From NCBI GenBank assembly GCA_002321895.1, contig DCMZ01000017.1, positions 130,220 through 194,219 of the forward strand: a stretch of 64,000 nt of DNA, read 5' to 3'. Numbering within the stretch: the first letter of the stretch is position 1; every line of letters starts with the position of its first letter. Made by a program: the position numbers and the translations under genes. Under the pieces are notes generated by a model. That model was not told where the DNA came from. It saw only the letters and a program-made list of their open reading frames with translations, and ran no database searches. Of this stretch, positions 1 through 64,000 are shown in pieces. This DNA comes from Bdellovibrionaceae bacterium UBA1609. GTDB lineage: Bacteria; Bdellovibrionota; Bdellovibrionia; Bdellovibrionales; UBA1609.

Positions 1-409
1 CGATGCCCACAGAGAGTTCGTAAAATTTCTGAAGAGCCGTTTTACTATTAGTTGTATCAAGAAACATCTTGTTCAGGGCCGGCTCCAAATATTTATTCAA
101 TAGATCATTTGCTTTTCTCATATCCTCAGTTGGCGTTAAACCCTGGGATTTAAAATCAAAAGTACTTTTGTTCTCCTTCTGTTTGAGCCACTTTAGATTT
201 TGAAAGACATACTCAGCTTGATTCAAAGCCAAAGGAAACTGGGACAATTGTTGGTTGATTGCCGCCTCAGCCGCATCAATAGAAACCTTCAGTTGAGATA
301 CGTCTCCACCACCAAAATCTCCCGGGCCGTGGGAGGACTTCGCACATCCAATTGCCAAAATCGTGAGACTGGCGGCTAAAATACTATTTTTAAAATTAAC
401 ACTCTTCAT
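1..409 (-). CDS. putative lipoprotein (C-terminal part cut by window edge)
   Basis: ATG at 409-407 on the minus strand. My own reverse translation gives MKSVNFKNSILAASLTILAIGCAKSS..., a signal peptide plus lipobox AIGC. The frame stays open to position 1. It is absent from the ORF track because it runs off the edge. Confidence 0.5.
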   Translation of the reverse strand, partial: MKSVNFKNSILAASLTILAIGCAKSSHGPGDFGGGDVSQLKVSIDAAEAAINQQLSQFPLALNQAEYVFQNLKWLKQKENKSTFDFKSQGLTPTEDMRKANDLLNKYLEPALNKMFLDTTNSKTALQKFYELSVGI

Positions 410-549
410 TTCTAACTCCTTAGTTATGCATTTACAGAGCCAGACTAAGGGCTATGCTAAATCAGCGATAGATTTAGTTTGCTATCTTTTAATAGAATTA
501 TTATCAAAACTGCTAACTATATAACCTAAGTTACCGATACTATTGATAT

Positions 550-1356
550 ATGGACCTATTTAAATATGACGATTATAAGTTGTTTACCAACGACTGGATT
601 GAAAAAAGGCCTAAAAAAGGACGAGGTTACTACCGCAAGCTCTCTCTTTTTCTCGAGGTAAACCCTGTAATTATTAGCCAGGTCCTTAAAGGAGAAAGAC
701 ACTTTTCGCTGGAGCAAGCTCTCGAAGTTTGCGAATTTCTGGCACTCAATGAGCTGGAATCCGACTATTTTCAGCTGCTCGTTCAGAGAGAGAAAGCCGG
801 CACACATAAACTCAAAAAGCGCCTACAACAAAAATTGAATCGTCTAAAAGAAAAGGCCAATCAAGTGAAGGCCCGCCTGCCTGAGAATGAACCTTTATCA
901 GATAGAGCCCGCGCGGAATTTTACTCCCAATGGTTTTATAGTGGGATCCGATTAAGTACCGCCATTGATGGCCTAAACACTCCACAGGATCTATCCCGTC
1001 ACCTGAACCTACCCCTACATAAAGTACGTAGCGTGTTAGACTTTCTTGTAAAAAATAATTTGTGCTTGCTTGAAAAGAATGGAACCTATCGAATTTCTGA
1101 GCAGTCCACCCACGTAGATTCCCGCTCCCCTCTTGTTTCAAGGCACCATAAGAATTGGCGGGAAATGGCCATGCGTAAAATGGAACTTCAGACTGAGGAG
1201 GACCTCTTCTTTACAGCTCCCATTGTAGTAAACCAACAGACCATGCAGCTTATGAGGGATCAGCTCTTACAAACCATTCAAAAACTGTCAAAAACGGCCA
1301 CACTGTCTTCCAGTGAACAACTGATTTGCCTCAACATAGATCTTTTCAACCTCTAA
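550..1356 (+). CDS. TIGR02147/DUF4423-like HTH protein (Fibrobacter/Bdellovibrio paralogous family)
   Basis: The N-terminus (YDDYKLF..W.EKRPKKGRGYYRKLS..L.V.P...SQVLKGERHFSLEQALEV.EFL.L.ELE.DYFQLLVQ) matches the remembered pattern of the TIGR02147 family. Recognised by eye only. Confidence 0.5.
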   Translation: MDLFKYDDYKLFTNDWIEKRPKKGRGYYRKLSLFLEVNPVIISQVLKGERHFSLEQALEVCEFLALNELESDYFQLLVQREKAGTHKLKKRLQQKLNRLKEKANQVKARLPENEPLSDRARAEFYSQWFYSGIRLSTAIDGLNTPQDLSRHLNLPLHKVRSVLDFLVKNNLCLLEKNGTYRISEQSTHVDSRSPLVSRHHKNWREMAMRKMELQTEEDLFFTAPIVVNQQTMQLMRDQLLQTIQKLSKTATLSSSEQLICLNIDLFNL

Positions 1357-1369
1357 CTGAGGCGTAGGA

Positions 1370-1666
1370 TCACTTTAACTGAATGTTACAACAGGGAAGC
1401 TTCAGAGTGTTTTTGTCTGAAGCCAAAAGCTTGGTATTTAGAAAATAAGTGGCTTGCCGCCCTAGTCTGCGAACCAAAAGAATATTGTTCTCTCGAAGCA
1501 CCTTAAGGTGCTTTGAAAGCAAACTCTTATCAATCTTTAAAGTCGCCAGAAGCTGCTCCACACTCTGCTCTCCCTTGAAACAAAGTCTTACGATGCGCAG
1601 CCGATGTGGCTCCCCAATCGCGTTAAACAAGTTCGAGGCTTCTCTTTCCGAAGGAACGGTACTCAT
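1370..1666 (-). CDS. ArsR/SmtB-family transcriptional regulator
   Basis: 98 aa. The wHTH core is GEPHRLRIVRLCFKGEQSVEQLLATLKIDKSLLSKHLKVLRENNILLVRRLGRQATYFL. Cysteines are at C29 and a C-terminal vicinal pair C92-C93 (LKLPCCN). There is a 4-nt overlap with the upstream membrane-protein gene. Confidence 0.8.
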   Translation of the reverse strand: MSTVPSEREASNLFNAIGEPHRLRIVRLCFKGEQSVEQLLATLKIDKSLLSKHLKVLRENNILLVRRLGRQATYFLNTKLLASDKNTLKLPCCNIQLK

Positions 1667-2856
1667 CGATGACCCTTTTCTAAATTGAGGTAACCCCTTA
1701 GCTCCTTGGATTTGCTAGGACGCCAGATCTTTTGATCCAGGTAAAAGTGATGCCCAATGATCCCAAAAAACAAAATGTAAGCCCAACTGTGCGACTGAAC
1801 ACCATGCCATGAACCCGTAGGAGCTGGCCAATCTCCCACATTCCAAACAATAAAGCCAAAGACTAAACCCATAAGTAAGGAAAAACCCATATAATTGGCC
1901 AACTTATAGTTTACAAATCGAGCCACTCCATAGCCTTTGTTCTCTGCACTTTGCTCATTAAAACGCTTATTGCCGTAATACCAAACAATGGCGTGGTATT
2001 GAATGTTATGAAACAGTGAATTCATCACCGCGATTAACATCAACGTTTCAGCTCCAGTTAAATTTTGAAATATCAAATCTTTTGGAGCTATAAAATAAAA
2101 CATCGTACTATAGAAAATCAGACAGGTGGCCACATAATACAGACCTATGAGCGCTTTCCCGCCAACAATTCCCACAGCTTCTTTAGCCAAAAAGACAAGC
2201 TTTATAAACAGGGCTAGAGAGATGAGCATGGGCACCGTCCCTAATAGAAAACCAAGACTGCCACCCATTTCACTGACCGACGGCAAACCAAAGACCAACT
2301 GAGATTTAAAGTTGAACAAAAAATAGACCTGAGCCACACCCACTCCCCAGAAGAGTAAATGCACCATTTTCGCTTTCAAAGCTTCCGGCACCTTAGCTTT
2401 TCCCGTGTAAATAGATAGAAAACCATAGTGCTGTTTAGCATTGTGATACAGCGACCAGACAAATATAAAAAATCCGTACAGAGTCATGTAGGACACATCA
2501 GACTGTAGGGAATCCGCCAGCACAGCCAACCCAGGAAATGCAAAAAACACTAAACTGCCAAACAACACTTTAGAGTTTTCACTTCTATATTTTTTATCAA
2601 TGTAGGTACGACTGAAAGTCGCCCAAAAGTGGGACCCTTCAAACGCTATGATCCAAATCCACAGAATATAAGGCATAAATGTAGGTTCACTAAAAGCCAA
2701 GGCGGCCACAAGCAAGGTGAAAAATGCGCCTCCAGTTACAAACATCAAATCGAAGGCGGGATTTTTAAGCCAGTATCGTGGATTCCAGAGCTCCTGAACT
2801 CCGCCCGTTACCATTTCTGATACATCAGCTGTAGTTGTGCTTTGATGACTCGACAT
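1663..2856 (-). CDS. polytopic (~10 TM) membrane protein of unknown function with four His-containing motifs
   Basis: 397 aa with about 10 hydrophobic segments. Motifs: EGSHFWATF, YHNAKQHYGF, FHNIQYHAIVWYY, GHHFYLDQKIWR. It is the first gene of the operon with ArsR. Confidence 0.6.
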   Translation of the reverse strand: MSSHQSTTTADVSEMVTGGVQELWNPRYWLKNPAFDLMFVTGGAFFTLLVAALAFSEPTFMPYILWIWIIAFEGSHFWATFSRTYIDKKYRSENSKVLFGSLVFFAFPGLAVLADSLQSDVSYMTLYGFFIFVWSLYHNAKQHYGFLSIYTGKAKVPEALKAKMVHLLFWGVGVAQVYFLFNFKSQLVFGLPSVSEMGGSLGFLLGTVPMLISLALFIKLVFLAKEAVGIVGGKALIGLYYVATCLIFYSTMFYFIAPKDLIFQNLTGAETLMLIAVMNSLFHNIQYHAIVWYYGNKRFNEQSAENKGYGVARFVNYKLANYMGFSLLMGLVFGFIVWNVGDWPAPTGSWHGVQSHSWAYILFFGIIGHHFYLDQKIWRPSKSKELRGYLNLEKGHR

Positions 2857-2884
2857 TTATACCCCTTGATGAATATGAGTTTAT

Positions 2885-2904
2885 AGTTGAATAAATATTC
2901 AACT
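2885..2904. promoter_or_regulatory. perfect 9-2-9 palindrome, candidate ArsR-family operator
   Basis: AGTTGAATA-AA-TATTCAACT lies 29-48 nt upstream of the ATG at 2856. It resembles the TGAA..TTCA-type 12-2-12 operators of SmtB/CzrA-type repressors. Confidence 0.5.
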
Positions 2905-2958
2905 TTTACAGACCCCAAATGTCAACCACTACGTATTTTAGATGGAAACTGAATCAAG

Positions 2959-4584
2959 TTATCTTCTGAACGGGACTACATTTGAGGTCTCTGGAGGGGA
3001 TACCAGGGACCTCTCCACCCAACCGTCAGTGCTTCCAGGATACTCTTTTTTGTCTGTGAGTAGCTTGAGCCCCTGTTGGCGCAATTGAGTGCTTAGACTT
3101 CGGATTTGCCGAAGCCTTGTGGCCATTTCCTTCGATGATACCGCTTCGGAGCTAGTATTTAGAATCTTGTGATTGAAATCGATGATCTTTCGGTATTGTT
3201 CAATATTCTTTTCGTATTTAACTTCCGAAATTTCAAACAAACTTTGACTGACTTGAAGGAAGTCTCGCAAGAGGTCCGCATCCGACCTTTGACTGGCCAT
3301 TAGAGACTGAACTTCTTCAAACAACTCCTTGTTGTTAATGCTTACACGCCCATAAGTGTGCGAACCGTTCATCTCTCCAGAATAGGCAAAAAGAATTTTA
3401 TTCCCAGAAATTTGGAAATGAATTTCCACAACCTCTCCCAACCCATAAAATGCACTGTCTTCGGGTTTAAACTGTATGCTTACAGCACCGTTTTCCTCTT
3501 TGACCAAGGTCATTTGATGAGCACCTTTAGCAAAATTAAAATGGCGCTTTGCCAACTTCTGAATTTGACCTAGGAGATCGCGGTTATCTACTCCGATTTG
3601 CATCTCACGAATTAGAGCCTCCTGCTGTTCCCTCACCTTTGCTTTGGCCCGGTCCATTTCAATTTGCAAACGTGACAATCCCATCTCTTTGTTTACAAAC
3701 TCCAAGTGGCGCAACATGGCCTGACGCTCTAAAAAGAAAGTCAGCGGCTGGCCGGTCCTAAAATAATAATTATCACCATCGCGATGCTTCACTCCAAACA
3801 AATCATAAGCACCTGTAAACTGTGATGGGCTGTAGGCATTGGGAGACCGAAACTCCACCATGGCTGCCGCATTAATAATATCAATACCAGAAAAGGGGGC
3901 TAAAACGTGCTCCGGGCGAACATAAACATAGTCCCTTCGAGCTACAGGCATTTGTGGAGTTTCAGTGGCATAAAACGGAAGAGCCGGATCTAATCGAATC
4001 CCACTATCATAGGCCAAACCTTTGTGAGAGAAAATATCACGGGATAGAACTTTTCCCAGGTGCTGCAAATAATGCTTATAGACCGGCTTAGTGTATTTGT
4101 TCGTGTCCACAATGGACAGCTGCTTCTCTGAAATACTGCCAAACAGCTTCCATGAGTATTCACCACCAGTATTGATCCATCGGGGTTCCAAACCATAGTC
4201 TCTAAAGTACTCAAATATCTGAGAATAAAAGTCAGGCATCTTAAATCTCTTAGGCACCTCTGAATTCCACCCTACACCTTGTGAGAAATCTTGTGGTCGC
4301 TTACGCTCCATTTGATCAACTATGACTCTTAAAGGGCCTTTAAACTCAGAGAGAGGTATCATTTGTTTCAAGGTATCCTGAAACTGCTGAAATGCTTCCT
4401 TTACGGACTTCAGCCTTAAATTCTGCACCTGATGGCTCTTTGCCTGGCTAAATGTTTGAACGGATACAACCGTCGCTTTAGAGTCTGCTTTAAATAAATC
4501 AATACAGGTCTGCTGACCCCAGACAGGAGTAACTCCAGAAATTAGAAGCGTTAAAAAAGCAAAAATTGGTAGTCTCATAGCCAT
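2959..4584 (-). CDS. secreted hypothetical protein
   Basis: 541 aa. N-terminal signal peptide MAMRLPIFAFLTLLISGVTPVWGQQ. No motif recognised. Confidence 0.55.
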   Translation of the reverse strand: MAMRLPIFAFLTLLISGVTPVWGQQTCIDLFKADSKATVVSVQTFSQAKSHQVQNLRLKSVKEAFQQFQDTLKQMIPLSEFKGPLRVIVDQMERKRPQDFSQGVGWNSEVPKRFKMPDFYSQIFEYFRDYGLEPRWINTGGEYSWKLFGSISEKQLSIVDTNKYTKPVYKHYLQHLGKVLSRDIFSHKGLAYDSGIRLDPALPFYATETPQMPVARRDYVYVRPEHVLAPFSGIDIINAAAMVEFRSPNAYSPSQFTGAYDLFGVKHRDGDNYYFRTGQPLTFFLERQAMLRHLEFVNKEMGLSRLQIEMDRAKAKVREQQEALIREMQIGVDNRDLLGQIQKLAKRHFNFAKGAHQMTLVKEENGAVSIQFKPEDSAFYGLGEVVEIHFQISGNKILFAYSGEMNGSHTYGRVSINNKELFEEVQSLMASQRSDADLLRDFLQVSQSLFEISEVKYEKNIEQYRKIIDFNHKILNTSSEAVSSKEMATRLRQIRSLSTQLRQQGLKLLTDKKEYPGSTDGWVERSLVSPPETSNVVPFRR

Positions 4585-4983
4585 CGCTCAATAGGTTGCA
4601 ACAGATATACCTACGGGCCTCTCAATACTCAGATGAAACCTACCCGCTCACCTCCCTAAGAATTGGATATTACAGATAAAATCACCTGAAAATGCTGTTT
4701 GTTTTCTATACGATAGCGCCAATTTATGCCGCCCAAACAACAAAGCCCCGGTCAGGAGCTTGGACTTAATTCTAAAACGTCCCTATCTCACTACTTTGGT
4801 AGTGGCGCCCATTGTCCCAGGCTCTTTCTCTCCCCTATTTTAGACTGGAAGTCGGGAGCATGAGTACCAACTCATACCAGGAACCTCATTGGTGAAGTAA
4901 AATTATGACACAACCAATGAAGGGGTTCACGTCTGTCTTCAGTAACCATTAAAAAAATCGCTCTAGCGCTTCTATTAGGACTG

Positions 4984-6069
4984 TTGAGCTTGGAAGTGGG
5001 ATTACGTGTTCTTCATTCAAAGCTCCCATCAAGTAGAAACTTCTTTATCCCGGACTCAAATTTGGGATGGCGGCTCAAACCAAATTCAAATTTCCGGCCA
5101 GCCGAAAGCTTTTTTTCTTCAAGAGTTACTTATAATTCTGATGGCTTCCGGAGTCGTGAAGTGGGATTGCCAAAGGGTAAGGCAAAGAGAGTTTTAATTC
5201 TTGGAGGCTCTCTTATGGAAGGCAGACATGTCAATGACGACGAGATTGCTAGCTACCTTTTTGAAAATCAGCTTTCCAATTCCTATGAAAATATTGAAGT
5301 TATAAACATGTCTGTGTCAGGCTACAGCACACTTCAAAGCCTTTTATTGTACAAGAACATTGGCAAGCACTTTAAACCCGATATTGTCCTGTTAGGATTT
5401 AGTCTTGAAGGCGATTTATATAAAAACTCGCTGGAACTCACTAATGAGTTTTTAGGTAAACCTTTTGAAGAGGCACACATCCGACCCTATCTAACCAAAA
5501 TCAATAATCAATGGACCCAGCAACGTCCTGACATGGATCAAGTGTCTGCCTATTTACAGGCAGAAGCCCCGAGACATTGGAGTGAAGTGGCCATGCTTCA
5601 AACATTTTCTGACATCATTCAGTATTTCCAGAGAAAACGCTTCATTTCTCGAATGGAATCTAACAAAGAGGCACCCCACTCTAAATGTGGGGATTTACCT
5701 TCTTATGATTTAGCATGGGAGACAACTCAGGAGATCATTCGAAGATTGAAATTAGAAACCCAAGAGACGGGCACAAAACTTATTGTGTTCTCTCCCCCTT
5801 CACCTATAAAAGTATCTGAATCTCTTGTTCACGTTGAGAGTCCCCCTAAATCCATGACCTGTACAGACCGAGAGTCTTTGGCGAAACTTAAAGTAACTAT
5901 TCAAAATACAGGGATTGGATTCATAGATATTTCAGACACATTCATAAACAGTCCTTCTATAAACTTTAAAGCCGGCCCGAGCATTCAGTGGAACCGTGAA
6001 GGCCACCTCCGAGTGGCCGATCGACTGGCGGAAAGTCCAGTGATCCATAACGCATTAAAGGGTATGTAG
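4984..6069 (+). CDS. SGNH/GDSL-type hydrolase (AlgX/AlgJ-like esterase or acyltransferase); true start probably upstream
   Basis: Block I is LILGGSLMEG, block II is NMSVSGYS, and the C-terminal block is WNREGHLRVADRLA. The frame is open from 4921 and encodes KKIALALLLGLL (a signal anchor) upstream of the TTG at 4984. Confidence 0.5.
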   Translation: MSLEVGLRVLHSKLPSSRNFFIPDSNLGWRLKPNSNFRPAESFFSSRVTYNSDGFRSREVGLPKGKAKRVLILGGSLMEGRHVNDDEIASYLFENQLSNSYENIEVINMSVSGYSTLQSLLLYKNIGKHFKPDIVLLGFSLEGDLYKNSLELTNEFLGKPFEEAHIRPYLTKINNQWTQQRPDMDQVSAYLQAEAPRHWSEVAMLQTFSDIIQYFQRKRFISRMESNKEAPHSKCGDLPSYDLAWETTQEIIRRLKLETQETGTKLIVFSPPSPIKVSESLVHVESPPKSMTCTDRESLAKLKVTIQNTGIGFIDISDTFINSPSINFKAGPSIQWNREGHLRVADRLAESPVIHNALKGM

Positions 6070-6118
6070 ACTCACAGATTAAAGTTAGTATTCTAGGTAA
6101 GTTGAAAAACTTTGAGAG

Positions 6119-7069
6119 ATGCCTATGAATTCAAATTCCACAGAAAAACCTCATATCTCGATTGTATCTCCCATTTATGGTGACCCTGTAGACATTGAAG
6201 AGCTGTATCGCCAACTGGTTCAACACCTCTCACCCATTACATCCAATTTTGAAATCATTCTTGTTAACGATAGAAGCCCCGATAACTCGTGGTCAAAAAT
6301 ACAAAAGATCTCCCAATCTGACCCCAGAGTAAGGGGCGTCTTACTTTCTAGGAACTTCGGACAGCACTATGCGATTTCAGCCGGACTAGAATACGTCACA
6401 GGCGATTGGTGCGTAGTGATGGACTGTGACTTACAGGACCGACCTGAAGAGATACCTCGCCTCTATGAATTAGCCACAGACCAAGACTATGACTCTCTAG
6501 TTGCTCGAAGAATTGCACGTCAGGATAGCATTTTAACGCGTTGGACTTCTTGGTTCTTCTATATTGTTTTTAACTATCTTACAGATCAAAAATACGACAA
6601 CCGTGAAGCCAATTTTGGTATCTATAAGCTAAAAGTTATTGATGCTATACGCCAATACACCCAAAAAGATCGCTCATTCGGACTTATGGTTTCATCCGTC
6701 GGCTTCAAAAAGGGATTTCTTGAAGTCAAACATGGCGAAAGATCTACTGGTACTTCTTCTTACACCTTCACCAAGAGACTCGGCCTTGCCATAGATTTAA
6801 TACTCTCTAACTCTATAAAACCCCTACGACTCACTGTTCAATTGGGTTTCGTGATCTCAGCACTCTCTCTCACCTATTCGGCTTATGTGATCTGGATGTA
6901 TTTCAATCATGATCAAATGGTGAGTGGCTGGACAAGTACGATTGTCTCTATGTTTTTTCTTTTTGGCATCTTAATCAGCATCATGGGTATGGTGGGGCTT
7001 TATGTTGGCAAAACTTATAATCAAGTTATGGGACGCCCCCTCTATATCGTCGATAAAACTACGTTTTAA
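6119..7069 (+). CDS. family-2 glycosyltransferase, polyprenyl-phosphate sugar transferase type (GtrB/ArnC/DPM1-like)
   Basis: Motifs ISIVSPIYG...ILVNDRSPDNS...LSRNFGQHYA...VMDCDLQD (DxD). Two C-terminal TM helices. Confidence 0.85.
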   Translation: MPMNSNSTEKPHISIVSPIYGDPVDIEELYRQLVQHLSPITSNFEIILVNDRSPDNSWSKIQKISQSDPRVRGVLLSRNFGQHYAISAGLEYVTGDWCVVMDCDLQDRPEEIPRLYELATDQDYDSLVARRIARQDSILTRWTSWFFYIVFNYLTDQKYDNREANFGIYKLKVIDAIRQYTQKDRSFGLMVSSVGFKKGFLEVKHGERSTGTSSYTFTKRLGLAIDLILSNSIKPLRLTVQLGFVISALSLTYSAYVIWMYFNHDQMVSGWTSTIVSMFFLFGILISIMGMVGLYVGKTYNQVMGRPLYIVDKTTF

Positions 7070-7120
7070 ATGCATCCATTGACTCTAATCGTGAAATCAT
7101 TGAAAATTTAACCATTCCAA

Positions 7121-8308
7121 ATGAAGGAGCTCCTTTTGGGACGAATGAATCTAGTCAATAAGTTGCACCAAAAATCTGTAGTAGAAAAACTTCAGCAGAT
7201 TGACTGGAACTTTGGAACCAAAAGCCCTTATGTGGTAGAGCTGGACCCAACCACGGCATGCGACCTAGCTTGCCCCGGCTGCATTAGTGGAGATCTCCTC
7301 AACCAAAAAGACAGCTTCGATAATAGATTTAGTAATGACCGACTCGTAGAAATTTCAAATGAACTCATCGAATCTGGTGTGAAAGCCGTGATTCTCATTG
7401 GCGGAGGAGAACCTCTCAGTCACCCAAAAGTGGGCGAAGTTATAGAAAACTTTGGCAAGAATGACGTTCAGATTGGAATCACCACTAACGGAACTTTTAT
7501 TAAGAAACACTTGGATCTTATTGCCAAATACGCCAGCTGGACTCGGGTTTCAATGGATGCCGGTACGGACGAAACCTTTAAATATTTGAGACCGACTCGA
7601 TCAGGTCGATCAAAATTTAACCCTATTGTAGAAAACATGCGAGAGCTTGCAAAAGTTAAAACAGGTATATTGGGTTATTCCTTTCTCATTAGAACGGCTG
7701 CCGATGGGGATGCCGAGTCTGTTGCAGGCCTTTCCGAGTATGGAAAAATTCAGCTTTCCAATGTGAATGAAATCTTTGAAGCCGCTAAATTAGCTAAAGA
7801 GATTGGGTGTGATTACTTTGAGCCTAAGCCCAGCTATGATGATGATCATAATTTAGTGACCCATAGCGAATATGATATGACTGTGGCTAAAGAGATGATT
7901 CGAAGAGCGCGAGAACTGGAAGCCGATAACTTTAAAGTTTTAGAGTCTATCAATCTTCAAGCCGCTCTGAATAGAGAGCAAATTGGCGATCAACCTAAAG
8001 ACTATACTTCTTGTCCTGCTGCTGACTTGAGGACACTCGTTACTCCTAGTGGTGTGTATGTGTGCCCCTACTTTAGAGGTAATGAAAACTTTAAGATTGG
8101 AGATATGAGAAACCAATCTCTTGAGGAGATGTGGTCCTCTGATCATAGAAAAAACATCATGGACAAACTCGACCCTAGTTGTGACTGTGACAAACTTCAC
8201 TGCATTCGACATGATACAAATTTAGAAGTTTTTGAGATCATGCGAAAAATCGAAGCGGACAAAGAGATTGAAATCCATAAAGTTGATGCAGAAGACCGTT
8301 TTATTTAA
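7121..8308 (+). CDS. radical SAM enzyme
   Basis: CxxxCxxC cluster motif TTACDLACPGC, a GGGEPL glycine-rich SAM motif, and a C-terminal Cys-rich region (CPYFRG...CDCDKLHC). Confidence 0.85.
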   Translation: MKELLLGRMNLVNKLHQKSVVEKLQQIDWNFGTKSPYVVELDPTTACDLACPGCISGDLLNQKDSFDNRFSNDRLVEISNELIESGVKAVILIGGGEPLSHPKVGEVIENFGKNDVQIGITTNGTFIKKHLDLIAKYASWTRVSMDAGTDETFKYLRPTRSGRSKFNPIVENMRELAKVKTGILGYSFLIRTAADGDAESVAGLSEYGKIQLSNVNEIFEAAKLAKEIGCDYFEPKPSYDDDHNLVTHSEYDMTVAKEMIRRARELEADNFKVLESINLQAALNREQIGDQPKDYTSCPAADLRTLVTPSGVYVCPYFRGNENFKIGDMRNQSLEEMWSSDHRKNIMDKLDPSCDCDKLHCIRHDTNLEVFEIMRKIEADKEIEIHKVDAEDRFI

Positions 8309-8334
8309 CCCTTCAACAGGCGGCTAAAACGATT

Positions 8335-9846
8335 ATGGAGCTCAACAGGCAAGCCATCCACGATAAATTGAACAATCTTAATATTGAACACCGCTGTTTT
8401 GTGAGCGGCTCATTTTATGATGGGAAAGAATTAGATCTATTCAATAAAATAAGTCCTATCGATGGAAGAGAGCTGCCTGGGATCGGCATTGCGGATAGAG
8501 AACTTGTCAACCGAGCCGTAAGCGCTGCCCGAGAGAGCTATAGAAATGGAAAATGGGCGCGCACGAAGCTCTCTGAACGCAAGCAAGTCCTACTGAAATT
8601 GGCTGAAAAAATGAGCGAGAGTCGATGGGAATTAGCCCTTCTCGACACCATTGAAACGGGACGAAGTGTAAAAAATTACTACTGTGACTCCATCCCCAAG
8701 GCCATTGAAGTGGTTCGTTGGTTTGCTGAGGCTTCGGATAAGTATCTTGATTTTGCACTTCCTCCGCAGTCCTCTCATAGTGGCACAATAACAAGAGAGC
8801 CTTTAGGCGTCGTGGCCGGAATCACCCCTTGGAACGATCCACTTGTACCTGCAATGTGGAAGCTCGCCCCAGCTTTACTCATGGGTAACTCCGTGATTAT
8901 GAAGCCTGCGGAAGAGTCCTCCTACTCTTTATTAAAAATCGCAGAACTTCTCTCGAAATGTGGCCTTCCGAAGGGAACATTAAGTGTCCTCACTGGAACT
9001 GGAGAGATCACAGGAAAACTTTTGGCGCTACATCCGGAAGTGGATGGAGTGTTCTTTACTGGCTCCAGTGAGGTGGGTAAACTCATACTTCAATACTCGG
9101 GGCAGAGTAACATGAAAAAAGTGGGCCTCGAGTGCGGAGGCAAGTCTCCTTTTATAATTTCCAAAAATTGCTCTAATGTGAAAGCTGCTGCAGAAACCCT
9201 GGCTCAAAATATGTTTTATAATCAAGGCCAAATCTGTTCCGCTCCCTCTCTCGCATTTGTCCATGAAAGCCTTAGAGAAGAATTTAAGGTCCATTTAAAG
9301 ACTATTTTACCCCAGTTTCAACCTGGCGACCCGTTGAATCCTGAATCTAATATTGGTGGAGTGGTCAGCGAACAGCAACGAAACCGCATTCTGACTTATG
9401 TAGAGACTGGCAAGAAAGACCAGGTTGAATTTTATGAACCAGAACCCAAGACACTTGCCTATCCCGATCAGCAATGCGTGAATCCTATTTGTTTTTTCGA
9501 CGCTCCAGAGAGTCACGACCTTTTCAAAGAAGAAGTGTTCGGTCCCGTACTGGTTGTAAATAGCTTTTCTAATTTAGCGGAAGCCGTAAATTCGGCAAAC
9601 AATACAAACTTTGGCTTAGCCGCAAGTATTTGGACCAACGATTTAAACGAATCCTATCACGTGAGCAGAGAGCTGAGAGCAGGTATTGTACATATAAACA
9701 GCTATGGGCAAGATGACATGTCAGCTCCTTTCGGAGGCATTAAGCAATCTGGTCTCGGCAAAGATAAATCATTGTTTGCCTTTGATGAATACACTCACCT
9801 GAAAACCATTTGGACGGAATATCCATCCTCCAAAAGTGTTCTATGA
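8335..9846 (+). CDS. NAD(P)-dependent aldehyde dehydrogenase
   Basis: ALDH motifs FTGSSEVGK, LECGGKSP (catalytic Glu), GQICSAPS (catalytic Cys) and EEVFGPVL. Confidence 0.9.
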   Translation: MELNRQAIHDKLNNLNIEHRCFVSGSFYDGKELDLFNKISPIDGRELPGIGIADRELVNRAVSAARESYRNGKWARTKLSERKQVLLKLAEKMSESRWELALLDTIETGRSVKNYYCDSIPKAIEVVRWFAEASDKYLDFALPPQSSHSGTITREPLGVVAGITPWNDPLVPAMWKLAPALLMGNSVIMKPAEESSYSLLKIAELLSKCGLPKGTLSVLTGTGEITGKLLALHPEVDGVFFTGSSEVGKLILQYSGQSNMKKVGLECGGKSPFIISKNCSNVKAAAETLAQNMFYNQGQICSAPSLAFVHESLREEFKVHLKTILPQFQPGDPLNPESNIGGVVSEQQRNRILTYVETGKKDQVEFYEPEPKTLAYPDQQCVNPICFFDAPESHDLFKEEVFGPVLVVNSFSNLAEAVNSANNTNFGLAASIWTNDLNESYHVSRELRAGIVHINSYGQDDMSAPFGGIKQSGLGKDKSLFAFDEYTHLKTIWTEYPSSKSVL

Positions 9847-10997
9847 AAAAGAAGCTGTTACTCCTTAATGGTTCTCACTCGGAACTCACGCTCATTCAAA
9901 AAGCGATGGAATTGGGGCTAGAGGTAATTACCACCGGCAACGCACCTGATCTCATTGGCCATAAGTTGGCTGATAGGTACATCGCAGCCGATTACACCGA
10001 CAGATCTGCCATTTTAAAAATTGCAAAACAGGAGTCGATCGACTTTATATGCTCCTGCGCCAATGACGGTGGAGCGATCACCGCTTCCTATGTAGCTCAT
10101 GAGTTGGGCCTCCCAGGACATGATGATCCTGAAGTTTGCGAACTCATTCATTTAAAAGATAAATTTAAAAAGTGGGCCTTGGATCAAGGCCTCCCTACAT
10201 CGCCCCTCTTTTCCCCCGAAGAGTCAGCCAACCACCTCCCAGTCATTGTAAAACCAACGGATCTCACTGGTGGAAAGGGTATTAGTGTGGTTCGATCGTC
10301 CTCGGAGCTCAAGTACGCCATTGAACTGGCTAAGAAGGCGTCCCCTTCTAATAGCTATATCGTAGAGAAATTTGTTGAAGGCACTCTCCATTCTTTTTCC
10401 ACCATCGTAAGCCGTCAAACAGTTGTGGCTACACATAGTGATAATGAATTTAGCACCATCAATCCGTTTACGGTTTCAGCTTCCTACAGCCCAGCCCCAC
10501 ATTTAAAGCCAATCAAGAGCTCACTGGTGGAACTGACGGAGTCCATTGCCAAAAATCTTAAGCTGGAGGATGGCATTGTTCATTACCAGTATCTATGGGA
10601 TGGGAAACAATATTGGATTATAGAGATCACACGTCGATGCTCGGGAGACCTCTATCCGGCACCCGCATCTTTGGCTATACAACGTTCTTGGGAGGAAGCC
10701 ATTCTACTCGCCTGCATGGGCCAGCCATTAGACTTCTTATCAGGTGCCGAACAAGAAGGAAATTTTGGTCGAGTGTGTTTTATGGCTCATAAAAATGGTG
10801 AGATTAAAGACTTTAAAATCCATCCTCTTTTAGAGAAAAATGTTGTCGAAACCGTATTTGCCCGCCCCGTAGGCTATTCAATTTCTAATTTCAAAATAGA
10901 AAAATTAGGCGTAGCTATTCTAAAGTTTAGGGATAAACAGGAAGCTGAAGAGAAAGCCAAGTTTATAGACGAATGGACTCAAGTCGTTGTAGACTAG
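9843..10997 (+). CDS. ATP-grasp ligase
   Basis: I prefer the start at ATG 9843 (MKKKLLLLNG), which gives an ATGA overlap with the ALDH stop. It has a pre-ATP-grasp Rossmann-like N-terminus, then KDKFKKWA...VIVKPTDLTGGKGISVV. Confidence 0.7.
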   Translation: MKKKLLLLNGSHSELTLIQKAMELGLEVITTGNAPDLIGHKLADRYIAADYTDRSAILKIAKQESIDFICSCANDGGAITASYVAHELGLPGHDDPEVCELIHLKDKFKKWALDQGLPTSPLFSPEESANHLPVIVKPTDLTGGKGISVVRSSSELKYAIELAKKASPSNSYIVEKFVEGTLHSFSTIVSRQTVVATHSDNEFSTINPFTVSASYSPAPHLKPIKSSLVELTESIAKNLKLEDGIVHYQYLWDGKQYWIIEITRRCSGDLYPAPASLAIQRSWEEAILLACMGQPLDFLSGAEQEGNFGRVCFMAHKNGEIKDFKIHPLLEKNVVETVFARPVGYSISNFKIEKLGVAILKFRDKQEAEEKAKFIDEWTQVVVD

Positions 10998-11003
10998 CAC
11001 CCT

Positions 11004-11855
11004 ATGATGCGTTTACATCCGTGCTACAAAAAACTCGAACTCACTGATTTTGGCTATTGGATTCCCGAGCAGGCTAGCGAAGGTGAAGTGCACTACCCAG
11101 ATGAAGGCCATCAAACCGATATCGATTTTGAGTCCAAATCTTTTTGGTACAAACACAGAAATGACTGTATTGTCGCCGCTGCAAAAAATCACCCTCCCCG
11201 TGATGATGCCCCCGCTTTTGATTTAGGTGGAGGCAGCGGCTATGTCACCAAGGCCATTAATGATGCTGGTATACCAATGACACTCATAGAACCCAATCCA
11301 TTGGGGGCCAGCAAAGGGGTTCGCCGTGGACTACAGAATGTCATATGTTCTCGACTAGAAGATTGCCAAATTTCCAATGACTCTGTGGGAGGGTTTGGCC
11401 TGTATGATGTGGTAGAACACATCGAAGACGACAAAGCTTATATAGACATGCTCCATAAAAAGCTGATTGAAGGCGGCACCATTCACCTTACCGTTCCAGC
11501 CTATCAATGGCTTTGGTCCGCAGAAGATCAAACTGCCTTACATTTTCGCAGATACTCCCTAGAACAAGCGAAACAGCTATTTGATACCACTCAGTTTTCG
11601 ATAGATTATGCCTCCTACTTTTTTCAATGGTTGGTTCCTCCCATATACTTCATTCGATCTCTCCCCCATAAACTGGGTTTACAATCTAAAGAAAATGGCT
11701 ATAAATCAAATATGGATCATCACGAGTCCGGCGAAATGATGGTTAACAACATCATTGGCCACTTTAACTCAAGAGAAGTTAAAACCATTCAAAAAAATAA
11801 AACATTGAGTTTTGGTGCCAGCTGCATGGTGATCGCCAGAAAGACGGACCCATAG
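11004..11855 (+). CDS. class I SAM-dependent methyltransferase
   Basis: Motif I FDLGGGSGYV, then LYDVVEHIEDD and GGTIHLTVP (Methyltransf_11/23-like). Confidence 0.75.
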   Translation: MMRLHPCYKKLELTDFGYWIPEQASEGEVHYPDEGHQTDIDFESKSFWYKHRNDCIVAAAKNHPPRDDAPAFDLGGGSGYVTKAINDAGIPMTLIEPNPLGASKGVRRGLQNVICSRLEDCQISNDSVGGFGLYDVVEHIEDDKAYIDMLHKKLIEGGTIHLTVPAYQWLWSAEDQTALHFRRYSLEQAKQLFDTTQFSIDYASYFFQWLVPPIYFIRSLPHKLGLQSKENGYKSNMDHHESGEMMVNNIIGHFNSREVKTIQKNKTLSFGASCMVIARKTDP

Positions 11856-11874
11856 GGCCCTCTGACACATTCAC

Positions 11875-12534
11875 TTATTTTGATTTTAATTTGGCTTGAA
11901 GTAGCATCACTCCCACCAAAGATAATATGTAAATGGGCAAAATATGCCAAACTAACTTGATGGCACCAGTGACCATAGGACAGTAAAACTGCAGCGCAAA
12001 AGAACCCATAGAAGTGGCCGCTAATATGCTAAAAAACAAAGCCATAGGTTTATTCATCACATAACCCTTGGTGACCATTCGATGAATAGATATCCCCACC
12101 GGAATGGCCGACAGAGTACTGACTGTCAAACAGGTGTATCCCAAAAACATGGTTTCCACAGCAAACTCAGGCAAAAGGAAACTATCCAACACTGTCATTC
12201 CCAAAACACTCCAAAGCAGAAGAGTCCCAAAACTCAACAACCTAGATAATGTCGGGTCAATGCCTGGTCTTGAGATCATCAAAGCCGTTAATCCTGCGGC
12301 TAAAGAAGATGACAGCAGCAGGGCCTGTTCAATAATAAACTTTGCATCCAAAACTCTCTCAACAGAAAAATCAAAGCCGGCGAAAATCAAACTCAACAAA
12401 CCAGCGACAGCCAAAGACGCCACTACAGATGGGACAAACCAACGCAAAATGGTGGGCCCAATGGGAGATAACACCTTCACAGGCTTCAACTGCGAAGATA
12501 AATCACTTATTAAATCAGCACGAGATTTTCCCAT
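11875..12534 (-). CDS. NrsF/DUF1109-type membrane anti-sigma factor
   Basis: 219 aa with six TM segments. The N-terminus is ADLISDLSSQLKPVK. It lies immediately downstream of, and abuts, the ECF sigma gene, as in the sigF-nrsF arrangement. Confidence 0.55.
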   Translation of the reverse strand: MGKSRADLISDLSSQLKPVKVLSPIGPTILRWFVPSVVASLAVAGLLSLIFAGFDFSVERVLDAKFIIEQALLLSSSLAAGLTALMISRPGIDPTLSRLLSFGTLLLWSVLGMTVLDSFLLPEFAVETMFLGYTCLTVSTLSAIPVGISIHRMVTKGYVMNKPMALFFSILAATSMGSFALQFYCPMVTGAIKLVWHILPIYILSLVGVMLLQAKLKSK

Positions 12535-13076
12535 TAAACTTCCAGCTCCTTAAAAATCACTTTGTACCCTCTATGGGCGGCCACCTTGACGGCCGAGACG
12601 GTCATATTCATCTCCGTGGCCGTCTCCTTTAAAGACTTACCGTCAAATTTAAGCAAAGTTACAATTTTTCTTTGATCTTCGGAAAGCTTGGACATGGCTC
12701 GATCCAAAGCCTGCAGGTCCAGAGCGCGGATTTCCGCATCCGCGGCCTGCTCTGGGATAGAGTCTGCATCTACCTGAATTTCCACACTTTTTTTAATTTT
12801 CCTGAGGTGATCGTTAAGCCGATTTCGCGCAATGGCATAGACCCAAGGTTCCACCGGATATTCCGAATTGTACGTGTGCAAAGCTTTATGAATATTAAGT
12901 AAGACATCCTGGACTAAGTCTTCGACCAAATCACTGGCTTTGAGACGCTTATACATAAACCTCTCAACCAATTGCCCCACCCGCTCAAGCATCTGCATAT
13001 AGGCCTGGCTATCTCCCGCCTGGGCTTTCACTATGAGCTGGGTCAGCTCACTTCGACTTGTATCTTTATCGCTCAA
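12534..13076 (-). CDS. ECF (group IV) sigma-70 family sigma factor
   Basis: Region 2 is DLVQDVLLNIHKAL...PWVYAIARNRLNDHLRK. Region 4 is QRKIVTLLKFDGKSLKETATEMNMTVSAVKVAAHRG. The track ORF extends to 13277. I prefer TTG 13076 (AGGAA 9-10 nt upstream), because the longer starts (13190, 13277) overlap the GNAT gene. Confidence 0.75.
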   Translation of the reverse strand: MSDKDTSRSELTQLIVKAQAGDSQAYMQMLERVGQLVERFMYKRLKASDLVEDLVQDVLLNIHKALHTYNSEYPVEPWVYAIARNRLNDHLRKIKKSVEIQVDADSIPEQAADAEIRALDLQALDRAMSKLSEDQRKIVTLLKFDGKSLKETATEMNMTVSAVKVAAHRGYKVIFKELEV

Positions 13077-13602
13077 AGCTTTGATTTCCTGAAAATGATT
13101 GATTCCAAAAATGGTACTGTAGCACCAATTCAAACCGTTCGCTATGAAGTGGTAAAGACATAAAACAATTTGGACCAAATTCAACCTCATGGTTGATCCA
13201 GTTTGAAGTTTGTTCAAATCCGAGGCGTTGGTAGAAACCCATGGTTTCTTGACGAGCAAGAGTCCACACAAAATCACGCCCCATCACTTCCCCTAATTTA
13301 ATGATTCTAGCCGTTAACTTATTAGCAATACCAAGTCCCCTATAATAGGGATCTACATAAACCCCTCTTAATCGAAATCCATTATCATGAGTGGCGAATC
13401 CACTGATCACACCAACGATACGCTGGCTTCGATCATCCACGGCTTTGAAGAAAAAGGGGTCAGCCAAAAGAAGCTTTTTATCGTATCCACCACCAAATCG
13501 AATAGGATTTGTCGGTTCAATGCCCGATTTACGGCCTTTCCAAAGATGGTTTGCCCAAATCGGGTAGACTTCGTCAAAATTTGTCGAACTAATGCGTACC
13601 AT
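13066..13602 (-). CDS. GNAT-family N-acetyltransferase
   Basis: Acetyl-CoA motif LRGVYVDPYYRGLGIANKL. 178 aa. Confidence 0.7.
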   Translation of the reverse strand: MVRISSTNFDEVYPIWANHLWKGRKSGIEPTNPIRFGGGYDKKLLLADPFFFKAVDDRSQRIVGVISGFATHDNGFRLRGVYVDPYYRGLGIANKLTARIIKLGEVMGRDFVWTLARQETMGFYQRLGFEQTSNWINHEVEFGPNCFMSLPLHSERFELVLQYHFWNQSFSGNQSFER

Positions 13603-13722
13603 AGTGGTAAAAATTGACCCATTCCTAGACTAAAATCAACGACCGTCTGTCTCGTTTGACAAAAAAAAGTCCAAATCCACCATATTGCTACCCACACCTC
13701 TAAAAACTGGTAACATATTGAC

Positions 13723-15087
13723 ATGGCTCATATTTTAAAAACACCAATGATATTCGTATTCCTATTTTTCTTGGCTGGGACTGCACCGCTGACGTCTTTT
13801 GGCCAAGATCTAGATGAACCTGCAGCGGCAGAAACCGTAGAGGGGGAGAACAACTCCTCTGAAAGTTCTGAAGAAGCTGATGGTGAAGCTGCAGAGGACT
13901 CTGCAAGCAATGAAGAGGCGGGCGCTGCCACAGAAGAGGCCAAAGCAGAACCTACTGGCCCCACTCCTATTGAGGTTCAGTGGTTCCGACCAACTCTCCA
14001 ACCGGGCAGCAAAAAGAACCGGAAATTGGTTAAACTGAGCGGAAAAGTGAATAAAGTTGCACGGGTTTATGTGGGTAAAAAGTCGATTCCCACTATTGTA
14101 AAAAAGCGGGTCCGCAAATTCCCCACCAAAAGAGCCTTCAAAGGTGCAAACAATCCCACCAAAAAAGGCTATGGAACCACCACTGACGAATATGGTTTTT
14201 TTGAATTAGAACTAGAGTTGCCTAGTTATCCCGTACAACTTCCCTTAAAAATTTACGGACAAGACAAAACCCGATCAAATGTTGTCTTAAAACTCTATGT
14301 CGACAAAGACGAACAAGATGTGATCGATCGGGACAAGGTCACTCCAAGACTTCGTCGGGACAAAACTCTTGGTTTATGGCTTGGTGTAGGAGCTAACTAT
14401 TTGCAGTACTCTCAGGATACGGATATTTCTGAGTTAGAATACTCTAGCTTTGCAGCACCCTCTTTCTTTGTAAAGGGTGAGTATACATTCAACCGCCAAT
14501 GGGCTTTGAGCATTGAGGCCTCTCACACCCCTGGTACCGCCGAGAATGATGACAACAATGCCTTTGTATCTTTAGATGAAGATTACAGCTGGACGATTAT
14601 TGATGTAAATGCCCATTACTTCCCAAGAAGTTGGGAGCAGAAAAAGTTTCTATTTGGAAAATATGCTGACTACGGTCTCCGGTTCGGTTTTCAACATCAA
14701 CTCGTTCCATTCATTGAAACCGCAGGAACCGTGGGTTCACTCAATGCCATTACCATTGAGCAAAAAGGAATCACCTATTTAACCGGTGGGGGATTTTTTA
14801 AAGCTTATGATAATTCAAATTGGGTTTATGAATTGTTCATGAGACTTCAAATCCCTGTTGCTGGACCTTCTGAGTTCACAGTTAAACCTAGCTTTGGATT
14901 TGATGGTTCTGTCGGCGCCTACTACCTGTACAATGCTAATCTTCGCTTCGGAATGTTTTGGTACGGACAGTATCAATCACTTGATTTCGAAGGATTGGAA
15001 GAAGAGTATTTTCCACCGGATGAAATCTCAGGTAACCAAGGTTTACTCTTCTCGAACATTGAGTTTCGAGTGGGATATGAGTTTTAG
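13723..15087 (+). CDS. secreted protein with acidic N-terminal region and probable C-terminal outer-membrane beta-barrel
   Basis: Signal peptide MIFVFLFFLAGTAPLTSFG. An E/A/S-rich acidic stretch (aa ~30-75). The C-terminal half has alternating aromatic/hydrophobic strands and ends in ...FRVGYEF (terminal Phe). Confidence 0.5.
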   Translation: MAHILKTPMIFVFLFFLAGTAPLTSFGQDLDEPAAAETVEGENNSSESSEEADGEAAEDSASNEEAGAATEEAKAEPTGPTPIEVQWFRPTLQPGSKKNRKLVKLSGKVNKVARVYVGKKSIPTIVKKRVRKFPTKRAFKGANNPTKKGYGTTTDEYGFFELELELPSYPVQLPLKIYGQDKTRSNVVLKLYVDKDEQDVIDRDKVTPRLRRDKTLGLWLGVGANYLQYSQDTDISELEYSSFAAPSFFVKGEYTFNRQWALSIEASHTPGTAENDDNNAFVSLDEDYSWTIIDVNAHYFPRSWEQKKFLFGKYADYGLRFGFQHQLVPFIETAGTVGSLNAITIEQKGITYLTGGGFFKAYDNSNWVYELFMRLQIPVAGPSEFTVKPSFGFDGSVGAYYLYNANLRFGMFWYGQYQSLDFEGLEEEYFPPDEISGNQGLLFSNIEFRVGYEF

Positions 15088-15109
15088 TTAGGCGTATCTC
15101 ACGCCTAAC
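15087..15109. terminator. hairpin filling the gap between two convergent stop codons
   Basis: GTTAGGCG-tatctca-CGCCTAAC (8-bp perfect stem) sits exactly between the TAG at 15085-87 and the stop at 15110-12. The U-tracts are weak. Confidence 0.4.
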
Positions 15110-18100
15110 CTATTTAAACTTCTTAAAGAAAGAACTGTGCAGTTGATAGAACTTCTTGTAGTTCTCTTCGGTTCTTAATAACTCCAAAGCCTCGCGCATA
15201 AACCGATCTTCTCTCTCAAGCATAGAAAGTCGTGCAGACTCCTCCAGCTCTGGAATAATTTGACTACGAGCTTTTGCTAAATCACTAATAAGTACAGATT
15301 CCATGGCAACTAAACGAGGAACGATCTCTTCATTCATCTTAAGCTTCTCATTAACAAAAGTGTTCACCTCAAGAATCCAATCCCCCTGATACACTTCATC
15401 CGTCACTTGATCAATGTAGCCCGTCGTATAGAGAACATTATCAGCATAGGTGGATTTAAACTCGGCAGTCATTTCAGGCCTAAACTTTCTAGCCTCTTCT
15501 CTCTCTGCAATCTTCTTCTTTGTATACTTCTCTTGAGCTGTCTCACCTGAGATGAGAGCTGCGAGTCCTCTATCCACCAAGTCAAACTTGACGGTAATAA
15601 AAATTAGAAATATCGCTAATCCTGTTCCTAAAATTATGGACGAAATTCGAATCAAATGCTTTTTATTCTCAACCACGCCTTGAACTGTAGTCTCCGCTAT
15701 CGATCGAATCTGTTCGGAGGTCTCTACGTCATCCGGTGTAATCACTTGGCGCAGAAAGCGATCCGTCCTCTGCAGGGCTCCTTCGCCAGCGTTTAAGCTC
15801 TCAAGCTCCTGCTCAACTAACGGCTTTAATGTGTCCAAAATTTGTCTTCTAACTACTTTAAATCTCTTTTCTTCCTCACGCCGAACCTTGTTCAGCTCAG
15901 ATTCTAACTCCGAAACCTTGTTCACGCGAATTTTGGTCAACTCTAGCTCAAGCTCTTGCTTTGCCTCTTTACGCTCTTGCTCGAGGATCCCCTCTAAACT
16001 GGATTCTTTTTTGACCATCTCTTGCTCTCGAGCCTCTAACTCTCCTGTCAGTCTCTCGGCAGCTTCTTCCAGCTCTTCCCTTCTAGCTATCAGCTCCTGT
16101 ATCTTAGAACTCTCATTTTCCGATTCTTTATTCAGTCTCTGTAAATCTAGCTGATGTCTTTCTACATCCACTCGATACTGCTGCTCTTCGTTTTTAGTTT
16201 CTTCTAGCACTATTTTGTTTTGATCAAGTGCCTCTTGTAGGCTCTTATATTCCTTTTCTAAATCCAGTTTTTTAATTTCTATTTTCTTTTGTTCTGCCAA
16301 CAATTCGCTTTTTTTAACATTATGCTGGGCATCCAGAGCTTTCATTTTGTCTGCGACTTCAGTTTTATATGCCTTTAACGAACTCGCCGACTCATCCTTT
16401 TCACGCTCAAAAGCCAATCTTTGAGAATCCAATTTGTGGATTTCGGACCGTAACCCTTGAACCGTCGCTTCTGATTGTTCTGTTGCCTTTCCTAGCTTTT
16501 CTAAATTTTTAAACCCATCATCTAACTCCAGTTCGAGCTGACTTTTCTCTTTTTTGAATTGCTGAATTTCAGCTTCTAAAGATTGATAGCGCTCCCTAGC
16601 ATCTTTAAACTCTCTATCTAGATGATCCTGTTTTGCTTGAAATTCTCTTTCAAGCATTTCTTCTTTACTCTCTTTATGTTTATCCAACTGCTGAATATCA
16701 ATTTCAACTTGATGCATTTGGTTTTTTAAACCATTCAACTCTGCTTCTAGTTTTGTGCGATAGCTAGTGACTTCTGTCTTTACGTATTCGCTTTGGTTTC
16801 TCACTTTTTCTTCAATTTCTAAATTGATATGTTCTAACTCATTATTCAGAGCGAATTTCTTTTTCTCGATTTCTTCTTCGAAATCCTCTAGATGTTTCTG
16901 CAGAAGAACTCTTTCAGATTCCAATTCTTCTTTTTCTGCTTCAAAGCTCTTTTCTATTTCTTTTCTCGAACTAGCGACTAAACTATTAAATGATTCAAAA
17001 TCGAGCTCTGTCTGGCTACGCTTCCCCTGCAGATCCGACTTAAACATCTCGAAATCATTCTCTAGATCTATTTTTTCTGATTTAATATTTTCAATTTCAT
17101 CCAAAAGAGAAGATTTCTCTCCCTGCAACTCTTCGAGCTTGTGGTTGAGTTTTGCCATTTCGGTATTGATCGCGCTCACCTTATCATCATGTTGCTCAAT
17201 GATCTGCTCTTTAAGTTCTAATTCATTACCCTTTTCTTCGATCTCTCTATGTAATTCCTCTAGCTGATGGGTTGCTGAAGCACGATTATCTTCTAATTCT
17301 TTAATATCGCCTTTAACTTTCTCTTCTGACGATTTAAGTATATTTAGTTCATTAATTTTATTGTTGTATTCCTGATTGGCTTCACCGATTTCCTTCTTTT
17401 TTCCTTCAACAGTTCTTAAAATCCCTTTTAGATTCTCTTCCTGCTCTAGAATTCCACTCTTACGAATAGCTAGCTCATCCTCTAATTCATCTAACTTTTC
17501 AGTTAGACCCTTCATTCGGATAACAAGTTGAGATCTTTGCTTTTCCTGATCCCTATCATATTGGGCCAATTCATTCTTCTTGGTTACAACCAGCTGATTA
17601 AATTCATCGAACTGATGTTTTGCCTTCTCATGATCTAAATCTAACTGTTTATGTTGCTCTAAGATCTTCTCGTTAGCTCCAACGTAATATTGGAAAGTAT
17701 CTATCTGTTGGTTGAGCTCTTTTGTCTGCGAGGCTATTTCACTAGTGATTTCTTGAAGCGCTGCCTTATTTTCAGTGAGAACTTTAGTTTGGATAGTAAT
17801 ATCACCTTGAAGAACGGAAAGCTTTTCTCTGGCTTTATCAGCCTCCTCTAAGGCTTCCTTTTCATCACCAAGATGCTTTTTTCTCCTTTCATCAAGCTCT
17901 CTGATAGCTTCATGAGTTTCATTCCTAAAGGTTTCTAACTGACTGTCCAAACTCTCTTTTTCAGCCTGGGCAGACTCCCTGTCCGTCTCCAACTGAAGTT
18001 TGGTATTCTCAATGTTATTTTGCAAATCAACAATTGTTGATTTGTGTGACTTAATTTCCTCTAAGACTTTATTTTTATCTTCGATGACCTTTTTCTTCTC

Positions 18101-18925
18101 TTCATAGAGAACTTGAATCTTCTCTTTTTCGTTCTCCTGGTCCTTTTGAAGATGATCAATGTCATTTTCTAACTCTTTAGATTTATTCTGGTAAGCAATA
18201 ACAGCCGCTTCTAACTGTTCTAACTTAGAATTATTTTCCTTTAGTTTTTTCTCTAGGCCTTCACGAGCACGACTCAGATTATCCACCTGAATCTGAACAT
18301 TCTTTTTCTTGGTTTCCAAGCCCTTCAGTAATGCCTCAGCTCTTCGAATATCATGAAAAGCTTCCTTCTCTTCCTGTGACGCCAGACTATTAAAATTTTG
18401 CTCTTTCTTTACAGATCCTGGTGGATCCACCAAGGATGCATCTTCAAACGAAAGCCCATCATCATCCCGAGGCTCGATATAGCTTTCTTCCGTGTCATCA
18501 GAAACAGGCTCAACCAACTGAAGTTCCGCCTGATCCCCTCCCTCTTTCAAATTTGATTCTAAGCCATTCTCTGATGTGGACTGTGGACCGCCAATAGATA
18601 CTTTAAAATAATAAAGTTGAGGTCCACCAAAACCAATCTTATCTTCAGGCATAACTTCTTGCGGCTGCGAGGGCTCTATGCGCTTGCCATTCAGATAGGT
18701 TCCATTTGATGAATTCAAGTCCGTAACGTAGATCCGTCCGGAGATTTGCTCGATTTTAAAATGCTTTCGACTGAGCTCAGAGTGATTGAAAACTGCATTA
18801 GCACTAGACCCACGTCCAACCACGAAGGTGGACTCGTGCACTAAGCGCACTTCATCACTGGTGGGCATACAGTAAGTTATTTCAATAGGCAATGCACCTA
18901 GATCCCTGGTGGCAGCCTCGCTCAT
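15110..18925 (-). CDS. FHA-domain protein with ~800-aa coiled coil, one C-proximal TM helix and ~190-aa extracytoplasmic tail
   Basis: N-terminal FHA signature VVGRGSSANAVFNHSELSRKHFKIE...YVTDLNSSNGTYLNGKRI. Heptad-rich E/K/L/Q sequence runs from aa ~185 to ~1010. TM helix is LIRISSIILGTGLAIFLIFITV. Confidence 0.85.
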   Translation of the reverse strand: MSEAATRDLGALPIEITYCMPTSDEVRLVHESTFVVGRGSSANAVFNHSELSRKHFKIEQISGRIYVTDLNSSNGTYLNGKRIEPSQPQEVMPEDKIGFGGPQLYYFKVSIGGPQSTSENGLESNLKEGGDQAELQLVEPVSDDTEESYIEPRDDDGLSFEDASLVDPPGSVKKEQNFNSLASQEEKEAFHDIRRAEALLKGLETKKKNVQIQVDNLSRAREGLEKKLKENNSKLEQLEAAVIAYQNKSKELENDIDHLQKDQENEKEKIQVLYEEKKKVIEDKNKVLEEIKSHKSTIVDLQNNIENTKLQLETDRESAQAEKESLDSQLETFRNETHEAIRELDERRKKHLGDEKEALEEADKAREKLSVLQGDITIQTKVLTENKAALQEITSEIASQTKELNQQIDTFQYYVGANEKILEQHKQLDLDHEKAKHQFDEFNQLVVTKKNELAQYDRDQEKQRSQLVIRMKGLTEKLDELEDELAIRKSGILEQEENLKGILRTVEGKKKEIGEANQEYNNKINELNILKSSEEKVKGDIKELEDNRASATHQLEELHREIEEKGNELELKEQIIEQHDDKVSAINTEMAKLNHKLEELQGEKSSLLDEIENIKSEKIDLENDFEMFKSDLQGKRSQTELDFESFNSLVASSRKEIEKSFEAEKEELESERVLLQKHLEDFEEEIEKKKFALNNELEHINLEIEEKVRNQSEYVKTEVTSYRTKLEAELNGLKNQMHQVEIDIQQLDKHKESKEEMLEREFQAKQDHLDREFKDARERYQSLEAEIQQFKKEKSQLELELDDGFKNLEKLGKATEQSEATVQGLRSEIHKLDSQRLAFEREKDESASSLKAYKTEVADKMKALDAQHNVKKSELLAEQKKIEIKKLDLEKEYKSLQEALDQNKIVLEETKNEEQQYRVDVERHQLDLQRLNKESENESSKIQELIARREELEEAAERLTGELEAREQEMVKKESSLEGILEQERKEAKQELELELTKIRVNKVSELESELNKVRREEEKRFKVVRRQILDTLKPLVEQELESLNAGEGALQRTDRFLRQVITPDDVETSEQIRSIAETTVQGVVENKKHLIRISSIILGTGLAIFLIFITVKFDLVDRGLAALISGETAQEKYTKKKIAEREEARKFRPEMTAEFKSTYADNVLYTTGYIDQVTDEVYQGDWILEVNTFVNEKLKMNEEIVPRLVAMESVLISDLAKARSQIIPELEESARLSMLEREDRFMREALELLRTEENYKKFYQLHSSFFKKFK

Positions 18926-18941
18926 TTAAACCTCGATTACA

Positions 18942-19892
18942 CTAAGCTGAGATTTTTCTCAGCTGTTCTTTTTTCTTTCGCAACTCAATCTTATCTTTTG
19001 CTAACTGCTCTTCTAGGGCCTTAGATGCCAACACTTCCATTGGGTCTCTATGCTCGTCAAACTCAGGAATATCTTCAGGTAATTTATTGTCTGTACTTCT
19101 GTTCCACAACACATCTAGAGAATTCTCAAATTTATCAACAATGGAAACAAATAGTTTTTCCGGACTGGTGGTCGTATTAACTACAGTCATCACCACAGAC
19201 AAAACTATACCTAAAATCGAAGAACTCATTGAAAAGGAAATCTTCACTAAGAATTTATCCATAATCAATTTCGCGCCTTCTGGATCCGCTAGATCCATGG
19301 TCCCCAATTCAGGCAAAGCTGCCATAATTCCCAAGAAGGTACCAAAGATACCACTAATAATAAAAATACCTGGTAAAATGTTTAATACATCATTAAACAA
19401 TGAAGCCGGCATAACCCCGAACACTTTCGAAAAACTTGCATTATTTGAAAAAACATTTTTAGAGATATCTTTTAACTTTGGAATATTACTTGTGTACTTC
19501 AAATACTTGATTTGTTTTAAAGTATCTCTTACTAAAATGGCACAACCATGTTGAATGAGGAACACCCTATCACTCATGGACATTATGAAGTCGCTATTTC
19601 TTCTTTTGTGCAACGATCTCTTAATAAACAATTCATAATAGGTTTTCTCTAGAATATGCTTAGTAAGAACAAAGAACGACATATCCCCTCTGTCATCACT
19701 TTCATCCATATACTCATGAACTCTTCGTTCGAATTCTTTTGCAAACCAATGTTCTCTTTTCACTGTGAAGAAAATCAGTCCTCTAAGAACCACTCCCGCA
19801 ATGAATAGAAAACCCATAGTTGGCATCAACATATCTGTTGAGAACTTCACTAAAAAGTTGACTAATCCTTCGACCATCTCTTGGGTTATCAT
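18942..19892 (-). CDS. MotA/TolQ/ExbB-family proton-channel-like protein (3 TM)
   Basis: TM1 MPTMGFLFIAGVVLRGLIFF, then a long cytoplasmic loop, then TM2/3 carrying the family-like motif LPGIFIISGIFGTFLGIMAAL ... SSSILGIVLSVVMTVV. The C-terminal tail is charged. Confidence 0.6.
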   Translation of the reverse strand: MITQEMVEGLVNFLVKFSTDMLMPTMGFLFIAGVVLRGLIFFTVKREHWFAKEFERRVHEYMDESDDRGDMSFFVLTKHILEKTYYELFIKRSLHKRRNSDFIMSMSDRVFLIQHGCAILVRDTLKQIKYLKYTSNIPKLKDISKNVFSNNASFSKVFGVMPASLFNDVLNILPGIFIISGIFGTFLGIMAALPELGTMDLADPEGAKLIMDKFLVKISFSMSSSILGIVLSVVMTVVNTTTSPEKLFVSIVDKFENSLDVLWNRSTDNKLPEDIPEFDEHRDPMEVLASKALEEQLAKDKIELRKKKEQLRKISA

Positions 19893-19902
19893 ATCTCGTT
19901 CC

Positions 19903-21609
19903 TTAGTTTTTAAGGTTAAATTTAATAATCACTCTTTGATACTTCTTACAGTCCGTTGCCTTACAGAAATCCGATGCTGACATTGTTGAGGCTGTTCGCC
20001 TGTCCGTTTTTATCTCATTTGCCACATCAAGATATCCTCGACCCGTAACTTTAATAATTTTTCTAAGCCGTCTTTGCTCAGAAAAAGTCATTTTTCGTGT
20101 ATCAAAAATATGATCAAATATGGCTTTTGCCCGTCTATAACTCAAATCAAGGTTGTAGCTCGTCGCTTTTTGTTCAGCAGGATCTAGACTATCCGGATCC
20201 ACAAACTTACCTCTGTAAGTAGGTGAGGCAAATCCTACGATTTCAACATTGGCGATGTTCTTCGCAATCTTTTTTCTCTTGAATAGACTCTGAGCGTATA
20301 CTGGGACGGACTTATCAAGAATCTTCTGCATATTATTTTTAAGATCCGCTTTACCCGTGTCAAAGTATTCGTCTCCAAATTCGAGAATAACTTCACCGGT
20401 CTTACCATCAATTTTGGCCTTGATTCCGGCCTTTTTAAAATTCTTCTTAATATCCGAGATCAACTTCTTACGTGCATCTGCTTTTGCTCGCTCCTTCGCC
20501 AGCTTAGCTTTAAACTCTTTCGTTAAGTTGGATATCTTAGACTCTTTAGAAGCCACTTCATCTTTTGTCTGCTTAAGTGCCGCTTGCAGCTGAGCCTTTC
20601 TAGCAGCTTCAGCCTGCAACTTTGAACTTAGCTTTGAGGATTTTGAGGACTCTGCCTTCAACTGTTCTTGAAGTTCGGATTTCCGTTGAGCTTCAGCCTG
20701 AAGTTCGTTCTCTACCTCTTGAGCTCTCTGCTTCTCTCTCTGGAGTTTTGCTTGGAGCCTCTGCCTTCTTTGAGCCTGAGTTTCTATTTCCTTGTTCGCC
20801 TTTTTCAACAGATTCTCTGCCGACGTTAACTCTAGCTCAATTCTATTCATCTGTTTTTCAACAGTTTTGTTTTGATCCTTTAAGGCATTAATTCGCTCTT
20901 GTGACTTTACCTTCAACTCAGCTACCCGCCGACGCATTTTAGCCTTTGAAAGCTTAGCTTCTCTACGCTCATTCTGAAGCTCCATAATGCTCGCTTGCAA
21001 ATCCATATTGATGGCTTGAATCTTTTCATTGTTCTCAATGATTTGATTCTCTTTTTGGTTTATATCTTGATTCAAGTCTTTTATCTGCTCACGCTTCTCC
21101 GCTATGATTTTCTGTTTCTGCTGAATGGTGATATCTTTTTTCTTGATGACCGTATCACGCTTTTTTATTCTGGCCGATGCAACCATATTTGAATTAATGA
21201 TGTTTTTAATCATCTTTTGATACTTATTAAGAGCAGCTTTCTTTTTCTGGTTCTCAGAAGCTTGCTTCATCAAGTCTTCACTTTCCTGTTGAGCCTCCTC
21301 TTGTAGCAAACTCAACTTACCCATCAATTCATTATAACTTTCTTGCTCGTCCTGACTGGCACCCTTCTGCAAGTAGTCCTCTTTAAGAGTTTCGTAAACT
21401 TTGTTTTGCTGACGAAGCTCCGTTACCTCTTTAACCAGCTCTTGATATTCAATGTTGTTTTGCAAGCTGTTGGTTCCACCACGTAAACTTGTAGTTACAT
21501 AAAGTAAAAGAAATACAACGGACAAAACCATAAACAAATCACTATAAGAAGCCCATTGATTGCCTCCCTCTTCGTGCTTTGCTCTTAACTTGTCGTAATC
21601 AAAACCCAT
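19903..21609 (-). CDS. MotB/OmpA-like protein with ~350-aa coiled-coil insert between TM helix and peptidoglycan-binding domain
   Basis: N-terminus NQWASYSDLFMVLSVVFLLLYV (MotB-type TM with Asp). Residues ~50-400 are coiled coil. The C-terminus is OmpA-like: VEIVGFASPTYRG...NLDLSYRRAKAIFDHIF. Confidence 0.7.
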   Translation of the reverse strand: MGFDYDKLRAKHEEGGNQWASYSDLFMVLSVVFLLLYVTTSLRGGTNSLQNNIEYQELVKEVTELRQQNKVYETLKEDYLQKGASQDEQESYNELMGKLSLLQEEAQQESEDLMKQASENQKKKAALNKYQKMIKNIINSNMVASARIKKRDTVIKKKDITIQQKQKIIAEKREQIKDLNQDINQKENQIIENNEKIQAINMDLQASIMELQNERREAKLSKAKMRRRVAELKVKSQERINALKDQNKTVEKQMNRIELELTSAENLLKKANKEIETQAQRRQRLQAKLQREKQRAQEVENELQAEAQRKSELQEQLKAESSKSSKLSSKLQAEAARKAQLQAALKQTKDEVASKESKISNLTKEFKAKLAKERAKADARKKLISDIKKNFKKAGIKAKIDGKTGEVILEFGDEYFDTGKADLKNNMQKILDKSVPVYAQSLFKRKKIAKNIANVEIVGFASPTYRGKFVDPDSLDPAEQKATSYNLDLSYRRAKAIFDHIFDTRKMTFSEQRRLRKIIKVTGRGYLDVANEIKTDRRTASTMSASDFCKATDCKKYQRVIIKFNLKN

Positions 21610-21636
21610 GGATACACCTATACCTTGTCATAAACC

Positions 21637-21663
21637 TTATCGGATCAAGAATTAGTTAAATTA
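21637..21663 (-). promoter_or_regulatory. sigma-28 (FliA)-like promoter upstream of the motB-like operon
   Basis: The minus strand reads TAAT-N15-tCCGATAA (consensus TAAA-N15-GCCGATAA). The -10 element ends 27 nt before the ATG at 21609, and AGGTG lies 7 nt upstream of the ATG. Confidence 0.3.
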
Positions 21664-21803
21664 ATAATTCCTGAAACATTTCCTGTATTTGTTTCGACAT
21701 ACGTCTGTTACCTCGAATCGAAATTCTCAAAATGAGACAGACTTTTGTAGGGCCAGCCATTTCTTTCGATAGAAAGTGCTGTTCAAGCTCAATAGAACTC
21801 CTC

Positions 21804-23870
21804 TTAGGAGACCTTTTTCTTGCTGTAATCCATCTTCCTCTTCTTTTTTCCAAGAGCAAAACTCAGCAGCCCACCTTTTTTATAGAACTTGTCACCTGAT
21901 TCTACAGTAAGATCTCCAGAGCCAAGTATTAAACCCCGAACCTTTTCCATAATTGATTCTAGCTTTTGAGCCTCTTCGTTCATTGATTTGGCTAGAGAAT
22001 CAGAATCATGTGCCAATGAAAGGTTCTTATGAGTCAAATCGTCGATATTTCGCATAGCTTCGTTGACTTTCTTAATGCCTGCTTCTTGTTCTGCAGTGGC
22101 ACCAAGTATATCTCGCACCTTTTGAGTCATCGAAGTTAGGTCTTGAGCAATTTCACTAAATTTTTCAGTAGCTTCATTTGCAACCCGATCACCCTGAGAA
22201 ATCTTTTCACCGATTTCACCCACCACATTGAGAACCTGTGTCTGTGACTCTTTAATAAGTGAATCAATATCCTTTGCAGCTTCTCCTGAAAGTTGAGCCA
22301 AATTACCAACTTCCTCCGCAACTACTGCAAAGCCCTTACCATGCACCCCTGCTCTCGCGGCCTCTATCGAAGCATTGAAGGCCAACAATTTAGTATTGAA
22401 AACAATTTCATTGATCACGTTTGTTTTTTCAGAAATCGTCTGGATGATCTTCGCCATCGATTCAAGATCTTTATTTGAATTCTGGATAAAACCCATAGAG
22501 GCCTGCATTTGATTCATAATATGAGATCCATCTTTTGACTTTTGATTGACACCATCTGCGGACTGTAAGGATTCTTCTACATACTTATTTGTATTTGAGA
22601 GCATAGACATCATTTGATCTAGAGCCGCCATAGTCTCTTGAACAGCCTCTTGCTGCTGCCGTGCTGCATCTGAAAGTTCTGAGCTCACATTGTTCAAGTT
22701 TCCACTTGTCGATATTGAAGAAGCTGATCTTTGCTTTAAATTATTGGTTTCAAACACCAACTTGTCTGATTCCAAAGAAGTGATTTTCCAAGAAAGTAGT
22801 AAAAACCCACAACAGATAAGTACCACTAAGCCATAGAATACATTTGTTTGGCTTGTTAATGAACCCGTCAACTCAGACTCTTCAATTTTAATTATTGTTG
22901 CCCAACCTAATTCAGAATGGGTGTCGGATTCCAGACTTGTATAGCCAACGTAAGCTCTATGTTTTCCCTGAAAAGAATTTGATGAAAGTAAATACCCTGA
23001 ATGACTATTCAGCGCTTCTGTAACTCCAGCCATCTTTTCACGACTCAGATTTCGCGAACCAAGTTCGTTTCGATCATATCCTACATCCATGGAACCTTTA
23101 CCGTAGGGTTCGTAAGAAAATATCAAATTTCCACTTTTTGACACCAGGTAGAACTCGGCCTTATCCACCCCTTTAGTCTTTAAAGATTCATAAAGATTTT
23201 GATAAGAACTGGCTACCCAACTAAAATTTGTTCTTAGTGTGAGAACTCCAATCGTATTTCCTGATGAATCTTTTACACTTGTAGAAAAACTCAACCCATA
23301 AACACTCTTACCCAATGCCTTAGCGGATATAGGATCAAATTGTGCGTTCTCTAAATAGGTGCCTGATCTGTTCAACTCTAAATCATTTGAATATTTTCCT
23401 GATAGACTACTTGTAAACCAGGGCATGGATGAATAATTGATAGACATCAAAACCGCTTTATTCACATTCTCGTTTTTGGAATTTCTGGAGTTGGAAGCTA
23501 CATACTCTCCATTTGCCGAAACGTATAGCAGCAAGTCGTAGGCACTATCAGAGGAGACATATTTATCTAAAGCCTTCTGGATACCTTCCACATCCCCAGT
23601 CTCATAAACTCTATTTTGAGCAAAGTTCTGAACACCCCAATAGTGTTTCTCAAATTTCTGTCCAATGTGACTAGAAATGCTAATAGCATGACCTTGGACA
23701 CTGGAACCGGCAGTCCCCTTCTGTTCGCTGTAGAGGAAGTAGACTTGAATCACTGCTACTACAGTGAACACTGTAAGCATTGAACCTACCATAAGTAGAA
23801 TTTTTGCTTTTAGCGAAGATAATTTGTATTTGTCTAACCAACGATTTACCAGAGCCATTAACTCCTCCAT
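21804..23870 (-). CDS. methyl-accepting chemotaxis protein with periplasmic Cache-like sensor
   Basis: Two TM helices flank a ~300-aa periplasmic domain. Highly conserved signalling hairpin: KLLAFNASIEAARAGVHGKGFAVVAEEVGNLA. Confidence 0.9.
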   Translation of the reverse strand: MEELMALVNRWLDKYKLSSLKAKILLMVGSMLTVFTVVAVIQVYFLYSEQKGTAGSSVQGHAISISSHIGQKFEKHYWGVQNFAQNRVYETGDVEGIQKALDKYVSSDSAYDLLLYVSANGEYVASNSRNSKNENVNKAVLMSINYSSMPWFTSSLSGKYSNDLELNRSGTYLENAQFDPISAKALGKSVYGLSFSTSVKDSSGNTIGVLTLRTNFSWVASSYQNLYESLKTKGVDKAEFYLVSKSGNLIFSYEPYGKGSMDVGYDRNELGSRNLSREKMAGVTEALNSHSGYLLSSNSFQGKHRAYVGYTSLESDTHSELGWATIIKIEESELTGSLTSQTNVFYGLVVLICCGFLLLSWKITSLESDKLVFETNNLKQRSASSISTSGNLNNVSSELSDAARQQQEAVQETMAALDQMMSMLSNTNKYVEESLQSADGVNQKSKDGSHIMNQMQASMGFIQNSNKDLESMAKIIQTISEKTNVINEIVFNTKLLAFNASIEAARAGVHGKGFAVVAEEVGNLAQLSGEAAKDIDSLIKESQTQVLNVVGEIGEKISQGDRVANEATEKFSEIAQDLTSMTQKVRDILGATAEQEAGIKKVNEAMRNIDDLTHKNLSLAHDSDSLAKSMNEEAQKLESIMEKVRGLILGSGDLTVESGDKFYKKGGLLSFALGKKKRKMDYSKKKVS

Positions 23871-23971
23871 ATTTCACATTTCGGAATTAAAATTGGCAAG
23901 TTAACCGCAGCTAGAGAAGTACTGGGAGAATCGGGGTATTCTGGACCTTCGGTTGTAGGGGTAGGCAGACT

Positions 23972-24652
23972 TCAGTCTAGCGTTATTAACTGCAACTCCT
24001 TCAATTGCAACTTAAACTTTGAACCGGTGTCATCCCCATCTATGGAAACCCAAAGGGCTACTACGTCCATACTTTCCTCTAATTTATGATGAAGTTGAAA
24101 CTCACCGGCCTCATTGATAACCCAAACATTATGCTCTTTGAGTAATTCTTCGTTCAAAGGATGATCTCTCTTCCTACCTTTCAACTCAGCGGATTGTACG
24201 GCCGCTAAAAAGTGAATATGCTTCACTCCCCCGCCTTTTGGCGCTAAGGAAAACAGTCGTGTAATCCATTCCGGAGCAATCTTCTTTTGTAGCCAACCTA
24301 ATGTCTGATTTCCATCTATTACTAAACCTATTTTTAAAGAGAAATCATCAAATCCCTTTTCTCCTTGCTTTAATGGGTCCTTTAAATCAACTAAATGACT
24401 TAATGAACCTTTAAGACTCAAAGACTTGATTTTAGACTTTTTGGAAAGAGGATATATCAATGGCATGGCTGATTTATCAACACTCACCTCCATGCCTTCT
24501 TTGCCAAACGTCACTTCATGCTTAGGAAGAGAACTAAAGGACAGCGTCTGCCAAGAACCTTTTTGATCAAGTGGAATGACAATGAGCCCAAGCATTAAAT
24601 TCAACGATAGTTTTCTTAATTTACAAAATGCATCCATATCATCCTCACACAT
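23972..24652 (-). CDS. hypothetical exported protein
   Basis: 226-aa ORF with a hydrophobic N-terminus (LSLNLMLGLIVIPL). It overlaps the 3' end of the TauE gene, so the start is uncertain (24637 or 24595 are alternatives). Confidence 0.4.
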   Translation of the reverse strand: MCEDDMDAFCKLRKLSLNLMLGLIVIPLDQKGSWQTLSFSSLPKHEVTFGKEGMEVSVDKSAMPLIYPLSKKSKIKSLSLKGSLSHLVDLKDPLKQGEKGFDDFSLKIGLVIDGNQTLGWLQKKIAPEWITRLFSLAPKGGGVKHIHFLAAVQSAELKGRKRDHPLNEELLKEHNVWVINEAGEFQLHHKLEESMDVVALWVSIDGDDTGSKFKLQLKELQLITLD

Positions 24653-25347
24653 AGTGTTGTTATTACTACCTTATAAACAGCTATAAATGTTTTCTCATTT
24701 ACTCTCTGTAAAATCCGTTTCCCAATATATGTTCCCAAAATCACGGCACCAGCCATCAAGAGAACTATCAGTCCATATTGAGTGAATGAAAAACCCAGAA
24801 AAAAGAACGCAACAACTTTCGACAAGTGTCCGGTGAGCTGGGCAAAGGCTTTAGTTGAAATCACCTGAAAGCGATCTAAATTTTCATTGAGGAAAAAAGG
24901 CGCTAAAAAAGGACCCGTGGCACCCAACAGCATCGATAAAATACCACTAGTAAAGCCCACCAAGTAAAACTTTGCTACAACCTTAAAACCCTTTTTAAAC
25001 TTAGGCTTCCAAGTCATTGCTAAAATAAATCCAGCTAACACTAACTTAAACTCAGAGGTCGACTGAAAAGTGGTAGTGAATTGTGCGGCCACAATGGACC
25101 CCAATACAATTCCCACCAACATGGGAACCCCAATGGACCACTTTACATGTTTGAAATGCAAAAAAACTCGAGTTCCATTACTCATAAGTTGAACGGAACC
25201 ATGCAATGGAACGAGAGCACTGGCCGGGACAAATAGCTCCATTACCGCGAGAAGAGTAATTCCTCCTCCCATTCCGATCACCCCAGAAAGGATAGAAGTT
25301 AATAGGGCGCTAAATACTAGAACAATTGATTGCATATCCATTAGCAA
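24616..25347 (-). CDS. TauE/SafE-family anion (sulfite-type) exporter
   Basis: 243 aa, 7-8 TM, with the motif GVIGMGGGITLLAVM and an internal repeat (GATGPFLAPFF). Confidence 0.75.
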   Translation of the reverse strand: MLMDMQSIVLVFSALLTSILSGVIGMGGGITLLAVMELFVPASALVPLHGSVQLMSNGTRVFLHFKHVKWSIGVPMLVGIVLGSIVAAQFTTTFQSTSEFKLVLAGFILAMTWKPKFKKGFKVVAKFYLVGFTSGILSMLLGATGPFLAPFFLNENLDRFQVISTKAFAQLTGHLSKVVAFFFLGFSFTQYGLIVLLMAGAVILGTYIGKRILQRVNEKTFIAVYKVVITTLCVRMIWMHFVN

Positions 25348-25364
25348 TTCACTAGCCTCACTTT

Positions 25365-26072
25365 ATGCTAAATAAAATACCAAATATTTTTCATAAATCT
25401 GGTGGTTTATTTTACCATTACATTGCTTTAAAATACAAAAAATCCCTATGGGAAAGCCTTCGAGTTATTTTTAACTTAGAGCTTCAAAAAAGAAAAATGT
25501 CTAATGTAGTTCTCATAGGTCCGAGCGCGGGTTACCTATTAGATCCTTCCAATATCCACTCTTTTAAAAAGGTCCATTGCTGGGAACCCGATCCCAGTGC
25601 TCACCCATTCCTCAAAAGGAAGCTCAAACAGCATGCAAATTTTCATATTCACAAAGAGAGTGTTCCTTTTCACGAGCCAGAATTATTCAGACACACATTG
25701 AGGAATTTCGAATTATCGCCCAATGAGACGTTACTTGTGTTCTGCAATATTCTCGGGCAATGGGATTGGAACGGTGGCCCCATCGCCGAAAAATCTATCC
25801 AGTTTATGACGACTCTTGATGCCTACAATCAGCTGAGTGTCCATGAGGAATACTCCACAGATATCAATCCTAAACAACGCAGCACGAAAGATTCACTGCC
25901 AGCCAGTTTCGATCAATTGAAGAATCTGTCTCGGTCTGGAATAATTCAAGACCACAATACAGTGGATCTTTTTTCTCCTGAAGAGAAATCAGAACCCTTT
26001 TGGTGGACCATAACTCCACGTCAACTTCACTTGATGGTCTGCGGATTTAAAAAAGGAACTTATAATGAATAG
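25365..26072 (+). CDS. hypothetical protein
   Basis: 235-aa ORF. Its stop overlaps the MscS-like start by 8 nt. No motif recognised. Confidence 0.4.
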   Translation: MLNKIPNIFHKSGGLFYHYIALKYKKSLWESLRVIFNLELQKRKMSNVVLIGPSAGYLLDPSNIHSFKKVHCWEPDPSAHPFLKRKLKQHANFHIHKESVPFHEPELFRHTLRNFELSPNETLLVFCNILGQWDWNGGPIAEKSIQFMTTLDAYNQLSVHEEYSTDINPKQRSTKDSLPASFDQLKNLSRSGIIQDHNTVDLFSPEEKSEPFWWTITPRQLHLMVCGFKKGTYNE

Positions 26073-27669
26073 AATGCTCCTCTTACTCTCTACCCTATTA
26101 TTTGTAATTACCGGGCATACCAGCCCATTAAAGCCCCTCAAATTGGACTCACCGAGAGATACATTGAGGTCGTTTTACTCGGCCATGCAGGACTATAAGA
26201 CCGGATTAGAAACAGGAGATGATAAACTCCTCTACAGAATTGAAGATGCGGTCAGATGCCTGGATTTATCTAATGCTAACCCAGTGATCAAAACTGAAGT
26301 TGGCCGTGAAACAGCTATTTTTCTAAAAGAGGTGATCGATCGTATCATAGTTCTCGATTATGAGCTGGTTCCCGATTCCAGTGAGATTTCAAGATGGCGT
26401 TTAAAAGATACTGAGATCACTATTTATAAAATCAGCGACCCCACCTCGGAACAAAATGGAGAGTTTCTTTTTACTCCTGGCACAGTCAGCCGAGCCGCTC
26501 GAGATTATAGAACAGTCAAGTCACTGCCTTACCTTGAAGGAAGTGGAAAAGGTGCCGGGTTTAACGATCCATTATTTGAAGAAATGGTACCCCTCTGGGC
26601 GAAAGAAAAGAATCTTGGATTATCCAACTGGCAATGGATAGGGCTACTACTGGTCATCATCGGCGGCCTGATTGTAAAAATTGTTGCCGAGTTTGGCGTG
26701 ATCATCTTAATGAAACTGACCGTCCATCGTAAAAACAGCATTCGCCACCAACTACTGCAAGCCTTAGAAAAACCCATTGGATTGGTATTCGCCACAGCAC
26801 TTTGGTTCGTATCGATTTATTTTTTAAAATTGGATGGTGTTCCATTAGCCGTCACCAATGTGGTTGTAAAAATCGTGTTTAGCGTGTCCGTAATTTGGGC
26901 CTGCTTCAATCTCGCAAACGTACTTACAAAGTTTTTAGAGCGGGTCACAGAAAAGACAGCCAGCGAAATGGACGATCAACTCGTACCACTCATTTCAAAA
27001 GCACTCCGAGTTTTTATTGTTGTTTTTGGTATTCTAATGACTATCCAAAGTCTTGGATTCAATATTATGTCCATCATGGCGGGTTTGGGATTAGGCGGAC
27101 TCGCCTTTGCTCTTGCTGCCAAAGACACCGCTGCCAATCTTTTTGGATCCATTATGATTCTGATTGATCGCCCCTTTAAGGTGGGTGATTGGGTTCGCGC
27201 ATCTAGCTCCGAAGGAACTGTTGAAGAAATAGGATTTCGATCGACTAGAATTAGAACCTTCTACAACTCCTTAGTTTCGGTGCCTAATATGGAAATGGCC
27301 ACCACCACCATTGATAATATGGGAGCTCGCAAGTTTAGACGAGAAAATATCACACTTGGCGTTACCTACGACACCAGAACCGATCAAATTGAGGCTTTTA
27401 TGGAAGGTATCAAGAAAATCATCCTTGATAACCCATATACAAACAAAGAGAACTTTCATGTGGCTTTTCGTGGATTCGGGGACTCTAGTTTAAATATTAT
27501 GGTCTACTATTTTGTCGAGGTGAAAGATTGGAGTGATGAGCTAAAGGCCAAACAAGATATCAATCTTAAGGTTTTACAGCTGGCTGAATCGTTAGATGTC
27601 AGTTTTGCATTTCCTTCACAAAGTGTGTATTTAGAGAAAATGCCTACCAACAATGAAGCCGTTCAATAA
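26065..27669 (+). CDS. MscS-family mechanosensitive channel with N-terminal periplasmic domain
   Basis: Signal peptide, several TM helices, and the MscS core AAKDTAANLFGSIMILIDRPFKVGDWV...GTVEEIGFRSTRIRTF. Confidence 0.85.
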   Translation: MNRMLLLLSTLLFVITGHTSPLKPLKLDSPRDTLRSFYSAMQDYKTGLETGDDKLLYRIEDAVRCLDLSNANPVIKTEVGRETAIFLKEVIDRIIVLDYELVPDSSEISRWRLKDTEITIYKISDPTSEQNGEFLFTPGTVSRAARDYRTVKSLPYLEGSGKGAGFNDPLFEEMVPLWAKEKNLGLSNWQWIGLLLVIIGGLIVKIVAEFGVIILMKLTVHRKNSIRHQLLQALEKPIGLVFATALWFVSIYFLKLDGVPLAVTNVVVKIVFSVSVIWACFNLANVLTKFLERVTEKTASEMDDQLVPLISKALRVFIVVFGILMTIQSLGFNIMSIMAGLGLGGLAFALAAKDTAANLFGSIMILIDRPFKVGDWVRASSSEGTVEEIGFRSTRIRTFYNSLVSVPNMEMATTTIDNMGARKFRRENITLGVTYDTRTDQIEAFMEGIKKIILDNPYTNKENFHVAFRGFGDSSLNIMVYYFVEVKDWSDELKAKQDINLKVLQLAESLDVSFAFPSQSVYLEKMPTNNEAVQ

Positions 27670-27701
27670 GGTTGTTTTTACTTTGAGGTTGTAAGAAATT
27701 T

Positions 27702-28658
27702 TTAATTGAAGTCCACCTCTAGGGATCGCAAATATTCCAACCTAGATATCACGGCTTCTCTTTCTTCAATTGAAAGAAGTTCCTTGGCGACTTTACTCTT
27801 TAAATATCTCAAAATATTTTCTCCTCCTTCTCCTTTGACATCCTTTATAAAAGCTTTCCCATGATGAGTATAGATATTGAATTCCGGGATATAATAGTTG
27901 AATGCAACATTTTGCATTTCCATCAGTGGAATTGAGTGCTTTGGCCAACCCATTTTCCGTGGTGTATAGAAAGCGTTTCCATGGTCAATTAAATATACAT
28001 TCGGGTCTTTAAGTCTTCTATGCTCTGATTTCCCATCCAAATTTCCTATCAGGTAATCAAATAAGCTAATCCATTCTGCTAAATCTTCCCTGGCGGTAAA
28101 GTATTTATAAATAAATCCTTTGTAGTAAGTATCAAAGGGCCCTTCTTTTACCCAATTTGGTATTTTCAAATTAACAAAAAGCTGCCTCGATTTAAAGCCA
28201 GTTAAAGTATGCACGCCCACCGTTAAAGGAAAAGCAATCTCACTTGGCACTGAGGTAAAATGCTGAGATATATGATAAGTTGCTATTTCATAATTAGCTC
28301 CATTTTGCTTTTCAATAAACCTCACTCCTTTAGAAGTTACTTTTTGGAAAACACCATTTGGGCTGTAAAGATTGTCTTTTTTCTTGTGAGTCCAAATTTT
28401 TATCCCTTTGGACTGCAATAGTTCACTTAGAATCTTTTCCCGCGATGATATCCACATTGGAGCATTATTAAATTGATGAGGCTCCACAGCTATGTCTTTT
28501 TGATATGCCGTTAGGGCTGGAGTATTTTTAGATGAAGAGAAGAGATCGTTACAAGTAGCACTTTTCGCACCAATCGATAGAAGTAGCAATAGAAGTGTAA
28601 TACAAAAACAGAGGTATTTATGAAGTTTTCCCAATAAACAAAAATGCATAGTAATCAC
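27702..28658 (-). CDS. secreted hypothetical protein with possible kinase-like catalytic motifs
   Basis: Signal peptide (LLLLLSIGAKSA). C-terminal LIGNLDGKSEHRRL...VYLIDHGNAF is reminiscent of the catalytic-loop and DFG-like motifs of PI3/4-kinase-like or HipA-like folds. The resemblance is weak. Confidence 0.45.
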   Translation of the reverse strand: MITMHFCLLGKLHKYLCFCITLLLLLLSIGAKSATCNDLFSSSKNTPALTAYQKDIAVEPHQFNNAPMWISSREKILSELLQSKGIKIWTHKKKDNLYSPNGVFQKVTSKGVRFIEKQNGANYEIATYHISQHFTSVPSEIAFPLTVGVHTLTGFKSRQLFVNLKIPNWVKEGPFDTYYKGFIYKYFTAREDLAEWISLFDYLIGNLDGKSEHRRLKDPNVYLIDHGNAFYTPRKMGWPKHSIPLMEMQNVAFNYYIPEFNIYTHHGKAFIKDVKGEGGENILRYLKSKVAKELLSIEEREAVISRLEYLRSLEVDFN

Positions 28659-28892
28659 GTTCAGCTAACCCATAAATTGGGTACATAAATGTCATTTTAT
28701 AGACTCACTTCATGATATCATCTTCCCAAGACTTTCTTGTGACGACTCGCTCAGAATTGTAATCATTCCTCCATTGTAAAAGAGTTGGCCAAATCAGGCC
28801 CAAACAACTGAAATTAAAGAGTTTTTAGGTATACACAACCTGTTGGATTGGAAGACCCATACAAGCTTTTCGTTAAGGTGCAATATGGGTAA

Positions 28893-29585
28893 CTACCCGG
28901 CTCTCAGCCACTCATCTAATACGGACTCGTCTTCTAAACTTTTAAGTTGAGCCAGTGCAATTCTAAACCTCTTTTTAGTGGGATCATCGGATTCCACAAG
29001 AGAGCACATGAGCTGAACTTCTTCTCTTTTGTCCTGTTTGATAATTCTGACGTTACAGTAGCCAACCACCCAATCAGGGAGGGCATCTTCCAGAAGAATA
29101 CCTCCAACAGAAACATCCTGTGAATGAGAAACAAAGGTATTCCCATTGGTTTCTATAACCACTTTATATCTATTATCGTACCGAGAATGTTCTCTTACTA
29201 GAAATTCCTTATCTTGATCGACAATCAAACTTTGCTCACGTTCTTCCATATAATGGACGTGGTTCTTATCACCAACTTCTTCTTCCGCTACTGAATGTTC
29301 ATCGGCTTCATTTCCTTGAAATCCGGCAACCTCATTATTTATGACATTACCACTTTGTTGGTTCGGTGTTTTAGGGAACTGGTTTTCCCCCGGCTGGACA
29401 TATCTGAGATGTAAACCCATCTCTCTCAATCTCTTCCAGCCATTGTGCCCTTCAATATGAGCCACCCAATTCCATAGCGCAGCTTCTCCCAGAGCATAAG
29501 TGAGGCGCACCAACTCGTCCTCACCCTGTCCCGATATTTTCTGACTGGTTTTTGTGTTAAACAAATACCATTTCATTAGAAACAA
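28893..29585 (-). CDS. PilZ-domain (c-di-GMP receptor) protein with GYF_2-like N-terminus
   Basis: The C-terminal half carries REHSR (RxxxR) followed by DVSVGG (DxSxxG). The N-terminal KWYLF...G..EL...W..H..GWKRL resembles GYF_2/DUF4339. Confidence 0.6.
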   Translation of the reverse strand: MFLMKWYLFNTKTSQKISGQGEDELVRLTYALGEAALWNWVAHIEGHNGWKRLREMGLHLRYVQPGENQFPKTPNQQSGNVINNEVAGFQGNEADEHSVAEEEVGDKNHVHYMEEREQSLIVDQDKEFLVREHSRYDNRYKVVIETNGNTFVSHSQDVSVGGILLEDALPDWVVGYCNVRIIKQDKREEVQLMCSLVESDDPTKKRFRIALAQLKSLEDESVLDEWLRAG

Positions 29586-30745
29586 CTCCTCGATATGTAC
29601 CCTAGACGTTTTTTTGTTTCACCGTTGTATGAACGATACCATCGCGATTTATACTTCTTAACGTAGACCTTACTACCCTTTTCCGCTATAGTCACTTTGC
29701 TCGATGAGCTAGACGGCTTAGATCTAATATTGCAATCTTGCTTCAAACTCACTAAACGCACTCGCTTATTGCTAGAGGCTTTCTTCAATCCCACCTTCAT
29801 ATTAGAAGTGTCTTTAGGCAAAGATGCATTTGAATCTATAGTTTGAGCTTCGCGCAGATTCGCCAAAGAGCGCTTCTCATAGTCAGCAGTTCTATTTTTC
29901 ATCTTTTTATTATCCAGCTTTAGCTTTTCCATGCGCGCATCATTTGAAGCTTTTAGATCCACTAGCATTTTTGTACTCTGCTCGTCTCTAGCTCTAGCGT
30001 TCATCATTTCCTGCTTCGCTAAAGTGTTCTCTTCCTCGAGTCGTTCAATTTGTGCCTTGTACTTCAAAACTTGCTTTTCGTTGTCTTCTGCTTGCATCCG
30101 ATATTTTTCCGCTCGCATTTTAAATTCTTTTATATCGTTGGCGTATTTTTGTGTTTTCTTCTCAGCGACGGCCTTTTCTTTCATCAACTGATCATTAGTC
30201 TTTTGCAGTTTCGTTTGCTTGTCCTTTAATTTCTCCTGAACCAAATTTCTCTGCTGAAGTGCCTCTGCAAGCTTAGCTCTCACAGCTCGTAGTTCCTCGA
30301 GTTTTAAATCCAACTCATCATTCACTTTAGCCAGCTCTCTTTCCTTCTCACCTTGAACTTGGACATTGGCTTCATGTTCGAGCTTTACCTTTTCAGTATC
30401 TTGCAAAGCCTTCTGAATGCGATCCTGTGCTTGAAGCTTTTCCAGCTCCGCTTTTTTGATCTTGCCTTGGAGTACTTCAATTTTCTCATTCAGGTCTTCA
30501 ATTTCAATTTTAGAATCCCTCTCCTGGGCTCGAGCTTGCGCCATTTCGTTCTGCGCTTCCTGAACCAATTGGTCTTCTTTTTCCTTCGCATCCTCTAGCC
30601 GCTCACGAGCCTCTTCAGCCTCTTCTTGCGCCGCAACTGAGTCCGACTTGGCCGCCTCTAGCTCCATTTCCACATCATCTAACTCCGCATGGGCCGATGC
30701 CACACAAAGAAGAATTCCCATAAGTCCAATCATTAGCTGTTTCAT
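29576..30745 (-). CDS. secreted coiled-coil protein with C-terminal SH3_3-like domain
   Basis: Signal peptide MKQLMIGLMGILLCVASAHA, ~280 aa of E/K/Q-rich coiled coil, and a C-terminal CNIRSKPSSSSKVTIAEKGSKVYVKKYKSRWYRSY...GYISRSC. Confidence 0.6.
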   Translation of the reverse strand: MKQLMIGLMGILLCVASAHAELDDVEMELEAAKSDSVAAQEEAEEARERLEDAKEKEDQLVQEAQNEMAQARAQERDSKIEIEDLNEKIEVLQGKIKKAELEKLQAQDRIQKALQDTEKVKLEHEANVQVQGEKERELAKVNDELDLKLEELRAVRAKLAEALQQRNLVQEKLKDKQTKLQKTNDQLMKEKAVAEKKTQKYANDIKEFKMRAEKYRMQAEDNEKQVLKYKAQIERLEEENTLAKQEMMNARARDEQSTKMLVDLKASNDARMEKLKLDNKKMKNRTADYEKRSLANLREAQTIDSNASLPKDTSNMKVGLKKASSNKRVRLVSLKQDCNIRSKPSSSSSKVTIAEKGSKVYVKKYKSRWYRSYNGETKKRLGYISRSCF

Positions 30746-31084
30746 AACCTGTTCCCTTGTTATGTTATCTTCACTACAAAGGTCCTATCGGTGCCTGGAC
30801 TTTTGATTTAAGGATTTTAGAGAAATTTGGCTCATTTGATTCACATCAAGACACTATGAAGTAATTTCAAGTCTCAAAACCAAAATGGAGCCAAGAGAAA
30901 AATGATAGAACTGTTTCAAAATAAAACGATTTTCTCATTTAAAATCAAAGGCTTATAAATTGTGACAACATTATTAGCTCAATCCGAGAAGATTACCCCA
31001 AAATTTAAGCAGGGATTTATTTCATTTTGCTCATTTTAAAACCCCCTGAGTGTGGTTTTATTTCTAGTTGAACCCTATTTTAAG

Positions 31085-31100
31085 TGGCACACGGCTTGCT
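31085..31100 (+). promoter_or_regulatory. sigma-54 (RpoN) -24/-12 promoter
   Basis: TGGCAC-acggc-TTGCt is an exact match to TGGCAC-N5-TTGCW. It lies 163 nt upstream of the amidase ATG. Confidence 0.55.
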
Positions 31101-31262
31101 CTAAGGAAGGACATATCCCCCTTGGCGGCCTGGCCCCCCCCTCTTTACCCCCAGGTCGTCATTTTTTTTATCCAAAATCATTTCGGAAAAAATTACCTAG
31201 TCAGTGACCTAGTCAACCCTCATTACATCGCATGGCAGTCCATCTATATATAGAATAGAAGT

Positions 31263-32030
31263 ATGAAGCCATTTATCCGATCACTACTTCTCCCAGCTAC
31301 AATACTCTTTCTATCCCATGATGCTTTTGCATTCACTGTGGTCATCGATCCTGGACACGGCGGTTATGACAATGGAGCCAATTATTCCGTCGGCACTGAA
31401 AAGAGGATTGTACTTGAGGTCTCCAAAAAGCTTGCGAAACTGATAGAGTCCAACCCACAGTTCAAAGTCAAAATGACTCGTAGTTCGGACTCACCTCGGT
31501 CCCTGAAAAAAAGAGCCGAGATGGCACAATCCTTTTCCGGCGACCTATTCTTAAGCATTCATGCCAACTCATCACCTGATTCAAGGGCCATCGGAGCTGA
31601 GTTCTTCTTCCAACATCAACTCCCCCCAGAAAAATCATCTCTATTCTTAGCTCGAAGAGAAGAACACCATGGTGGCCGAATCAGTGATGAAGAACGGATG
31701 TCTTTTGGCCCGGCCCATAAGAATCCCTATGTAAAGAGCATTTTGGAAGACCTCATCCGCACTCAAAGCATACACTCTAGTGCGGATCTATCTGTTCATT
31801 TAGTGGAACAGTGGAAAGGCTATAAAAAATCCAAAAAGTACGTCATCCAACAGGCTGAGTTTTACGTGGTATCGAACGTTCCGATGCCCTCTGTCCTGGT
31901 TGAACTCGGCTTTCTCACCCACAAAAAAGAGGGCCCCTTACTGAGCCAAAAAAGCTATCAAAATAAGCTAGCTCAGAGCATCTATGATGGGCTCATCAAA
32001 TATAAAGAATCGTTGGACAAAACATTGTGA
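31263..32030 (+). CDS. N-acetylmuramoyl-L-alanine amidase (Amidase_3, AmiC-type)
   Basis: Signal peptide plus VVIDPGHGGYDNGA and FLSIHANS zinc-ligand motifs. Confidence 0.85.
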   Translation: MKPFIRSLLLPATILFLSHDAFAFTVVIDPGHGGYDNGANYSVGTEKRIVLEVSKKLAKLIESNPQFKVKMTRSSDSPRSLKKRAEMAQSFSGDLFLSIHANSSPDSRAIGAEFFFQHQLPPEKSSLFLARREEHHGGRISDEERMSFGPAHKNPYVKSILEDLIRTQSIHSSADLSVHLVEQWKGYKKSKKYVIQQAEFYVVSNVPMPSVLVELGFLTHKKEGPLLSQKSYQNKLAQSIYDGLIKYKESLDKTL

Positions 32031-32068
32031 TCCCCTCTATTGTAAGCTCTCAATCGTAAGGGAGAGTT

Positions 32069-32773
32069 ATGCGTACAGATGGACGTGAAGATCATCAGTT
32101 AAGACCTGTAGAAATTGTGCCTCAGTTTAACCGTCATGCTGAAGGAAGTGTGTTGATTAAGATGGGTCACACTCATGTGGCCTGCACGGCCTCGGTTGAA
32201 CCCGGCGTACCCAAATGGATGATGGGCTCCGGACAGGGCTGGGTCACCGCAGAGTACGGCATGTTACCACGTTCCACACACTCCAGAATGCGACGAGATA
32301 AAACTGCAAACAGTGGCAGAAGTCAGGAAATATCCCGACTCATTGGACGGTCACTTCGCTCATGCATTGATTTGGGAAAACTTGGAGAAAAGCAGATCAC
32401 CGTAGATTGCGATGTTCTGCAAGCTGATGGCGGAACACGAACCGCTGCAATTACTGGAGGGTTTGTTGCACTTCAACTGGCCATCCAGTTTTTACTTAAT
32501 CAGAATGAAATAAAAGAAAATCCTATTAAATATAATATTAGCGCTGTGAGCATTGGTCTTCAGGGATCCCGACCTCTCTTGGACCTCAACTATGACGAAG
32601 ACGCCAATATCGATACGGATATGAACTTCGTAATGAATGAAGAAAATAATTTTATCGAAATACAGGGGACGGCTGAAGGAAACCCTTTCAGCGAGGTGGA
32701 ATTACAATCCATGATTGAGCTGGCCAAAAAGGGCTGCCAAGAACTAATAGATTTACAAAAGAAACATTCTTAA
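32069..32773 (+). CDS. rph: ribonuclease PH
   Basis: MRTDGREDHQLRPV..., CDVLQADGGTRTAAITG. Confidence 0.95.
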   Translation: MRTDGREDHQLRPVEIVPQFNRHAEGSVLIKMGHTHVACTASVEPGVPKWMMGSGQGWVTAEYGMLPRSTHSRMRRDKTANSGRSQEISRLIGRSLRSCIDLGKLGEKQITVDCDVLQADGGTRTAAITGGFVALQLAIQFLLNQNEIKENPIKYNISAVSIGLQGSRPLLDLNYDEDANIDTDMNFVMNEENNFIEIQGTAEGNPFSEVELQSMIELAKKGCQELIDLQKKHS

Positions 32774-32784
32774 AAGGAATATAA

Positions 32785-33366
32785 ATGGACATCTGGTTAG
32801 CCACCTCCAATAGCGGAAAAGTGAACGAATTTAAATCTTTGTTACATGGTAAAGGTTTAGTTTTTCACCAACTCTCTGAAGTTAAAAATTACCACTCCCC
32901 GGCGGAAACTGGAGAGACCTTTTTAGATAACGCCCGCATCAAAGCTAAATCTTTAAAATCCGTAATGCCCGATCAATGGGTAGTGGCTGAAGACTCTGGC
33001 CTACAAGTCAAAGGCCTTAAAGACTTGCCCGGAGTTCATAGCGCTAGGTACGCTGGCGATAAAGCCACCGACCATGAAAATGTGGCCAAAGTCATGAAGA
33101 TGGTCAACCTTCGGACTCCCACCGAGAGATCGGCTAAATTTGTTTGTTGTATTGTAGCCATTTCTCCCACTGGAGAAGAGTTTGTATTCGACGGTGTTGT
33201 TGAAGGTAGTATCTCTAAGAAAGTCGCCGGCACAGCTGGTTTTGGCTATGACGTTTGCTTTATCCCCGAAGGTGAGGAAAAAACTTTCGCAGAACTAGGG
33301 ATTCCATTTAAAAATAAAGTCTCACACAGAGCACAAGCCATTCGAAAGCTGGTAGAGATTTTTTAA
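32785..33366 (+). CDS. rdgB: dITP/XTP pyrophosphatase (Ham1/RdgB)
   Basis: ATSNSGKVNEF, EDSGL, FGYD and SHRAQA motifs. It follows rph, as in many bacteria. Confidence 0.9.
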   Translation: MDIWLATSNSGKVNEFKSLLHGKGLVFHQLSEVKNYHSPAETGETFLDNARIKAKSLKSVMPDQWVVAEDSGLQVKGLKDLPGVHSARYAGDKATDHENVAKVMKMVNLRTPTERSAKFVCCIVAISPTGEEFVFDGVVEGSISKKVAGTAGFGYDVCFIPEGEEKTFAELGIPFKNKVSHRAQAIRKLVEIF

Positions 33367-33370
33367 ATTT

Positions 33371-33721
33371 TTACCTTCTTAATCGCTCAACGCTTTCAGC
33401 CACAATGACATTTTCCAATGTAGCAAAGATGGAAATTTGTCGCTTCAGTTTTTCGGTAGGGCCTACTATGGCCAAACTGCCACCATTGCCCAATAACTCG
33501 TCCGCTTTCTCTGATATAAATCTGATGGCATTAAAGCTTAAAAAGCCTGTGTTGGAAAAATCCAACGCCACCCATGGGCCCTTATTAGCTATGTAGCTAA
33601 TGAGCTGTTCGGAGAAATCTTCAAAGTTGAAGGCATCCACTCGCTCAGGAATTTCAAATACACCCCATTGAGCATCTCCGCTGGGGCCTAATTCTCGTCG
33701 TCTTAGAAGTTCAGTTTCCAT
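33371..33721 (-). CDS. STAS-domain protein (anti-sigma-factor-antagonist-like)
   Basis: I prefer the start at METELL (33721). A SpoIIAA-like pattern is present: VALDFSNTGFLSFNAIRFI...GGSLAIVGPTEKLKRQI. Confidence 0.55.
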   Translation of the reverse strand: METELLRRRELGPSGDAQWGVFEIPERVDAFNFEDFSEQLISYIANKGPWVALDFSNTGFLSFNAIRFISEKADELLGNGGSLAIVGPTEKLKRQISIFATLENVIVAESVERLRR

Positions 33722-33858
33722 AAACAAAATTATTGAAAATCGATTCGATCCTGTCCAGCCCAAACGCCGCACATCTATGCCTAAATCCTAGGTTTTTTTA
33801 AATAAACCTAGAGCCAAAACTGGACTTTATAAATGGGATGGGATACATGATTCACACT

Positions 33859-34803
33859 ATGCGAGAACTGAAAATATTTAGCGGAAATAGTGTCCCAGAT
33901 TTTGCGGCCAAAGTGGCTGAAAATGTGGGTGTACCACTTGGAAAAAGCAGCATTAGCCACTTCTCTGATGGTGAGATTCAGGTCGAGATCCACGAGAGCG
34001 TTCGTGGGGCTGATGTTCATATCATCCAGAGCACCTGCCCTCCTGGAAACGAACATTATATGGAGTTATTCATAACCCTCGACGCCTTGCGTCGAGCTAG
34101 TGCTAACTCCATCACCGCCGTGATCCCATACTATGGTTACGCGAGACAGGATCGAAAAGTAGCTCCTCGTGCTCCCATTTCCGCCAAATGTGTGGCGGAT
34201 CTGATAATTGCCGCTGGAGCCAATCGTGTACTCACTGTAGATTTACATTCAGCCCAGATTCAGGGCTTTTTCAACTGTCCCGTGGATCACTTATTTGCCA
34301 TTCCAACAATGGCTCGCCGCTGGAGAGAAGAATACGGCGCTGGTGACGATTTTGTAGTTGTCAGTCCAGATGCTGGAGGCGTTGAGCGAGCCAGAGCCTT
34401 TGCAAAGCGGGTAGAATCTCCCATTGCAATCATTGATAAGCGCCGTCTTGGACCCAATGAAGCCAAAGCCTACCATCTTATTGGAGATGTTAAGGGTAAA
34501 ATTGCCATTATTGTGGACGATATGATCGATACTGGTGGTACTCTGGTGCAAGCAGTTGACAGTTTGATCGGAAATGGTGCAAAAAAGGTGTTTGCGGTGT
34601 GTACACATCCACTGTTCTCCGGACCGGCCATCTCAAGAATCAATGAGTGTAAGTTAGAGAGAATTTTGGTTTCAGATACCATCCCTTTGAGCGAAGCGGG
34701 CAAGCAGAGCTCGAAGATCGAGGTGGTTTCGGTGGCACCGGTGGTGGCTGAGGCCATAAAAAGAATTTACAGCCATGAATCTGTAACTTCTTTGTTTGAT
34801 TAA
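33859..34803 (+). CDS. prs: ribose-phosphate pyrophosphokinase
   Basis: MRELKIFSG..., YYGYARQDRK, DLHSAQIQGFF, VDDMIDTGGT. I prefer the start at ATG 33859. Confidence 0.95.
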   Translation: MRELKIFSGNSVPDFAAKVAENVGVPLGKSSISHFSDGEIQVEIHESVRGADVHIIQSTCPPGNEHYMELFITLDALRRASANSITAVIPYYGYARQDRKVAPRAPISAKCVADLIIAAGANRVLTVDLHSAQIQGFFNCPVDHLFAIPTMARRWREEYGAGDDFVVVSPDAGGVERARAFAKRVESPIAIIDKRRLGPNEAKAYHLIGDVKGKIAIIVDDMIDTGGTLVQAVDSLIGNGAKKVFAVCTHPLFSGPAISRINECKLERILVSDTIPLSEAGKQSSKIEVVSVAPVVAEAIKRIYSHESVTSLFD

Positions 34804-34830
34804 AATTGAGAGAAAAAAACGAGGTAAAAA

Positions 34831-35463
34831 ATGGCTGATACAATTACAATTAACGCAACTGACAGAACTCCTGGTAAAGGAATTTCTGGAAAATTAAGAC
34901 GTGCTAAACAAGTTCCTGCAGTGGTTTACGGACCCAAGCTCGACAGTACACCCATCACGATTCAACAAAACGATGCGATTAAATACACGGGTCATGGCTA
35001 CGATAACGCCATTTTCACTGTTAGCGGTGGAAAAGTGGGAACGATCAATGTTTTAGTGAAGTCTGTAGACAGACATCCTACCACTCACCTGCCAACACAC
35101 ATCGATTTCTATGCTCCTGACATGACAAAAACTGTTCGTGTTGAAGTGGAAGTGAAGTTCGAAGGAAAACCAGCCGGCGCTCAAGACGGTGGTGTACTTA
35201 GCATTGCTCATCGTGAGATCGAGATTGAATGTCTTCCTAACGAAATCCCAGATCACTTTTCCGTTGATGTTTCAAGCTTAGAGCTTAACGGAGCGATTCA
35301 CGTTTCAGACATCCCAATGCCTGAAAACTTTAAAGTAATGTCTTCTATGGAAATGACTCTTTGTACTTGTGCAGTAGTTGCAGAAGAAAAAGAAGCGGAT
35401 CCTGCTGCTGAAGGCGCTGTTGAAGGCGCTGCCCCTGCTGAAGGCGCAGAAAAGAAAGACTAA
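34831..35463 (+). CDS. rplY: 50S ribosomal protein L25/general stress protein Ctc
   Basis: Long-form L25 with an acidic/Ala-rich tail. It sits between prs and pth. Confidence 0.9.
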   Translation: MADTITINATDRTPGKGISGKLRRAKQVPAVVYGPKLDSTPITIQQNDAIKYTGHGYDNAIFTVSGGKVGTINVLVKSVDRHPTTHLPTHIDFYAPDMTKTVRVEVEVKFEGKPAGAQDGGVLSIAHREIEIECLPNEIPDHFSVDVSSLELNGAIHVSDIPMPENFKVMSSMEMTLCTCAVVAEEKEADPAAEGAVEGAAPAEGAEKKD

Positions 35464-35496
35464 TCTTAACCCTTTCACCTGATTTGGTTGAAACGA

Positions 35497-36063
35497 ATGA
35501 AGCTGATTGTTGGCCTGGGAAACCCAGGCCAAAAATATATAATGAACCGGCATAACATAGGCTTCATGGGCGTAGATGCTCTCGCCCAAGCCTTTGCATT
35601 TCCCCCTTTCAAATCCGAAAAAAAAGCACTGACATCTAAAGGCCGTATCGGAGACAACTCTGTCTTATTAGCAAAACCTCAGACTTACATGAATAATTCC
35701 GGAGAATCCGTACGAGCACTTTTAGACTATTATAAGGTGGAACTGCAGGACCTACTGGTTCTGCATGACGAAGTGGAGTTTCCCTACAGCATCATGAAGT
35801 TTCAACAGAATCGTGGCCATGCTGGCCAAAATGGTGTGCGGGATATTCATACTCACCTGGGAACAAACAAATATGGACGCCTCAGACTGGGAGTGGGCAG
35901 ACCCTCTAGAGGAGATATGGCCAGTCATGTGCTCTCCAATTTTTCAAAAGAAGAAGAGAAGACATTAACAGATTATTTGAATAATATTGTGGATGGCGTA
36001 GAGGCCTTTGTAAAACACGGCCTTAATAGTGCGGCCAATGAATTTAACAATCCCGGGAGCTGA
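35497..36063 (+). CDS. pth: peptidyl-tRNA hydrolase
   Basis: MKLIVGLGNPG...RHNIGF...YMNNSGESV. I prefer ATG 35497 over TTG 35488. Confidence 0.9.
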   Translation: MKLIVGLGNPGQKYIMNRHNIGFMGVDALAQAFAFPPFKSEKKALTSKGRIGDNSVLLAKPQTYMNNSGESVRALLDYYKVELQDLLVLHDEVEFPYSIMKFQQNRGHAGQNGVRDIHTHLGTNKYGRLRLGVGRPSRGDMASHVLSNFSKEEEKTLTDYLNNIVDGVEAFVKHGLNSAANEFNNPGS

Positions 36064-36065
36064 TC

Positions 36066-37160
36066 ATGGGTCTTAAGTGTGGAATCGTAGGTTTACCTAA
36101 CGTTGGTAAGAGTACTCTCTTTAATGCTTTAACAAGTGCGGAGGCAGAATCGGCCAACTACCCTTTTTGCACTATCGACCCTAACGTAGGAGTGGTAACA
36201 GTTCCTGATCAGCGCTTAGATCAAATCACTCAATTTATAAAACCTCAAAGTTTAATCCCTACAGCCATTGAGTTTGTTGATATCGCTGGCCTAGTGGCCG
36301 GAGCGAGCAAAGGTGAAGGCCTAGGAAACCAATTTCTGGCTAATATCCGAGAAACAGATGCTATCGTGCACGTTGTTCGCTGTTTTGAAGACGACAATGT
36401 GATCCATGTTAATGGCTCTGTAGATCCTTTAAGAGACATCGAAACCATTAATACAGAACTTATGCTGGCTGACCTTGAGAGCGTTGAAAAACGCGTAAAG
36501 AAAAATGAAAAGATCGTTCGTACTTCGAAAGATGCAAAACTAATTGCTGAACACGAGTTAATGGTAAGAATTAAAGCCGCACTGGAAGAGGGAAAGCCCG
36601 CCCGAAGTGTCGAAGTGACCGAAGATGAAGAAAAACTCGTTCCCCAACTCCAGCTGCTGACTTCAAAACCGGTTCTCTATGCCTGTAATGTCGCAGAGGA
36701 CATCTCTAAAAGTGAACCTTACGTTGAAAAAGTTCGTCAATTGGCGGAGTCAGAGAACAATAACATTGTTACCATTTGCAGTGCCATCGAAGCTGAAATC
36801 TCCCAACTCGAAGACGAGGAAAAGATGGAGTTTCTAGAGTCCATGGACCTCACCGAACCCGGCCTCAACCGATTGATTCGAGAAGCCTACTCCCTTTTAG
36901 ATCTGGAAACCTATTTTACTGCTGGTGAAAAGGAAGTTCGTGCCTGGACCATTCACAAAGGCACTAAAGCACCTCAGGCCGCTGGAGTCATTCACTCTGA
37001 TTTTGAAAAAGGATTTATACGCGCCGAAGTCTATCACTGCACAGATTTATTTGAATTCAAATCTGAATCCGCCATCAAAGAAAAAGGTAAGTTTAGGTCC
37101 GAAGGTAAAGAGTACGTCGTAAAAGATGGCGACATCATGCACTTTCTCTTTAACGTTTAA
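36066..37160 (+). CDS. ychF: redox-regulated ATPase YchF
   Basis: [34 protein letters not shown] and a C-terminal TGS-like domain. Confidence 0.95.
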
Positions 37161-37178
37161 ATATTTTAAATTCGGCTT

Positions 37179-37318
37179 ATTTCACTCATTGAGTGGTTTC
37201 CATTTATAATTGCCAAAAGCGAGTTCGGACGGAACAAGTTTGCGTAAGCAAGCGATGGGCCGCCCGCATGTTTGAGCATTTTGGAAATTGATAAATGGCA
37301 AACACTCAATTGTGAAAT
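37179..37318. repeat. 140-nt element: two ~40-nt imperfect inverted arms around a 60-nt GC-richer core
   Basis: Left arm 37179-37218: atttcactcattgagtggtttccatttataattgccaaaa. The reverse complement of the right arm 37279-37318 is atttcacaattgagtgtttgccatttatcaatttccaaaa. About 36 of 40 positions pair, with small bulges. Confidence 0.55.
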
Positions 37319-37375
37319 TTTAGAAATAAAACTTAAGCTAACTAGCGACAGGCATTAGTTTTTCTTTTTTAAGAA

Positions 37376-37831
37376 TTAATCAAAAAACAGCCCAAAGTAG
37401 GCTAACCTTTGAGCTCTTCTCGCTTTCTTCTGAGCCTCCGAAGATTCCCTTCTCAAGTGATTCAGTTCATTTTTAAAGGTTTCTTTTTCGGCAAACTCTC
37501 TAACTATCTCAGCACCACCAGATTGCATAAACTGATCATAAAGGGCCTTTTCGTCCACTGACTCCCCATCTGAACTATTCAGCTGCTTCATCCAAATAAG
37601 ACACCTATAAATATCTTCTTTAGTTTTCAACTGTTCATATAGTTCTATTGGGTCAGGGGGATATAAAATATCTTGCTGAATTTGAGCTCTTTCATCATCA
37701 CTGAATTTAATATTTTTAAAAATGATTTTAAGTTGCCGTTTTTCTTCATCGGAAAACCGACCATCAAAATGGGCCACCCCAATCATTATCCTAGCAATTG
37801 TAAACAGATCCATTCTATCCCCCAAAAGCAA
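37376..37831 (-). CDS. hypothetical protein, possibly TerB-like
   Basis: ARIMIGVAHFDGRFSDEEKRQL resembles the TerB/DjlA N-terminal domain pattern. The resemblance is weak. Confidence 0.35.
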   Translation of the reverse strand: MLLGDRMDLFTIARIMIGVAHFDGRFSDEEKRQLKIIFKNIKFSDDERAQIQQDILYPPDPIELYEQLKTKEDIYRCLIWMKQLNSSDGESVDEKALYDQFMQSGGAEIVREFAEKETFKNELNHLRRESSEAQKKARRAQRLAYFGLFFD

Positions 37832-37832
37832 A

Positions 37833-38438
37833 CTAACGGCTGGCGATATTTTCAGGAGTTAAACCGGCACCTACAAAGTTTTGGTCAAAGTAGTCGGTGT
37901 CGTTCTCGCTCATAGTACGAGGTCGCACTTCGATCATAAAATAGTCATAGGAGTAAGCAAAAATTCTGTCTTCTTTTGGATAGCTCTCCAATTTAAGATT
38001 TTCAATTTGCTCTCGACATTGTTGTTTTGTGAAGGGAACATATCCACTCCCTACGACACCATAGCGCTCATTGTAGGCTTGTTCATCAAATACGATTTCA
38101 TCCAGTTCAATATAGATCCAATAGGTGCGCTCAAAGGAACCTACAGCTTCCCCATTATATAAGGGCTCTACCACTGAACCGGAAGTCTTAACTTCCATCA
38201 CACTTCCAGAACTCTTTGAAGGGCAAACATCATCTTTGTCGGACTGAATGACCTTACCACTTCTTAGGATCTTCATCTCACTATATAACTTAGAATTAGG
38301 AGCACGGAAGGTTTGCCCACCCACAGTGTTCAGAAAGGACTGGGTCACATCTTCCACTTTGGGAGATTTGTTCTTTTCTCCACAACCCACAAAAACAAAC
38401 ATCAGAATTAAAATCAGCAGACGTATCATTGCTTTCAC
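37833..38438 (-). CDS. lipoprotein, unknown function
   Basis: Signal peptide plus lipobox MFVFVGCGEK. Confidence 0.55.
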   Translation of the reverse strand: MKAMIRLLILILMFVFVGCGEKNKSPKVEDVTQSFLNTVGGQTFRAPNSKLYSEMKILRSGKVIQSDKDDVCPSKSSGSVMEVKTSGSVVEPLYNGEAVGSFERTYWIYIELDEIVFDEQAYNERYGVVGSGYVPFTKQQCREQIENLKLESYPKEDRIFAYSYDYFMIEVRPRTMSENDTDYFDQNFVGAGLTPENIASR

Positions 38439-38499
38439 CTCATTAAACAGATGGCGAAATATACCACAAACCCACCCCTATGGAGCGAGCTTGAAAACT

Positions 38500-39426
38500 T
38501 TACTGTTTGCCACGCATTTTGGGATCAAAAGCGTCCCTTAGGCCATCTCCAAATAGATTGAAGGCGAGAATCACCAGAAAGAGGATCAAGCTGGGATATA
38601 AAATCAAATGAGGGAAGCTACGTAAGCTTCTCCAGCCGTCTGAAGCCAATACACCCCAACTGGAATAGGGGGGCTGCAAACCTAACCCAATAAAACTTAG
38701 AAAACTTTCAAATAGTATGTTGGAAGGAATTTGATAGGACAGCAGAACCACAATGGGGCCTAAAATGTTGGGGAATATATGTTTTACCACAATCCAAATG
38801 CCTCGTGCTCCTAATGCATGCGAGGCCTCAACATAGGCCATCTGCTTCACCTGCAAGACCTGACCACGTACCACTCGGGCTAGCATCACCCAGCCCACAA
38901 CACTAAGAGCGGCTAAAATTCCCACGAGTGCCTTTAGTTCCGGATCATCAAAAATTTCTACAGCGTCAAAAAATACCTTAACTAAAATCAACAGTACCAA
39001 TGTGGGTATAGCGTACAAAATATCCACAAAACGCATCATGATGCTATCAAGTTTTCCACCAACATATCCGGAGACCGCACCATAAATACCACCAATCAAG
39101 AGAGATATTATTGAGGTATAGATCGCAACAGACATAGACATTTTAGCGCCGTAAATAATTCTAGAGAGCATATCTCGACCTAAACTGTCTGTTCCTAGCC
39201 AGTAGGTGCTATTTGGCGGTACCAGGGCATCATCCACATGGGGTTCATCAAAAGGATAGGGCGAAAGTTCTTCAGCGAAAATCGCCATCAAACATACCAA
39301 AACAATAAAAACCATCGAAACCACTGAGGCTTTATTTTTTAAGAGTCTATGATAGCCCTCAATCCAAAGGCTCTTTCCCTTTGGTTTAATAATACTTGTT
39401 GTTGGTGTCGTAGTTCGAGTTCCCAT
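38500..39426 (-). CDS. peptide ABC transporter permease (OppC/DppC-like)
   Basis: BPD_transp_1 pattern AYVEASHALGARGIWIVVKHIFPN with an N-terminal OppC-type TM. Confidence 0.85.
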   Translation of the reverse strand: MGTRTTTPTTSIIKPKGKSLWIEGYHRLLKNKASVVSMVFIVLVCLMAIFAEELSPYPFDEPHVDDALVPPNSTYWLGTDSLGRDMLSRIIYGAKMSMSVAIYTSIISLLIGGIYGAVSGYVGGKLDSIMMRFVDILYAIPTLVLLILVKVFFDAVEIFDDPELKALVGILAALSVVGWVMLARVVRGQVLQVKQMAYVEASHALGARGIWIVVKHIFPNILGPIVVLLSYQIPSNILFESFLSFIGLGLQPPYSSWGVLASDGWRSLRSFPHLILYPSLILFLVILAFNLFGDGLRDAFDPKMRGKQ

Positions 39427-39429
39427 AAT

Positions 39430-40515
39430 CTATTTATCCAACTTTATTCGTGGGTCGAAGTAACTATAAAGTAAGTCCACAATCAGGTTCGCTAAAACTA
39501 AAATCGCAGAGTAAAGCAATGTCATTCCAAGTATCAACGGGTAGTCTCTATTGGTTACACTTTGAATGAGGTGCTTGCCCATTCCAGGGATGGCAAACAT
39601 AAACTCGATAATAAAAGAACCCGTCAACAAACCGGAAATGAGCGGACCAGAAAAAGTCAGTGTTGGAATCAAAGAGTTCTTTAAAACATGTTTAAACAAA
39701 ATCGTCCAATACCCGAGCCCTTTTGCCTTGGCAGTACGAATATAGTCGGAATGAATCACCTCAAGAACACTAGCTCGAGTGAGCCTAGCAATCACTGCCG
39801 CAGGCCGAGTGCCCAGCGCTATCACCGGTAAGATGTAATAAGTCGGACCATCCCAAAGCGCCGCTGGTAAAAGAGACCATTCGAAACTAAATAATAAGAT
39901 AAGAACAGCGGCCACTACAAAACTCGGCAAGGCCACACCACTAATGGCTCCCACCATCGCCGTACTATCTACCCAAGAATTATGTCTTGCCGCCGCTATT
40001 AACCCAGCGGGTATTCCTATGAGATAACAAATAATCAGAGAAAAGATACCCAACTGAAAGGTAGGAGGCAGAGTTTCTGCAATCATCACAGATACAGGCC
40101 GCCCTAAGTATTTGTAGGACTCCCCTAAATCTCCTTGAGCCAATCCCAAGAGATACTTTCCATATTGAACATAAATGGGTTTATCCAGGTTATACTTAGC
40201 TTCAATACTTGCTTTAACTTCAGGTGGAAGAGCCTTCTCTTCATCAAAAGGTCCACCTGGAATGACTCGCAACAGACCAAACGTTAGAGTGGCTATCACA
40301 AACAATGTGACTCCCGCCTCTAAAAGTCTTTTAGTTACATAGGCTCCAATTTTCTGAGAATAAGTATAATAGCCGAAAAATCCTAAAACCACGATAACAT
40401 CGGCCCAGATCAAAGCCGTTGGTAATTCATAGCCAAGGAAGGAAAGCAACACACTAAAAATAAAGAGGCCCAGTGCTAGGCCTCCCATCAATTTTGCTAT
40501 TACAACTTTGCTCAC
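39430..40515 (-). CDS. peptide ABC transporter permease (OppB/DppB-like)
   Basis: DYIRTAKAKGLGYWTILFKHVLKNSLIP, 6 TM. Confidence 0.85.
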   Translation of the reverse strand: MSKVVIAKLMGGLALGLFIFSVLLSFLGYELPTALIWADVIVVLGFFGYYTYSQKIGAYVTKRLLEAGVTLFVIATLTFGLLRVIPGGPFDEEKALPPEVKASIEAKYNLDKPIYVQYGKYLLGLAQGDLGESYKYLGRPVSVMIAETLPPTFQLGIFSLIICYLIGIPAGLIAAARHNSWVDSTAMVGAISGVALPSFVVAAVLILLFSFEWSLLPAALWDGPTYYILPVIALGTRPAAVIARLTRASVLEVIHSDYIRTAKAKGLGYWTILFKHVLKNSLIPTLTFSGPLISGLLTGSFIIEFMFAIPGMGKHLIQSVTNRDYPLILGMTLLYSAILVLANLIVDLLYSYFDPRIKLDK

Positions 40516-40536
40516 TCTAGATGCTTTCGTTAACCA

Positions 40537-42123
40537 TTAGTTGGTAATTTCAATATCCTTAAACTTCATTTGAGAAATGGCATTGGCGGGAAAACCTTTC
40601 ACACGCTCATTCACCATCATGGTCTCTACCATGGTATAGATGGGAAGAACGGGAATGTCTTGCTCAACCAAAATTCTCTGCGCCTCGTCATAGAGCTTCA
40701 TACGCTCGGCATCGTTGGTTACAGATGCAGCTTTGATTACCAATTCATCAAATCGCGGATTACCCCAGTTGGTGTGATTATTATCTGAATCACTCAATAA
40801 AAAATTCATAAAGTTGTCGGGATCAGGAATGTCTGCCAACCATCCTAAGCGAAAGATATGAGGAGGGTCCGTTTGCAAACTCTCAAGATACACTTTCCAC
40901 TCTTCGTTTCTCAGCTCAATCTGAATTCCAAGCTTTGATTTCAACTGTGCCTGAACACTTTCAGCCAACCTTTTGTGATTGTCATTTGTGTTAAATGCCA
41001 AAGTGATTCTTGGGAATGTGCTTCTATCCTTATAGCCCGCTTCATCGAGAAGTTTATTAGCCATTTCCGTATTATATTTTAGGCCCATGTTTTCGTCATA
41101 GCCCTTCATCCCCTTTGGAATCCAACCTGCCAATGGAATTTGACCACCACCTAACATTTTTACGATCTCATCCTTATCAATGGCCATGCTAATGGCTTTA
41201 CGGACTTTTAAATTATCCATAGGTGCTTTTTTGGTATTAAATCCAAAGTAGAATATTCCTAAGATATTCTGATCTTCGAATTCCTTACGCTCTTTAAGTA
41301 AACTCAACTCATTTGCGGGTAGGTCCATTTGGGCATCAATGCGACCTAGATCAAACATATTTCTTGCTGTTGTCGCTTCATTGATAATGTACCCAAGGAT
41401 ATAAGGTGTTTTTGCTGGGCGACCGAAATAGGTGTCATTTTTTTCAAGAACAATGGCTTTGTCGTGCTCCCATATTTTTAATTTATAAGGACCAAGAGTC
41501 ACGATATTGCCAGCTTCCGTCCAAGTGTCGCCATGCTTTGCGATGACATCTAAACGAACAGGGAATGTTGGAACATGAGTCAACAACTGTGGAAAGAAGC
41601 TCATTGGTCTTTCCAAAGTGATTTGCAAGGTGTGGTCATTCACCACTTCGATACCCACTTGGCTTGCGTCTTTCAATTCACCTGTGGAGTAAGGCTTTGC
41701 ATTCTTAATACCAAAAATAAAGTAGGCATACTTAGCCGCTGTCTTTGGATCCAGCAATCGAAGTAGACCATCTGCAGCGTGTTGCGCAGTAAAGGCCACA
41801 CCATCCGACCATTTAATGTCCTTTTTCATCTTAAATGTCCATACGGAAGCATCACGGTTCGACATCCAAGATTCAGCCAATCCAGGTTGAAGCTCAAGCG
41901 TGTCTGAATTTAAATCATAGGTGACCAAACCTTCCATTAGATTATTTATCACAGTAGAACTGGTCGTATCTGAGGATTTTGTCCAATCCAAAGTCGGCGG
42001 TTCTGTTTGGAAGTGCATTCTAAATGTCTCATCTAGATTGAGACCGTAATCAGCGGATTGTTTTTTCTTGCAGCCGGTAACGGCCAATAGTGCGACAAAT
42101 GCACAAAGTAAATACTTGGACAT
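40537..42123 (-). CDS. family-5 peptide/nickel ABC substrate-binding lipoprotein
   Basis: I prefer the start at MSKYLLCAFVALLAVTGCKKK (lipobox). The SBP_bac_5-like body includes WSDG, which fits the SBP family-5 pattern. Confidence 0.8.
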   Translation of the reverse strand: MSKYLLCAFVALLAVTGCKKKQSADYGLNLDETFRMHFQTEPPTLDWTKSSDTTSSTVINNLMEGLVTYDLNSDTLELQPGLAESWMSNRDASVWTFKMKKDIKWSDGVAFTAQHAADGLLRLLDPKTAAKYAYFIFGIKNAKPYSTGELKDASQVGIEVVNDHTLQITLERPMSFFPQLLTHVPTFPVRLDVIAKHGDTWTEAGNIVTLGPYKLKIWEHDKAIVLEKNDTYFGRPAKTPYILGYIINEATTARNMFDLGRIDAQMDLPANELSLLKERKEFEDQNILGIFYFGFNTKKAPMDNLKVRKAISMAIDKDEIVKMLGGGQIPLAGWIPKGMKGYDENMGLKYNTEMANKLLDEAGYKDRSTFPRITLAFNTNDNHKRLAESVQAQLKSKLGIQIELRNEEWKVYLESLQTDPPHIFRLGWLADIPDPDNFMNFLLSDSDNNHTNWGNPRFDELVIKAASVTNDAERMKLYDEAQRILVEQDIPVLPIYTMVETMMVNERVKGFPANAISQMKFKDIEITN

Positions 42124-42375
42124 AGTTCCCCCCTTAAATATCCCGCAAATGTTGTCCCCCATTAGGAAACAATTATCAATAGATTGCGATGAGCATTGAT
42201 GATTTACGGAGGCTGTATTGCCACTTCTGCTACTTTAAAGGTTGTTCCTGCATTTATTTTAGACCCCTATTGATTACGACTCTGTGAAAATTATAGGAAT
42301 TCCTAAGACACAAAAACTTTTGCTTCACTAAGTTGCTTAATGAGTTCGCATACCTTTAAGAATCTTTTAGAATCT

Positions 42376-44862
42376 TTAAAGCTTATTCCAATGCTCTCTA
42401 TTTATAGGAGATCGCCCTTTTAGAACTGGCTCCACAGGTCTCACTAGAAATACGGAAGCCACATTATTGTCAGCGTAAATTTTATTATATAAGGCATAGT
42501 GCCGAGCTACCTTTTTTACATAGTTCCTAGTTTCCATAAACGGAATGTGCTCGATAAACTCATCCATCTCCACTTCACCAAATTGATGCAGCCAATTTTC
42601 CACCCGGTGTGGTCCCGCATTGTAACCTGCTGCCGCAAGCGGCAATTGTCCTTTAAACATCGTCATAAGTCGCTTTAGATATCGAGAACCCAATCGAATA
42701 TTCACTTTCGGCGTGAGCAAATCATTTACATTAAAATCATCATCGCCAATAAGAGAAGCCACTTTACGACCTGTATTTGGCATGATTTGCATTAGTCCCT
42801 TTGCTCCCACAGGAGACTCCACCGTGGCTCTGAAAAAACTCTCGGCGCGCATGATTGAAAATATGAATTCTGGAGGTACACCAAACTCTTTACTGGAATC
42901 CAAAACCTGTTCTTTATAAGGTTGCGGAAAAGCATGCTCCCATAAATACTTCACCCCTGAAATGCCATACTTCCGGCGCTGTCCTCCAAAATAGATATCG
43001 CTAACATATGCAGAACGATTATAGGCACCAATTTCTTTGTAAACTCCCATGATCGATTTTTGGTAGGTCTCGTTTCTTGTTCTTCGCTCTATTTCATAGA
43101 GCTCCCACCGTGCCGCCTCATTGAACCCAATCCGAACTAAATCACGAACACGATCAAACCGACTCGCCAACCGCGGATCTCTATAATAAGTCACAAACTC
43201 ATGCTCCGGCTCACCCTCTACAACATCATCTTTAAAAAGGCTGTGGTAGAAGTCCGAAGGCTCGTCATCAATGACGACTTTTAGGTTTTCATTGTAATCT
43301 GGATCATCTTCTTCTTCGCTATCAGACATCGCAGAACGTGGAACCGGCTGATCCTCTTCTGCAGGCACTTCTGGTAGTACAGCATCCGGAATGAGGCTCT
43401 TTTCAAGTACATTGGCAATATTTCGACCATCTTTCTCAGTCAACTTAATGGGCTGTCCCGACTCTTTGGCCAATTGAAACACTTGTTGCATGCGGAATCG
43501 AGAAGCTGTGGTGTAGTATCCCTCTGATCTTTGTAGAGAAATTTCTCGCAAATTGGCATAGGACTCTTCAAAAAGATTGAGATGCTTCTGAGCCATGGAC
43601 ATCCAATATTTAACTTTATCTACAGAAATACTGGATCTCCATCGCCAGGATCTTTTTTGTTTCCTTTGAATGTACTTAAAATCACTAATGGCACCTTCAA
43701 AGTCGCCTCGTAAATACTTTGTCCATGCGAGGTACCACTTGGCATCTCTGTACAAACTTGACCTTCTCTGGCGTGATGTCAGGCTTTCAAATCCCTGGGC
43801 CGCTAAATCATAATCTCGATTCTGATAGGAGAGAAATGCGGATCGAAACAAGGCCTTTCGCTTTTTTCGACTGGATTTAGTGTACTTCATGGCTCGCCGA
43901 TAGGTATTCTGTGCAAGATAATAATCTCCCGATCTCTGGGCGGCCTTTGCTAAAAGCATATTAAAATCAAAATTTCTTCTCTGCTCTTCGCGATACTTTA
44001 AGAGAATTGTTAGTGCTTTCCCAGGGAAACCTTGATTAATGTTGTACTCAGCGAGCAAACGATCTTTAAAAAAATCATCTAATCCCAACGCATCCACATC
44101 CAGCTTTTGAATTTCAGTAAATGCTCTGTCAGCCATACCTTCCCATTGCAGCCTACGAATGCGACGTGAACGATCTGAAAATGAAGTGGTACAGCGTGTG
44201 GCTTTTCCGGGTTCGTATTCCGCTTTAGCAAGATCTGCAGTCCAGTTTACTACAGCCGGGTATGTGGGATATCTGTGATACATTTTTCGAGCCCAGTAGC
44301 ATCCTTTGGCCCAAGATCGTCGAGCAAACTCAGTCTTCATTAAATCAAAGACCACTTTAGGATGATCAAAAGAACCTCTCCACTTTCTTTCCACATATCG
44401 AAAGTGTTTCCGAGCTGTTTTAAATCTTTTCAAATGGAAGTTGGAAAGACCCAGTTTGTATCTCGATTTGTAGACAAAATTCCTTGGCACTTTAGCATCT
44501 AAAGCTTTGCCAAAGTGAGCATTTGCCGTCTTCCATTCTCCCCTGCCAAAATAAATTTCGCCCATATAATAATGAGCATAGCCACTTAATGATCCTTTTT
44601 TAGAAATATGATGAACAAACCACTGCTCTGACTTTTGCTTTTCCGAATTCTGATAAAACAATAATCCCTGGGCGAAATCTTTAAGTCTTAAATCCGAAGG
44701 CCCCATCTTGGATTCATCCATAGATAGAAGTTCCTTCATCGATTTAGGCAGATCCCCATCTATATGCGCCTCACGCACATCCTTCCATAGGTCCTCCGCA
44801 AAACAGGGAACTAAAAAAAGTGTGACTAGAAAAGAGCAAATCGTCCGTGTGCAGCTCATCAT
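42376..44862 (-). CDS. soluble lytic murein transglycosylase (Slt70-like, superhelical/TPR-like N-domain + SLT domain)
   Basis: Signal peptide. C-terminal MRAESFFRATVESPVGAKGLMQIMP ... AAAGYNAGP (catalytic Glu-Ser motif). Confidence 0.85.
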   Translation of the reverse strand: MMSCTRTICSFLVTLFLVPCFAEDLWKDVREAHIDGDLPKSMKELLSMDESKMGPSDLRLKDFAQGLLFYQNSEKQKSEQWFVHHISKKGSLSGYAHYYMGEIYFGRGEWKTANAHFGKALDAKVPRNFVYKSRYKLGLSNFHLKRFKTARKHFRYVERKWRGSFDHPKVVFDLMKTEFARRSWAKGCYWARKMYHRYPTYPAVVNWTADLAKAEYEPGKATRCTTSFSDRSRRIRRLQWEGMADRAFTEIQKLDVDALGLDDFFKDRLLAEYNINQGFPGKALTILLKYREEQRRNFDFNMLLAKAAQRSGDYYLAQNTYRRAMKYTKSSRKKRKALFRSAFLSYQNRDYDLAAQGFESLTSRQRRSSLYRDAKWYLAWTKYLRGDFEGAISDFKYIQRKQKRSWRWRSSISVDKVKYWMSMAQKHLNLFEESYANLREISLQRSEGYYTTASRFRMQQVFQLAKESGQPIKLTEKDGRNIANVLEKSLIPDAVLPEVPAEEDQPVPRSAMSDSEEEDDPDYNENLKVVIDDEPSDFYHSLFKDDVVEGEPEHEFVTYYRDPRLASRFDRVRDLVRIGFNEAARWELYEIERRTRNETYQKSIMGVYKEIGAYNRSAYVSDIYFGGQRRKYGISGVKYLWEHAFPQPYKEQVLDSSKEFGVPPEFIFSIMRAESFFRATVESPVGAKGLMQIMPNTGRKVASLIGDDDFNVNDLLTPKVNIRLGSRYLKRLMTMFKGQLPLAAAGYNAGPHRVENWLHQFGEVEMDEFIEHIPFMETRNYVKKVARHYALYNKIYADNNVASVFLVRPVEPVLKGRSPINREHWNKL

Positions 44863-45041
44863 ATTATTCTAACCTATAGCTATCCATTGCCGTGAGCGGT
44901 TTCCTACAAACCCCTCAAAGGTACTATTGTGGTCCGAGGTGCCGGACCTCTGTAGGGTTGACGCATTGCTTTCTTTGCTATGAACTTACACACTCTTTGC
45001 TTGTCCATTGAGTTTAAAATGTAAGAATGATAGCTAGACTT

Positions 45042-46511
45042 ATGGCCAAAGCAAAAACCACATTTAGTTGTCAGGAGTGCGGATCCAGTTTTCCTAAATG
45101 GGAAGGAAAGTGTCGTGGCTGCGGCGCTTGGAATTCTCTTGTGGAAGAAGTGGCCGTTGATACCAAAAAAAGTAGCCTTAACAAAAGAGGCTGGTCCGTT
45201 TCAGATTCCGAAAACAAAAAGGGATCTCGAACCATTAAACTCAACGACAAAATTGTCGCCAAAAAAGAAAACCGTACTAGCACTGGTTTTAAAGAACTGG
45301 ATCGAGTTTTAGGCGGAGGTTTGGTCAAAGGATCTTACGCCCTACTCGGCGGCGACCCTGGTATTGGGAAATCCACACTATTATTACAAATGGCCGGAGG
45401 CCTGGCCTCTCAAGGCTTAAACTTACTTTATGTCTCGGGTGAGGAGAGCGTAGATCAAACCGGTCTTCGAGCTCAGCGTCTTGGCGTCAACTCAGAACGA
45501 GTCGAGGTGGCAGCGGAAAGTCAGCTAGAAGACATTTTAGCTATGGCAGAGATCCGAAAGCCTGACGTACTCATAGTGGACTCTATTCAGACCGTTTACC
45601 TGGCTGAATTGCAAAGCGCCCCAGGAAGCGTTTCCCAGGTGAGGGAATGTGCCGCTCGCTTAATGAGTTTAGCAAAGTCCTCTGGAATTAGTGTCTTTCT
45701 CATTGGTCATGTAACAAAAGACGGAAATATCGCTGGGCCAAAAGTTTTAGAACACATGGTCGATACGGTTTTGAGCTTTGAAGGCGACAACAGTCATCAA
45801 TTTCGGCTATTGCGAGCTTTAAAAAATAGATTTGGAGCAACAAATGAGCTCGGTGTTTTCCAAATGGAGCATGCTGGCCTCATGGAGGTCACTAATCCTA
45901 GTGAGTTTTTTCTAGAGGAACGTGGTGTTGATAGTATTGGCTCCAGTGTTTTTGCAGCCCTTGAAGGAACCCGACCACTTTTATGCGAAGTACAGGCTTT
46001 AACCACTCAAAGCACAATGCACAATCCCAGACGGACCGCTTTAGGCTTTGACGTTCAGCGTGTACACCTACTACTTGCTGTTTTAGAGCGACATAGCCCC
46101 GTACAATTGATCCACCATGATGTGTTTGTGAATATCGTGGGCGGGCTTAAACTCACTGAGCCCTGCGCCGATTTGGCCGTAGCTGCAGCTCTTATCTCAA
46201 GCTCTCAAATGCAAGAGATCAATGCCTCCACTTGTTTTTTTGGTGAAGTGGGTCTGACTGGAGAAATTCGAGCGGCCAGTTTCCCCGAAGATCGCCTAAG
46301 AGAAGCTCAAAAATTGGGATTTACGAATTTTGTTTTGCCTTTCTCTAATAAAAAACATTTGAAAAGCTTGGAGAAGAAACTTCAAGGAAGATGCTATTGG
46401 ATAAAAAACATCAATCAACTACAGCCCATTTTAAAAACATTGGCTGAAGAGAGTCTTAAAAAGTCCAGTCCAAAGAAGATAGGTTCGCCAGCTTCTGAAT
46501 TGGATATATAA
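45042..46511 (+). CDS. radA: DNA repair protein RadA
   Basis: Zn ribbon CQECG...CRGCGAWN, Walker A GGDPGIGKSTLLLQ, the KNRFG motif, and a Lon-like C-terminal domain. I prefer the start at ATG 45042. Confidence 0.95.
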   Translation: MAKAKTTFSCQECGSSFPKWEGKCRGCGAWNSLVEEVAVDTKKSSLNKRGWSVSDSENKKGSRTIKLNDKIVAKKENRTSTGFKELDRVLGGGLVKGSYALLGGDPGIGKSTLLLQMAGGLASQGLNLLYVSGEESVDQTGLRAQRLGVNSERVEVAAESQLEDILAMAEIRKPDVLIVDSIQTVYLAELQSAPGSVSQVRECAARLMSLAKSSGISVFLIGHVTKDGNIAGPKVLEHMVDTVLSFEGDNSHQFRLLRALKNRFGATNELGVFQMEHAGLMEVTNPSEFFLEERGVDSIGSSVFAALEGTRPLLCEVQALTTQSTMHNPRRTALGFDVQRVHLLLAVLERHSPVQLIHHDVFVNIVGGLKLTEPCADLAVAAALISSSQMQEINASTCFFGEVGLTGEIRAASFPEDRLREAQKLGFTNFVLPFSNKKHLKSLEKKLQGRCYWIKNINQLQPILKTLAEESLKKSSPKKIGSPASELDI

Positions 46512-46519
46512 TCTTTCCT

Positions 46520-47653
46520 ATGAAAGTGGTTTTCTTATTCACTCAGGCTTTATTTAGAGAAGCTTTTCGTCCACATGCGCGAATTTTAGCAATGGGCTTA
46601 TCTTATCTAACTCTATTTTCAATTGTTCCTGTTATAGGCCTGATTGCTCTTGCCATTGCCACTTACGATCCCTCAGTAACGGAGAGATTTCTTATGCTGC
46701 TGTTTACTCCATTGGGAGTGATGGCTCAGTACATTGTTGAAAACCTACTCGGCTTTGTGGAAAAAATTTCCTTAAAAAATATTGGCTACATTGGAATTGG
46801 TGTTGCTGTTACCTCTTGGTTCTCAATGTTACGAATGATAGAAACAGCCACCAATGAACTGTGGCACTTACACCCACGTTCCTTTCGATTTAGAAATTTA
46901 TTTTTCTACGGTTTGTTTGTTGTTATATCACCCATAGCCATCACACTCGCCACTGTGGTGATTACCCTAAAAGCGAGCCAAGACTTAAACTTCTGGCTCA
47001 TGAACTTTTTCAACCTATCCACTTCATTGAATTTTCTAGGATACTCTATGGCTTTAGTTTGTTTAGCCACTGTATTTTCCATGATCTACTTTATAGCGCC
47101 TAACTGCAGAGTTCGTATTAAACATGCCATTGTTGCGGGAATATTGGCCGCCATATCATGGGTGATCATAGGAACTCTTTTTACTCGTTTGATTTCAGTA
47201 TTTTCTAACTTTAGCCTTATCTATAGCTCATTCTCAACCATTGTCATATTTGCTCTTTGGCTTTTCGTAAGTTGGATGATTGTACTCGCTGGAGTACAGC
47301 TGACTTTTCTCCTGCACCACCCAGTTTTTATCAAAATGGATCCGGATGATTTTGCTCTTTCCTTGAAAGAACAAAAGGGATTAATGGAAAATATTTTAAA
47401 TACAGTTAGTACTTACTATGATGAGAATAAAAAGGGACTTCGAAAAAAAGAATTGGCCCGAGAGATTCCCATTCCATGGCGTGAAATAAATCTAGCTTTA
47501 TTGCGACTAGAGAAGGTCGGACTGATTCGCCGATATAGCGATCGCTTTTTTCCAACGGAAGAGAAATCGATGGAATTTTCATATGAGGAGATCTCATTGC
47601 TTCCAGAGGATAGTCATCTGGATGTGTCACGCTTCTTAGAAAAGCTTCGGTAA
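46520..47653 (+). CDS. YihY/BrkB-family membrane protein with C-terminal wHTH-like extension
   Basis: Six TM helices with a YihY-like pattern. The last ~90 aa are soluble (LRKKELAREIPIPWREINLALLRLEKVGLIRR). Confidence 0.7.
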   Translation: MKVVFLFTQALFREAFRPHARILAMGLSYLTLFSIVPVIGLIALAIATYDPSVTERFLMLLFTPLGVMAQYIVENLLGFVEKISLKNIGYIGIGVAVTSWFSMLRMIETATNELWHLHPRSFRFRNLFFYGLFVVISPIAITLATVVITLKASQDLNFWLMNFFNLSTSLNFLGYSMALVCLATVFSMIYFIAPNCRVRIKHAIVAGILAAISWVIIGTLFTRLISVFSNFSLIYSSFSTIVIFALWLFVSWMIVLAGVQLTFLLHHPVFIKMDPDDFALSLKEQKGLMENILNTVSTYYDENKKGLRKKELAREIPIPWREINLALLRLEKVGLIRRYSDRFFPTEEKSMEFSYEEISLLPEDSHLDVSRFLEKLR

Positions 47654-47788
47654 TTGTTCGGCAACGCGTCGTCATAGTCGTATAAAACACCTATGAATTT
47701 ATGGAAGCATACAGACTTCCCATGACGGACCGTAAAAACTTAATTAATCTTCTACCTATTAGATATTTAACCACCATAGGAGAGACTC

Positions 47789-49279
47789 GTGGGTAAATTC
47801 ATTCTTGCCATTGATCAAGGGACCACCGGTACAACTGTTTGCCTTGTTAATAAAAAAGGACAAATTGTAGATAAACATAATCAAGAATTCCCCCAAATCT
47901 TCCCTAAACCAGGTTGGGTCGAGCACAATTTAGACGATATTTGGAACTCGGTGGTTGAAGGCATCGACTCTCTTATGAATAAAACCAATACTTCCAGCAA
48001 AGATATCATTTGCATTGGAATCACCAACCAAAGAGAGACCGTAGGTATTTGGGAAAAGGGTTCATCAAAACCGTTGCACAATGCCATTGTATGGCAGTGC
48101 CGTAGAACCACTGATGTTTGCACAAAATTAAAGAAGCAAGGCCATGGCCGTACGGTTAAAAATAAAACGGGTTTGGTTTTAGATCCTTACTTCAGTGGGA
48201 CAAAATTAGGATGGCTCTTTAAACAAGACAAAACATGGAAGCAGAAAGCTCGAGACGGTAAGGTTGCTGCAGGAACAATTGACACATTTCTTGTATGGAA
48301 ACTCACTGGTGGGAAATCGCATGTTACCGATGTAAGCAATGCTTCCAGAACAATGTTAATGAATATAAAAAAGGGCACTTGGGATCCTGAACTACTAAAA
48401 CTTTTAAAAGTACCAAAAGAATGCCTTCCTGAAATAAAAGCTTCGAATGCGCAATTTGGTGTGACTCGAAGCGTACCTGGTTTGGAGGATGGAATCCCTA
48501 TCACTGGAATTTTGGGAGACCAGCAAGCCGCTTTGTTCGGACAAACCTGTTTTAAAGCCGGAGACGCCAAGTGCACATTTGGCACCGGTAGTTTTATTCT
48601 AATGAACACCGGTGACCAGCCCCTAAAATCAAAAGCCGGAGTCTTAACAACCATTGCCTGGAAACTAGAGAATCAGAAAAAAATGTCATATGCTCTCGAG
48701 GGCGGTGCCTTTGTTTGCGGTGCCGCCGTTCAATGGCTTAGAGATGGACTGGAATTTATAACTAAAAGCTCAGAAGTAGAAACCTTGGCTCGTAGTTGTG
48801 AAGACACTCAGGGAGTTGAATTTGTGCCGGCCCTTGCTGGCCTTGGAGCTCCACATTGGGCGCCCGAAGCCCGCGGAATGATTTGTGGACTTACTCGCGG
48901 TACCACCCGTGCACATATTGCTCGGGCCACACTTGAAGCTATGGCATTACAAAATGTTGAAATTCTTCAAGCCATGGAGAAGGATCTCGGTAAAAAAATG
49001 AAGCAACTACGAGTGGATGGTGGGGCAACAGCCAATGATTTACTGATGCAACTACAATCTGATTACTTAGGGCAAAAAACTTATAGGCCGGAAACCATCG
49101 AAACCACCGTGGCCGGCGCGGCCTATATGGCTGGACTAGGTGCGGGAGTTTGGGAGTCATTGGAGGAAATAAAACATGTTTCCAAAGTGGAAAAAGAATT
49201 CTCTCCACAAAGTACTCCGAAACAAAGAAAAGACCGACTCAATCGATGGAAATTAGCGGTACGAAGAACCACTTTGTGA
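47789..49279 (+). CDS. glpK: glycerol kinase
   Basis: ILAIDQGTTGT, ITNQRET, GDQQAALFGQ, VDGGAT. GTG start. Confidence 0.95.
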   Translation: MGKFILAIDQGTTGTTVCLVNKKGQIVDKHNQEFPQIFPKPGWVEHNLDDIWNSVVEGIDSLMNKTNTSSKDIICIGITNQRETVGIWEKGSSKPLHNAIVWQCRRTTDVCTKLKKQGHGRTVKNKTGLVLDPYFSGTKLGWLFKQDKTWKQKARDGKVAAGTIDTFLVWKLTGGKSHVTDVSNASRTMLMNIKKGTWDPELLKLLKVPKECLPEIKASNAQFGVTRSVPGLEDGIPITGILGDQQAALFGQTCFKAGDAKCTFGTGSFILMNTGDQPLKSKAGVLTTIAWKLENQKKMSYALEGGAFVCGAAVQWLRDGLEFITKSSEVETLARSCEDTQGVEFVPALAGLGAPHWAPEARGMICGLTRGTTRAHIARATLEAMALQNVEILQAMEKDLGKKMKQLRVDGGATANDLLMQLQSDYLGQKTYRPETIETTVAGAAYMAGLGAGVWESLEEIKHVSKVEKEFSPQSTPKQRKDRLNRWKLAVRRTTL

Positions 49280-49293
49280 TTTTTTCTCAGATA

Positions 49294-49512
49294 CTACTCA
49301 GCCCCATCGACGGTGTCGGGATAATCTGCTGAAATAGTTTCTACAATATCCATCCAAACTTTAATGACAAAGCCCTCGTCACCAGGAGCTCGATCAATAG
49401 ACATATCGACGATGACAAGAGCCAATGAAAGCAAAACAACGAGTAGTAAAACATACTCAACAACAATTTGACCCTTTTGATTAGATAGGGGTAAATTTCT
49501 AAAACTGAACAT
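49294..49512 (-). CDS. Flp/Fap-type (type IVb, class III signal) prepilin candidate
   Basis: ...NQKG-QIVVEY-VLLLVVLLSLALVIV fits the Flp processing motif G/XXXXEY followed by a hydrophobic helix. I prefer the start at MFSFRNL (49512) over 49542. Confidence 0.45.
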   Translation of the reverse strand: MFSFRNLPLSNQKGQIVVEYVLLLVVLLSLALVIVDMSIDRAPGDEGFVIKVWMDIVETISADYPDTVDGAE

Positions 49513-49526
49513 TCGAAAGAAGTGAT

Positions 49527-50144
49527 ATGCCAGAATCAACAAATAAAAACTCCCTCAATGATCCCACCAAAAAATATTTTGCTATTCAAAGATATGTAGG
49601 AATCGTTGTTGCATTCGCATTGGTGATTCTTACAGTACTCATTTATAAGCTTTCAAACTCTGCAAATAATGGCGACTTCTATGATTTTACCATAGCCGAT
49701 AAAAATTCACCAATTTTACAATTAAATTTTAGCTCAAATGAGGAGAGCTTTGATCTCTCTGAATTTAAAGGAAAACCCCTGATTCTTGCTTTTTGGGCGG
49801 GATGGTGTGAACCCTGTCTTGCTGAAATGCCTATTATGCTTAAAACCTACGGACTCAATGAAGGCTTTACTATTATCACCATCAACCTGGACTCTGAAGA
49901 AAAGTACATTCAAAGTGGCCGTGAATTCATTGATAACTTTAAACCTTCCCTCAATCAGATACATTTTTTTAGATATGACTTTATTGAAGGTGATCCTTTA
50001 CAACATTTTGCCGATAATATGGGAGTCAGTGGAATTCCATGGCATATTGTCACCGATAAAAATCATAAAATCCGATTTCAAGGTGGCGGTTCTATCGACT
50101 GGTCCAGTCCTCAGTTACAATCAGATTTAAATGACCTTCTTTAG
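49527..50144 (+). CDS. TlpA/redoxin-type membrane-anchored thiol:disulfide oxidoreductase
   Basis: N-terminal TM anchor. The thioredoxin motif is FWAGWCEPC (CxxC). Confidence 0.7.
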   Translation: MPESTNKNSLNDPTKKYFAIQRYVGIVVAFALVILTVLIYKLSNSANNGDFYDFTIADKNSPILQLNFSSNEESFDLSEFKGKPLILAFWAGWCEPCLAEMPIMLKTYGLNEGFTIITINLDSEEKYIQSGREFIDNFKPSLNQIHFFRYDFIEGDPLQHFADNMGVSGIPWHIVTDKNHKIRFQGGGSIDWSSPQLQSDLNDLL

Positions 50145-50574
50145 AAGATTTCTCATATTCACAAGAGTATTCATCAACTAATCTTTGAATCTTTTGAAAA
50201 AGAACATTCACTTCATTTTCCGATACACCGGCAAGCATGCCAAACAATGGGTCCTCATTAAGTTTATCTAGAACAACGGGACTCATAACATCGCGATGAT
50301 CAAAACAACTTAAAAGTACTGATTCGTCGGGATAAATCATAATAAAAATATTTCGTCCCAATCGAGGAGCTACCATTTTAGCGCGCTCGAAAGTGGAGGT
50401 TAACTCCCGCTGCAATCGAAAATATACATTTAAAGCAAAGGCTTCTTGAGTTTGAGAAAAGTATATTCGAAAAGGACCATCGAAAACTGCTGCATTTAAA
50501 CTAGCAGAATAAAATCGCGAGTTGGTAAGAGTCGTCATTGACTGGACCAGATCACCCTCCTTGGCGTCTTGCAT
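50092..50574 (-). CDS. hypothetical protein
   Basis: 160-aa ORF. Its 3' end overlaps the convergent redoxin gene by 53 nt. No motif recognised. Confidence 0.35.
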   Translation of the reverse strand: MQDAKEGDLVQSMTTLTNSRFYSASLNAAVFDGPFRIYFSQTQEAFALNVYFRLQRELTSTFERAKMVAPRLGRNIFIMIYPDESVLLSCFDHRDVMSPVVLDKLNEDPLFGMLAGVSENEVNVLFQKIQRLVDEYSCEYEKSSKEGHLNLIVTEDWTSR

Positions 50575-50617
50575 AAACTCACATTAGTCACTAAGTGAAA
50601 ATTTTAAAAGAGAAAAT

Positions 50618-51856
50618 TTAAAAAACTCTTTTACCTTTCCAAAAGGTCGAGTGTACGGGATGGTATCCCACGCTGTAAAACAGTCGATCCCAACCATCGT
50701 CCAGCACAACGAAGTCAGCCGAATAGCCCGGTAGGATAGCACCCACTTCACTCTCCAAAGATAATGCTTTCGCCGCATTAAAGGTATAGGCCGATATGAC
50801 TTCCGGCAAACTCATACCCATTTCTATGCGAGCTAGAACACCAACCAAAGAAAGGTCTTGAGTGGGACTGGAACCCGGATTGAAATCCGTAGCTAGTGCT
50901 ACCCTCGCCCCTCCATCAATTAATTTCCTTGCCGAGGGATAGGCCATTTTAAGATAAAAGTCCGCAGCTGGCAGTAGAACACATACAGTTTCAGATTTAG
51001 CCATTTCAGAAATACCCTTAGCATCCAATTGGACCACGTGTTCAACACTTTTTGCTTTTTGATCAATAGCTAATTGGTATCCCTGTGTAAGATTAAGCTG
51101 TTCCGTATGTACACAAATATCTAATCCCGCGTCCCTGCATGCGCGCAAATACTTTTCCCCGATCACAGAATCAAAATAACCTTTTTCAATAAAAATATCG
51201 GCCCTATCTGCAAGACCTGCTTTTACTACTTTGGGTAAAGTATCGGCGATAAGGTAGTCGATATATTTACCAGCATTGGGAAACTCCGGAGGAATCGCAT
51301 GGGCTCCCAAAAATGTGGATACCAATTTAGGCGACGAAATTGATCGAATGGCTTTTAGCATTTTTATTTCAGAGGAAGAGTTTAGCCCATAGCCACTTTT
51401 GACTTCCAAAGTGGTAACACCCTGTTTTACAAATCTATTCACTCGCAGTTTTAAATCTTCTGTGAGGTGATTCAGCGAAGCCTTTCGAGTGGCTTTTACA
51501 GTTGAAAGTATTCCACCACCTTTCTTAGCAATATCTTCGTAACTTACCCCTGTCATTCTCATTTCGAACTCTTTCGAACGATCTCCTGCGAATACGGAGT
51601 GGGTATGACTTTCAACAAAGCCCGGAATAACGGTTCGACCTTCTAGATTTACTTTTTTAGCCTTGGAAATCCCAGGAATCCCTTTTCGCTGTCTGACCCA
51701 CATTGACTGACTTCCAGCCCAAAGGATTCGCCCTTTGTCGACAACCAAAACACCGTTACGTATCCGGCCTAAGTCTTTTTCAACAATTCGCTTGCCAGAC
51801 TTCTTAACTACTCCTGATAGGGTGATCAGCTCACCAATTCCTTCAAATACTTTCAT
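50618..51856 (-). CDS. hutI: imidazolonepropionase
   Basis: GFVESHTHSVFAGDRSKEFEMRMTGVSYEDIAKKGGGI... amidohydrolase pattern typical of HutI. Confidence 0.85.
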   Translation of the reverse strand: MKVFEGIGELITLSGVVKKSGKRIVEKDLGRIRNGVLVVDKGRILWAGSQSMWVRQRKGIPGISKAKKVNLEGRTVIPGFVESHTHSVFAGDRSKEFEMRMTGVSYEDIAKKGGGILSTVKATRKASLNHLTEDLKLRVNRFVKQGVTTLEVKSGYGLNSSSEIKMLKAIRSISSPKLVSTFLGAHAIPPEFPNAGKYIDYLIADTLPKVVKAGLADRADIFIEKGYFDSVIGEKYLRACRDAGLDICVHTEQLNLTQGYQLAIDQKAKSVEHVVQLDAKGISEMAKSETVCVLLPAADFYLKMAYPSARKLIDGGARVALATDFNPGSSPTQDLSLVGVLARIEMGMSLPEVISAYTFNAAKALSLESEVGAILPGYSADFVVLDDGWDRLFYSVGYHPVHSTFWKGKRVF

Positions 51857-51887
51857 ATCATGAGTGTACGAAAGGAACCGATTCTGG

Positions 51888-52604
51888 TCATTCGCTTTTT
51901 GAATAGGTCAATTGATAGAGGGTTTCCCCTTGATCTGAAGCCACTTTCACCTGAATTAATATACCCTCATCCACAGCGTAGACCTTGGCGTTGTTATTTT
52001 CGGTGTCGATGACGGGTAACTGAGTGAGATCAAGTGAGTCATAACAGTCCATACAGTCTTCAATGGAATATTCCACGTCCAAAAAATCATGCAAGAAAAC
52101 CACATCTTCCAGCTCATCGACATTTTGTTCAATGTCAGAAACCGCAAGACGCATGATTTTATAGTCGGCAAAAAACTGAAACTGGGCCTGACGGCTCGCT
52201 TTCAGCGACAAAGTTCCATCCAGCGATTGAATACTTTGAGGAACATAAATCTTTAATGTCTTACGCCATGCTGGATCAGCTTTTCCCCAGTCCATTTGGC
52301 TACTACTCTCATCAAAATCCGGCTCCAAGTGCCCTGGCTGGGACAACAACGCTTGCCCCATGAGGTGAGCTTGAAATTCATACTCTTGGTGCTGAACCTT
52401 CATGGCCGTCAAGTTGTACTCATCGGTCCCGATGGAATCCATATCAACAATAGCATCACGGGAAGTGGGATTCTCTAACAAAATTGAAGGGGTGGGATCC
52501 ACAAGAGGCACCGGTCTATTAGGGTCTCGCTCTGCACAGGCCGTTAACAAGATTAAAAGGCTGATTGTTGTACCGACGAGGGCTTTGGCCCTTACCGTTT
52601 TCAT
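51888..52604 (-). CDS. lipoprotein, unknown function
   Basis: Signal peptide plus lipobox LILLTACAERD. Confidence 0.5.
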   Translation of the reverse strand: MKTVRAKALVGTTISLLILLTACAERDPNRPVPLVDPTPSILLENPTSRDAIVDMDSIGTDEYNLTAMKVQHQEYEFQAHLMGQALLSQPGHLEPDFDESSSQMDWGKADPAWRKTLKIYVPQSIQSLDGTLSLKASRQAQFQFFADYKIMRLAVSDIEQNVDELEDVVFLHDFLDVEYSIEDCMDCYDSLDLTQLPVIDTENNNAKVYAVDEGILIQVKVASDQGETLYQLTYSKSE

Positions 52605-52767
52605 TTTTGCCTCTGCGACTCTTTAGTGTACCGTTTAATGACTAAAGGTCGTCAGTTCCATAAAAGGATCATTCCTTGTTATGGGCGCGAGTATACGGAT
52701 TTAAGATAGTATGTAAACAGCTGGAGTTTTCGATTGCAGTTTTTATAAGCATGTCAATGGAATGGTC

Positions 52768-52800
52768 GAAATAGAAAAGGCCGACTCTCCGAGCCGGCCC
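52768..52800 (-). terminator. rho-independent terminator of the 762-aa gene
   Basis: The minus strand reads GGCCGGCTC-gga-GAGTCGGCC (9-bp stem with one G-U pair) followed by TTTTCTATTT. It begins ~25 nt after the stop at 52825. Confidence 0.65.
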
Positions 52801-52824
52801 TAAAGTTATCCAACAAACGTTTAG

Positions 52825-55113
52825 CTATCGATCGGAACTGCCAGATCGAGACTCTTCCCGTCTTTGATCACGCTGTCTCTTACGAAGCCATCTGTTAAAG
52901 GCCGTCTTACGATCCTTGTTCTTAAAGCCATATCGCAGCTCTCCGCAATAGGCTCCCGGGTAAGTGATTTGATCCAATCGATCCAAGGTCACCTGTGAGT
53001 AACCTCTATAGACTGGCTCCCCATCCTCGGTAACACCTGTGGAAACAGCACACTCTCTATTATCGTTGAAAAGGACCTGAGGCATATTCAGCCGCTTTGT
53101 AAATTCATCTGAAATTTTACCATACCGCTCCCGACTCCCCGTGAACGGACAGGCGTATTGGCTATCCGGCCAATTCCGAGCCTCACCCACGGAGGATGAA
53201 TTGGAGGACAGAATCATAATCTCATCCGGCTTAACCTTTTTCTGATCCTTTTTATTACTAGCAAGTAGCTCTTTTGCCTCCTGCAAGCACTTATGAAGTG
53301 AAGAAGATTTAAACTGCTCAACGGCCTGATTAGCACCAGCTTCATCTCTACCACCTTGTATAAAAACTCTTTTCTTTCCTCGTTTCACCCATTTGCCTTT
53401 GGATTTGTATTCACTTTTAATTTCGTCATAGGCATCTTCAAGGTCTACACCACCACCACACATAGCCGCTTTCAACGTATCAACTGAGGCTCCGTAGATC
53501 CCTTGAAATAGATTTTGATCATTTTCGGGCATTCCGTTTCGCATCCAATTATGAATGGCCGTACGGTTTTCATCGGAAAGCTCATCCCCGCCCCAGGAGT
53601 AGGTAGCTTCACGACAGTGTCCATAGTCCTCTAGTGCCAGAAGGGCTTCGTCCATTTTGATGTCATAGAATTCACCCATTTTGTCACTAAAACCACACTG
53701 CTGATCCACCAAATACATCATGGATAGCCATTTACTTGAAACAGTAGACTGCTGATGACTGCCTCGAACGTCATCGTCCCCAGTTCGTTGAGCTGAGTAT
53801 TCGGCGATGCAAGCACCACAAGCCAGGAATGGCGGCATGGTATCTTCTTCTGAATTGCTATTTGAGTAGTCACAAACTGAGGCTACTTTTTTCTGTGTTC
53901 TATCACCTTTATCATCCTCTACCAGTTCTTGAACGGGAGGCTCATTAGGCGGCTCTGTAGGAGGGTTTGGATTGGCAGGCTCTGGAGCCACATAAGCCAT
54001 CGGTGGGTCATCCCAAAACTTGTAGCTTCCGGATCCATCCAATAGTCGAGCCATCTTAGTGGCTCTTTCAGCGAGAGTATTACATTCTGAGGACTGAATC
54101 ACCTTACCCACAGTAGGGTGACGGCCAGCACTAATTTCAGATTGGATTCTTTGTGACTCTCTGTTGTTATTCTGTTTCGCTTCCTCAATCACTGTGGGGT
54201 CTAGAGGTGCATTACAATGATCTCGCATGGCCTGTAATTCCTGCATTGTGCCTTCGATGGTCAGATTGTATTCATTCAAATACTTCATCGTAGAGGGCAG
54301 TTCCTCACCCGACTTTTTCAGTAGCTCACCATACTGAACCAGTCTCGCTTGCAACTCAGGATCCGCTTTCATTTCTGGAAAGGCTTTCAGCAGAGCATCA
54401 ATAGCCTGTGCCTGGGAAGGACCTGTCGAACTCCCCTGAATAAAACCTTCTAGCATTTTTTTAGTAGCATTAATCTGACTATTAGCGGATCCACTTCCTC
54501 CACTCGCTTTGATTCTCTCATCCAATTTAGCGATGTAGCCTTCAGACTGTTGCTTACACCAAGATGTGGAGTTCGCTCGTGCTGCACCAGTGGCACAAGC
54601 AGTGATTCCATAGATTGAAGTATTACATGGCGCTCCCCCACCTTGGGAACACTGTTTGTCGGCCTGAGTCTTACCTTGTGGTCGAACACATCCGTAGCGA
54701 CCTAATGTGGGGTCTTTACTGTAGGAAGATACGTTTCCTGCATAAATACAGGAGTTACTGTGAAACTCGCCCAAACCTCGGTGCCAGTAGGAAATGTCAG
54801 CTCCACCGGCTCCACCCGTACTACTTACAGCAGCGTGAGATTCATTCATCAAACTCAACACAAATCCATATTTACTCTTTTTCTTTTGTGCCGGAAAAAG
54901 CCCCGGGCGCATGGTGGTTTGCATTTTATCAAACTCCACATAGGCCGCCTTTAGGTTTTTAAAGTAGCGCACCCGTTGCTCGTGACTCAGCTTCATTAAT
55001 TGCTGAGTGGTTTTTAAACCCGGATTTCCTTTTGGCACTATCCGCAAAGGTGCAGCCTCTAGAGTTGCGCTTAAAAAGAATGCGACAAACAATAATATGG
55101 ACCATAATTTCAT
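52825..55113 (-). CDS. large secreted Cys-rich protein, unknown function
   Basis: Signal peptide MKLWSILLFVAFFLSATLEA. About 19 Cys residues. Pro-rich linker APEPANPNPPTEPPNEPP. Basic C-terminal tail RWLRKRQRDQRREE. Confidence 0.6.
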   Translation of the reverse strand: MKLWSILLFVAFFLSATLEAAPLRIVPKGNPGLKTTQQLMKLSHEQRVRYFKNLKAAYVEFDKMQTTMRPGLFPAQKKKSKYGFVLSLMNESHAAVSSTGGAGGADISYWHRGLGEFHSNSCIYAGNVSSYSKDPTLGRYGCVRPQGKTQADKQCSQGGGAPCNTSIYGITACATGAARANSTSWCKQQSEGYIAKLDERIKASGGSGSANSQINATKKMLEGFIQGSSTGPSQAQAIDALLKAFPEMKADPELQARLVQYGELLKKSGEELPSTMKYLNEYNLTIEGTMQELQAMRDHCNAPLDPTVIEEAKQNNNRESQRIQSEISAGRHPTVGKVIQSSECNTLAERATKMARLLDGSGSYKFWDDPPMAYVAPEPANPNPPTEPPNEPPVQELVEDDKGDRTQKKVASVCDYSNSNSEEDTMPPFLACGACIAEYSAQRTGDDDVRGSHQQSTVSSKWLSMMYLVDQQCGFSDKMGEFYDIKMDEALLALEDYGHCREATYSWGGDELSDENRTAIHNWMRNGMPENDQNLFQGIYGASVDTLKAAMCGGGVDLEDAYDEIKSEYKSKGKWVKRGKKRVFIQGGRDEAGANQAVEQFKSSSLHKCLQEAKELLASNKKDQKKVKPDEIMILSSNSSSVGEARNWPDSQYACPFTGSRERYGKISDEFTKRLNMPQVLFNDNRECAVSTGVTEDGEPVYRGYSQVTLDRLDQITYPGAYCGELRYGFKNKDRKTAFNRWLRKRQRDQRREESRSGSSDR

Positions 55114-55347
55114 TCGTATTTCTCCATTGGAATTTACTTTGATCCCTTTCAGTGTAGCTCATGCCTTAGGCTAAAGAACACAACCCCCAACCTTTACAGG
55201 CCCTTAGTGCCAGTATGAAACCGACCTTTCTCTCCAATGGTCCTAGGCAAAAAATTTACAGCTTCTTTGGTCTAAATCCTTTACATAAAACGGGATTCTA
55301 ACCGCAAGGACCTACAAGACATTCATCTACAGATATATGATGTTCTC

Positions 55348-56310
55348 ATGCCTCGATTATCCAGCTTTAGAGAAATGAACCTAGTTCAAAATTTAGCCTC
55401 CAAGTTTTCTGAATTTGGTACTGTGGATGTTTTAGGAGAAGTTGACCATAAAAGCTACTCCCTCCCCATTCACAGCTTTCAACTGGGTTCCGCAGAGAAA
55501 GACAAGCCCGTGGTAGGACTTTTTGCCGGAGTCCATGGAATCGAGCGCATAGGCACTCATGTGGTTGTAAACTTTCTTTCCACGCTGGCAGAGCAACTCT
55601 CTTGGGATGAGCATTTGCAACAACTCTTTAGCGAAGTCACATTGGTAGCAATTCCATTAATAAACCCCGTAGGGATGTTACTGGGAAAACGAAGTAATGG
55701 TAACGATGTAGATCTTATGAGAAATGCACCGGTTCGATCCTTAGGGAAAACAACTCCTTTGGTTTCCGGACATAGAATCTCTCCAAAACTACCCTGGTAC
55801 CAAGGTCCGAAACTAAATTCTATGGAATTGGAAATCGAACTCGTATCCAATTTTATAAGGGAAACTATTTTTGGTAGACCCTTTGCTTTAACAATGGATA
55901 TACATTCCGGATTCGGAATGCAAGACAGACTGTGGTACCCTTATGGAAAGACTAAAACTCCTTTTCCCGATGTGGGAGTGGCCCGTAAATTCAATCGACT
56001 CTTGAACACAAGTATTCCCCATCATGTTTACAAACTGGAACCCCAGAGCGCGGCATATACTATAAATGGAGATTTATGGGACTTTCTCTATGATGAGCAT
56101 CGCGCCGAACACACCGAAAACACTTATGTCCCTTGGACTTTGGAACTAGGGTCTTGGAATTGGTTAAGAAAGAACCCCAAACAAATGTTTTCGTTTGCGG
56201 GATTTTTCAATCCCATACTCCCCCATCGCTACAGTCGACAGATGAGACGACATCGTAACTTACTTGAACTTTTTTTAAGAGCCGCTAGAAACTATAAATC
56301 CTGGAGTTAA
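55348..56310 (+). CDS. M14-like zinc carboxypeptidase-fold protein (DUF2817/succinylglutamate-desuccinylase-like)
   Basis: HxxE zinc motif in GVHGIERIG, then PLINPVG...GNDVDLMRNAP (cf. DLNRNF). Confidence 0.5.
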   Translation: MPRLSSFREMNLVQNLASKFSEFGTVDVLGEVDHKSYSLPIHSFQLGSAEKDKPVVGLFAGVHGIERIGTHVVVNFLSTLAEQLSWDEHLQQLFSEVTLVAIPLINPVGMLLGKRSNGNDVDLMRNAPVRSLGKTTPLVSGHRISPKLPWYQGPKLNSMELEIELVSNFIRETIFGRPFALTMDIHSGFGMQDRLWYPYGKTKTPFPDVGVARKFNRLLNTSIPHHVYKLEPQSAAYTINGDLWDFLYDEHRAEHTENTYVPWTLELGSWNWLRKNPKQMFSFAGFFNPILPHRYSRQMRRHRNLLELFLRAARNYKSWS

Positions 56311-56312
56311 TT

Positions 56313-57074
56313 ATGAACTGGTTATTATTGCGTGGACTTGGTCGAGAACAACGGCACTGGGGAAAATTTGAAGATATTCTTCGGCAACAGGAATATGTAG
56401 ATGAAGTCCTTTGCATTGATCTTCCCGGCTTCGGAGATCACCGAGCCGATGAAGCCCCTTTGACAATAGAGGAAACCACCGAGTATTTACGCACAAAATT
56501 TCTAGACCAAATTGATGAGTCGAAGCAATGGGGCCTGTGTGCCATTTCATTAGGTGGTATGATTGGGATGGACTGGCTCGCTCGCTTCCCCAAAGATTTC
56601 GCTGTGGCCACACTACTGAATACCAGTGCCGCTAACTACAGCGCACCCTGGAAACGCTTCAAGGCCTATAACTTTATCCATCCTCATATTTTAAAAGAGC
56701 GTGCGTTTGGACCAAAAGAGATAGAGAGAATGATCCTCTCCACAATTTCCAATAAGCATAGTCACAATAATGGCGTCATTGAAGAGTGGACTGAAATTAG
56801 AATAAATAGACCTTATGATCCGGTAAATGTCGCTCGGCAATTGGCGGGAGCAGCGATCTTTCAAGCCAAGCCAGAACGAATTCATGTGCCCACACTTTTT
56901 CTATGCTCGGCCCAAGATCGTCTGGTGGACTGTTCTTGCACATTAAATTTGGCTAAGGATTTCAAAGACGGCTATATCCACATCCATCCCACTGCCGGAC
57001 ACGAAATCACTCTAGACGAACCCGAATGGGTTTGTGAAAAAATGAAATTACGTTTTGCCAACGCTTCAGTTTAA
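56313..57074 (+). CDS. alpha/beta-fold hydrolase
   Basis: LLRGLGRE..HWG, nucleophile elbow AISLGGM, and a C-terminal HPTAGHE (catalytic His). Confidence 0.7.
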   Translation: MNWLLLRGLGREQRHWGKFEDILRQQEYVDEVLCIDLPGFGDHRADEAPLTIEETTEYLRTKFLDQIDESKQWGLCAISLGGMIGMDWLARFPKDFAVATLLNTSAANYSAPWKRFKAYNFIHPHILKERAFGPKEIERMILSTISNKHSHNNGVIEEWTEIRINRPYDPVNVARQLAGAAIFQAKPERIHVPTLFLCSAQDRLVDCSCTLNLAKDFKDGYIHIHPTAGHEITLDEPEWVCEKMKLRFANASV

Positions 57075-58040
57075 TAGGGACCGTTGCATCATTTCATATT
57101 GCTCTTTATATGGAAAAAGTCCGCCAATCAAATGATACAGCACTTGAATGGACTTATTGATTTCCTTTTCCGAATTAGCCAACTTCGGATTGAGCTCTAC
57201 AAAATCCATAGACTTAACCCTATGAGTTTTATGAAGTGTCCAGCTCAGATGATTAAGTTGATCTAGAGAAAGACCACTCTCCACTGGAACGCCAGTGCAA
57301 GGCGCCCAATTTGGATCAACAGCATCTAAATCAAAACTCAAATGTATTGGCCTATCACCGTAGGGATCCAATCGCTGCAATGAGCGACTCAAAAGCTCAC
57401 TCACGCCAAACTGATCAATGTCTTTCTGGCTAATCACTTCGATGCCCAATTGTGCAAGATTCACTTCTTCAGCAGGGTCTAAATCTCTAACTCCCAAATA
57501 GATAATATCTCTATGATTCAAACACCCATTGAAGTCTGAAAATCCTGCGTATTTCGGCTCGTCTACAAGTCCCGTTAAAAAAGAAACTGGCATTCCATGA
57601 AAACTCTTCGTTGCGGACTGGGAAGGGGTATTGATGTCAGCATGTGCATCCACCCAAACCACCAATGTATCGGGACGTCGATGCTTCACGGCAGCTACGG
57701 TGGCCATTCCTATAGAATGATCTCCCCCAATAAACATGGCCCGCTCGGATTCATCGATCACTTTTAAACAAGCTCGATAGAGACGTCGCATATTACTTAA
57801 TATCAATTTAGGATTCAGTTCATGAAGACCTGCCCCCACCTGATCTATATCCCCAAAATCTTGTGGATCATCAAAAAAGTACGATAGAAATGATCCGAAG
57901 TTATAGCCTCGAATGTACTTTGAGGCTTGTTCAACCCCTAAGTTTTTTTGGCCAAAATTAAAATTGGCTCCAAGGTAACCCATTGATGACTTAACTTGTT
58001 TTGTAATATTCCTTCTACTACCTTCAATCACTCTTTCCAT
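57066..58040 (-). CDS. arginase-family ureohydrolase, most like arginase
   Basis: GGDHSIG, VWVDAHADINTP...FHGMPVSFLTG, SFDLDAVDP...GVPVESGLS. The DAHADINTP form favours arginase over formiminoglutamase or agmatinase. Confidence 0.7.
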   Translation of the reverse strand: MERVIEGSRRNITKQVKSSMGYLGANFNFGQKNLGVEQASKYIRGYNFGSFLSYFFDDPQDFGDIDQVGAGLHELNPKLILSNMRRLYRACLKVIDESERAMFIGGDHSIGMATVAAVKHRRPDTLVVWVDAHADINTPSQSATKSFHGMPVSFLTGLVDEPKYAGFSDFNGCLNHRDIIYLGVRDLDPAEEVNLAQLGIEVISQKDIDQFGVSELLSRSLQRLDPYGDRPIHLSFDLDAVDPNWAPCTGVPVESGLSLDQLNHLSWTLHKTHRVKSMDFVELNPKLANSEKEINKSIQVLYHLIGGLFPYKEQYEMMQRSLLN

Positions 58041-58056
58041 GTGATCTCCCTATCTT

Positions 58057-58830
58057 TTAAATCGGAACGTAGTTTTCCTTAACCCATGAATGAGTTCGCT
58101 CAGCCAAATCACCACAATCAAATTGTGGCTCTGGTTGAATCTGCCCCACTCCCGAAATCTGCACACTCACTCGTCCTAAAGAACAAAACCGCCAGAGATG
58201 CGGCAGAAAGCTCATATCTCCATACCAGAACAAAGAGTCACGATTCCTTTTTGTTACCGGCTCATCATTGACAGATAAATAATTTATACACAACGCCTGA
58301 GTGGGTCTCCCACTCAGCAATGAAGCGTTATATAGAGGCCTCCTAAATCTAAGGACGGATTCCCCATTTGTAGAAGTGGCCTCAGGAAAAATAGTTACAT
58401 TTATATTTCTACTCAGAGCTTCGGTGATCTCTTGAATCTCTTGCCCTAGAAACTCTCGGCTTCGCCGCTCCACAAACAAACAACCACCCATACGACACAT
58501 CTGCCCCAAAAAGGGAGTTTTTTCTACCTCTCGGGAAGTCACAAAGGCGGTCGGCCACTGTCCTGCCAAAACGAGAATATCAATGTAGGAAAGATGATTG
58601 CACACTATTAGCTGAGAATTTGTTTCTGTCAGGGTTTCTCCGGACCAAGACACTTCCACATTCATAACAGCTAGCCCTAGCCGACTATAGAAAGAAATAA
58701 GATGAGTTCTCACTTCTCTCAACTTCCAAGTGTCCCAAACCAATAACCCTACAACAAAGGAGGTTAATAAGTACGCCAATATAAGAACAAAAACGGTGGT
58801 TATCTTAACCAAGGTCAAAATAAAGTTCAC
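58057..58830 (-). CDS. lysophospholipid/lyso-ornithine-lipid O-acyltransferase (PlsC/OlsA-like)
   Basis: N-terminal TM. HX4D motif NHLSYID and FPEATSTNG. Confidence 0.7.
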   Translation of the reverse strand: MNFILTLVKITTVFVLILAYLLTSFVVGLLVWDTWKLREVRTHLISFYSRLGLAVMNVEVSWSGETLTETNSQLIVCNHLSYIDILVLAGQWPTAFVTSREVEKTPFLGQMCRMGGCLFVERRSREFLGQEIQEITEALSRNINVTIFPEATSTNGESVLRFRRPLYNASLLSGRPTQALCINYLSVNDEPVTKRNRDSLFWYGDMSFLPHLWRFCSLGRVSVQISGVGQIQPEPQFDCGDLAERTHSWVKENYVPI

Positions 58831-59657
58831 TAGAGGTACCGCTTTCTGTATTTCTCAGCAATGGTATTCATATCCAGTAGAGTTAAGAAATCCGTACATC
58901 TAAACTCTCTATCATATGCGCCTTGCGCACCAATCATAGCTCCAGCAGCAATATAAGACTGCATCAACGATGGTACATGTGAACTCATATCGTTCATATC
59001 GAAGGGCTCAAACCGTGAATCTTTAGGCTTAAACTGAAATTTCCGTCTTGCAGTTATATCCCATGGAGCGATTCGACCTTGAGCTCGATAAAACTCAGTG
59101 ATGGCTTCAGCTATAATTTTGTTTGTGGTCTTAACCGAAGAGCACCCGAACATAAAGCGAGCATCTACTAAGTTGGAATAACGGCCAAGACCTTTCCAAA
59201 CCAAATTGATCGATGCACCCGTTCTGTAATCTGGATGTATACAAGCTCGGCCTAACTCTAATTTTGTACCAAATGTATCAAAAAACTCAGACATATGAAA
59301 TTCGGTTTCGGAGTAAAACTCATCCGTAAACAATGAACACATCATGCGATAGGTACCGATGGTTACATTGGTACTCGTGTCCTTAACTAAGATATGATCG
59401 CCTAGCAAATCAAATTTATCAAAATCAACTCCACCAAAACGTTGCTCACCCAATCCTTCTTCAATAAATACCAAATGCCTTAGCTCAAGAACCTCTCGAA
59501 TTTCATCTTCCGTTTGAGCTGTTTTAATAATGTACTTAGATACTTTGTCTTCGAACTTCACTTTAGGATCAAACTTGGTGATCTTATAGTTGAGTAACGA
59601 ATGTCTAAGATTGTGCCATTTCTCTATGGGTTTCGTTGCAACTGATTTCAATAACAT
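58830..59657 (-). CDS. GNAT-type N-acyltransferase (OlsB-like, Acetyltransf_5/hemolysin-like family)
   Basis: ~270 aa. [23 protein letters not shown]...DFDKFD..DHILV fits the remembered OlsB-type family. The stop and start are coupled with the PlsC-like gene. Confidence 0.6.
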
Positions 59658-60354
59658 TTCCCACTCCTTGGTAATTAAAAAACTGGAAATCCAGGTTTTG
59701 GTTTTTAACTTGTTCTAAAACAGCACCGACGCTGGTTGCATCCTTCAACACAGTCTTCCAAGAAGACATCTGTCGGCGCTTATGCAGGTCACTGTTTGCA
59801 AGTACCGGCAATTGCGTTTCTGCCACCTCGGTAAAAATATGCTGACCACTGGCTATTTCCCAAGCGTCAAACATATCATAGAGTTGATGGCGGTGATTCC
59901 ACAAATAATACGTTTGCGGTTCGACTTTACGTGTAGAAACAGGGTGCGCTGCAACAGTCACTCCTCCTAGCTCACGTATTGCTTTACAAACTCTCTCTAT
60001 GGACAAATTTGGATTTATATATTGATCAACTCCCAAACCTAAAATGTGAGCCGAGTCCTCATGCCTAAATGAATTCTTAGTAATTTCAACTCCAGGAATG
60101 ACTACCATATTATAGAGGCGCCATGCTCTCTCAGCCTGTTGTCGAATTTCCTCTATATAAAAAGGGAAGGTATCTCTTGTGAGAGTTTTATCGAGGGCTT
60201 TCGCTGTAAAACCTAATAACCCATCTGTTTCACAGAGATGATCTGTAATTGCAATGGCTCCGAACCCATTCAGTCCGTACAAATCAACCAGCTCGGGAAT
60301 ACTTAATTCACCGTCGCTGTAAGTCGAATGGATGTGAAAATCACATAACGGCAT
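59605..60354 (-). CDS. PHP-domain metal-dependent phosphoesterase
   Basis: N-terminal [15 protein letters not shown], later ITDH and AAHP motifs. Confidence 0.8.
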
Positions 60355-60525
60355 ACTTACAAGCTAATAAACAATCGTTAGTAGGAAGTTAGAGATACAG
60401 TAGGTTTCCGCTAGTAATGAGGCTTTCAGCCCCTTGCTATCAAGAAATTTAGAATGAACTGAAAAAGCAAATATTATGTTACTGCTGACACGGGCAAACA
60501 TGAACGGGAATAGAATTAAGGGAAT

Positions 60526-61320
60526 TCAAAAAGAGTTTGTCTTCCGACTCAACTTAATCTTACCCATGCGATTTTTATAACTGAACTGACTATAGAAATA
60601 CTTAATTCGAAAAATATCCCAAGTCATTTTCAAGCCATCAACCAACAATCTTACTGTGGACGAGCTCATCGTACGAATTGTAACCGGAACAGATTTAATC
60701 CGCATTTTAAAAAGCATAGCTTTAAAGAGGATCTCAATATCGAAAGCGAACCCTTTGCATAAAATATCTTTAAAAAGAAAGTGTGCGGCCTCAACATTAA
60801 AAGCCTTCAAACCACACTGGCAATCGATTTGATCTAACTTAAGAATAAAGTTTGAGAAGAATTTAAAAATTTGGCTAAGTTTCGCTCTTAAAGGGGAGAT
60901 TTTATTAAAATAACTTAAATTATCATACCTGGAACCTACCACAAGATCAGCTTTGTCAGCATCTACTGCCTCCACCATCTCCTCAATCTCTGAAAAGAAA
61001 AAAGGCACATCGTTATCAATGGTGACAATAACTTTTGAAAACGAATTCAAGACTCCTGTTACCAGAGCGCCACCCTTCCCCTGATTTACACTATGTACTA
61101 TCACTCTACAGTTATACTTTTCTGCCACCTCTTTTACGGCACTATCTCGACTTCCATCATCCACAACAACTATTTCAAATGAATACTTTGATTGGTTGGT
61201 ATGGTAAACGAGATATTCTAGACCACACTCTAGTACTTCAGCATGATTGTAAGCTGGAATTACAATAGTCGCTTGAAAGGGGGATCCATTTTTATCTTTA
61301 TTTATCTCGGTAAGTTCCAT
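60526..61320 (-). CDS. family-2 glycosyltransferase
   Basis: TIVIPAYNHAEVL...IVVVDDGSRDS...TIDNDV (DxD). Confidence 0.85.
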   Translation of the reverse strand: MELTEINKDKNGSPFQATIVIPAYNHAEVLECGLEYLVYHTNQSKYSFEIVVVDDGSRDSAVKEVAEKYNCRVIVHSVNQGKGGALVTGVLNSFSKVIVTIDNDVPFFFSEIEEMVEAVDADKADLVVGSRYDNLSYFNKISPLRAKLSQIFKFFSNFILKLDQIDCQCGLKAFNVEAAHFLFKDILCKGFAFDIEILFKAMLFKMRIKSVPVTIRTMSSSTVRLLVDGLKMTWDIFRIKYFYSQFSYKNRMGKIKLSRKTNSF

Positions 61321-61329
61321 AAAAAGCCT

Positions 61330-63258
61330 TTAAACATCCTCAAATTGTAGTTCTGGGATATATTTCTTTGGCAACTGATTCACCTTTGAAAGGACTTCGT
61401 CGAAGGAAAGACCAATAGCTTGGCAAAAATAAGAAATACTATCAAATTTTGGAACATTGTCCTCTGCGACCAACTTAAGAGCTGTAGGTCGATCAATAAG
61501 GCCCTCTCTAATCTGGTTAGATCGAAACACATCAAACTCACTAAAGCCAGTCATTGTGTAATACAAATAATTATTAAACGCTGTTTGACCATCACCCATG
61601 CGCCATTGATTAGTTCCAAATTTTGCATCTGACTCCCAATCTAAATTTTCCCTAAGCACCTTTTCAATATGATTTTCCTCCCATGGCAAATAATGGAAAA
61701 GATAGAGGAAGTTAGATTTCTGTAGAAAACTAAGAACAAATGACCTTAAACTTTCATATAATGATTCGTTGAGATAACCGGGATTAAGCAAATACTGGAG
61801 CATGTAGCTCGTAGCCAATTTTACCTTGGTACTCATGGGGTGGTAGTAGAAATCATGATTATTTCGAACCGGAGGCTGCTTAACTCCAGCAAATCCAATC
61901 ATAAACTCTCTTTGCTCCAATTGATACCCAGAACACAAAACTGTGAGGTCAATATTGCGCTCTTTGCGTAGCTTTCTTCCGTAAAGATAAAATTCTTTGT
62001 CTCCAGCCTGAAATAGAGGAATCATCCCCAGGTGTGGTCTTTTAAACCAAGCTTCTACGTTTTTACGCACATAACTTCGCTTACGAATTATATCAGGGGC
62101 TCGAATAATATGCTCCACACCTAACTTTCCACATACCAGAGCCTGGTTTCTTCGAGAGATATCGGTCGTTAACCCCCAATCGAACGTGTAAGCGATAGGA
62201 TTCATTCCGTATTTCTCTTTAAGGACATACAACCCGTAACAGCTGTCCCGGCCACCACTTAGGCCAACAATACAATCGGGACTCCCATCGCTACTCCGAA
62301 ACTGATCCAAATATTCCAGTAGTTTTTCTTCACCATGCACCTTTTGCTTAAGATAGTGATTACAGTAGTTACACACCCCTTCATCATCGAACTCTATATA
62401 AGGATACGTTTCCGGCAAGATACACTTCTTGCACTTTTTTAAGTGTTCAGAGCTAAAATGAGCTAAAACGGTTTTTCCATGATCTTGACTAGATTCTAAG
62501 AGCGTTTTCGTCTCTAACTGAGTAAAACTAAATTTTCTTGCTCCGCCATGGGATAGGTCAAACACCACTCCCTCTTTAGGCGGAACGGAATGAACCAAAG
62601 CGCCGTCTCCAAGCAGCTCGTTCAAAAACTTTTCTTCAGAAGCAAAATAAAATAAGCGATCGTTTGTTTGAGTGAAAAACAGTGAGCCCGTATTCGTACC
62701 AAGTGCCAACTGCGTAGAATCATTAGGAACAATACATATCGAGGCACTTCCCTTTATAGCCTTAAAAGTATTTCTTACTGCGAAATCTAAACTTTCGACT
62801 TCCAGCCGTTCAGCTAAAGCATCAAAGAAGGAAAAGCTATCATTTTTAAACTCTTCTGTATGGCTATGCCATTCATCCGAAGAAGTTCTCTCTCCATTTA
62901 CTTCCGTAATAATGCCATTTAGCAGACCGGTAAAATTCTTGCTCACTATGGGTTGATTAAACTTATTGTCTGCCGGGGATCCCGCCGTCGGCAATCGGCA
63001 TTGCCCGATAACAGCCTTGATCTCCCCATCAAATTTTCCCTCTTCAAAAAAGCTCCAAAACTCATCATACTCATAACTCTTAACGAACTTCTTAGGGACT
63101 TCAAATTTTTTAAGTAAATAGTGTTTTTTAGAAGTAACGACAGCTAGACCGGCAGATGTATTACCTCTCTCCGAAGACAGCTCGAATAACCTTGTGATAT
63201 TCTCTCTTGTTTCCTCAATCGAGCTAGCCCCACCAATTTGACCAAATATCCCACACAT
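61330..63258 (-). CDS. fusion of class-II (Ntn) glutamine amidotransferase domain with PP-loop N-acetyl-sugar amidotransferase (WbpG/TIGR03573-like)
   Basis: The N-terminus MCGIFG has the Cys2 nucleophile. Mid-protein there is a Cys4 knuckle CKKCILPETYPYIEFDDEGVCNYCNHY followed by the PP-loop GLSGGRDS. Confidence 0.7.
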   Translation of the reverse strand: MCGIFGQIGGASSIEETRENITRLFELSSERGNTSAGLAVVTSKKHYLLKKFEVPKKFVKSYEYDEFWSFFEEGKFDGEIKAVIGQCRLPTAGSPADNKFNQPIVSKNFTGLLNGIITEVNGERTSSDEWHSHTEEFKNDSFSFFDALAERLEVESLDFAVRNTFKAIKGSASICIVPNDSTQLALGTNTGSLFFTQTNDRLFYFASEEKFLNELLGDGALVHSVPPKEGVVFDLSHGGARKFSFTQLETKTLLESSQDHGKTVLAHFSSEHLKKCKKCILPETYPYIEFDDEGVCNYCNHYLKQKVHGEEKLLEYLDQFRSSDGSPDCIVGLSGGRDSCYGLYVLKEKYGMNPIAYTFDWGLTTDISRRNQALVCGKLGVEHIIRAPDIIRKRSYVRKNVEAWFKRPHLGMIPLFQAGDKEFYLYGRKLRKERNIDLTVLCSGYQLEQREFMIGFAGVKQPPVRNNHDFYYHPMSTKVKLATSYMLQYLLNPGYLNESLYESLRSFVLSFLQKSNFLYLFHYLPWEENHIEKVLRENLDWESDAKFGTNQWRMGDGQTAFNNYLYYTMTGFSEFDVFRSNQIREGLIDRPTALKLVAEDNVPKFDSISYFCQAIGLSFDEVLSKVNQLPKKYIPELQFEDV

Positions 63259-63261
63259 GAC

Positions 63262-64000
63262 CTAACTCCGAGAGCTTTCTATATTGCTTCCCTGAATCTG
63301 GAAATAATTAACAATATGATTCTTCATTTCCGACAATTGCATGTGCTCAGGCAAATCTATACCTCGAGCGATAGCTACACCTTTGGGCGTATGACTACCC
63401 GTCTCAACACCAAAATTATAGTAGTATTTTTTAAATGGAAGTTGCCGAGCACCGAAACTGATATTCTCATTTGGATCTATTTTTGCGTGACTGGCTAATC
63501 TAAAAAATAGTCGATTCCCTTTATATTCTTTAATCACAAACGCAGCCTCCGTATTCAACTTGGCTGAAGTTAAAATCTCAATGGCTTTTTGCTGCTCCTT
63601 TTTACTATCAAAAACCAATGTTTGTTCCGCTGTCATATGAGGATAAATTTCTAAAGGGAAAATTCCGAGATCAGCCAAAAAAGCTCTCGGGTCCAAAAGT
63701 TTATAAACGTAATTATTTGTGCCAGCGCTTTTATGATGCACTTGCGACATTCCATTTAATAAAACGGTGGCTGAGCTTTCGCTATCCGAATCCAGAATGA
63801 CGCCAATAATTCTATCTAGCCAAAAAAATCCTTCTTTCCAAATTGGGTCTGATTCGACTTTAGAAAGATCCGCCAAATAGTTATGCTGCAAATGGGCCAT
63901 CAGATGAATACAAATAATATTGAGTTTACAAGAATGACTTTTTGAATATCGCTTCCATATCCGTGCCCCTACCAACTCTAAATATCCGGCAGCGACAAAC
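63262..64000 (-). CDS. hypothetical protein (N-terminus outside window), weak alkaline-phosphatase-superfamily resemblance
   Basis: The frame stays open beyond the TTG at 63975 to the window edge (…FVAAGYLELVGARIW…). The C-terminal GSHTPKGVAIARG resembles nucleotide pyrophosphatase/AP-type enzymes, but only weakly. Confidence 0.4.
   Translation of the reverse strand, partial: FVAAGYLELVGARIWKRYSKSHSCKLNIICIHLMAHLQHNYLADLSKVESDPIWKEGFFWLDRIIGVILDSDSESSATVLLNGMSQVHHKSAGTNNYVYKLLDPRAFLADLGIFPLEIYPHMTAEQTLVFDSKKEQQKAIEILTSAKLNTEAAFVIKEYKGNRLFFRLASHAKIDPNENISFGARQLPFKKYYYNFGVETGSHTPKGVAIARGIDLPEHMQLSEMKNHIVNYFQIQGSNIESSRS

Follow-up and report, generated by a model that had tools for sequence, protein, structure and literature searches.

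A candidate N-acyl-aminosugar decoration cassette built around a radical SAM enzyme, an aldehyde dehydrogenase and an ATP-grasp ligase in a Bdellovibrio-like bacterium

Six co-directional open reading frames on the + strand span positions 4921-11855 of the window, the whole 64,000-nucleotide stretch of DNA analysed here, which comes from a marine Bdellovibrio-like bacterium. They are located at 4984-6069 (a reading frame already open from 4921), 6119-7069, 7121-8308, 8335-9846, 9843-10997 and 11004-11855, with 49, 51, 26, -4 and 6 nt between consecutive genes. The negative value reflects an ATGA overlap at 9843-9846, where the stop codon of an aldehyde dehydrogenase (ALDH) gene meets the start codon of an ATP-grasp gene. 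A preliminary description of this DNA had proposed a six-gene operon on a single strand and translational coupling of these two genes, and both are borne out by the ORF calls and the overlap; of the gaps given there (50, 52, 27, -4 and 7), the -4 is correct and the positive values are coordinate differences, each one too high. Its family assignments are firm for the GT2, radical SAM, ALDH, ATP-grasp and methyltransferase genes and weak for the SGNH/AlgX-like gene. The divergent intergenic region upstream of the operon (4585..4920, without strand) is the presumed location of the promoter. A search of this region for regulatory RNAs gave no Rfam match at E<=1, its RNA folding energy does not differ from that of shuffled sequences (z = -0.49), and no consensus promoter-like site is listed within it.

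The first gene (4921..6069, +) encodes a putative membrane-anchored SGNH/AlgX-like protein, a call based on the ORF, a Lipase_GDSL_2 match of 18 bits that lies below the Pfam cutoff of 32.9, and remote homologues. Among 5.8 billion proteins there are eight homologues, including the window's own; the other seven align to about 40% of the query at 30-37% identity, and all have PF13472, with PF16822 (ALGX) additionally present in two of them. Position 4921 is the first codon past an upstream TGA and is not a start codon. The sole canonical start is TTG 4984, the use of which would remove the hydrophobic N-terminus IKKIALALLLGLL that begins at ATT 4948, and it is uncertain whether translation starts at the TTG or at the ATT, the latter retaining a signal-anchor-like N-terminus. 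Positions 4950-4956 form a run of seven A.

The second gene (6119..7069, +) encodes a GT2 polyprenyl-phosphate glycosyltransferase of the GtrB/ArnC/PgfS type. It matches PF00535 with 99.8 bits and aligns over its full length with the structure of GtrB (5ekp, 4e-51) and with ArnC structures, and the PgfS and ArnC models cover the whole protein with scores under their equivalog cutoffs. A hydrophobic segment at residues 268-296 agrees with the C-terminal transmembrane helices claimed previously. This enzyme is predicted to charge undecaprenyl phosphate with the modified sugar.

The signature gene of the locus (7121..8308, +) encodes a radical SAM enzyme with a twitch/SPASM-like auxiliary-cluster domain (PF04055, 64.9 bits; SPASM, 25.4 bits against a Pfam cutoff of 21.5). 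The CX3CX2C motif is formed by C47, C51 and C54 and is accompanied by five further cysteines (C230, C298, C315, C356 and C361), all eight being invariant in 82 sequences. C298, C315, C356 and C361 lie within or close to residues 307-356, the stretch that matches SPASM, a placement expected of an auxiliary [4Fe-4S] cluster in redox-active twitch enzymes. None of the NCBIfam functional models comes near its cutoff for this protein, and the nearest folds to its AF2 model (pLDDT 92) are SuiB, DesII (structure 8hzv), anSME and BlsE, at TM 0.55-0.6.

The fourth gene (8335..9846, +) encodes an NAD(P)-dependent ALDH (PF00171, 448 bits) of a PuuC/KauB-like subgroup, in which the catalytic Cys (QGQICSA), Glu (LECGGKSP) and Asn (PWN) are present. 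Its top PDB matches are KauB (6b4r), AldA (5iuu) and PuuC (4lih), and the score against the PuuC model is 455 bits, under the cutoff of 850. The coupled fifth gene (9843..10997, +) encodes an ATP-grasp carboxylate-amine ligase, identified by Pfam and fold matches: CPSase_L_D2, ATP-grasp_4, ATP-grasp_3 and Dala_Dala_lig_C are over cutoff, and GARS_A is below. The nearest folds to its AF2 model (pLDDT 95) are 4dim, the L-amino-acid ligases (3vot at TM 0.82, RizA, BacD) and PurT (TM 0.81), which places the modelled enzyme closest, at TM 0.8, to ligases that couple a small acid to an amine. The last gene (11004..11855, +) encodes a class I SAM-dependent methyltransferase with motif I FDLGGGSG, for which Methyltransf_23 (29.6 bits, cutoff 27) and Methyltransf_11 are above cutoff.

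Comparison with related loci, which were selected by similarity of the radical SAM enzyme and are not phylogenetically independent, shows that 37 of them contain all three of the radical SAM, ALDH and ATP-grasp genes, and that in 28 of the 37 these genes follow one another without interruption on one strand in the order named. These loci come from many phyla (Oligoflexia, Planctomycetota, Gammaproteobacteria, Desulfobacterota, Bacillota, Aquificota and others), and the recurrence of the order indicates that the arrangement is not due to chance. Culturable bacteria that carry the cassette include Halanaerobacter jeridensis, Lachnospiraceae bacterium 29-84 and Pseudogulbenkiania ferrooxidans 2002. 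The closest relative, L088, has GT2, radical SAM, ALDH and ATP-grasp genes at 74, 79, 65 and 52% identity, respectively. Further GT2 orthologues (48-55% identity) occur in about 12 loci, the majority directly upstream of the radical SAM gene, and ALDH orthologues (47-65% identity) immediately follow it in most loci. Homologues of the methyltransferase (25-31% identity) adjoin the cassette in six distant loci (L007, L018, L025, L031, L049 and L050) and a different methyltransferase is found nearby in the closest relatives, so that this gene is a recurrent accessory of the cassette. No SGNH homologue is found in any of the 80 related loci or in the 79%-identical relative, and the gene is a near-orphan, lineage-specific accessory outside the conserved core. 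The conserved unit thus comprises four genes, GT2-radical SAM-ALDH-ATP-grasp, rather than the six of the preliminary description, in which a lack of co-conservation elsewhere was named as evidence against the proposal; the co-conservation seen here is strong, and the proposal is not refuted. Chance adjacency or separate transcription of the six genes, without a functional unit, is extremely improbable, given gaps of at most 51 nt, the ATGA overlap and synteny kept across phyla; the fact that the closest relatives do not keep the SGNH gene or this methyltransferase would fit such an explanation, and no promoter or terminator signal argues either way.

The gene that is invariably paired with the radical SAM gene encodes a carboxylate-activating ligase. 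This is an ATP-grasp enzyme in 41 loci and an AMP-ligase in 22, with no locus containing both, and the radical SAM phylogeny follows the ligase type. A hexapeptide N-acyltransferase of the NeuD/PglB/VioB type is encoded in 14 of the 22 AMP-ligase loci versus none of the 41 ATP-grasp loci (Fisher p = 9e-9). Two mutually exclusive ligase sets are expected if the same N-acylation is carried out either by an ATP-grasp enzyme or by a CoA ligase together with an acyl-CoA N-acyltransferase. In most relatives the cassette is surrounded by WecE-type aminotransferases, RmlA, 4,6-dehydratases, SMR or GtrA flippases and GT-C enzymes. Of 82 loci, 43 have a DegT-family gene at a distance of up to 8 kb, as do 31 of the 40 ligase loci with full flanks; membership of this DegT cluster was assigned by single-linkage BLAST, and all three members compared with WecE models exceed the equivalog cutoffs (521-637 bits versus 375). 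RmlA is above cutoff as well, and a WecF-like GT56 and a CDP-glucose 4,6-dehydratase also occur. The SMR halves match ArnE and ArnF best, and GtrA, LPG_synthase_TM-like and PMT-like GT-C proteins are found in addition. These WecE-type, RmlA, flippase and GT-C neighbors suggest that a 4-amino-4,6-dideoxyhexose is N-acylated before it is transferred to undecaprenyl phosphate.

Pfam scans of the window, covering non-overlapping ORF calls of about 150 aa and longer, detected no NDP-sugar synthase, Wzx/Wzy or DegT protein among the other large ORFs, and tblastn with representatives located none of the partner genes of related loci in the window, consistent with the earlier statement that it contains no flippase, polymerase or NDP-sugar synthase. 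Both the window and the DNA beside the 79%-identical relative are without an aminotransferase, NDP-sugar, flippase or GT-C gene, and this is a peculiarity of the window's lineage, for which the acceptor is inferred by orthology only. The islands in the window and in L088 are flanked by housekeeping genes. This setting, and the presence of PylC among the top NCBIfam matches of the ATP-grasp enzyme, would be compatible with the radical SAM enzyme, ALDH, ligase and methyltransferase making a small soluble metabolite (for instance a pseudopeptide or a modified amino acid) by PylB/PylC/PylD-like logic next to a GT2 with an unrelated job. We consider this quite improbable, since GT2 orthologues (48-74% identity) are contiguous with the radical SAM gene in at least 12 loci, most cassettes of relatives lie among glycan genes, and the co-conserved genes include no transporter or regulator of the kind usual in metabolite clusters.

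Taking together the gene families, the coupling, the conserved gene order and the partner genes in relatives, all of which are directly observed, we propose, with a probability of roughly 45%, that the operon is a cassette for N-acyl-aminosugar decoration whose product enters a lipid-carrier-dependent (Arn/Gtr-like) route of surface glycosylation. From these data we infer the chemical steps, the acid and the acceptor as follows. The twitch-type radical SAM enzyme would convert a hydroxylated precursor to an aldehyde, by diol-dehydratase-like or by BtrN/anSME-like dehydrogenase chemistry, and the ALDH would oxidize the aldehyde to a carboxylic acid. The ATP-grasp enzyme would then activate the acid as an acyl phosphate and form an amide on the 4-amino group of a dTDP-4-amino-4,6-dideoxyhexose (Fuc4N/Qui4N type) synthesised elsewhere in the source genome, and the methyltransferase would methylate the acyl chain or the sugar. 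The GtrB/ArnC-like GT2 would move the finished sugar to undecaprenyl phosphate, to be followed by flipping and by periplasmic attachment through a GT-C encoded outside the window. The earlier idea of an ALDH-made acid ligated as an amide by the ATP-grasp enzyme, on a lipid-carrier-linked glycan unit, is therefore the reading best supported by comparative context. Of the suggested decoration of an existing glycan or lipid, the substituent is retained and the finished glycan as target is not, as the relatives point to N-acylation before transfer. No description of the cassette and no orthologous cluster tied to a known pathway, including any O-antigen or capsule assignment, was found in the literature and databases searched, in keeping with the previous view that the pathway is not a described one, and no curated family model reaches its cutoff for the cassette.

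In keeping with the proposed carbonyl chemistry, the partner of the radical SAM enzyme is always a carbonyl-handling enzyme: ALDH in 56 of 82 loci, an Fe-ADH beside an APH-kinase::radical SAM fusion (L091), an aldo-keto reductase following an HldD::radical SAM fusion (L092), or an SDR in Streptomyces. ALDH is missing from four ATP-grasp and eight AMP-ligase loci, which implies that the aldehyde-to-acid step is not obligatory. Paralogues fused to HldD (ADP-heptose 6-epimerase), a Gfo/Idh/MocA oxidoreductase or a kinase suggest that members of the family act on sugars themselves. The enzyme might then deoxygenate (DesII/BlsE/AprD4-like) or epimerise (NeoN-like) the ring of a nucleotide sugar before or after the WecE step, with ALDH and the ATP-grasp enzyme independently deriving the N-acyl group from a common cellular aldehyde. 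Radical SAM epimerases use a Cys as H-atom donor, a role that the fifth invariant cysteine, C230, could fill; the closest folds and sequence matches include BlsE and DesII, which acts on TDP-4-amino-4,6-dideoxyglucose, and a Streptomyces clade combines the radical SAM gene with GHMP kinase and SDR genes and no ligase. We nevertheless regard a ring-acting enzyme as unlikely: the radical SAM and ALDH genes are directly adjacent in nearly all ATP-grasp loci, the fold likeness is generic at TM of about 0.55-0.6, and the spread of the cassette over dTDP/WecE, CDP-glucose dehydratase and NeuB/CMP-nonulosonate contexts is better explained by a sugar-independent module that builds an acyl group.

Sugar chemistry of another kind would be at work if the radical SAM enzyme and ALDH converted the sugar's own terminal CH2OH or vicinal diol to a carboxylate, which the ATP-grasp enzyme would amidate with an amine to yield a methylated uronamide-type residue on undecaprenyl phosphate. 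The window does encode a GT2 and no aminosugar genes, the heptose-pathway fusions of the paralogues concern sugars with terminal diols, and there is a precedent in Cj1438C of the Campylobacter jejuni HS:2 capsule, a TupA-like ATP-grasp amidoligase that activates a sugar's C6 carboxylate (PMC11800379). A uronamide is doubtful all the same, because the products of WecE are 6-deoxy sugars that cannot bear a C6 acid, the ALDH subgroup is known for small amino- and guanidino-aldehydes, and the hexapeptide N-acyltransferase tied to the AMP-ligase variant is given no rationale. A TupA-like model does not match the window ATP-grasp enzyme, whose fold is L-amino-acid-ligase/PurT-like, and the resemblance to Cj1438C lies in ATP-grasp amide formation within a surface polysaccharide pathway.

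Several other known systems share parts of this arrangement. Pyrrolysine biosynthesis (PylB/PylC/PylD) also combines a radical SAM enzyme, an ATP-grasp amide ligase and a dehydrogenase, but PylB is from another radical SAM clade, PylD is not an ALDH, and there are no glycan genes. AprD4/AprD3 are a diol dehydratase and a reductase, BtrN is a dehydrogenase, and DesII is paired with DesI, a DegT-family aminotransferase. Each of these radical SAM enzymes generates a sugar carbonyl that a partner then processes, a logic shared with the present proposal, and twitch-type auxiliary-cluster cysteines are present; there is no significant sequence relationship past the radical SAM core, and the ALDH partner here implies an aldehyde and not a ring ketone. 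In the blasticidin S pathway, BlsH is an aminotransferase, BlsI an ATP-grasp enzyme and BlsL a methyltransferase. BlsE, the radical SAM enzyme of that pathway, acts on a sugar nucleoside (PMC3715490) and ranks with the best matches of the window enzyme in both sequence and fold (32.6 bits versus a cutoff of 400, radical SAM core only). The likeness extends to C4' amination, ATP-grasp acylation of that amine and methylation, whereas ALDH and a lipid-carrier GT2 are lacking and the product is a soluble antibiotic.

Among glycan pathways, the Fuc4NAc branch of enterobacterial common antigen (RmlA/RmlB, WecE, WecD, WecF) is approached by the relatives, with WecE and RmlA above cutoff and a WecF-like GT56 by the radical SAM gene. 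None of its genes is in the window, and the acetyl-CoA N-acetyltransferase WecD is replaced by the radical SAM enzyme (with or without ALDH) and either the ATP-grasp enzyme or an AMP-ligase plus hexapeptide acyltransferase. Three-component periplasmic glycosylation systems (GtrA/GtrB/Gtr-type; CsbB/GtcA/YfhO) are similar in that the window GT2 is a full-length GtrB homologue and related loci encode GtrA-family and PMT-like GT-C proteins; those systems move plain glucose or GlcNAc, while here the association of GT2 with the radical SAM-ALDH-ligase set implies a heavily modified donor. The Arn pathway, which modifies lipid A with L-Ara4N (ArnB, ArnA, ArnC, ArnD, ArnE/F, ArnT), differs in that the relatives' aminotransferase is of the WecE type (dTDP-6-deoxyhexose) rather than ArnB, that ArnA and ArnD are lacking, that N-acylation uses formyl-THF instead of, as we propose, the ATP-grasp enzyme and an acid made by the radical SAM enzyme and ALDH, and that the only Arn-like component in the window is the GT2 (167 bits versus an ArnC equivalog cutoff of 529). 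The overall logic is nevertheless the same, from a 4-amino sugar nucleotide made by an aminotransferase, through N-acylation and ArnC-type GT2 transfer onto undecaprenyl phosphate, to an SMR-like flip and a GT-C, and it is matched by the full-length alignment of the window GT2 with ArnC structures and by the ArnE/ArnF-like SMR halves of the relatives.

A genome scan with the radical SAM enzyme (rSAM) of the window recovered 80 loci from many phyla, and partner genes within 8 kb of rSAM were identified in 82 loci by tblastn and ORF clustering. A carboxylate-activating ligase of either kind is present in 63 of the 82 loci, an ATP-grasp enzyme in 41 and an AMP-binding ligase in 22, and the two never occur in one locus. 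An aldehyde dehydrogenase (ALDH) was found in 56 loci, a DegT aminotransferase in 43 and a GT2 glycosyltransferase in 33. Where rSAM, ALDH and ATP-grasp are all encoded (37 loci), they are strictly consecutive in this order on one strand in 28 cases, and GT2 lies immediately 5' of rSAM in 12 loci.

The closest relative (L088) encodes GT2, rSAM, ALDH and ATP-grasp proteins that are 74, 79, 65 and 52% identical to those of the window; it has housekeeping flanks, a different methyltransferase upstream and no SGNH gene. In the next relative (L082, rSAM 71% identical) the order is DegT-RmlA-GT2-rSAM-ALDH-ATP-grasp, within a cluster that also encodes a Wzy_C protein, a Bac_transf initiating transferase and transketolase-like proteins. 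Six distant loci have a member of the window's methyltransferase family next to the cassette. These synteny counts, the lack of an SGNH gene in L088 and the recurrent methyltransferase indicate that the conserved unit consists of the four genes GT2-rSAM-ALDH-ATP-grasp together with the recurrent methyltransferase, and the SGNH gene is a lineage-specific addition. Thus, of the six-gene unit proposed in the preliminary description, the four core genes hold together elsewhere with their order kept across phyla and the methyltransferase is recurrent, but the SGNH gene lies outside the conserved core.

Several loci carry further genes. In L082 (2736-4471), the cluster contains two DegT genes, a split transketolase-like pair and a TylF-type methyltransferase, a possible sign that the same glycan includes a branched-chain or additionally modified sugar. 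In some loci (L012/L085 8429-9457, L021) a second rSAM/SPASM gene, close enough to the signature rSAM to be grouped with it by BLAST clustering, lies a few genes downstream, and in nine loci a B12-binding radical SAM gene accompanies the cassette; both suggest that the same product is C-methylated or modified by additional radical steps. In culturable Neisseriales (Aquitalea, Pseudogulbenkiania and relatives; L061, L062, L067, L070) the arrangement is ALDH-rSAM-hexapeptide acyltransferase-methyltransferase-DegT, with an AMP-ligase within 8 kb, followed by a multi-domain glycosyltransferase of 1626-1651 aa (GT1+GT2+GT4) of a kind typical of polymerising O-antigen synthases. These strains are tractable genetic hosts.

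In the window, ORF calling places the six genes on the + strand at 4921-11855, with 49, 51, 26, -4 and 6 intervening bases. The gaps had been given as 50, 52, 27, -4 and 7; the overlap agrees, and the positive values were each one too high, reflecting coordinate differences. An ATGA at 9843-9846 contains both the stop codon of ALDH and the start codon of ATP-grasp. The 336-nt divergent intergenic region upstream has no Rfam match, no excess folding energy and no sign of a riboswitch or leader; promoter-like sites are no commoner than in shuffles, and no + strand terminator-like site was found within the intergenic gaps of the operon. Operon GC (0.42-0.44) is the same as that of the remaining window, and so gives no signal of horizontal transfer. 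Convergent with the operon, with 19 nt between the stop codons, is an NrsF-like anti-sigma and ECF sigma pair (11875-13277, - strand).

The first gene (4921-6069, + strand) matches Lipase_GDSL_2 (PF13472) below cutoff (18 bits against 32.9), and its product contains a block I-like GGS and a REGH motif. Only 8 homologues were found among 5.8 billion proteins; the 7 other than the window's own carry PF13472, and 2 of these also PF16822 (AlgX). Searches against PDB sequences gave nothing better than E = 0.17. The earlier assignment as an AlgX/J-like SGNH enzyme is therefore plausible but weakly supported. The start of this gene is peculiar, as position 4921 is merely the first codon past an in-frame TGA and there is no ATG start. 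The sole canonical start, TTG at 4984, would cut off a signal-anchor-like segment, IKKIALALLLGLL, which starts at an ATT at 4948, just ahead of seven consecutive A (4950-4956). A frame of 11 codons begins with an ATG at 4917, enters this homopolymer and stops at 4950; past it, the long frame goes on in +1 with the signal-anchor-like sequence. This could reflect slippage, an error in the homopolymer length or translation from the ATT at 4948. The sequence around 4917-4984 is identical in an independent NCBI contig (L001).

The GT2 protein (6119-7069, + strand) matches PF00535 with 99.8 bits (cutoff 23.3) and has a GT-A GT2 catalytic domain with a DXD motif, visible as VMDCDLQD. Its residues 6-312 align with GtrB (5ekp, 4e-51) and residues 12-314 with three ArnC structures, and these alignments take in the C-terminal membrane helices (hydrophobic segment 268-296). 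By domain and architecture it is predicted to be a polyprenyl-phosphate glycosyltransferase of the GtrB/ArnC/DPMS type. It reaches neither the ArnC equivalog cutoff (NF007986, 167.5 bits against 529) nor that of PgfS (NF047588, 194.5 against 500).

ALDH (8335-9846, + strand; PF00171, 447.8 bits) retains the catalytic Cys (QGQICSA), general-base Glu (LECGGKSP) and oxyanion Asn (PWN) of the superfamily. Its nearest structures are KauB, AldA and PuuC, and its scores lie below the equivalog cutoffs for PuuC (455.5 against 850) and BADH (377 against 669). The ATP-grasp protein (9843-10997, + strand) matches CPSase_L_D2 (33.1, cutoff 19.8), ATP-grasp_4 (32, cutoff 27) and ATP-grasp_3 (29.1, cutoff 23.2). 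Its AF2 model (pLDDT 95) has TM scores of 0.78-0.82 to 4dim, 3vot and PurT, so that the predicted fold appears closest to L-amino-acid ligases and PurT, enzymes coupling a small acid with an amine. The last gene (11004-11855, + strand) encodes a class I methyltransferase (Methyltransf_23, 29.6 against 27; Methyltransf_11, 22.9 against 21.2) with a visible motif I (FDLGGGSG) and a match to 2avn at 2.7e-5. All NCBIfam models matching these last two proteins score under cutoff.

The rSAM protein (7121-8308, + strand) matches PF04055 (64.9 bits, cutoff 29.5) and SPASM PF13186 (25.4, cutoff 21.5). Across 82 sequences none of its eight cysteines varies: three (C47/C51/C54) belong to the CX3CX2C motif, and five are extra (C230, C298, C315, C356 and C361). 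The invariant pattern C298-X12-G311-X3-C315 with C356/C361 fits a C-terminal auxiliary Fe-S domain (CX9-15GX4C and further Cys), and is a predicted twitch/SPASM signature for one auxiliary cluster. With five extra conserved cysteines and no CX2CX5CX3C block, the protein does not have the full seven-cysteine SPASM motif of two auxiliary clusters, and its domain is therefore twitch-like.

None of the 54 NCBIfam models matched by rSAM comes near its cutoff, including those of characterised sugar radical SAM enzymes (BlsE 32.6 against 400, MoaA 41.4 against 284, viperin 35.4 against 180, HpnH 42.3 against 225). The AF2 model (pLDDT 92) gave Foldseek TM scores of 0.55-0.61 to SuiB, DesII, anSME, BlsE, PqqE, viperin and MoaA; this likeness is generic, and the fold alone thus gives no reaction. 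A role as peptide maturase was considered, SuiB being the best fold match, and set aside: sugar genes are co-conserved with rSAM, whereas RiPP recognition domains and ORFs resembling precursor peptides are not. The enzyme has more than 1100 detectable relatives, and about 99 clusters at 50% identity reach E<=1e-30; a plasmid collection yielded a single match, an unannotated Streptomyces megaplasmid.

Among distant relatives, rSAM is fused to other enzymes. Directly after an APH-kinase::rSAM fusion (P0265/L091 8001-10361, 43% identity), whose APH-fold part matches 3csv at 6e-48, come genes for an Fe-alcohol dehydrogenase and a cytidylyltransferase, and a TagF-like transferase is encoded close by. 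An HldD::rSAM fusion (P0341/L092 5427-7559, 33% identity), whose HldD (ADP-heptose 6-epimerase) part matches 1eq2 at 5e-60, is followed by an aldo-keto reductase within a heptose cluster. Other fusions involve Gfo/Idh/MocA oxidoreductases and a transketolase-like domain (P0358, P0362/L094 2631-4820, P0390), and Streptomyces members, in high-GC loci with few Pfam hits, adjoin a GHMP kinase and an SDR. In every context the neighbour of rSAM is of a carbonyl-accepting kind, which supports a carbonyl-forming reaction. AprD4 and BtrN/anSME are precedents for diol dehydratase and alcohol dehydrogenase chemistry, respectively, and by analogy the rSAM chemistry would be of one of these kinds. Since the partner in the window is an ALDH, the product there would be an aldehyde. 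The fusions also fit an rSAM working on the sugar itself, so that it would remodel the sugar ring and the acyl group would be supplied independently; we regard this as unlikely.

The two kinds of ligase could serve one purpose. A NeuD/PglB/VioB-type hexapeptide N-acyltransferase is encoded in 14 of the 22 AMP-ligase loci versus none of the 41 ATP-grasp loci (p = 9e-9), and a split in the rSAM tree parallels this division. The simplest reading is that both routes N-acylate an amino sugar, the ATP-grasp route by direct acylation through an acyl phosphate and the AMP-ligase route through acyl-CoA and a transferase. Of the DegT proteins, all three that were tested score over the WecE equivalog cutoffs (dTDP-4-amino-4,6-dideoxy-galactose/glucose transaminases). 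Related loci also encode an RmlA that exceeds its cutoff, a CDP-glucose 4,6-dehydratase and a WecF-like GT56. Small membrane proteins adjoining ATP-grasp have ArnE/ArnF as best matches (SMR halves, below cutoff), several loci encode GtrA, LPG_synthase_TM-like or PMT-like GT-C proteins, and some adjoin NeuB/CMP-nonulosonate genes (Pelagibacter) or flagellar genes (Halanaerobacter).

We propose a model in which rSAM would form an aldehyde, ALDH would oxidise it to an acid, and ATP-grasp would attach this as an amide to a 4-amino-4,6-dideoxyhexose nucleotide; the methyltransferase would then methylate, GT2 would place the sugar on undecaprenyl phosphate, and a flippase and GT-C encoded elsewhere would finish the transfer. 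Built on gene identity, order and context, from which all of its chemistry is inferred, this model has a probability of roughly 0.45. Against it stand the lack of aminosugar genes close by in the window lineage and of ALDH in 12 ligase loci, as well as the fusions, which would also suit an rSAM working on the sugar. Alternatively, the sugar's own terminus could be oxidised and then amidated, as for Cj1438C (PMC11800379), but a TupA-like model (Cj1438C type) is not among the Pfam matches of the window ATP-grasp at E<=0.01, and this route seems improbable to us.

The N-acylation model leaves several steps to genes elsewhere. Pfam scans of the other non-overlapping ORFs of at least about 150 aa found no NDP-sugar synthase, aminotransferase, Wzx/Wzy or GT-C in the window, the remaining large ORFs being housekeeping and unknown genes, and tblastn with the partner genes of other loci gave no match. 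The preliminary description was thus right that the window lacks a flippase, polymerase and NDP-sugar synthase. Two proteins divergent from the operon were considered for the missing GT-C or flippase and rejected: u541 (2959-4584, - strand, 541 aa) is a secreted soluble protein and u397 (1663-2856, - strand, 397 aa) a polytopic membrane protein with His boxes, neither with a family match or seen again beside the cassette in other loci. The His boxes of u397 (HNAKQH, HNIQYH, GHHF) recall those of desaturases or hydroxylases of the membrane di-iron type.

Elsewhere in the window, a 1271-aa protein (15110-18925, - strand) with an N-terminal FHA domain and no further recognisable domain lies within a low-GC (0.37-0.39), strongly skewed stretch. 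A PlsC-type acyltransferase gene adjoining an Acetyltransf_5 (OlsB-like) gene (58057-59657, - strand) looks like an ornithine-lipid OlsA/OlsB pair. At 60526-63258 (- strand), 50 kb from the operon, the gene of a soluble 264-aa GT2 comes before that of a 642-aa amidotransferase-like protein with no Pfam match at the threshold used; its MCGI start (Ntn glutamine-amidotransferase-like), Cys-rich CxxC pairs and SGGRDS PP-loop resemble those of sugar amidotransferases of LPS clusters.

For the rSAM family at large, we tentatively suggest a radical reaction new to glycan biosynthesis, yielding an aldehyde without O2 from a diol or alcohol of a sugar or small metabolite. Depending on the clade, the aldehyde would go on to oxidation and amide linkage (ALDH with AMP-ligase or ATP-grasp), or else to reduction, phosphorylation and nucleotide activation. 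Predatory bacteria, chemosynthetic symbionts, SAR11 and gut Lachnospiraceae would then carry a new, widespread class of substituent on their surface glycans. How phages and predators recognise a cell, how visible it is to immunity and what charge its envelope bears are decided by surface glycans, whose unusual N-acyl groups are seldom tied to genes. The cassette is compact (four or five genes), its order is kept across at least 8 phyla, and its carriers include ecologically dominant or host-associated groups (Pelagibacter, Lachnospiraceae, bivalve and ciliate symbionts, Scalindua, Bdellovibrio-like predators); its genes are everywhere annotated merely as "radical SAM protein", "aldehyde dehydrogenase" and "ATP-grasp". 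An assignment would name a new radical SAM reaction, explain an unassigned glycan substituent and supply a genetic marker for it in metagenomes. With its two interchangeable ligation solutions, and with ALDH, Fe-ADH or AKR as different outlets for the rSAM product, the pathway is directly testable in vitro.

In agreement with the initial impression that this is not a described pathway, a full-text literature search, including O-antigens, flagellin glycosylation and nonulosonic acids, found no description of an rSAM/ALDH/ATP-grasp cassette; two apparent matches (PMC8305402, PMC12983305) proved unrelated in content. The cassette is a member of none of the known systems it resembles: the ArnC, PgfS, BlsE, PuuC and other equivalog cutoffs are missed and the defining Arn partners (ArnA, ArnB, ArnD, ArnE/F, ArnT) are absent from the window, relatives encoding analogues only (WecE-type transaminases, the sub-cutoff ArnE/F-like SMR halves and PMT-like GT-C). 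It acts rather like a hybrid of three systems, namely the lipid-carrier glycosylation logic of Arn/Gtr, the Fuc4NAc branch of ECA and the blasticidin S enzyme set (rSAM, aminotransferase, ATP-grasp and methyltransferase).

Follow-up and report, generated by a model that had tools for sequence, protein, structure and literature searches.

What is the role of a 1271-aa protein that begins with an FHA domain, continues as a very long coiled coil and passes the membrane once near its C-terminus, and why is its gene found beside a motor-like gene? This question arises from a 64,000-nucleotide stretch of Bdellovibrionaceae bacterium UBA1609 (hereafter the window), in which a first-pass annotation described a membrane-anchored FHA filament translationally linked to a MotA-like gene and did not recognise the arrangement. 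The open reading frame is real and lies on the minus strand. We found that it is the third and last gene of a tightly packed cassette with the order B-subunit, A-subunit and FHA protein, separated by gaps of 10 and 16 nt (Table 1). On balance, we favour the view that the FHA protein is the accessory subunit, or arm, of a chromosomally fixed ZorAB-type ion-driven motor module.

Table 1. Positions of the cassette genes and of the parts of the FHA protein in the window
Feature	Position	Strand	Remarks
FHA / coiled-coil / TM / C-terminal-domain protein gene, 1271 aa	15110-18925	-	Third, last cassette gene; ORF and translation
FHA domain, aa 35-100	18626-18823	-	Pfam PF00498, E=4e-17, 62.8 bits vs cut-off 20.7
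Acidic Pro/Gly-containing linker, aa ~101-180	18386-18625	-	Translation and heptad scan: no heptad signal
Heptad coiled coil, aa ~181-1040, several short breaks	15806-18385	-	Heptad scan
Single transmembrane helix, aa ~1091-1112 (LIRISSIILGTGLAIFLIFITV)	15590-15655	-	Mean Kyte-Doolittle hydropathy 2.43
C-terminal all-helical domain, predicted periplasmic, aa 1113-1271	15113-15589	-	Alignments and AF2 model
ZorA-type A-subunit gene, 316 aa, 3-TM, tail-less	18942-19892	-	The MotA-like gene of the first-pass annotation
ZorB-like B-subunit gene, 568 aa	19903-21609	-	N-terminal TM helix, ~340 aa coiled coil, C-terminal OmpA-like peptidoglycan-binding domain

The FHA gene starts 16 nt past the stop of the A-subunit gene and has its own GAGG ribosome-binding site. 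Thus, the two genes form an operonic pair rather than a strictly translationally coupled one: the adjacency that had been pointed out is real and conserved, but the genes do not overlap. The upstream partner is also of another kind than MotA. It encodes a ZorA-type subunit with three hydrophobic helices, and it is paired with a ZorB-like subunit. The gene of this B-subunit, upstream of the A-subunit gene, had been overlooked as a partner.

The profile matches of the A-subunit in NCBIfam and PADLOC were to ZorA, all below the curated cut-offs (32.9 bits against a cut-off of 250 for the best NCBIfam ZorA model). The profile search against PDB returned ZorA chains only (8qyh, 8qyd and 8vvn). With the AF2 model as a query, Foldseek placed E. 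coli ZorA first, followed by TolQ and ExbB (probability ~1.0), and TolAQR and TonB-ExbBD structures were among the fold matches. In addition, T185 and S225 of TM2/TM3 are invariant and align with T147 and S184 of ZorA, and the LDxLW motif aligns with D217 and Y220; the roles of these ZorA residues have been described (PMC11946911). The periplasmic loop is invariant among relatives. The protein is tail-less, with 75 aa after TM3, and its orthologues are mostly ~305-390 aa long. Its identity is 50-62% across the relatives listed, which come from at least 245 species-level genomes. A MotA identity was rejected, for there are three TM helices instead of four and no MotA chain was among the PDB sequence matches. 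The same holds for a flagellar MotAB stator, with scores of 11.6 bits against 22.9 for PF01618 and 12.8 against 24 for MotB_plug.

The B-subunit matched ZorB1 of PADLOC, a library without a curated cut-off, at E=1e-29, and ZorB2 of NCBIfam at E=1e-7 (32.4 bits vs a cut-off of 400). Its N-terminal TM helix holds Asp24 (SYSDLF), and an Asp was read from the sequences of all 66 orthologues. All 66 also have the (Y/F)NxxLSxxR(A/G) peptidoglycan-binding motif and exactly two C-terminal Cys. The orthologues are 503-806 aa long, of which the coiled coil between the TM helix and the peptidoglycan-binding domain takes up 280-580 aa. This periplasmic coiled coil would span ~50 nm in our protein, much longer than the gap of ~9 nm between inner membrane and wall in E. 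coli (PMC11946911), and the motor-arm model does not explain this length.

Judged by these alignments, the two subunits have the diagnostic residues of 5:2 proton motors, namely the TM Asp of B and the Thr/Ser pair of A; rotation and the 5:2 stoichiometry are assumed here from homology. The nearest known system is ZorAB of Zorya (E. coli type I, PDB 8qyd; Shewanella, 8vvn/8vvi). Both have a 3-TM A-subunit, and the alignment of the two covers TM2, TM3 and the first part of the cytoplasmic domain, including the Thr/Ser ion filter and LDxL(Y/W). In both, the B-subunit has a TM Asp and an OmpA-like peptidoglycan-binding domain in which Y-N-x-x-L-x-x-x-R and Cys pairs are present, and both systems include a very long cytoplasmic coiled coil. 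However, ZorA has a long C-terminal coiled-coil tail that the cassette A-subunit lacks, whereas the cassette has its coiled coil on another protein, ahead of that protein's single TM helix. The periodicity there is of the heptad type; for the ZorA tail, a right-handed form has been described. In ZorB, the peptidoglycan-binding domain is fused directly to the TM helix (PMC11946911), unlike in the cassette B-subunit. Furthermore, the gene order is B-A instead of A-B, ZorC, D, E, F and G partners are lacking, and the cassette is fixed across the Bdellovibrionota genomes listed rather than patchy.

The FHA domain of the 1271-aa protein is canonical as read from its sequence, with a complete set of phospho-threonine-binding residues (G37 R38, S52 R53 K54 H55, N74 G75 T76), which makes phospho-threonine binding plausible for this protein. 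The canonical residues are found in ~65% of the orthologues. We compared 77 distinct N-termini of orthologues: 49 still have the R, 53 the S and 50 the H, and ~20 have lost all of these residues. About a quarter of the orthologues retain an FHA-like N-terminus without the Arg, Ser, His and Asn-Gly-Thr; most of these carry the label Bacteriovoracaceae, and Peredibacter is also among them. Thus, the phospho-threonine-dependent recruitment suggested in the first-pass annotation is plausible here, but it cannot be the universal mechanism, and phospho-gating would be dispensable for the core function. Within the family defined by the C-terminal domain, Pfam FHA was found in 46 of 56 sampled members. 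No kinase or phosphatase had been seen in the window, and our scans agree: there was no Hanks-kinase or PP2C motif in window ORFs of at least 100 residues, and no kinase/phosphatase Pfam domain in the 52 of 59 window ORFs of at least 120 aa that were scanned.

The heptad periodicity of the coiled coil is strong. Over ~860 residues, the Fourier peak is at 3.53 residues with a power of 1.04 vs 0.28 +/- 0.03 in shuffles (~25 sd), and the length comes to ~128 nm if fully extended, in line with the ~120-nm scale estimated before. Matches to SMC, Rad50 and JetC profiles were of the coiled-coil type and all far below cut-off; an SMC/Rad50-type ATPase, in which Walker A/B heads flank the coiled coil, was rejected, as these models matched coiled-coil stretches only (61.6 bits vs 567). 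The single C-proximal TM helix was likewise recovered as the lone hydrophobic helix, and a hydrophobic segment is found at the same place in the orthologues. Its sequence is poorly conserved and lacks an SHLS-type motif as in TolA/TonB; thus, docking through the TM helix is unsupported. Across orthologues there are 4.1 K+R before the helix vs 2.2 after it (p=1e-5). This positive-inside bias supports a predicted N-in/C-out topology, with the FHA domain and the coiled coil in the cytoplasm, as the first-pass annotation had it, and the C-terminal domain outside. The coiled coil varies from ~250 to 1300 aa among orthologues, and its length does not co-vary with that of the B-subunit coiled coil (Spearman 0.006). 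Therefore, no precise geometry is apparently needed.

The domain behind the TM helix measures ~159 aa instead of the ~190 aa given earlier. In alignments it has the motif F.P....FK.SY(T/A)DNVLYT..Y......W.L.(L/V)N, and its AF2 model (pLDDT ~90) is all-helical. Its profile gathered 615 clusters (50% identity), and the match was at the very C-terminus every time; by sequence conservation, this domain is the defining and best-conserved part of the FHA-protein family. A domain search of this region had been advised; when it was run, no relative outside the family was recognised by Pfam, PDB-sequence or Foldseek fold searches. TonB-C, OmpA or another envelope-binding fold was not detected by profile and fold searches.

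The results of the locus survey, which covered 80 genome loci nearly all labelled Bdellovibrionota, showed that the arrangement is conserved. The ZorB-like gene is immediately upstream of the A-subunit gene in all 71 testable loci, and BLAST places the FHA/C-terminal-domain gene directly downstream in 65 of 70 testable loci, with two more loci having a version with a degenerate FHA there. The third gene is missing from its usual place or moved in few genomes (loci L011, L053 and L087). Including genomes beyond these 80, the same cassette is present in at least 245 species-level genomes, so it is not the one-off it had seemed. The first-pass annotation would have been weakened if other genomes lacked a genomic link to MotAB-like genes, and we found the opposite. 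Across the loci surveyed, there are no conserved flanking genes beyond the cassette, and no conserved outer-membrane or periplasmic partner gene adjoins it. In the window, the neighbours are genes for ribosomal protein L25, Pth, YchF, RNase PH, PRPP synthetase, RadA and similar proteins. Because of these housekeeping neighbours and the 50-62% identity of the A-subunit across so many species, the cassette is outside any defence island. As far as gene order and homology can tell, a three-gene module across Bdellovibrionota is well supported. No literature on it was found, and the cassette is an undescribed module of this predatory phylum.

Some known proteins resemble parts of the FHA protein. 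In the gliding machinery of Myxococcus, GltG spans the inner membrane once and has its FHA domain at the N-terminus, in the cytoplasm; it works with a 5:2 motor, AglRQS. Its TM helix is reported to bind AglR, the A-subunit (PMC11761067), and a cytoplasmic scaffold has been proposed as the ligand of its FHA domain (PMC3169522, PMC11761067). However, GltG is ~640 aa long, and its long part is periplasmic, disordered and TonB-C-like at the end, whereas the FHA protein has its long part in the cytoplasm, as a coiled coil, and a short, novel helical domain in the periplasm. AglRQS is a TolQR/ExbBD-type motor with ExbD-fold B-subunits, unlike the ZorB/OmpA-like B-subunit here. Identity with GltG was rejected: NCBIfam GltG matched the FHA region only (E=1.7e-4, 20.3 bits vs a cut-off of 650), the C-terminal domain has no TonB_C match and no glt neighbours were found. 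TolQR-TolA and ExbBD-TonB follow the same three-part plan: five copies of a 3-TM A-subunit, two of a B-subunit with a TM Asp, and a third protein that passes the membrane once, N-in/C-out. In contrast, TolA and TonB have the TM helix at the N-terminus and the long part in the periplasm, without FHA or a cytoplasmic coiled coil, and the B-subunits of these systems lack an OmpA-like domain. Mycobacterial FhaB/FipA Rv0019c and the type III secretion (T3SS) proteins YscD/EscD/PrgH have one TM helix linked to a cytoplasmic FHA(-like) domain (NCBIfam FhaB_Rv0019c, E=3e-10), but the likeness is confined to the FHA fold, and all of them lack a coiled coil of this kind and any link to a 5:2 motor. A T3SS inner-ring identity (YscD/EscD) was also rejected: PF16697 (Yop-YscD_cpl) scored 34.1 vs 33.2 bits but overlaps the FHA match, the all-helical C-terminal domain lacks ring-building periplasmic domains and there are no T3SS genes in the window.

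Under the motor-arm reading, A5B2 would be a wall-anchored rotary or stepping motor. From gene linkage alone, we infer that the FHA protein associates physically with it. This protein would lie in the membrane of the motor with its N-terminus inside and its C-terminus outside, and would dock through the TM helix and the conserved periplasmic helical domain, perhaps on the invariant periplasmic loop of the A-subunit, on the B-subunit stalk or on both. As a dimeric heptad coiled coil, it may reach up to ~130 nm into the cytoplasm with the FHA domain at its tip. It would then take the part of the ZorA tail, but in trans instead of in cis, as GltG, TolA and TonB do for their motors, and could couple the state of the motor to a distant partner. 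In this organism, the tip may bind a phospho-threonine protein, which would put the coupling under the control of a Ser/Thr kinase encoded elsewhere; this gate may have been lost in the Bacteriovoracaceae-labelled clade. The conservation, the apparent vertical inheritance and the housekeeping neighbourhood make phage defence a less likely role than a core function in the envelope, in polarity or in the predation cycle.

The direction of the coupling could also be reversed, in an envelope machine in the style of TolQRA or AglRQS-GltG, whose output is periplasmic through the B-subunit stalk and the periplasmic domain of the FHA protein. The targets might be peptidoglycan, the outer membrane, a gliding/adhesion complex or prey invasion, with the FHA domain and coiled coil on the cytoplasmic side doing no more than regulate or position the motor, as a tether to a cytoplasmic landmark or to kinase signalling. 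The periplasmic domain is indeed more conserved than the FHA domain and the coiled coil, all B-subunit orthologues keep their unusual periplasmic coiled coil and a competent peptidoglycan-binding motif, the FHA phospho-residues are dispensable in one clade, and GltG is a precedent, with FHA inside, the TM helix on the motor and work outside. We nevertheless regard this direction as unlikely: the periplasmic domain is just ~160 aa of helices in which no envelope-binding fold was detected, no envelope partner gene is conserved beside the cassette, and an 860-aa cytoplasmic coiled coil is a heavy cost for a mere regulator.

It is more improbable still that nothing is driven at all, and that the FHA protein serves as a cytoskeletal or polar-landmark filament anchored in the membrane (such as TipN, EzrA or coiled-coil-rich proteins) and the A/B pair as a peptidoglycan-anchored membrane tether or gated ion channel without mechanical coupling. 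Canonical heptads whose length is free to vary are typical of spacer and scaffold proteins, and the TM helix sequence is not conserved. However, Asp24 of B and T185 and S225 of A are invariant at 50-62% identity, which argues for a working ion-driven motor, and the linkage in 65-71 of ~70 loci while the flanks turn over argues for a physical complex.

Finally, we consider it very improbable that the cassette is a new anti-phage Zorya type, in which the ZorA tail was swapped for a separate coiled-coil protein and the FHA domain recruits an effector encoded elsewhere: ZorA and ZorB are nearest to the two subunits by sequence and fold, and a long cytoplasmic coiled coil carries the Zorya signal (PMC11946911), but the three cassette proteins have no ZorC/ZorD/ZorE-type match in PADLOC and no nuclease or helicase domain in Pfam, the NCBIfam scores are far under the curated ZorA/ZorB cut-offs, the cassette is kept at high identity across the Bdellovibrionota genomes listed instead of being patchy, its neighbours are housekeeping genes, and the tail and linker features are inverted (ZorA tailed and ZorB linker-less, the cassette the opposite).

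Returning to the motor with an arm, we tentatively suggest that Bdellovibrionota may hold an unrecognised class of 5:2 motors, a wall-anchored ZorAB-type core organelle that is not immune in function. Its output or clutch would be a bitopic coiled-coil arm of at most ~130 nm. A novel periplasmic domain would attach this arm to the motor, and Ser/Thr phosphorylation, acting through the FHA domain at the tip, would gate it. If this is true, Zorya would have a housekeeping cousin of its motor and signalling tail, with the tail made as an exchangeable subunit of its own; Zorya would then either derive from this relative or be the system from which it was domesticated. A further consequence would be a new route by which mechanical work or information derived from the proton-motive force is carried deep into the bacterial cytoplasm.

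The gene for the FHA protein comes last in a tight run of three minus-strand genes, which are separated by gaps of 10 and 16 nt and encode a ZorB-like B-subunit, a ZorA-type A-subunit and the FHA protein itself. We consider this cassette to be a 5:2 motor (an A5B2 ion-driven membrane motor) whose accessory architecture is new and which brings in a new domain family.

Positions of the cassette genes and other features in the window
Feature	Position	Strand	Basis
FHA protein gene, 1271 aa	15110-18925	minus	ORF and translation
A-subunit ("MotA-like") gene, 316 aa, three TM helices	18942-19892	minus	hydropathy, profiles
B-subunit gene, 568 aa, directly upstream of A-subunit gene	19903-21609	minus	ORF, profiles
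MCP gene, 688 aa, 194 bp upstream of the cassette	21804-23870	minus	weak dCache match and MCPsignal
Convergent gene, 454 aa, ending 22 bp from the FHA gene stop	13723-15087	plus	weak outer-membrane beta-barrel match
Genes for family-2 glycosyltransferase, radical-SAM/SPASM protein, aldehyde dehydrogenase, ATP-grasp protein and methyltransferase	6119-11855	plus	
ECF sigma factor gene, then NrsF-type anti-sigma gene	11875-13277	minus	
ORF, 762 aa	52825-55113	minus	no Pfam match at E<=1e-4
ORF, 541 aa	2959-4584	minus	no Pfam match at E<=1e-4
ORF, 397 aa	1663-2856	minus	no Pfam match at E<=1e-4

The first-pass annotation had described the FHA protein as an N-terminal FHA signature, a long coiled coil, a single C-proximal TM helix and a C-terminal domain of ~190 aa, and this description was confirmed with small corrections. 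The FHA domain lies at residues 35-100 (Pfam, E=4e-17, 62.8 bits against a cut-off of 20.7), and the phospho-threonine-binding signature is complete (G37 R38, S52 R53 K54 H55, N74 G75 T76). It is followed by an acidic linker (about residues 101-180) and then by ~860 strongly heptad-periodic residues with few short breaks, whose Fourier peak at 3.53 residues has a power of 1.04 vs 0.28 +/- 0.03 in shuffled sequences. The only hydrophobic helix is found at about residues 1091-1112, and the C-terminal domain beyond it has 159 residues. In agreement with the statement that the window holds no Ser/Thr kinase or phosphatase, a motif scan found no Hanks-kinase/PP2C motif in any window ORF of at least 100 residues, and a Pfam scan found no kinase or PP2C domain in the 52 of 59 ORFs of at least 120 aa that were scanned. 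The FHA gene had also been regarded as translationally linked to the A-subunit gene. The two genes do adjoin, but a separate GAGG ribosome-binding site serves the FHA gene.

The A-subunit had been called MotA-like, and its B-subunit partner upstream had been overlooked. That name did not survive the profile searches: the only family-level matches were to ZorA models (all under the curated cut-offs), and the match to Pfam MotA_ExbB was sub-threshold. The topology is that of ExbB, TolQ and ZorA, in which TM1 and TM2 are separated by a large cytoplasmic domain. Furthermore, a profile of 19 orthologues matched only ZorA chains among PDB sequences (8qyh, 8qyd and 8vvn), and the best structural match of the AF2 model (pLDDT 75) was E. 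coli ZorA, followed by TolQ and ExbB. In the HMM alignment, the ion-filter residues T147 and S184 of ZorA (residue roles from PMC11946911) align with T185 and S225 of the A-subunit, and D217 and Y220 align with D260 and W263; T185, S225 and W263 are invariant across the family. A weak precomputed Pfam label, "ZorA-like_t1" (PF28082), means that the ZorA relationship had already been seen by curators. Unlike ZorA, the A-subunit is tail-less and ends 75 aa past TM3. An almost invariant acidic motif, FDEHRDPxEALAExA (aa 278-292), lies in its short cytoplasmic tail, and two stretches of the cytoplasmic domain, KxLLEKTYYE and RRxxD...DRxF, are invariant. A partner could dock on the tail motif or on these stretches.

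The B-subunit begins with a TM helix carrying an aspartate (SYSD24LF), followed by ~340 residues of heptad coiled coil and a C-terminal OmpA-like domain that matches ZorB profiles (PADLOC ZorB1, E=1e-29). In addition, the peptidoglycan-binding residues of ZorB (Y-N-x-x-L-x-x-x-R) are present as Y485, N486, L489 and R493. When the sequences were read, the Asp was found in 66/66 orthologues, and all 66 also have the (Y/F)NxxLSxxR(A/G) motif and exactly two C-terminal cysteines. Because the motif and the two cysteines are always kept, the C-terminal domain fits a periplasmic, wall-binding role, for which its residues indicate that it is competent. The residues required by a proton-driven 5:2 motor are conserved in both the A- and B-subunits.

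Hundreds of proteins are related to the A-subunit at 50-62% identity, and the named ones belong to Bdellovibrionales, Bacteriovoracaceae, Halobacteriovoraceae or Oligoflexia. A one-genome-per-species scan found relatives in at least 245 genomes. The taxonomic census used the best 80 of these 245 genome matches, nearly all of which are labelled Bdellovibrionota; cultured carriers such as Peredibacter sp. HCB2-198 (NZ_CP174607, about 1.371-1.392 Mb) and Bacteriovorax sp. BSW11_IV are among them. In 71/71 testable listed loci the A-subunit gene has the B-subunit gene immediately upstream, and BLAST placed an FHA and/or C-terminal-domain gene downstream in 65/70; two further downstream genes have degenerate FHA N-termini. 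The three genes are inherited together, and no other flanking gene is kept among the listed loci. The neighbours in the window are housekeeping genes (L25, Pth, YchF, RNase PH, PRPP synthetase, RadA, Opp, SLT). The cassette is a module of three genes conserved by vertical descent and does not form a defence island. We found no published description of it in the literature on Bdellovibrio FHA/MotA, ZorA/ZorB, stators, coiled coils and BALO genomics.

Some loci depart from the common arrangement. Two paralogous cassettes occur in one MAG labelled Bacteriovoracaceae and one labelled Proteobacteria (L074 and L085, both on contig JAIYDL010000016; L023 and L059, in the same MAG), and the third gene of L085 has just 467 aa and a half-degenerate FHA domain. 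In a Pseudobacteriovorax MAG (L053:5288-7909, minus), a long C-terminal-domain gene is upstream of and divergent from the B/A pair, not downstream. An unannotated 1236-aa gene on the opposite strand, further upstream (L087:123-3833, minus), may be a displaced third gene. In the nearest relative, L007, whose A-subunit is 90% identical, the third gene is split (10969-14681) into a 924-aa ORF with the FHA domain and coiled coil and a 280-aa ORF with the TM helix and C-terminal domain. The third gene is also split in L010, L016 and L042. The split could be an assembly frameshift or genuine, and fragments of this kind may account for the short database proteins P0121-P0125. Finally, the L036 contig, binned as "Thioalkalivibrio sp.", is probably mis-binned, with cassette ORF coordinates and scores identical to those of L037, a Bdellovibrionales MAG from the same sediment study.

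A functional link to the upstream MCP gene or the convergent barrel-like gene was considered and dropped, because among the listed loci both recur only in the nearest relative. Guilt by association was dropped as well, since only generic families recur near other loci (histidine kinases, SDRs, cyclophilin, ABC transporters, DEAD helicase). The MCP gene has a weak terminator-like hairpin at its stop and is probably a separate transcription unit. Its arrangement with the cassette is repeated in L007; MCP genes lie within a few kb in L017 and L056 and farther away in L053 and L084, whereas no MCP gene was detected at the other loci. The barrel-like gene is conserved only in L001 and L007. Elsewhere in the window, the plus-strand run that includes the glycosyltransferase gene may represent a small cluster for modification or biosynthesis.

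The orthologues of the FHA protein range from 456 to 1548 aa, with the coiled-coil length being the variable. Their best-conserved part is the C-terminal region, comprising basic residues, the hydrophobic helix and a domain with the motif F.P....FK.SYTDNVLYT..Y......W.L.LN...L.LSE..V..F.S.E..L. K+R residues number 4.1 before the TM helix vs 2.2 after it (p=1e-5). By the positive-inside rule the protein is predicted to be N-in/C-out, so the C-terminal domain would be periplasmic. The domain search proposed at first pass was run, and 0/41 orthologues had a Pfam match in this domain; PDB sequences were uninformative, as the matches of a profile search were all to designed helical or TM proteins and were taken as spurious, due to the TM helix. 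The AF2 model, from a shallow alignment of 6 sequences, is all-helical (pLDDT ~90), and Foldseek found nothing below E=1 among PDB and viral models. An exhaustive HMMER search with a 6-sequence profile found 615 clusters (50% identity), of which 543 reached E<=1e-10. Word-indexed searches with the C-terminal region gave 1 and 5 proteins only, so the size of the family is visible solely through exhaustive HMMER. Without exception the domain occupies the extreme C-terminus, in proteins of mostly 450-1600 aa, which are named "FHA domain-containing protein" or "hypothetical", and 46 of 56 sampled members have an N-terminal Pfam FHA domain. We regard it as a new protein domain family.

The phospho-binding residues of the FHA domain were compared across 77 distinct N-termini. 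Arg, Ser and His are kept in about 50, as they are here. About 20 are FHA-like (e.g. IIIGSDKRCDLVL...LEIKVSGGNIFVKEVGARAQIYLD) without Arg, Ser, His and Asn-Gly-Thr, mostly labelled Bacteriovoracaceae, Peredibacter included, and a few lack the domain. Loss of these residues had been named as a refutation of phospho-dependent recruitment, and it applies to only part of the family. Phospho-threonine binding is thus plausible in this organism and most lineages but, given the losses, not essential for the core function of the module.

We propose that A5B2 would form a wall-anchored motor and that the FHA protein would dock onto it by way of the TM helix and/or the periplasmic domain, with the periplasmic loop of the A-subunit (LPELGxMDL) or the B-subunit stalk as candidate contact sites. 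A dimeric heptad coiled coil would then reach into the cytoplasm, and the FHA domain at its far end would serve as a phospho-dependent hook. By analogy, the FHA protein may functionally resemble a ZorA tail supplied in trans. A mimicry of that tail through non-heptad periodicity was rejected, as the periodicity of both cassette coiled coils peaks at 3.5 residues and a hendecad signal is absent. Pairing of an acidic FHA-protein coiled coil with a basic B-subunit coiled coil was rejected too: the charge contrast of the window is not conserved (median net charge per residue +0.017 vs -0.03), and the predicted topology puts the two on either side of the membrane. Both coiled-coil lengths vary freely without co-variation, which is unexplained. 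The proposed model also leaves unaccounted for the periplasmic B-subunit stalk, ~50 nm if extended.

The main rival reading reverses the direction, with the cytoplasm positioning or regulating a periplasmic output instead of the motor acting on the cytoplasm. The invariance of the ion-pathway residues makes a purely passive scaffold unlikely. Likewise, despite the ZorAB-like core, a defence role is unlikely because of the lack of effectors, the fixed distribution and the housekeeping flanks.

Zorya is the anti-phage system with a ZorAB motor, yet the cassette lacks four of its defining features, namely the tail, a linker-less ZorB (TM helix joined to binding domain without a linker; PMC11946911), the effectors and curated scores. 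Nor is it a member of MotAB, TolQRA, ExbBD-TonB or Agl-Glt. In function, the FHA protein would resemble TolA and TonB on their motors (their structures were among the fold matches), and also GltG, which is likewise bitopic and FHA-bearing; the TM helix of GltG is reported to bind AglR (PMC11761067). In the cassette, a Zorya-type core is combined with two features that are not known to occur together elsewhere: a long periplasmic coiled-coil stalk on the B-subunit, and a cytoplasmic coiled coil that is a protein of its own, tipped by an FHA domain and anchored by a domain without a fold match among PDB and viral models.

The 5:2 ion-driven motors drive flagella, gliding, TonB uptake, Tol-Pal and Zorya immunity, and each new accessory partner has exposed another use of the proton-motive force. 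Bdellovibrionota is a mostly predatory phylum, and predators are under study as living antibiotics. The cassette bears on the origin of the Zorya motor, and it is a genetically testable candidate for a previously undescribed envelope or polarity machine in predators.

Follow-up and report, generated by a model that had tools for sequence, protein, structure and literature searches.

Ion-driven 5:2 motors power flagella, gliding, type 9 secretion, TonB/Tol transport and Zorya defence. In GldLM/PorLM, TolQR-TolA and ExbBD-TonB, such 5:2-type motors are combined with a long periplasm-spanning element which carries energy or information from the inner membrane, moves, and ends in a partner-binding domain. 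The 5:2 motors MotAB and PomAB possess an N-in single TM helix with an Asp and a C-terminal OmpA-fold PG anchor; the plug and linker of MotB comprise ~50 Gly/Pro-rich, flexible residues (PMC12505986). In the Zorya anti-phage systems (EcZorAB, 8qyd; type I and II, 8vvn, 8vvi), the TM helix of ZorB harbours a catalytic Asp and, in EcZorB, leads without any linker to the PG-binding domain (PMC11946911). ZorA extends a MotA-like three-TM core by a ~70 nm cytoplasmic tail, and ZorC/D/E act as effectors.

In the window, i.e. the whole stretch of 64,000 nucleotides analysed, three genes are arranged in the order B-A-F. The ORF B probably encodes the B subunit (wall anchor with ion-binding Asp) of an ion-driven motor of ZorAB type, which is specific to Bdellovibrionota and specified by this operon. 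The following features were assigned (evidence in brackets):

21638..21664, minus strand: putative FliA (sigma-28)-type promoter TTAAT-N16-CCGATA (sequence read)
19903..21609, minus strand: B, 568 aa, ATG start
21478..21609, minus strand: B residues 1-44, short cytoplasmic N-terminus and TM helix with Asp24 (hydropathy, alignment, profile)
20428..21477, minus strand: B residues 45-394, alpha-helical heptad rod (composition, alignment, AlphaFold2, heptad statistics)
19906..20427, minus strand: B residues 395-568, ZorB-type OmpA-fold PG-binding domain (PADLOC, PDB profile, AlphaFold2, Foldseek)
18942..19892, minus strand: A, 316 aa, three-TM ZorA-like ion-channel subunit (PADLOC, NCBIfam, PDB profile)
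15110..18925, minus strand: F, 1271 aa (Pfam, composition, alignment)
18626-18856, minus strand: F residues 24-100, FHA domain (Pfam FHA, E = 4e-17)
15575-15658, minus strand: F residues ~1090-1117, TM helix (hydropathy/composition)
15113-15574, minus strand: F conserved C-terminal domain of ~150 residues (alignment)

Relationship of B and A to ZorB and ZorA

The start codon of B was judged correct, because the N-terminus is kept across homologues. Hydropathy revealed one TM segment (~residues 22-44) with SYSDLF inside; within the motif W-x-S-Y-S-D-L-F, residues W19, S23, D24 and L25 are invariant (D24 in 30 homologues). EcZorB (8qyd_F) was the best solved-structure match of the N-terminal profile (E = 2.3e-4), ahead of MotB, to chains 6ysf and 6ysl of which B displays weak similarity. 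WasySDLF of B aligns with WISYADLM of EcZorB, D24 thereby standing opposite catalytic Asp26 of ZorB. The Pfam model MotB_plug (PF13677) remained below its cut-off of 24 with B (E = 0.093, 12.8 bits) and likewise with the B subunit of a homologous locus (L095; E = 6e-4).

At the other end of the protein, the PADLOC ZorB1 model matched B at E = 1.3e-29, and the B profile retrieved ZorB 8vvi_A from the PDB (E = 8.7e-7). AlphaFold2 modelled the C-terminal domain confidently (pLDDT 83.8, pTM 0.79). Foldseek ranked ZorB (8vvi, 8vvn and 8qyd) first, followed by YiaD, YfiB, OmpA and MotB (E = 6e-5 to 1e-2), with identities of the PG-binding domain being remote in the structure matches (14-23 %); in Pfam, OmpA (PF00691) did not match B at E <= 0.1. 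Residues Y485, N486, L489 and R493 of B are the counterparts of EcZorB Y151, N152, L155 and R159, which bind PG and upon mutation of which PG binding and defence are abolished (PMC11946911). With all four PG-contact residues of the common Y-N-x2-L-x3-R motif intact, the domain is predicted to bind PG. Differing from ZorB with its two disulfides, B contains a single C-x4-C pair near the C-terminus (invariant C549/C554). The sequence-only reading had described B as a MotB/OmpA-like subunit. The OmpA-like nature of the C-terminal domain was corroborated by fold (Foldseek) as well as by profile, and the TM helix contains the Asp; both ends, however, are closer to ZorB than to MotB according to PADLOC, PDB profiles and Foldseek.

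The A subunit matches ZorA models in PADLOC and NCBIfam. Searching the PDB with the A-family profile yielded ZorA chains only (E = 1e-5 to 6e-3; remote, EcZorA at E = 1e-5) and no MotA, PomA, TolQ or AglR match, and the Pfam MotA_ExbB model found no match in A. Accordingly, ZorAB represents the best solved-structure match for B and the sole one for A, a kinship apparent from PADLOC and NCBIfam models, family profiles and fold search, not from the Pfam OmpA/MotA models. Sequence similarity to GldLM/PorLM, TolQR-TolA or ExbBD-TonB was not detected (Pfam; A-family PDB profile). A shares the MotA-like three-TM core with ZorA, and T185/S225, invariant in 77 orthologues, align with the filter residues T147/S184 of EcZorA. 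Residues of the ion pathway are hence kept in both subunits (Asp in the TM helix of B, Thr/Ser in TM2 and TM3 of A). The cytoplasmic loop of A is conserved and its cytoplasmic domain very strongly so, whereas the long C-terminal coiled-coil tail of ZorA is absent, the tail of A comprising just 75 aa (family lengths 301-367 aa).

Conservation of the ion pathway bears on the alternative that B forms a passive wall-anchored periplasmic scaffold (for cell shape, pole identity or periplasm spacing) and uses its MotB-like helix as a mere anchor. The long rod recalls Lpp, CpoB and crescentin-like structural proteins; the orthologue Bd1167 of Bdellovibrio bacteriovorus HD100 was labelled 'crescentin like', next to 'microtubule binding', by earlier authors in transcriptome papers; and one variant (L092) keeps the rod without the PG-binding domain. 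Invariant Asp24 in the TM helix of B, invariant Thr185 and Ser225 in the obligately co-encoded A and the very strong conservation of the cytoplasmic domain of A are, however, hard to explain other than by ion conduction, which renders a passive scaffold rather improbable.

The coiled-coil rod of B

A coiled coil of ~350 residues had been proposed from the sequence to lie between TM helix and PG-binding domain, and the rod is indeed a genuine coiled coil, its heptad signal exceeding chance and being kept across indels. Residues 46-400 contain no Pro and only 3 Gly and are dominated by K (16.6 %), E (12.1 %), Q (11.5 %), A (10.1 %) and L (9.3 %). The hydrophobic contrast at positions a/d amounts to 0.408 vs 0.276 +/- 0.026 in 300 shuffles (z = 5.1), the periodicity peaks most strongly at 3.52 and 2.32 residues, and hydrophobic residues account for 53-56 % at a/d vs 8-13 % at other positions. 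The length of the N-proximal arm is congruent mod 7 in 171 of 186 family members, indicating that indels occur in whole heptads; this recalls the length classes of chemoreceptor four-helix bundles, to which there is no homology. Residues 45-155 are highly conserved, and ~155-380 vary in sequence and length. The near-repeats LQAKLQ (285-290), LQAEAQRK (303-310) and LQAEAARK (331-338) noted before were recovered; they fall within the region where the rod is poorly conserved, and no DNA tandem repeats were found behind them.

Since EcZorB connects the two parts by a single helix and lacks a linker, the rod, comprising 276-543 residues across the family and 351 in the B studied here, represents an expansion of one ZorB helix. 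In contrast to the flexible linker of MotB, it is a rigid Pro-free coiled coil.

An expected length of ~50 nm is matched by 351 residues x 0.1485 nm = 52 nm, provided that the helix is continuous. Its uninterrupted course, by contrast, was not upheld: AlphaFold2 breaks the rod at 83-85, 217-221 and 324-330, and +4 register shifts occur repeatedly. In the AlphaFold2 monomer model, the rod is folded into a hairpin, similar in shape but not homologous to HlyD/EmrA adaptor hairpins and colicin R-domains. Foldseek returned no significant match for the full-length model, the best low-rmsd neighbours (none significant) being antiparallel periplasmic hairpins. A check for a strict hairpin revealed that +42 or +56 residues in one arm go along with +28 to +44 in the other. 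Differently from antiparallel hairpins, arm lengths are compensated in part only (r = 0.29; one-arm insertion in 35 of 186 members), and the a/d/e/g composition resembles that of a parallel dimer. The heptad register runs almost continuously across the AlphaFold2 turn and is therefore compatible with hairpin and tether alike. The rod would form either a parallel tether of ~52 nm or a folded hairpin of ~25 nm.

Exactly two Cys are present in 178 of 186 B members, both within the C-terminal domain. From this confinement of the Cys pair, the single ZorB-homologous TM helix and the PG-binding C-terminal fold, the rod is inferred by homology to be periplasmic. A cytoplasmic position, which had been named as the finding that would speak against the earlier proposal, is thus not indicated: B contains one TM helix with EcZorB as best structure match and a PG-binding fold on the rod's side. 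A reversed topology, which would make B a coiled coil of the cytoskeleton with no relation to the wall, agrees with a composition like that of cytoplasmic SMC or myosin rods, and the positive-inside rule is uninformative (median K+R = 2 on either side of the TM helix). It is nevertheless extremely improbable, as the sole TM helix and the ZorB/MotB helices are homologous in register, the PG-contact residues on the rod's side are intact, and the invariant Cys pair occurs only in the C-terminal domain.

F protein, gene neighbourhood and attack-phase expression

F is a bitopic membrane protein, the canonical FHA domain of which (GR, SxxH and NG motifs) tips a long N-terminal coiled coil (~900 residues, by composition). 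Its C-terminal domain has no relative in PDB or Pfam, and no Zor effector match was obtained for F in PADLOC. Judging from operon conservation, F is apparently tied to A and B. Gene A follows B in 82 of 83 loci, and F follows A in the 73 loci with sufficient flank. Three metagenomic variants possess no F altogether.

Among the same 83 loci, no fourth conserved neighbour gene and, with PADLOC, no genes for ZorC/ZorD, ZorE or ZorF/G effectors were found beside the operon, which sits in differing genomic contexts and occurs in one copy per locus examined. At least 346 species genomes contain relatives, essentially all of them Bdellovibrionota; the 80 best matches belong to this group and include complete Bdellovibrio and Peredibacter genomes. 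The host had been taken for a predator from its sequence, and the organism is indeed Bdellovibrio-like. Identities of 38-47 % across families and of 72 % to the closest MAG would be expected of vertical descent. The window is ordinary chromosome (prs, ychF, radA and SLT genes).

These data bear on the question of whether B-A-F constitutes a new anti-phage subtype of Zorya with the FHA coiled-coil protein as effector or signalling arm. A and B are closest to ZorA and ZorB in PADLOC, NCBIfam and PDB, and the module is self-contained in varying contexts. However, the module carries no ZorC/D/E-like nuclease or helicase and no other conserved neighbour, A does not possess the long tail required by Zorya, copy number and identities fit vertical descent, the module is under tight attack-phase regulation (see below), and the window is not a defence island. 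Since constitutive attack-phase expression and phylum-wide conservation also argue against phage resistance, such a subtype is considered highly unlikely. In our reading, the motor is vertically inherited, used in the hunting phase and not a defence system; differing from Zorya, the B-A-F module occurs across the phylum, was apparently passed on vertically and is regulated with the attack phase.

The HD100 orthologues of B-A-F are Bd1167-Bd1168-Bd1169. According to the published transcriptome, they form one attack-phase-specific operon with a single TSS, which is induced 26-55-fold (RPKM of 932/1354/527 in attack phase vs 35/23/14 in growth phase), and Bd1167 is down-regulated at 30 min of predation. 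In the window, the -10 element of the FliA-type site ends 28 nt upstream of the B ATG; the attack-phase FliA consensus of B. bacteriovorus is TTAAG-N16-CCGATA (PMC3627812). Sites of this type (score <=2) were detected in 34 of 80 orthologous B upstream regions vs 2.3 expected from shuffles and 1 in the reverse complement. For HD100 itself, the original study scored the Bd1167 promoter as non-FliA.

Enrichment of this promoter and expression specifically in attack phase, when cells swim, as well as the chemoreceptor gene directly upstream of the operon in the window, could point to an auxiliary motility device, i.e. a unit co-regulated with flagellar genes through FliA which would assist the sheathed polar flagellum or gliding as a scaffold or in the manner of a stator. 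FliA, though, drives two-thirds of B. bacteriovorus attack-phase promoters, mostly non-flagellar ones (PMC3627812). Across loci, neither a flagellar or gliding gene nor the chemoreceptor gene is conserved beside the operon, which, differing from MotAB, lies outside flagellar gene clusters. Moreover, A matches ZorA and not MotA, PomA, TolQ or AglR, and the operon is also carried by contigs labelled Oligoflexales and Oligoflexus (MAG labels as deposited). A motility device is therefore regarded as unlikely. The flagellar E-ring (FlgY) was considered as well and dropped, because FlgY carries an MgtE_N head but lacks a PG-binding domain.

A described function of homologues, likewise named beforehand as a finding that would refute the proposal, was not found, Bd1167 being covered only in transcriptome papers. 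Text search of the literature yielded nothing on ZorA-like, ZorB-like or ZorAB-like proteins and no mutant phenotype for Bd1167-Bd1169. By their HD100 names, the genes are mentioned neither in the Tn-seq data of PMC6561027 nor in the paper PMC12034629.

Proposed mechanism and implications

For the ZorAB-type motor favoured here, A5B2 stoichiometry, rotation, PG binding and topology are predicted from homology, the 5:2 architecture of MotAB/PomAB being presumed for B-A, too. Five A subunits would surround two B subunits, and proton flow past Asp24 would rotate the A ring against a B dimer fixed to the wall. Differing from GldLM/PorLM, TolQR-TolA and ExbBD-TonB, the rod of B ends in a PG anchor, implying that B stays fixed while the A ring moves. 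The periplasmic rod may set position and compliance of the contact between anchor and wall, either as a parallel dimeric tether of ~50 nm running obliquely beneath the sacculus or as a folded-back spike of ~25 nm, which, as in ZorB, would keep the PG-binding domain close to the membrane. Output would be directed to the cytoplasm through A and F: while ZorA has its long cytoplasmic coiled coil in cis, A has a 75-residue tail, and the separate FHA coiled-coil membrane protein encoded downstream could provide this element in trans and couple it to phosphothreonine signalling. The role of the motor is likely to be envelope sensing/signalling, or a task connected with motility or invasion in the hunting cell, rather than phage defence.

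More speculatively, and with a small but appreciable chance of being correct, predatory Bdellovibrionota may have domesticated a Zorya-type rotary motor as a hunting-phase mechanosensor. Here, a B-dimer spike or tether spanning or underlying the periplasm would report envelope deformation or prey contact and thereby gate proton-driven rotation of the A ring, which in turn would act via the FHA-tipped coiled coil of F on phosphothreonine signalling and commitment to invasion.

If the ZorAB-type assignment holds true, B-A-F would represent a new family of 5:2 motors, core to a phylum of predatory bacteria, expressed in the hunting phase only and built differently, B bearing one long coiled coil in the periplasm and a separate FHA protein contributing another. 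The three abundant attack-phase genes Bd1167-Bd1169 would gain a concrete mechanistic hypothesis. For the Zorya field, the module would offer a natural experiment on the way in which motor activation depends on the tail and on where the PG anchor lies, and would bear on whether Zorya was derived from, or was the source of, housekeeping motors.

Across the family, B, A and F are correlated in length (Spearman ~0.55-0.59), most likely because of phylogeny rather than physical pairing.

Proposed wall-anchor subunit B and its relationship to ZorB

The sequence-only reading had described the first protein of the operon B-A-F as a MotB/OmpA-like subunit. The three genes are:

19903-21609, minus strand: B, proposed wall-anchor subunit, a genuine ORF of 568 aa
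18942-19892, minus strand: A, channel subunit of 316 aa with three transmembrane (TM) segments, 10 bases downstream of B
15110-18925, minus strand: F, 1271 aa, following A, with a canonical FHA domain, a coiled coil of ~900 residues and one TM helix

Both ends of B point to ZorB. Pfam yielded almost no matches on B; PADLOC ZorB1 matched residues 361-532 (E = 1.3e-29) and NCBIfam ZorB2 likewise matched (E = 1e-7). Searching with a profile built from the last 190 residues gave the type II ZorB chain 8vvi_A (E = 8.7e-7) as a better match than MotB. An AlphaFold2 model of the C-terminal domain (pLDDT 83.8, pTM 0.79) was closest in fold to ZorB structures (8vvi, 8vvn and 8qyd; E = 8e-6 to 2.5e-5), followed by the OmpA-like domains of YiaD, YfiB, OmpA and MotB. 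Residues Y485/N486/L489/R493 are spaced as Y151/N152/L155/R159 of EcZorB, mutation of which reduced peptidoglycan (PG) binding and abolished defence (PMC11946911); N486, L489 and R493 are invariant in B homologues and Y485 nearly so. At the other end, a profile of residues 1-61 retrieved EcZorB 8qyd_F (E = 2.3e-4; WasySDLF against WISYADLM), then two more ZorB chains and only then MotB. The segment WISYADLM holds the catalytic Asp26 of EcZorB (PMC11946911), and D24 of B is invariant among homologues. The C-terminal domain is OmpA-like in fold, and PADLOC, profiles and fold search refine "MotB-like" to ZorB-like. In EcZorB the PG-binding domain follows the TM helix with no intervening linker (PMC11946911); B is therefore a ZorB whose junction helix has grown by ~320-350 residues.

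Coiled-coil rod of B

Hydropathy revealed a single TM segment in B (residues ~22-44), and residues 46-400 contain no Pro, three Gly and abundant K, E, Q, A and L. The heptad pattern of this rod exceeds chance (a/d contrast 0.408 vs 0.276 +/- 0.026 in shuffled sequences; z = 5.1), with dominant periodicities of 3.52 and 2.32 residues and hydrophobic shares of 53-56% at a/d and 8-13% at the remaining heptad positions. With one TM segment, a Pro-free stretch and this heptad signal, the coiled coil of ~350 residues noted earlier is genuine. Among 186 non-identical family members, 177 have a Pro-free rod and 171 an N-proximal arm length congruent modulo 7; rod length ranges from 276 to 543 residues (median 361). 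The near-repeats recognized in the sequence-only reading were found again and lie within the variable part of the rod; DNA tandem repeats underlying them were searched for and are absent. The rod probably lies in the periplasm: B has only one TM helix, of ZorB type, its PG-binding domain is on the rod side of that helix, and its Cys pair is invariant (178 of 186 family members have exactly two Cys, both within the C-terminal domain). The positive-inside rule favoured neither side.

As a continuous helix, the rod would measure 52 nm in B and 41-81 nm over the family, so that the earlier argument that it does not fit a periplasm upright and straight holds. Whether it folds back at its midpoint or forms a parallel dimer is about evenly balanced. 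The AlphaFold2 monomer predicts helix breaks at residues 83-85, 217-221 and 324-330, and, confidently for residues 150-300 (pLDDT 79-93), a hairpin with its turn at the exact rod midpoint. Structural neighbours of this model are antiparallel hairpins, none of them significant, and lineages with a first arm longer by 42-56 residues have a second arm longer by 28-44. The midpoint fold may, however, be an artefact, since parallel dimers are beyond the reach of a prediction made on a single chain, and the rod bears the signature of such a dimer (Asn at a, Lys at e, Glu at g). A strict hairpin is further opposed by 35 sequences with extra residues in one arm only, by the weak correlation of the two arm lengths (r = 0.29) and by the pairing it would impose between the highly conserved residues 45-155 and a variable segment. 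Under either geometry, the PG anchor cannot be at the tip of a membrane-perpendicular rod inside a normal periplasm.

A conserved three-gene module, probably a motor

Subunit A matches the ZorA models of PADLOC and NCBIfam, and its family profile found only ZorA chains in the PDB. T185 and S225, invariant in 77 orthologues, align with the filter residues T147 and S184 of EcZorA (PMC11946911), and the cytoplasmic domain is very conserved. The tail, in contrast to that of ZorA (~70 nm), comprises only 75 residues. Since the profile matched just 381 of 1.84 billion representatives (E <= 1e-3), the family is small and sharply set off from ordinary ZorA; Pfam PF28082 (ZorA-like_t1), precomputed for several orthologues, indicates that at least this subunit is already classed as ZorA-like.

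The TM helix of F lies ~150 residues before the C-terminus, and no relatives of the conserved C-terminal domain (~150 aa) were found in PDB and Pfam. Orthologues of F range from ~650 to 1457 aa. In the closest relative (L004:10704-14416; B 72% identical) F is seemingly divided between two ORFs (924 and 280 aa), which could be due to a frameshift or misassembly, or to a real division of the gene. The order B-A-F is kept in 73-82 of 83 fetched loci, no other gene being common to more than 11 of them. Three metagenomic variants (L092:4021-6967, L094:1066-4588 and L095:1130-4802) consist of two genes without F; their A proteins (516-626 aa) end in a disordered tail that is acidic or rich in Pro/Ala, and the B-like protein of L092 (371 aa) retains the TM Asp and the rod and lacks the PG-binding domain. 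Across 45 loci with all three genes complete, B, A and F vary in length together (Spearman 0.53-0.59, uncorrected for phylogeny), probably for phylogenetic reasons; all three are longer in Bacteriovoracaceae and Halobacteriovoraceae.

The orthologues in Bdellovibrio bacteriovorus HD100 are Bd1167/Bd1168/Bd1169 (BX842601.2, 1107745-1112616), with the start of Bd1167 placed differently by different gene callers (522 or 498 aa). Their public annotations ("microtubule binding protein" for Bd1167, "large Ala/Glu-rich protein" for Bd1169, JGI "myosin heavy subunit" within the operon) are coiled-coil artefacts masking the ZorB/ZorA relationship. The genes are attack-phase specific (RPKM 932/1354/527 vs 35/23/14 in growth phase) and transcribed as an operon from one mapped start site (Karunker et al., PMC3627812); Bd1167, termed crescentin-like, is down 30 min into predation (Lambert et al., PMC2797640). 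The literature on Bd1167-Bd1169 and ZorAB-like relatives yielded no functional study. Upstream of B, TTAAT-N16-CCGATA (21664-21638, minus strand) differs at a single position from TTAAG-N16-CCGATA, the FliA consensus of attack phase (PMC3627812), and FliA-type sites precede 34 of 80 orthologues vs 2.3 expected; the HD100 promoter was scored non-FliA by its authors (PMC3627812).

B is part of a conserved, hitherto uncharacterised module of three genes in predatory bacteria, probably a motor, and the sequence-only reading was essentially right once ZorB-like replaces MotB-like. By homology, an A5B2 complex would conduct protons past D24 of B, the A ring rotating relative to the wall-anchored B dimer. 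Output would be cytoplasmic, via the conserved domain of A and probably also via F. The long coiled coil that is part of ZorA itself would here be provided in trans by F, which ends in an FHA domain, a phosphothreonine-binding module. Residues 45-155, the conserved part of the rod, are where the periplasmic domain of F might dock. Conservation of the ion-pathway residues argues against a purely structural role, and a function in defence is disfavoured by absent effectors, phylum-wide occurrence in ordinary chromosomal context and attack-phase regulation.

Distribution and genomic setting

More than 1000 clusters match B over its full length (40-47% identity), and a scan in which each species was represented by a single genome detected relatives in at least 346 genomes. 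The best 80 of these comprise Bdellovibrionaceae, Pseudobdellovibrionaceae, Bacteriovoracaceae, Halobacteriovoraceae, Peredibacter and Oligoflexia, next to a few evidently mis-binned MAG contigs. Three MAG contigs under the names Flavobacteriaceae, Thioalkalivibrio and Bacillota (L021, L026 and L073) have typical Bdellovibrio-type B-A-F operons and are probably mis-binned; the A protein of L073 shares 84% identity with its counterpart in Bdellovibrio sp. HCB290.

The window represents ordinary chromosome. Directly upstream of the operon lies a gene for a methyl-accepting chemotaxis protein (21804-23870, minus strand), with a weak terminator-like hairpin at 21798-21810 and not conserved at this position in other genomes. 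On the plus strand, 7121-11855 encodes in succession a radical SAM/SPASM enzyme, an aldehyde dehydrogenase, an ATP-grasp enzyme and a methyltransferase, which may form a cluster for modifying small molecules or peptides. Also encoded are an ECF sigma factor together with an NrsF-like anti-sigma partner (11875-13277, minus strand) and a mechanosensitive channel of MscS type whose N-terminus is much extended (26065-27669, plus strand).
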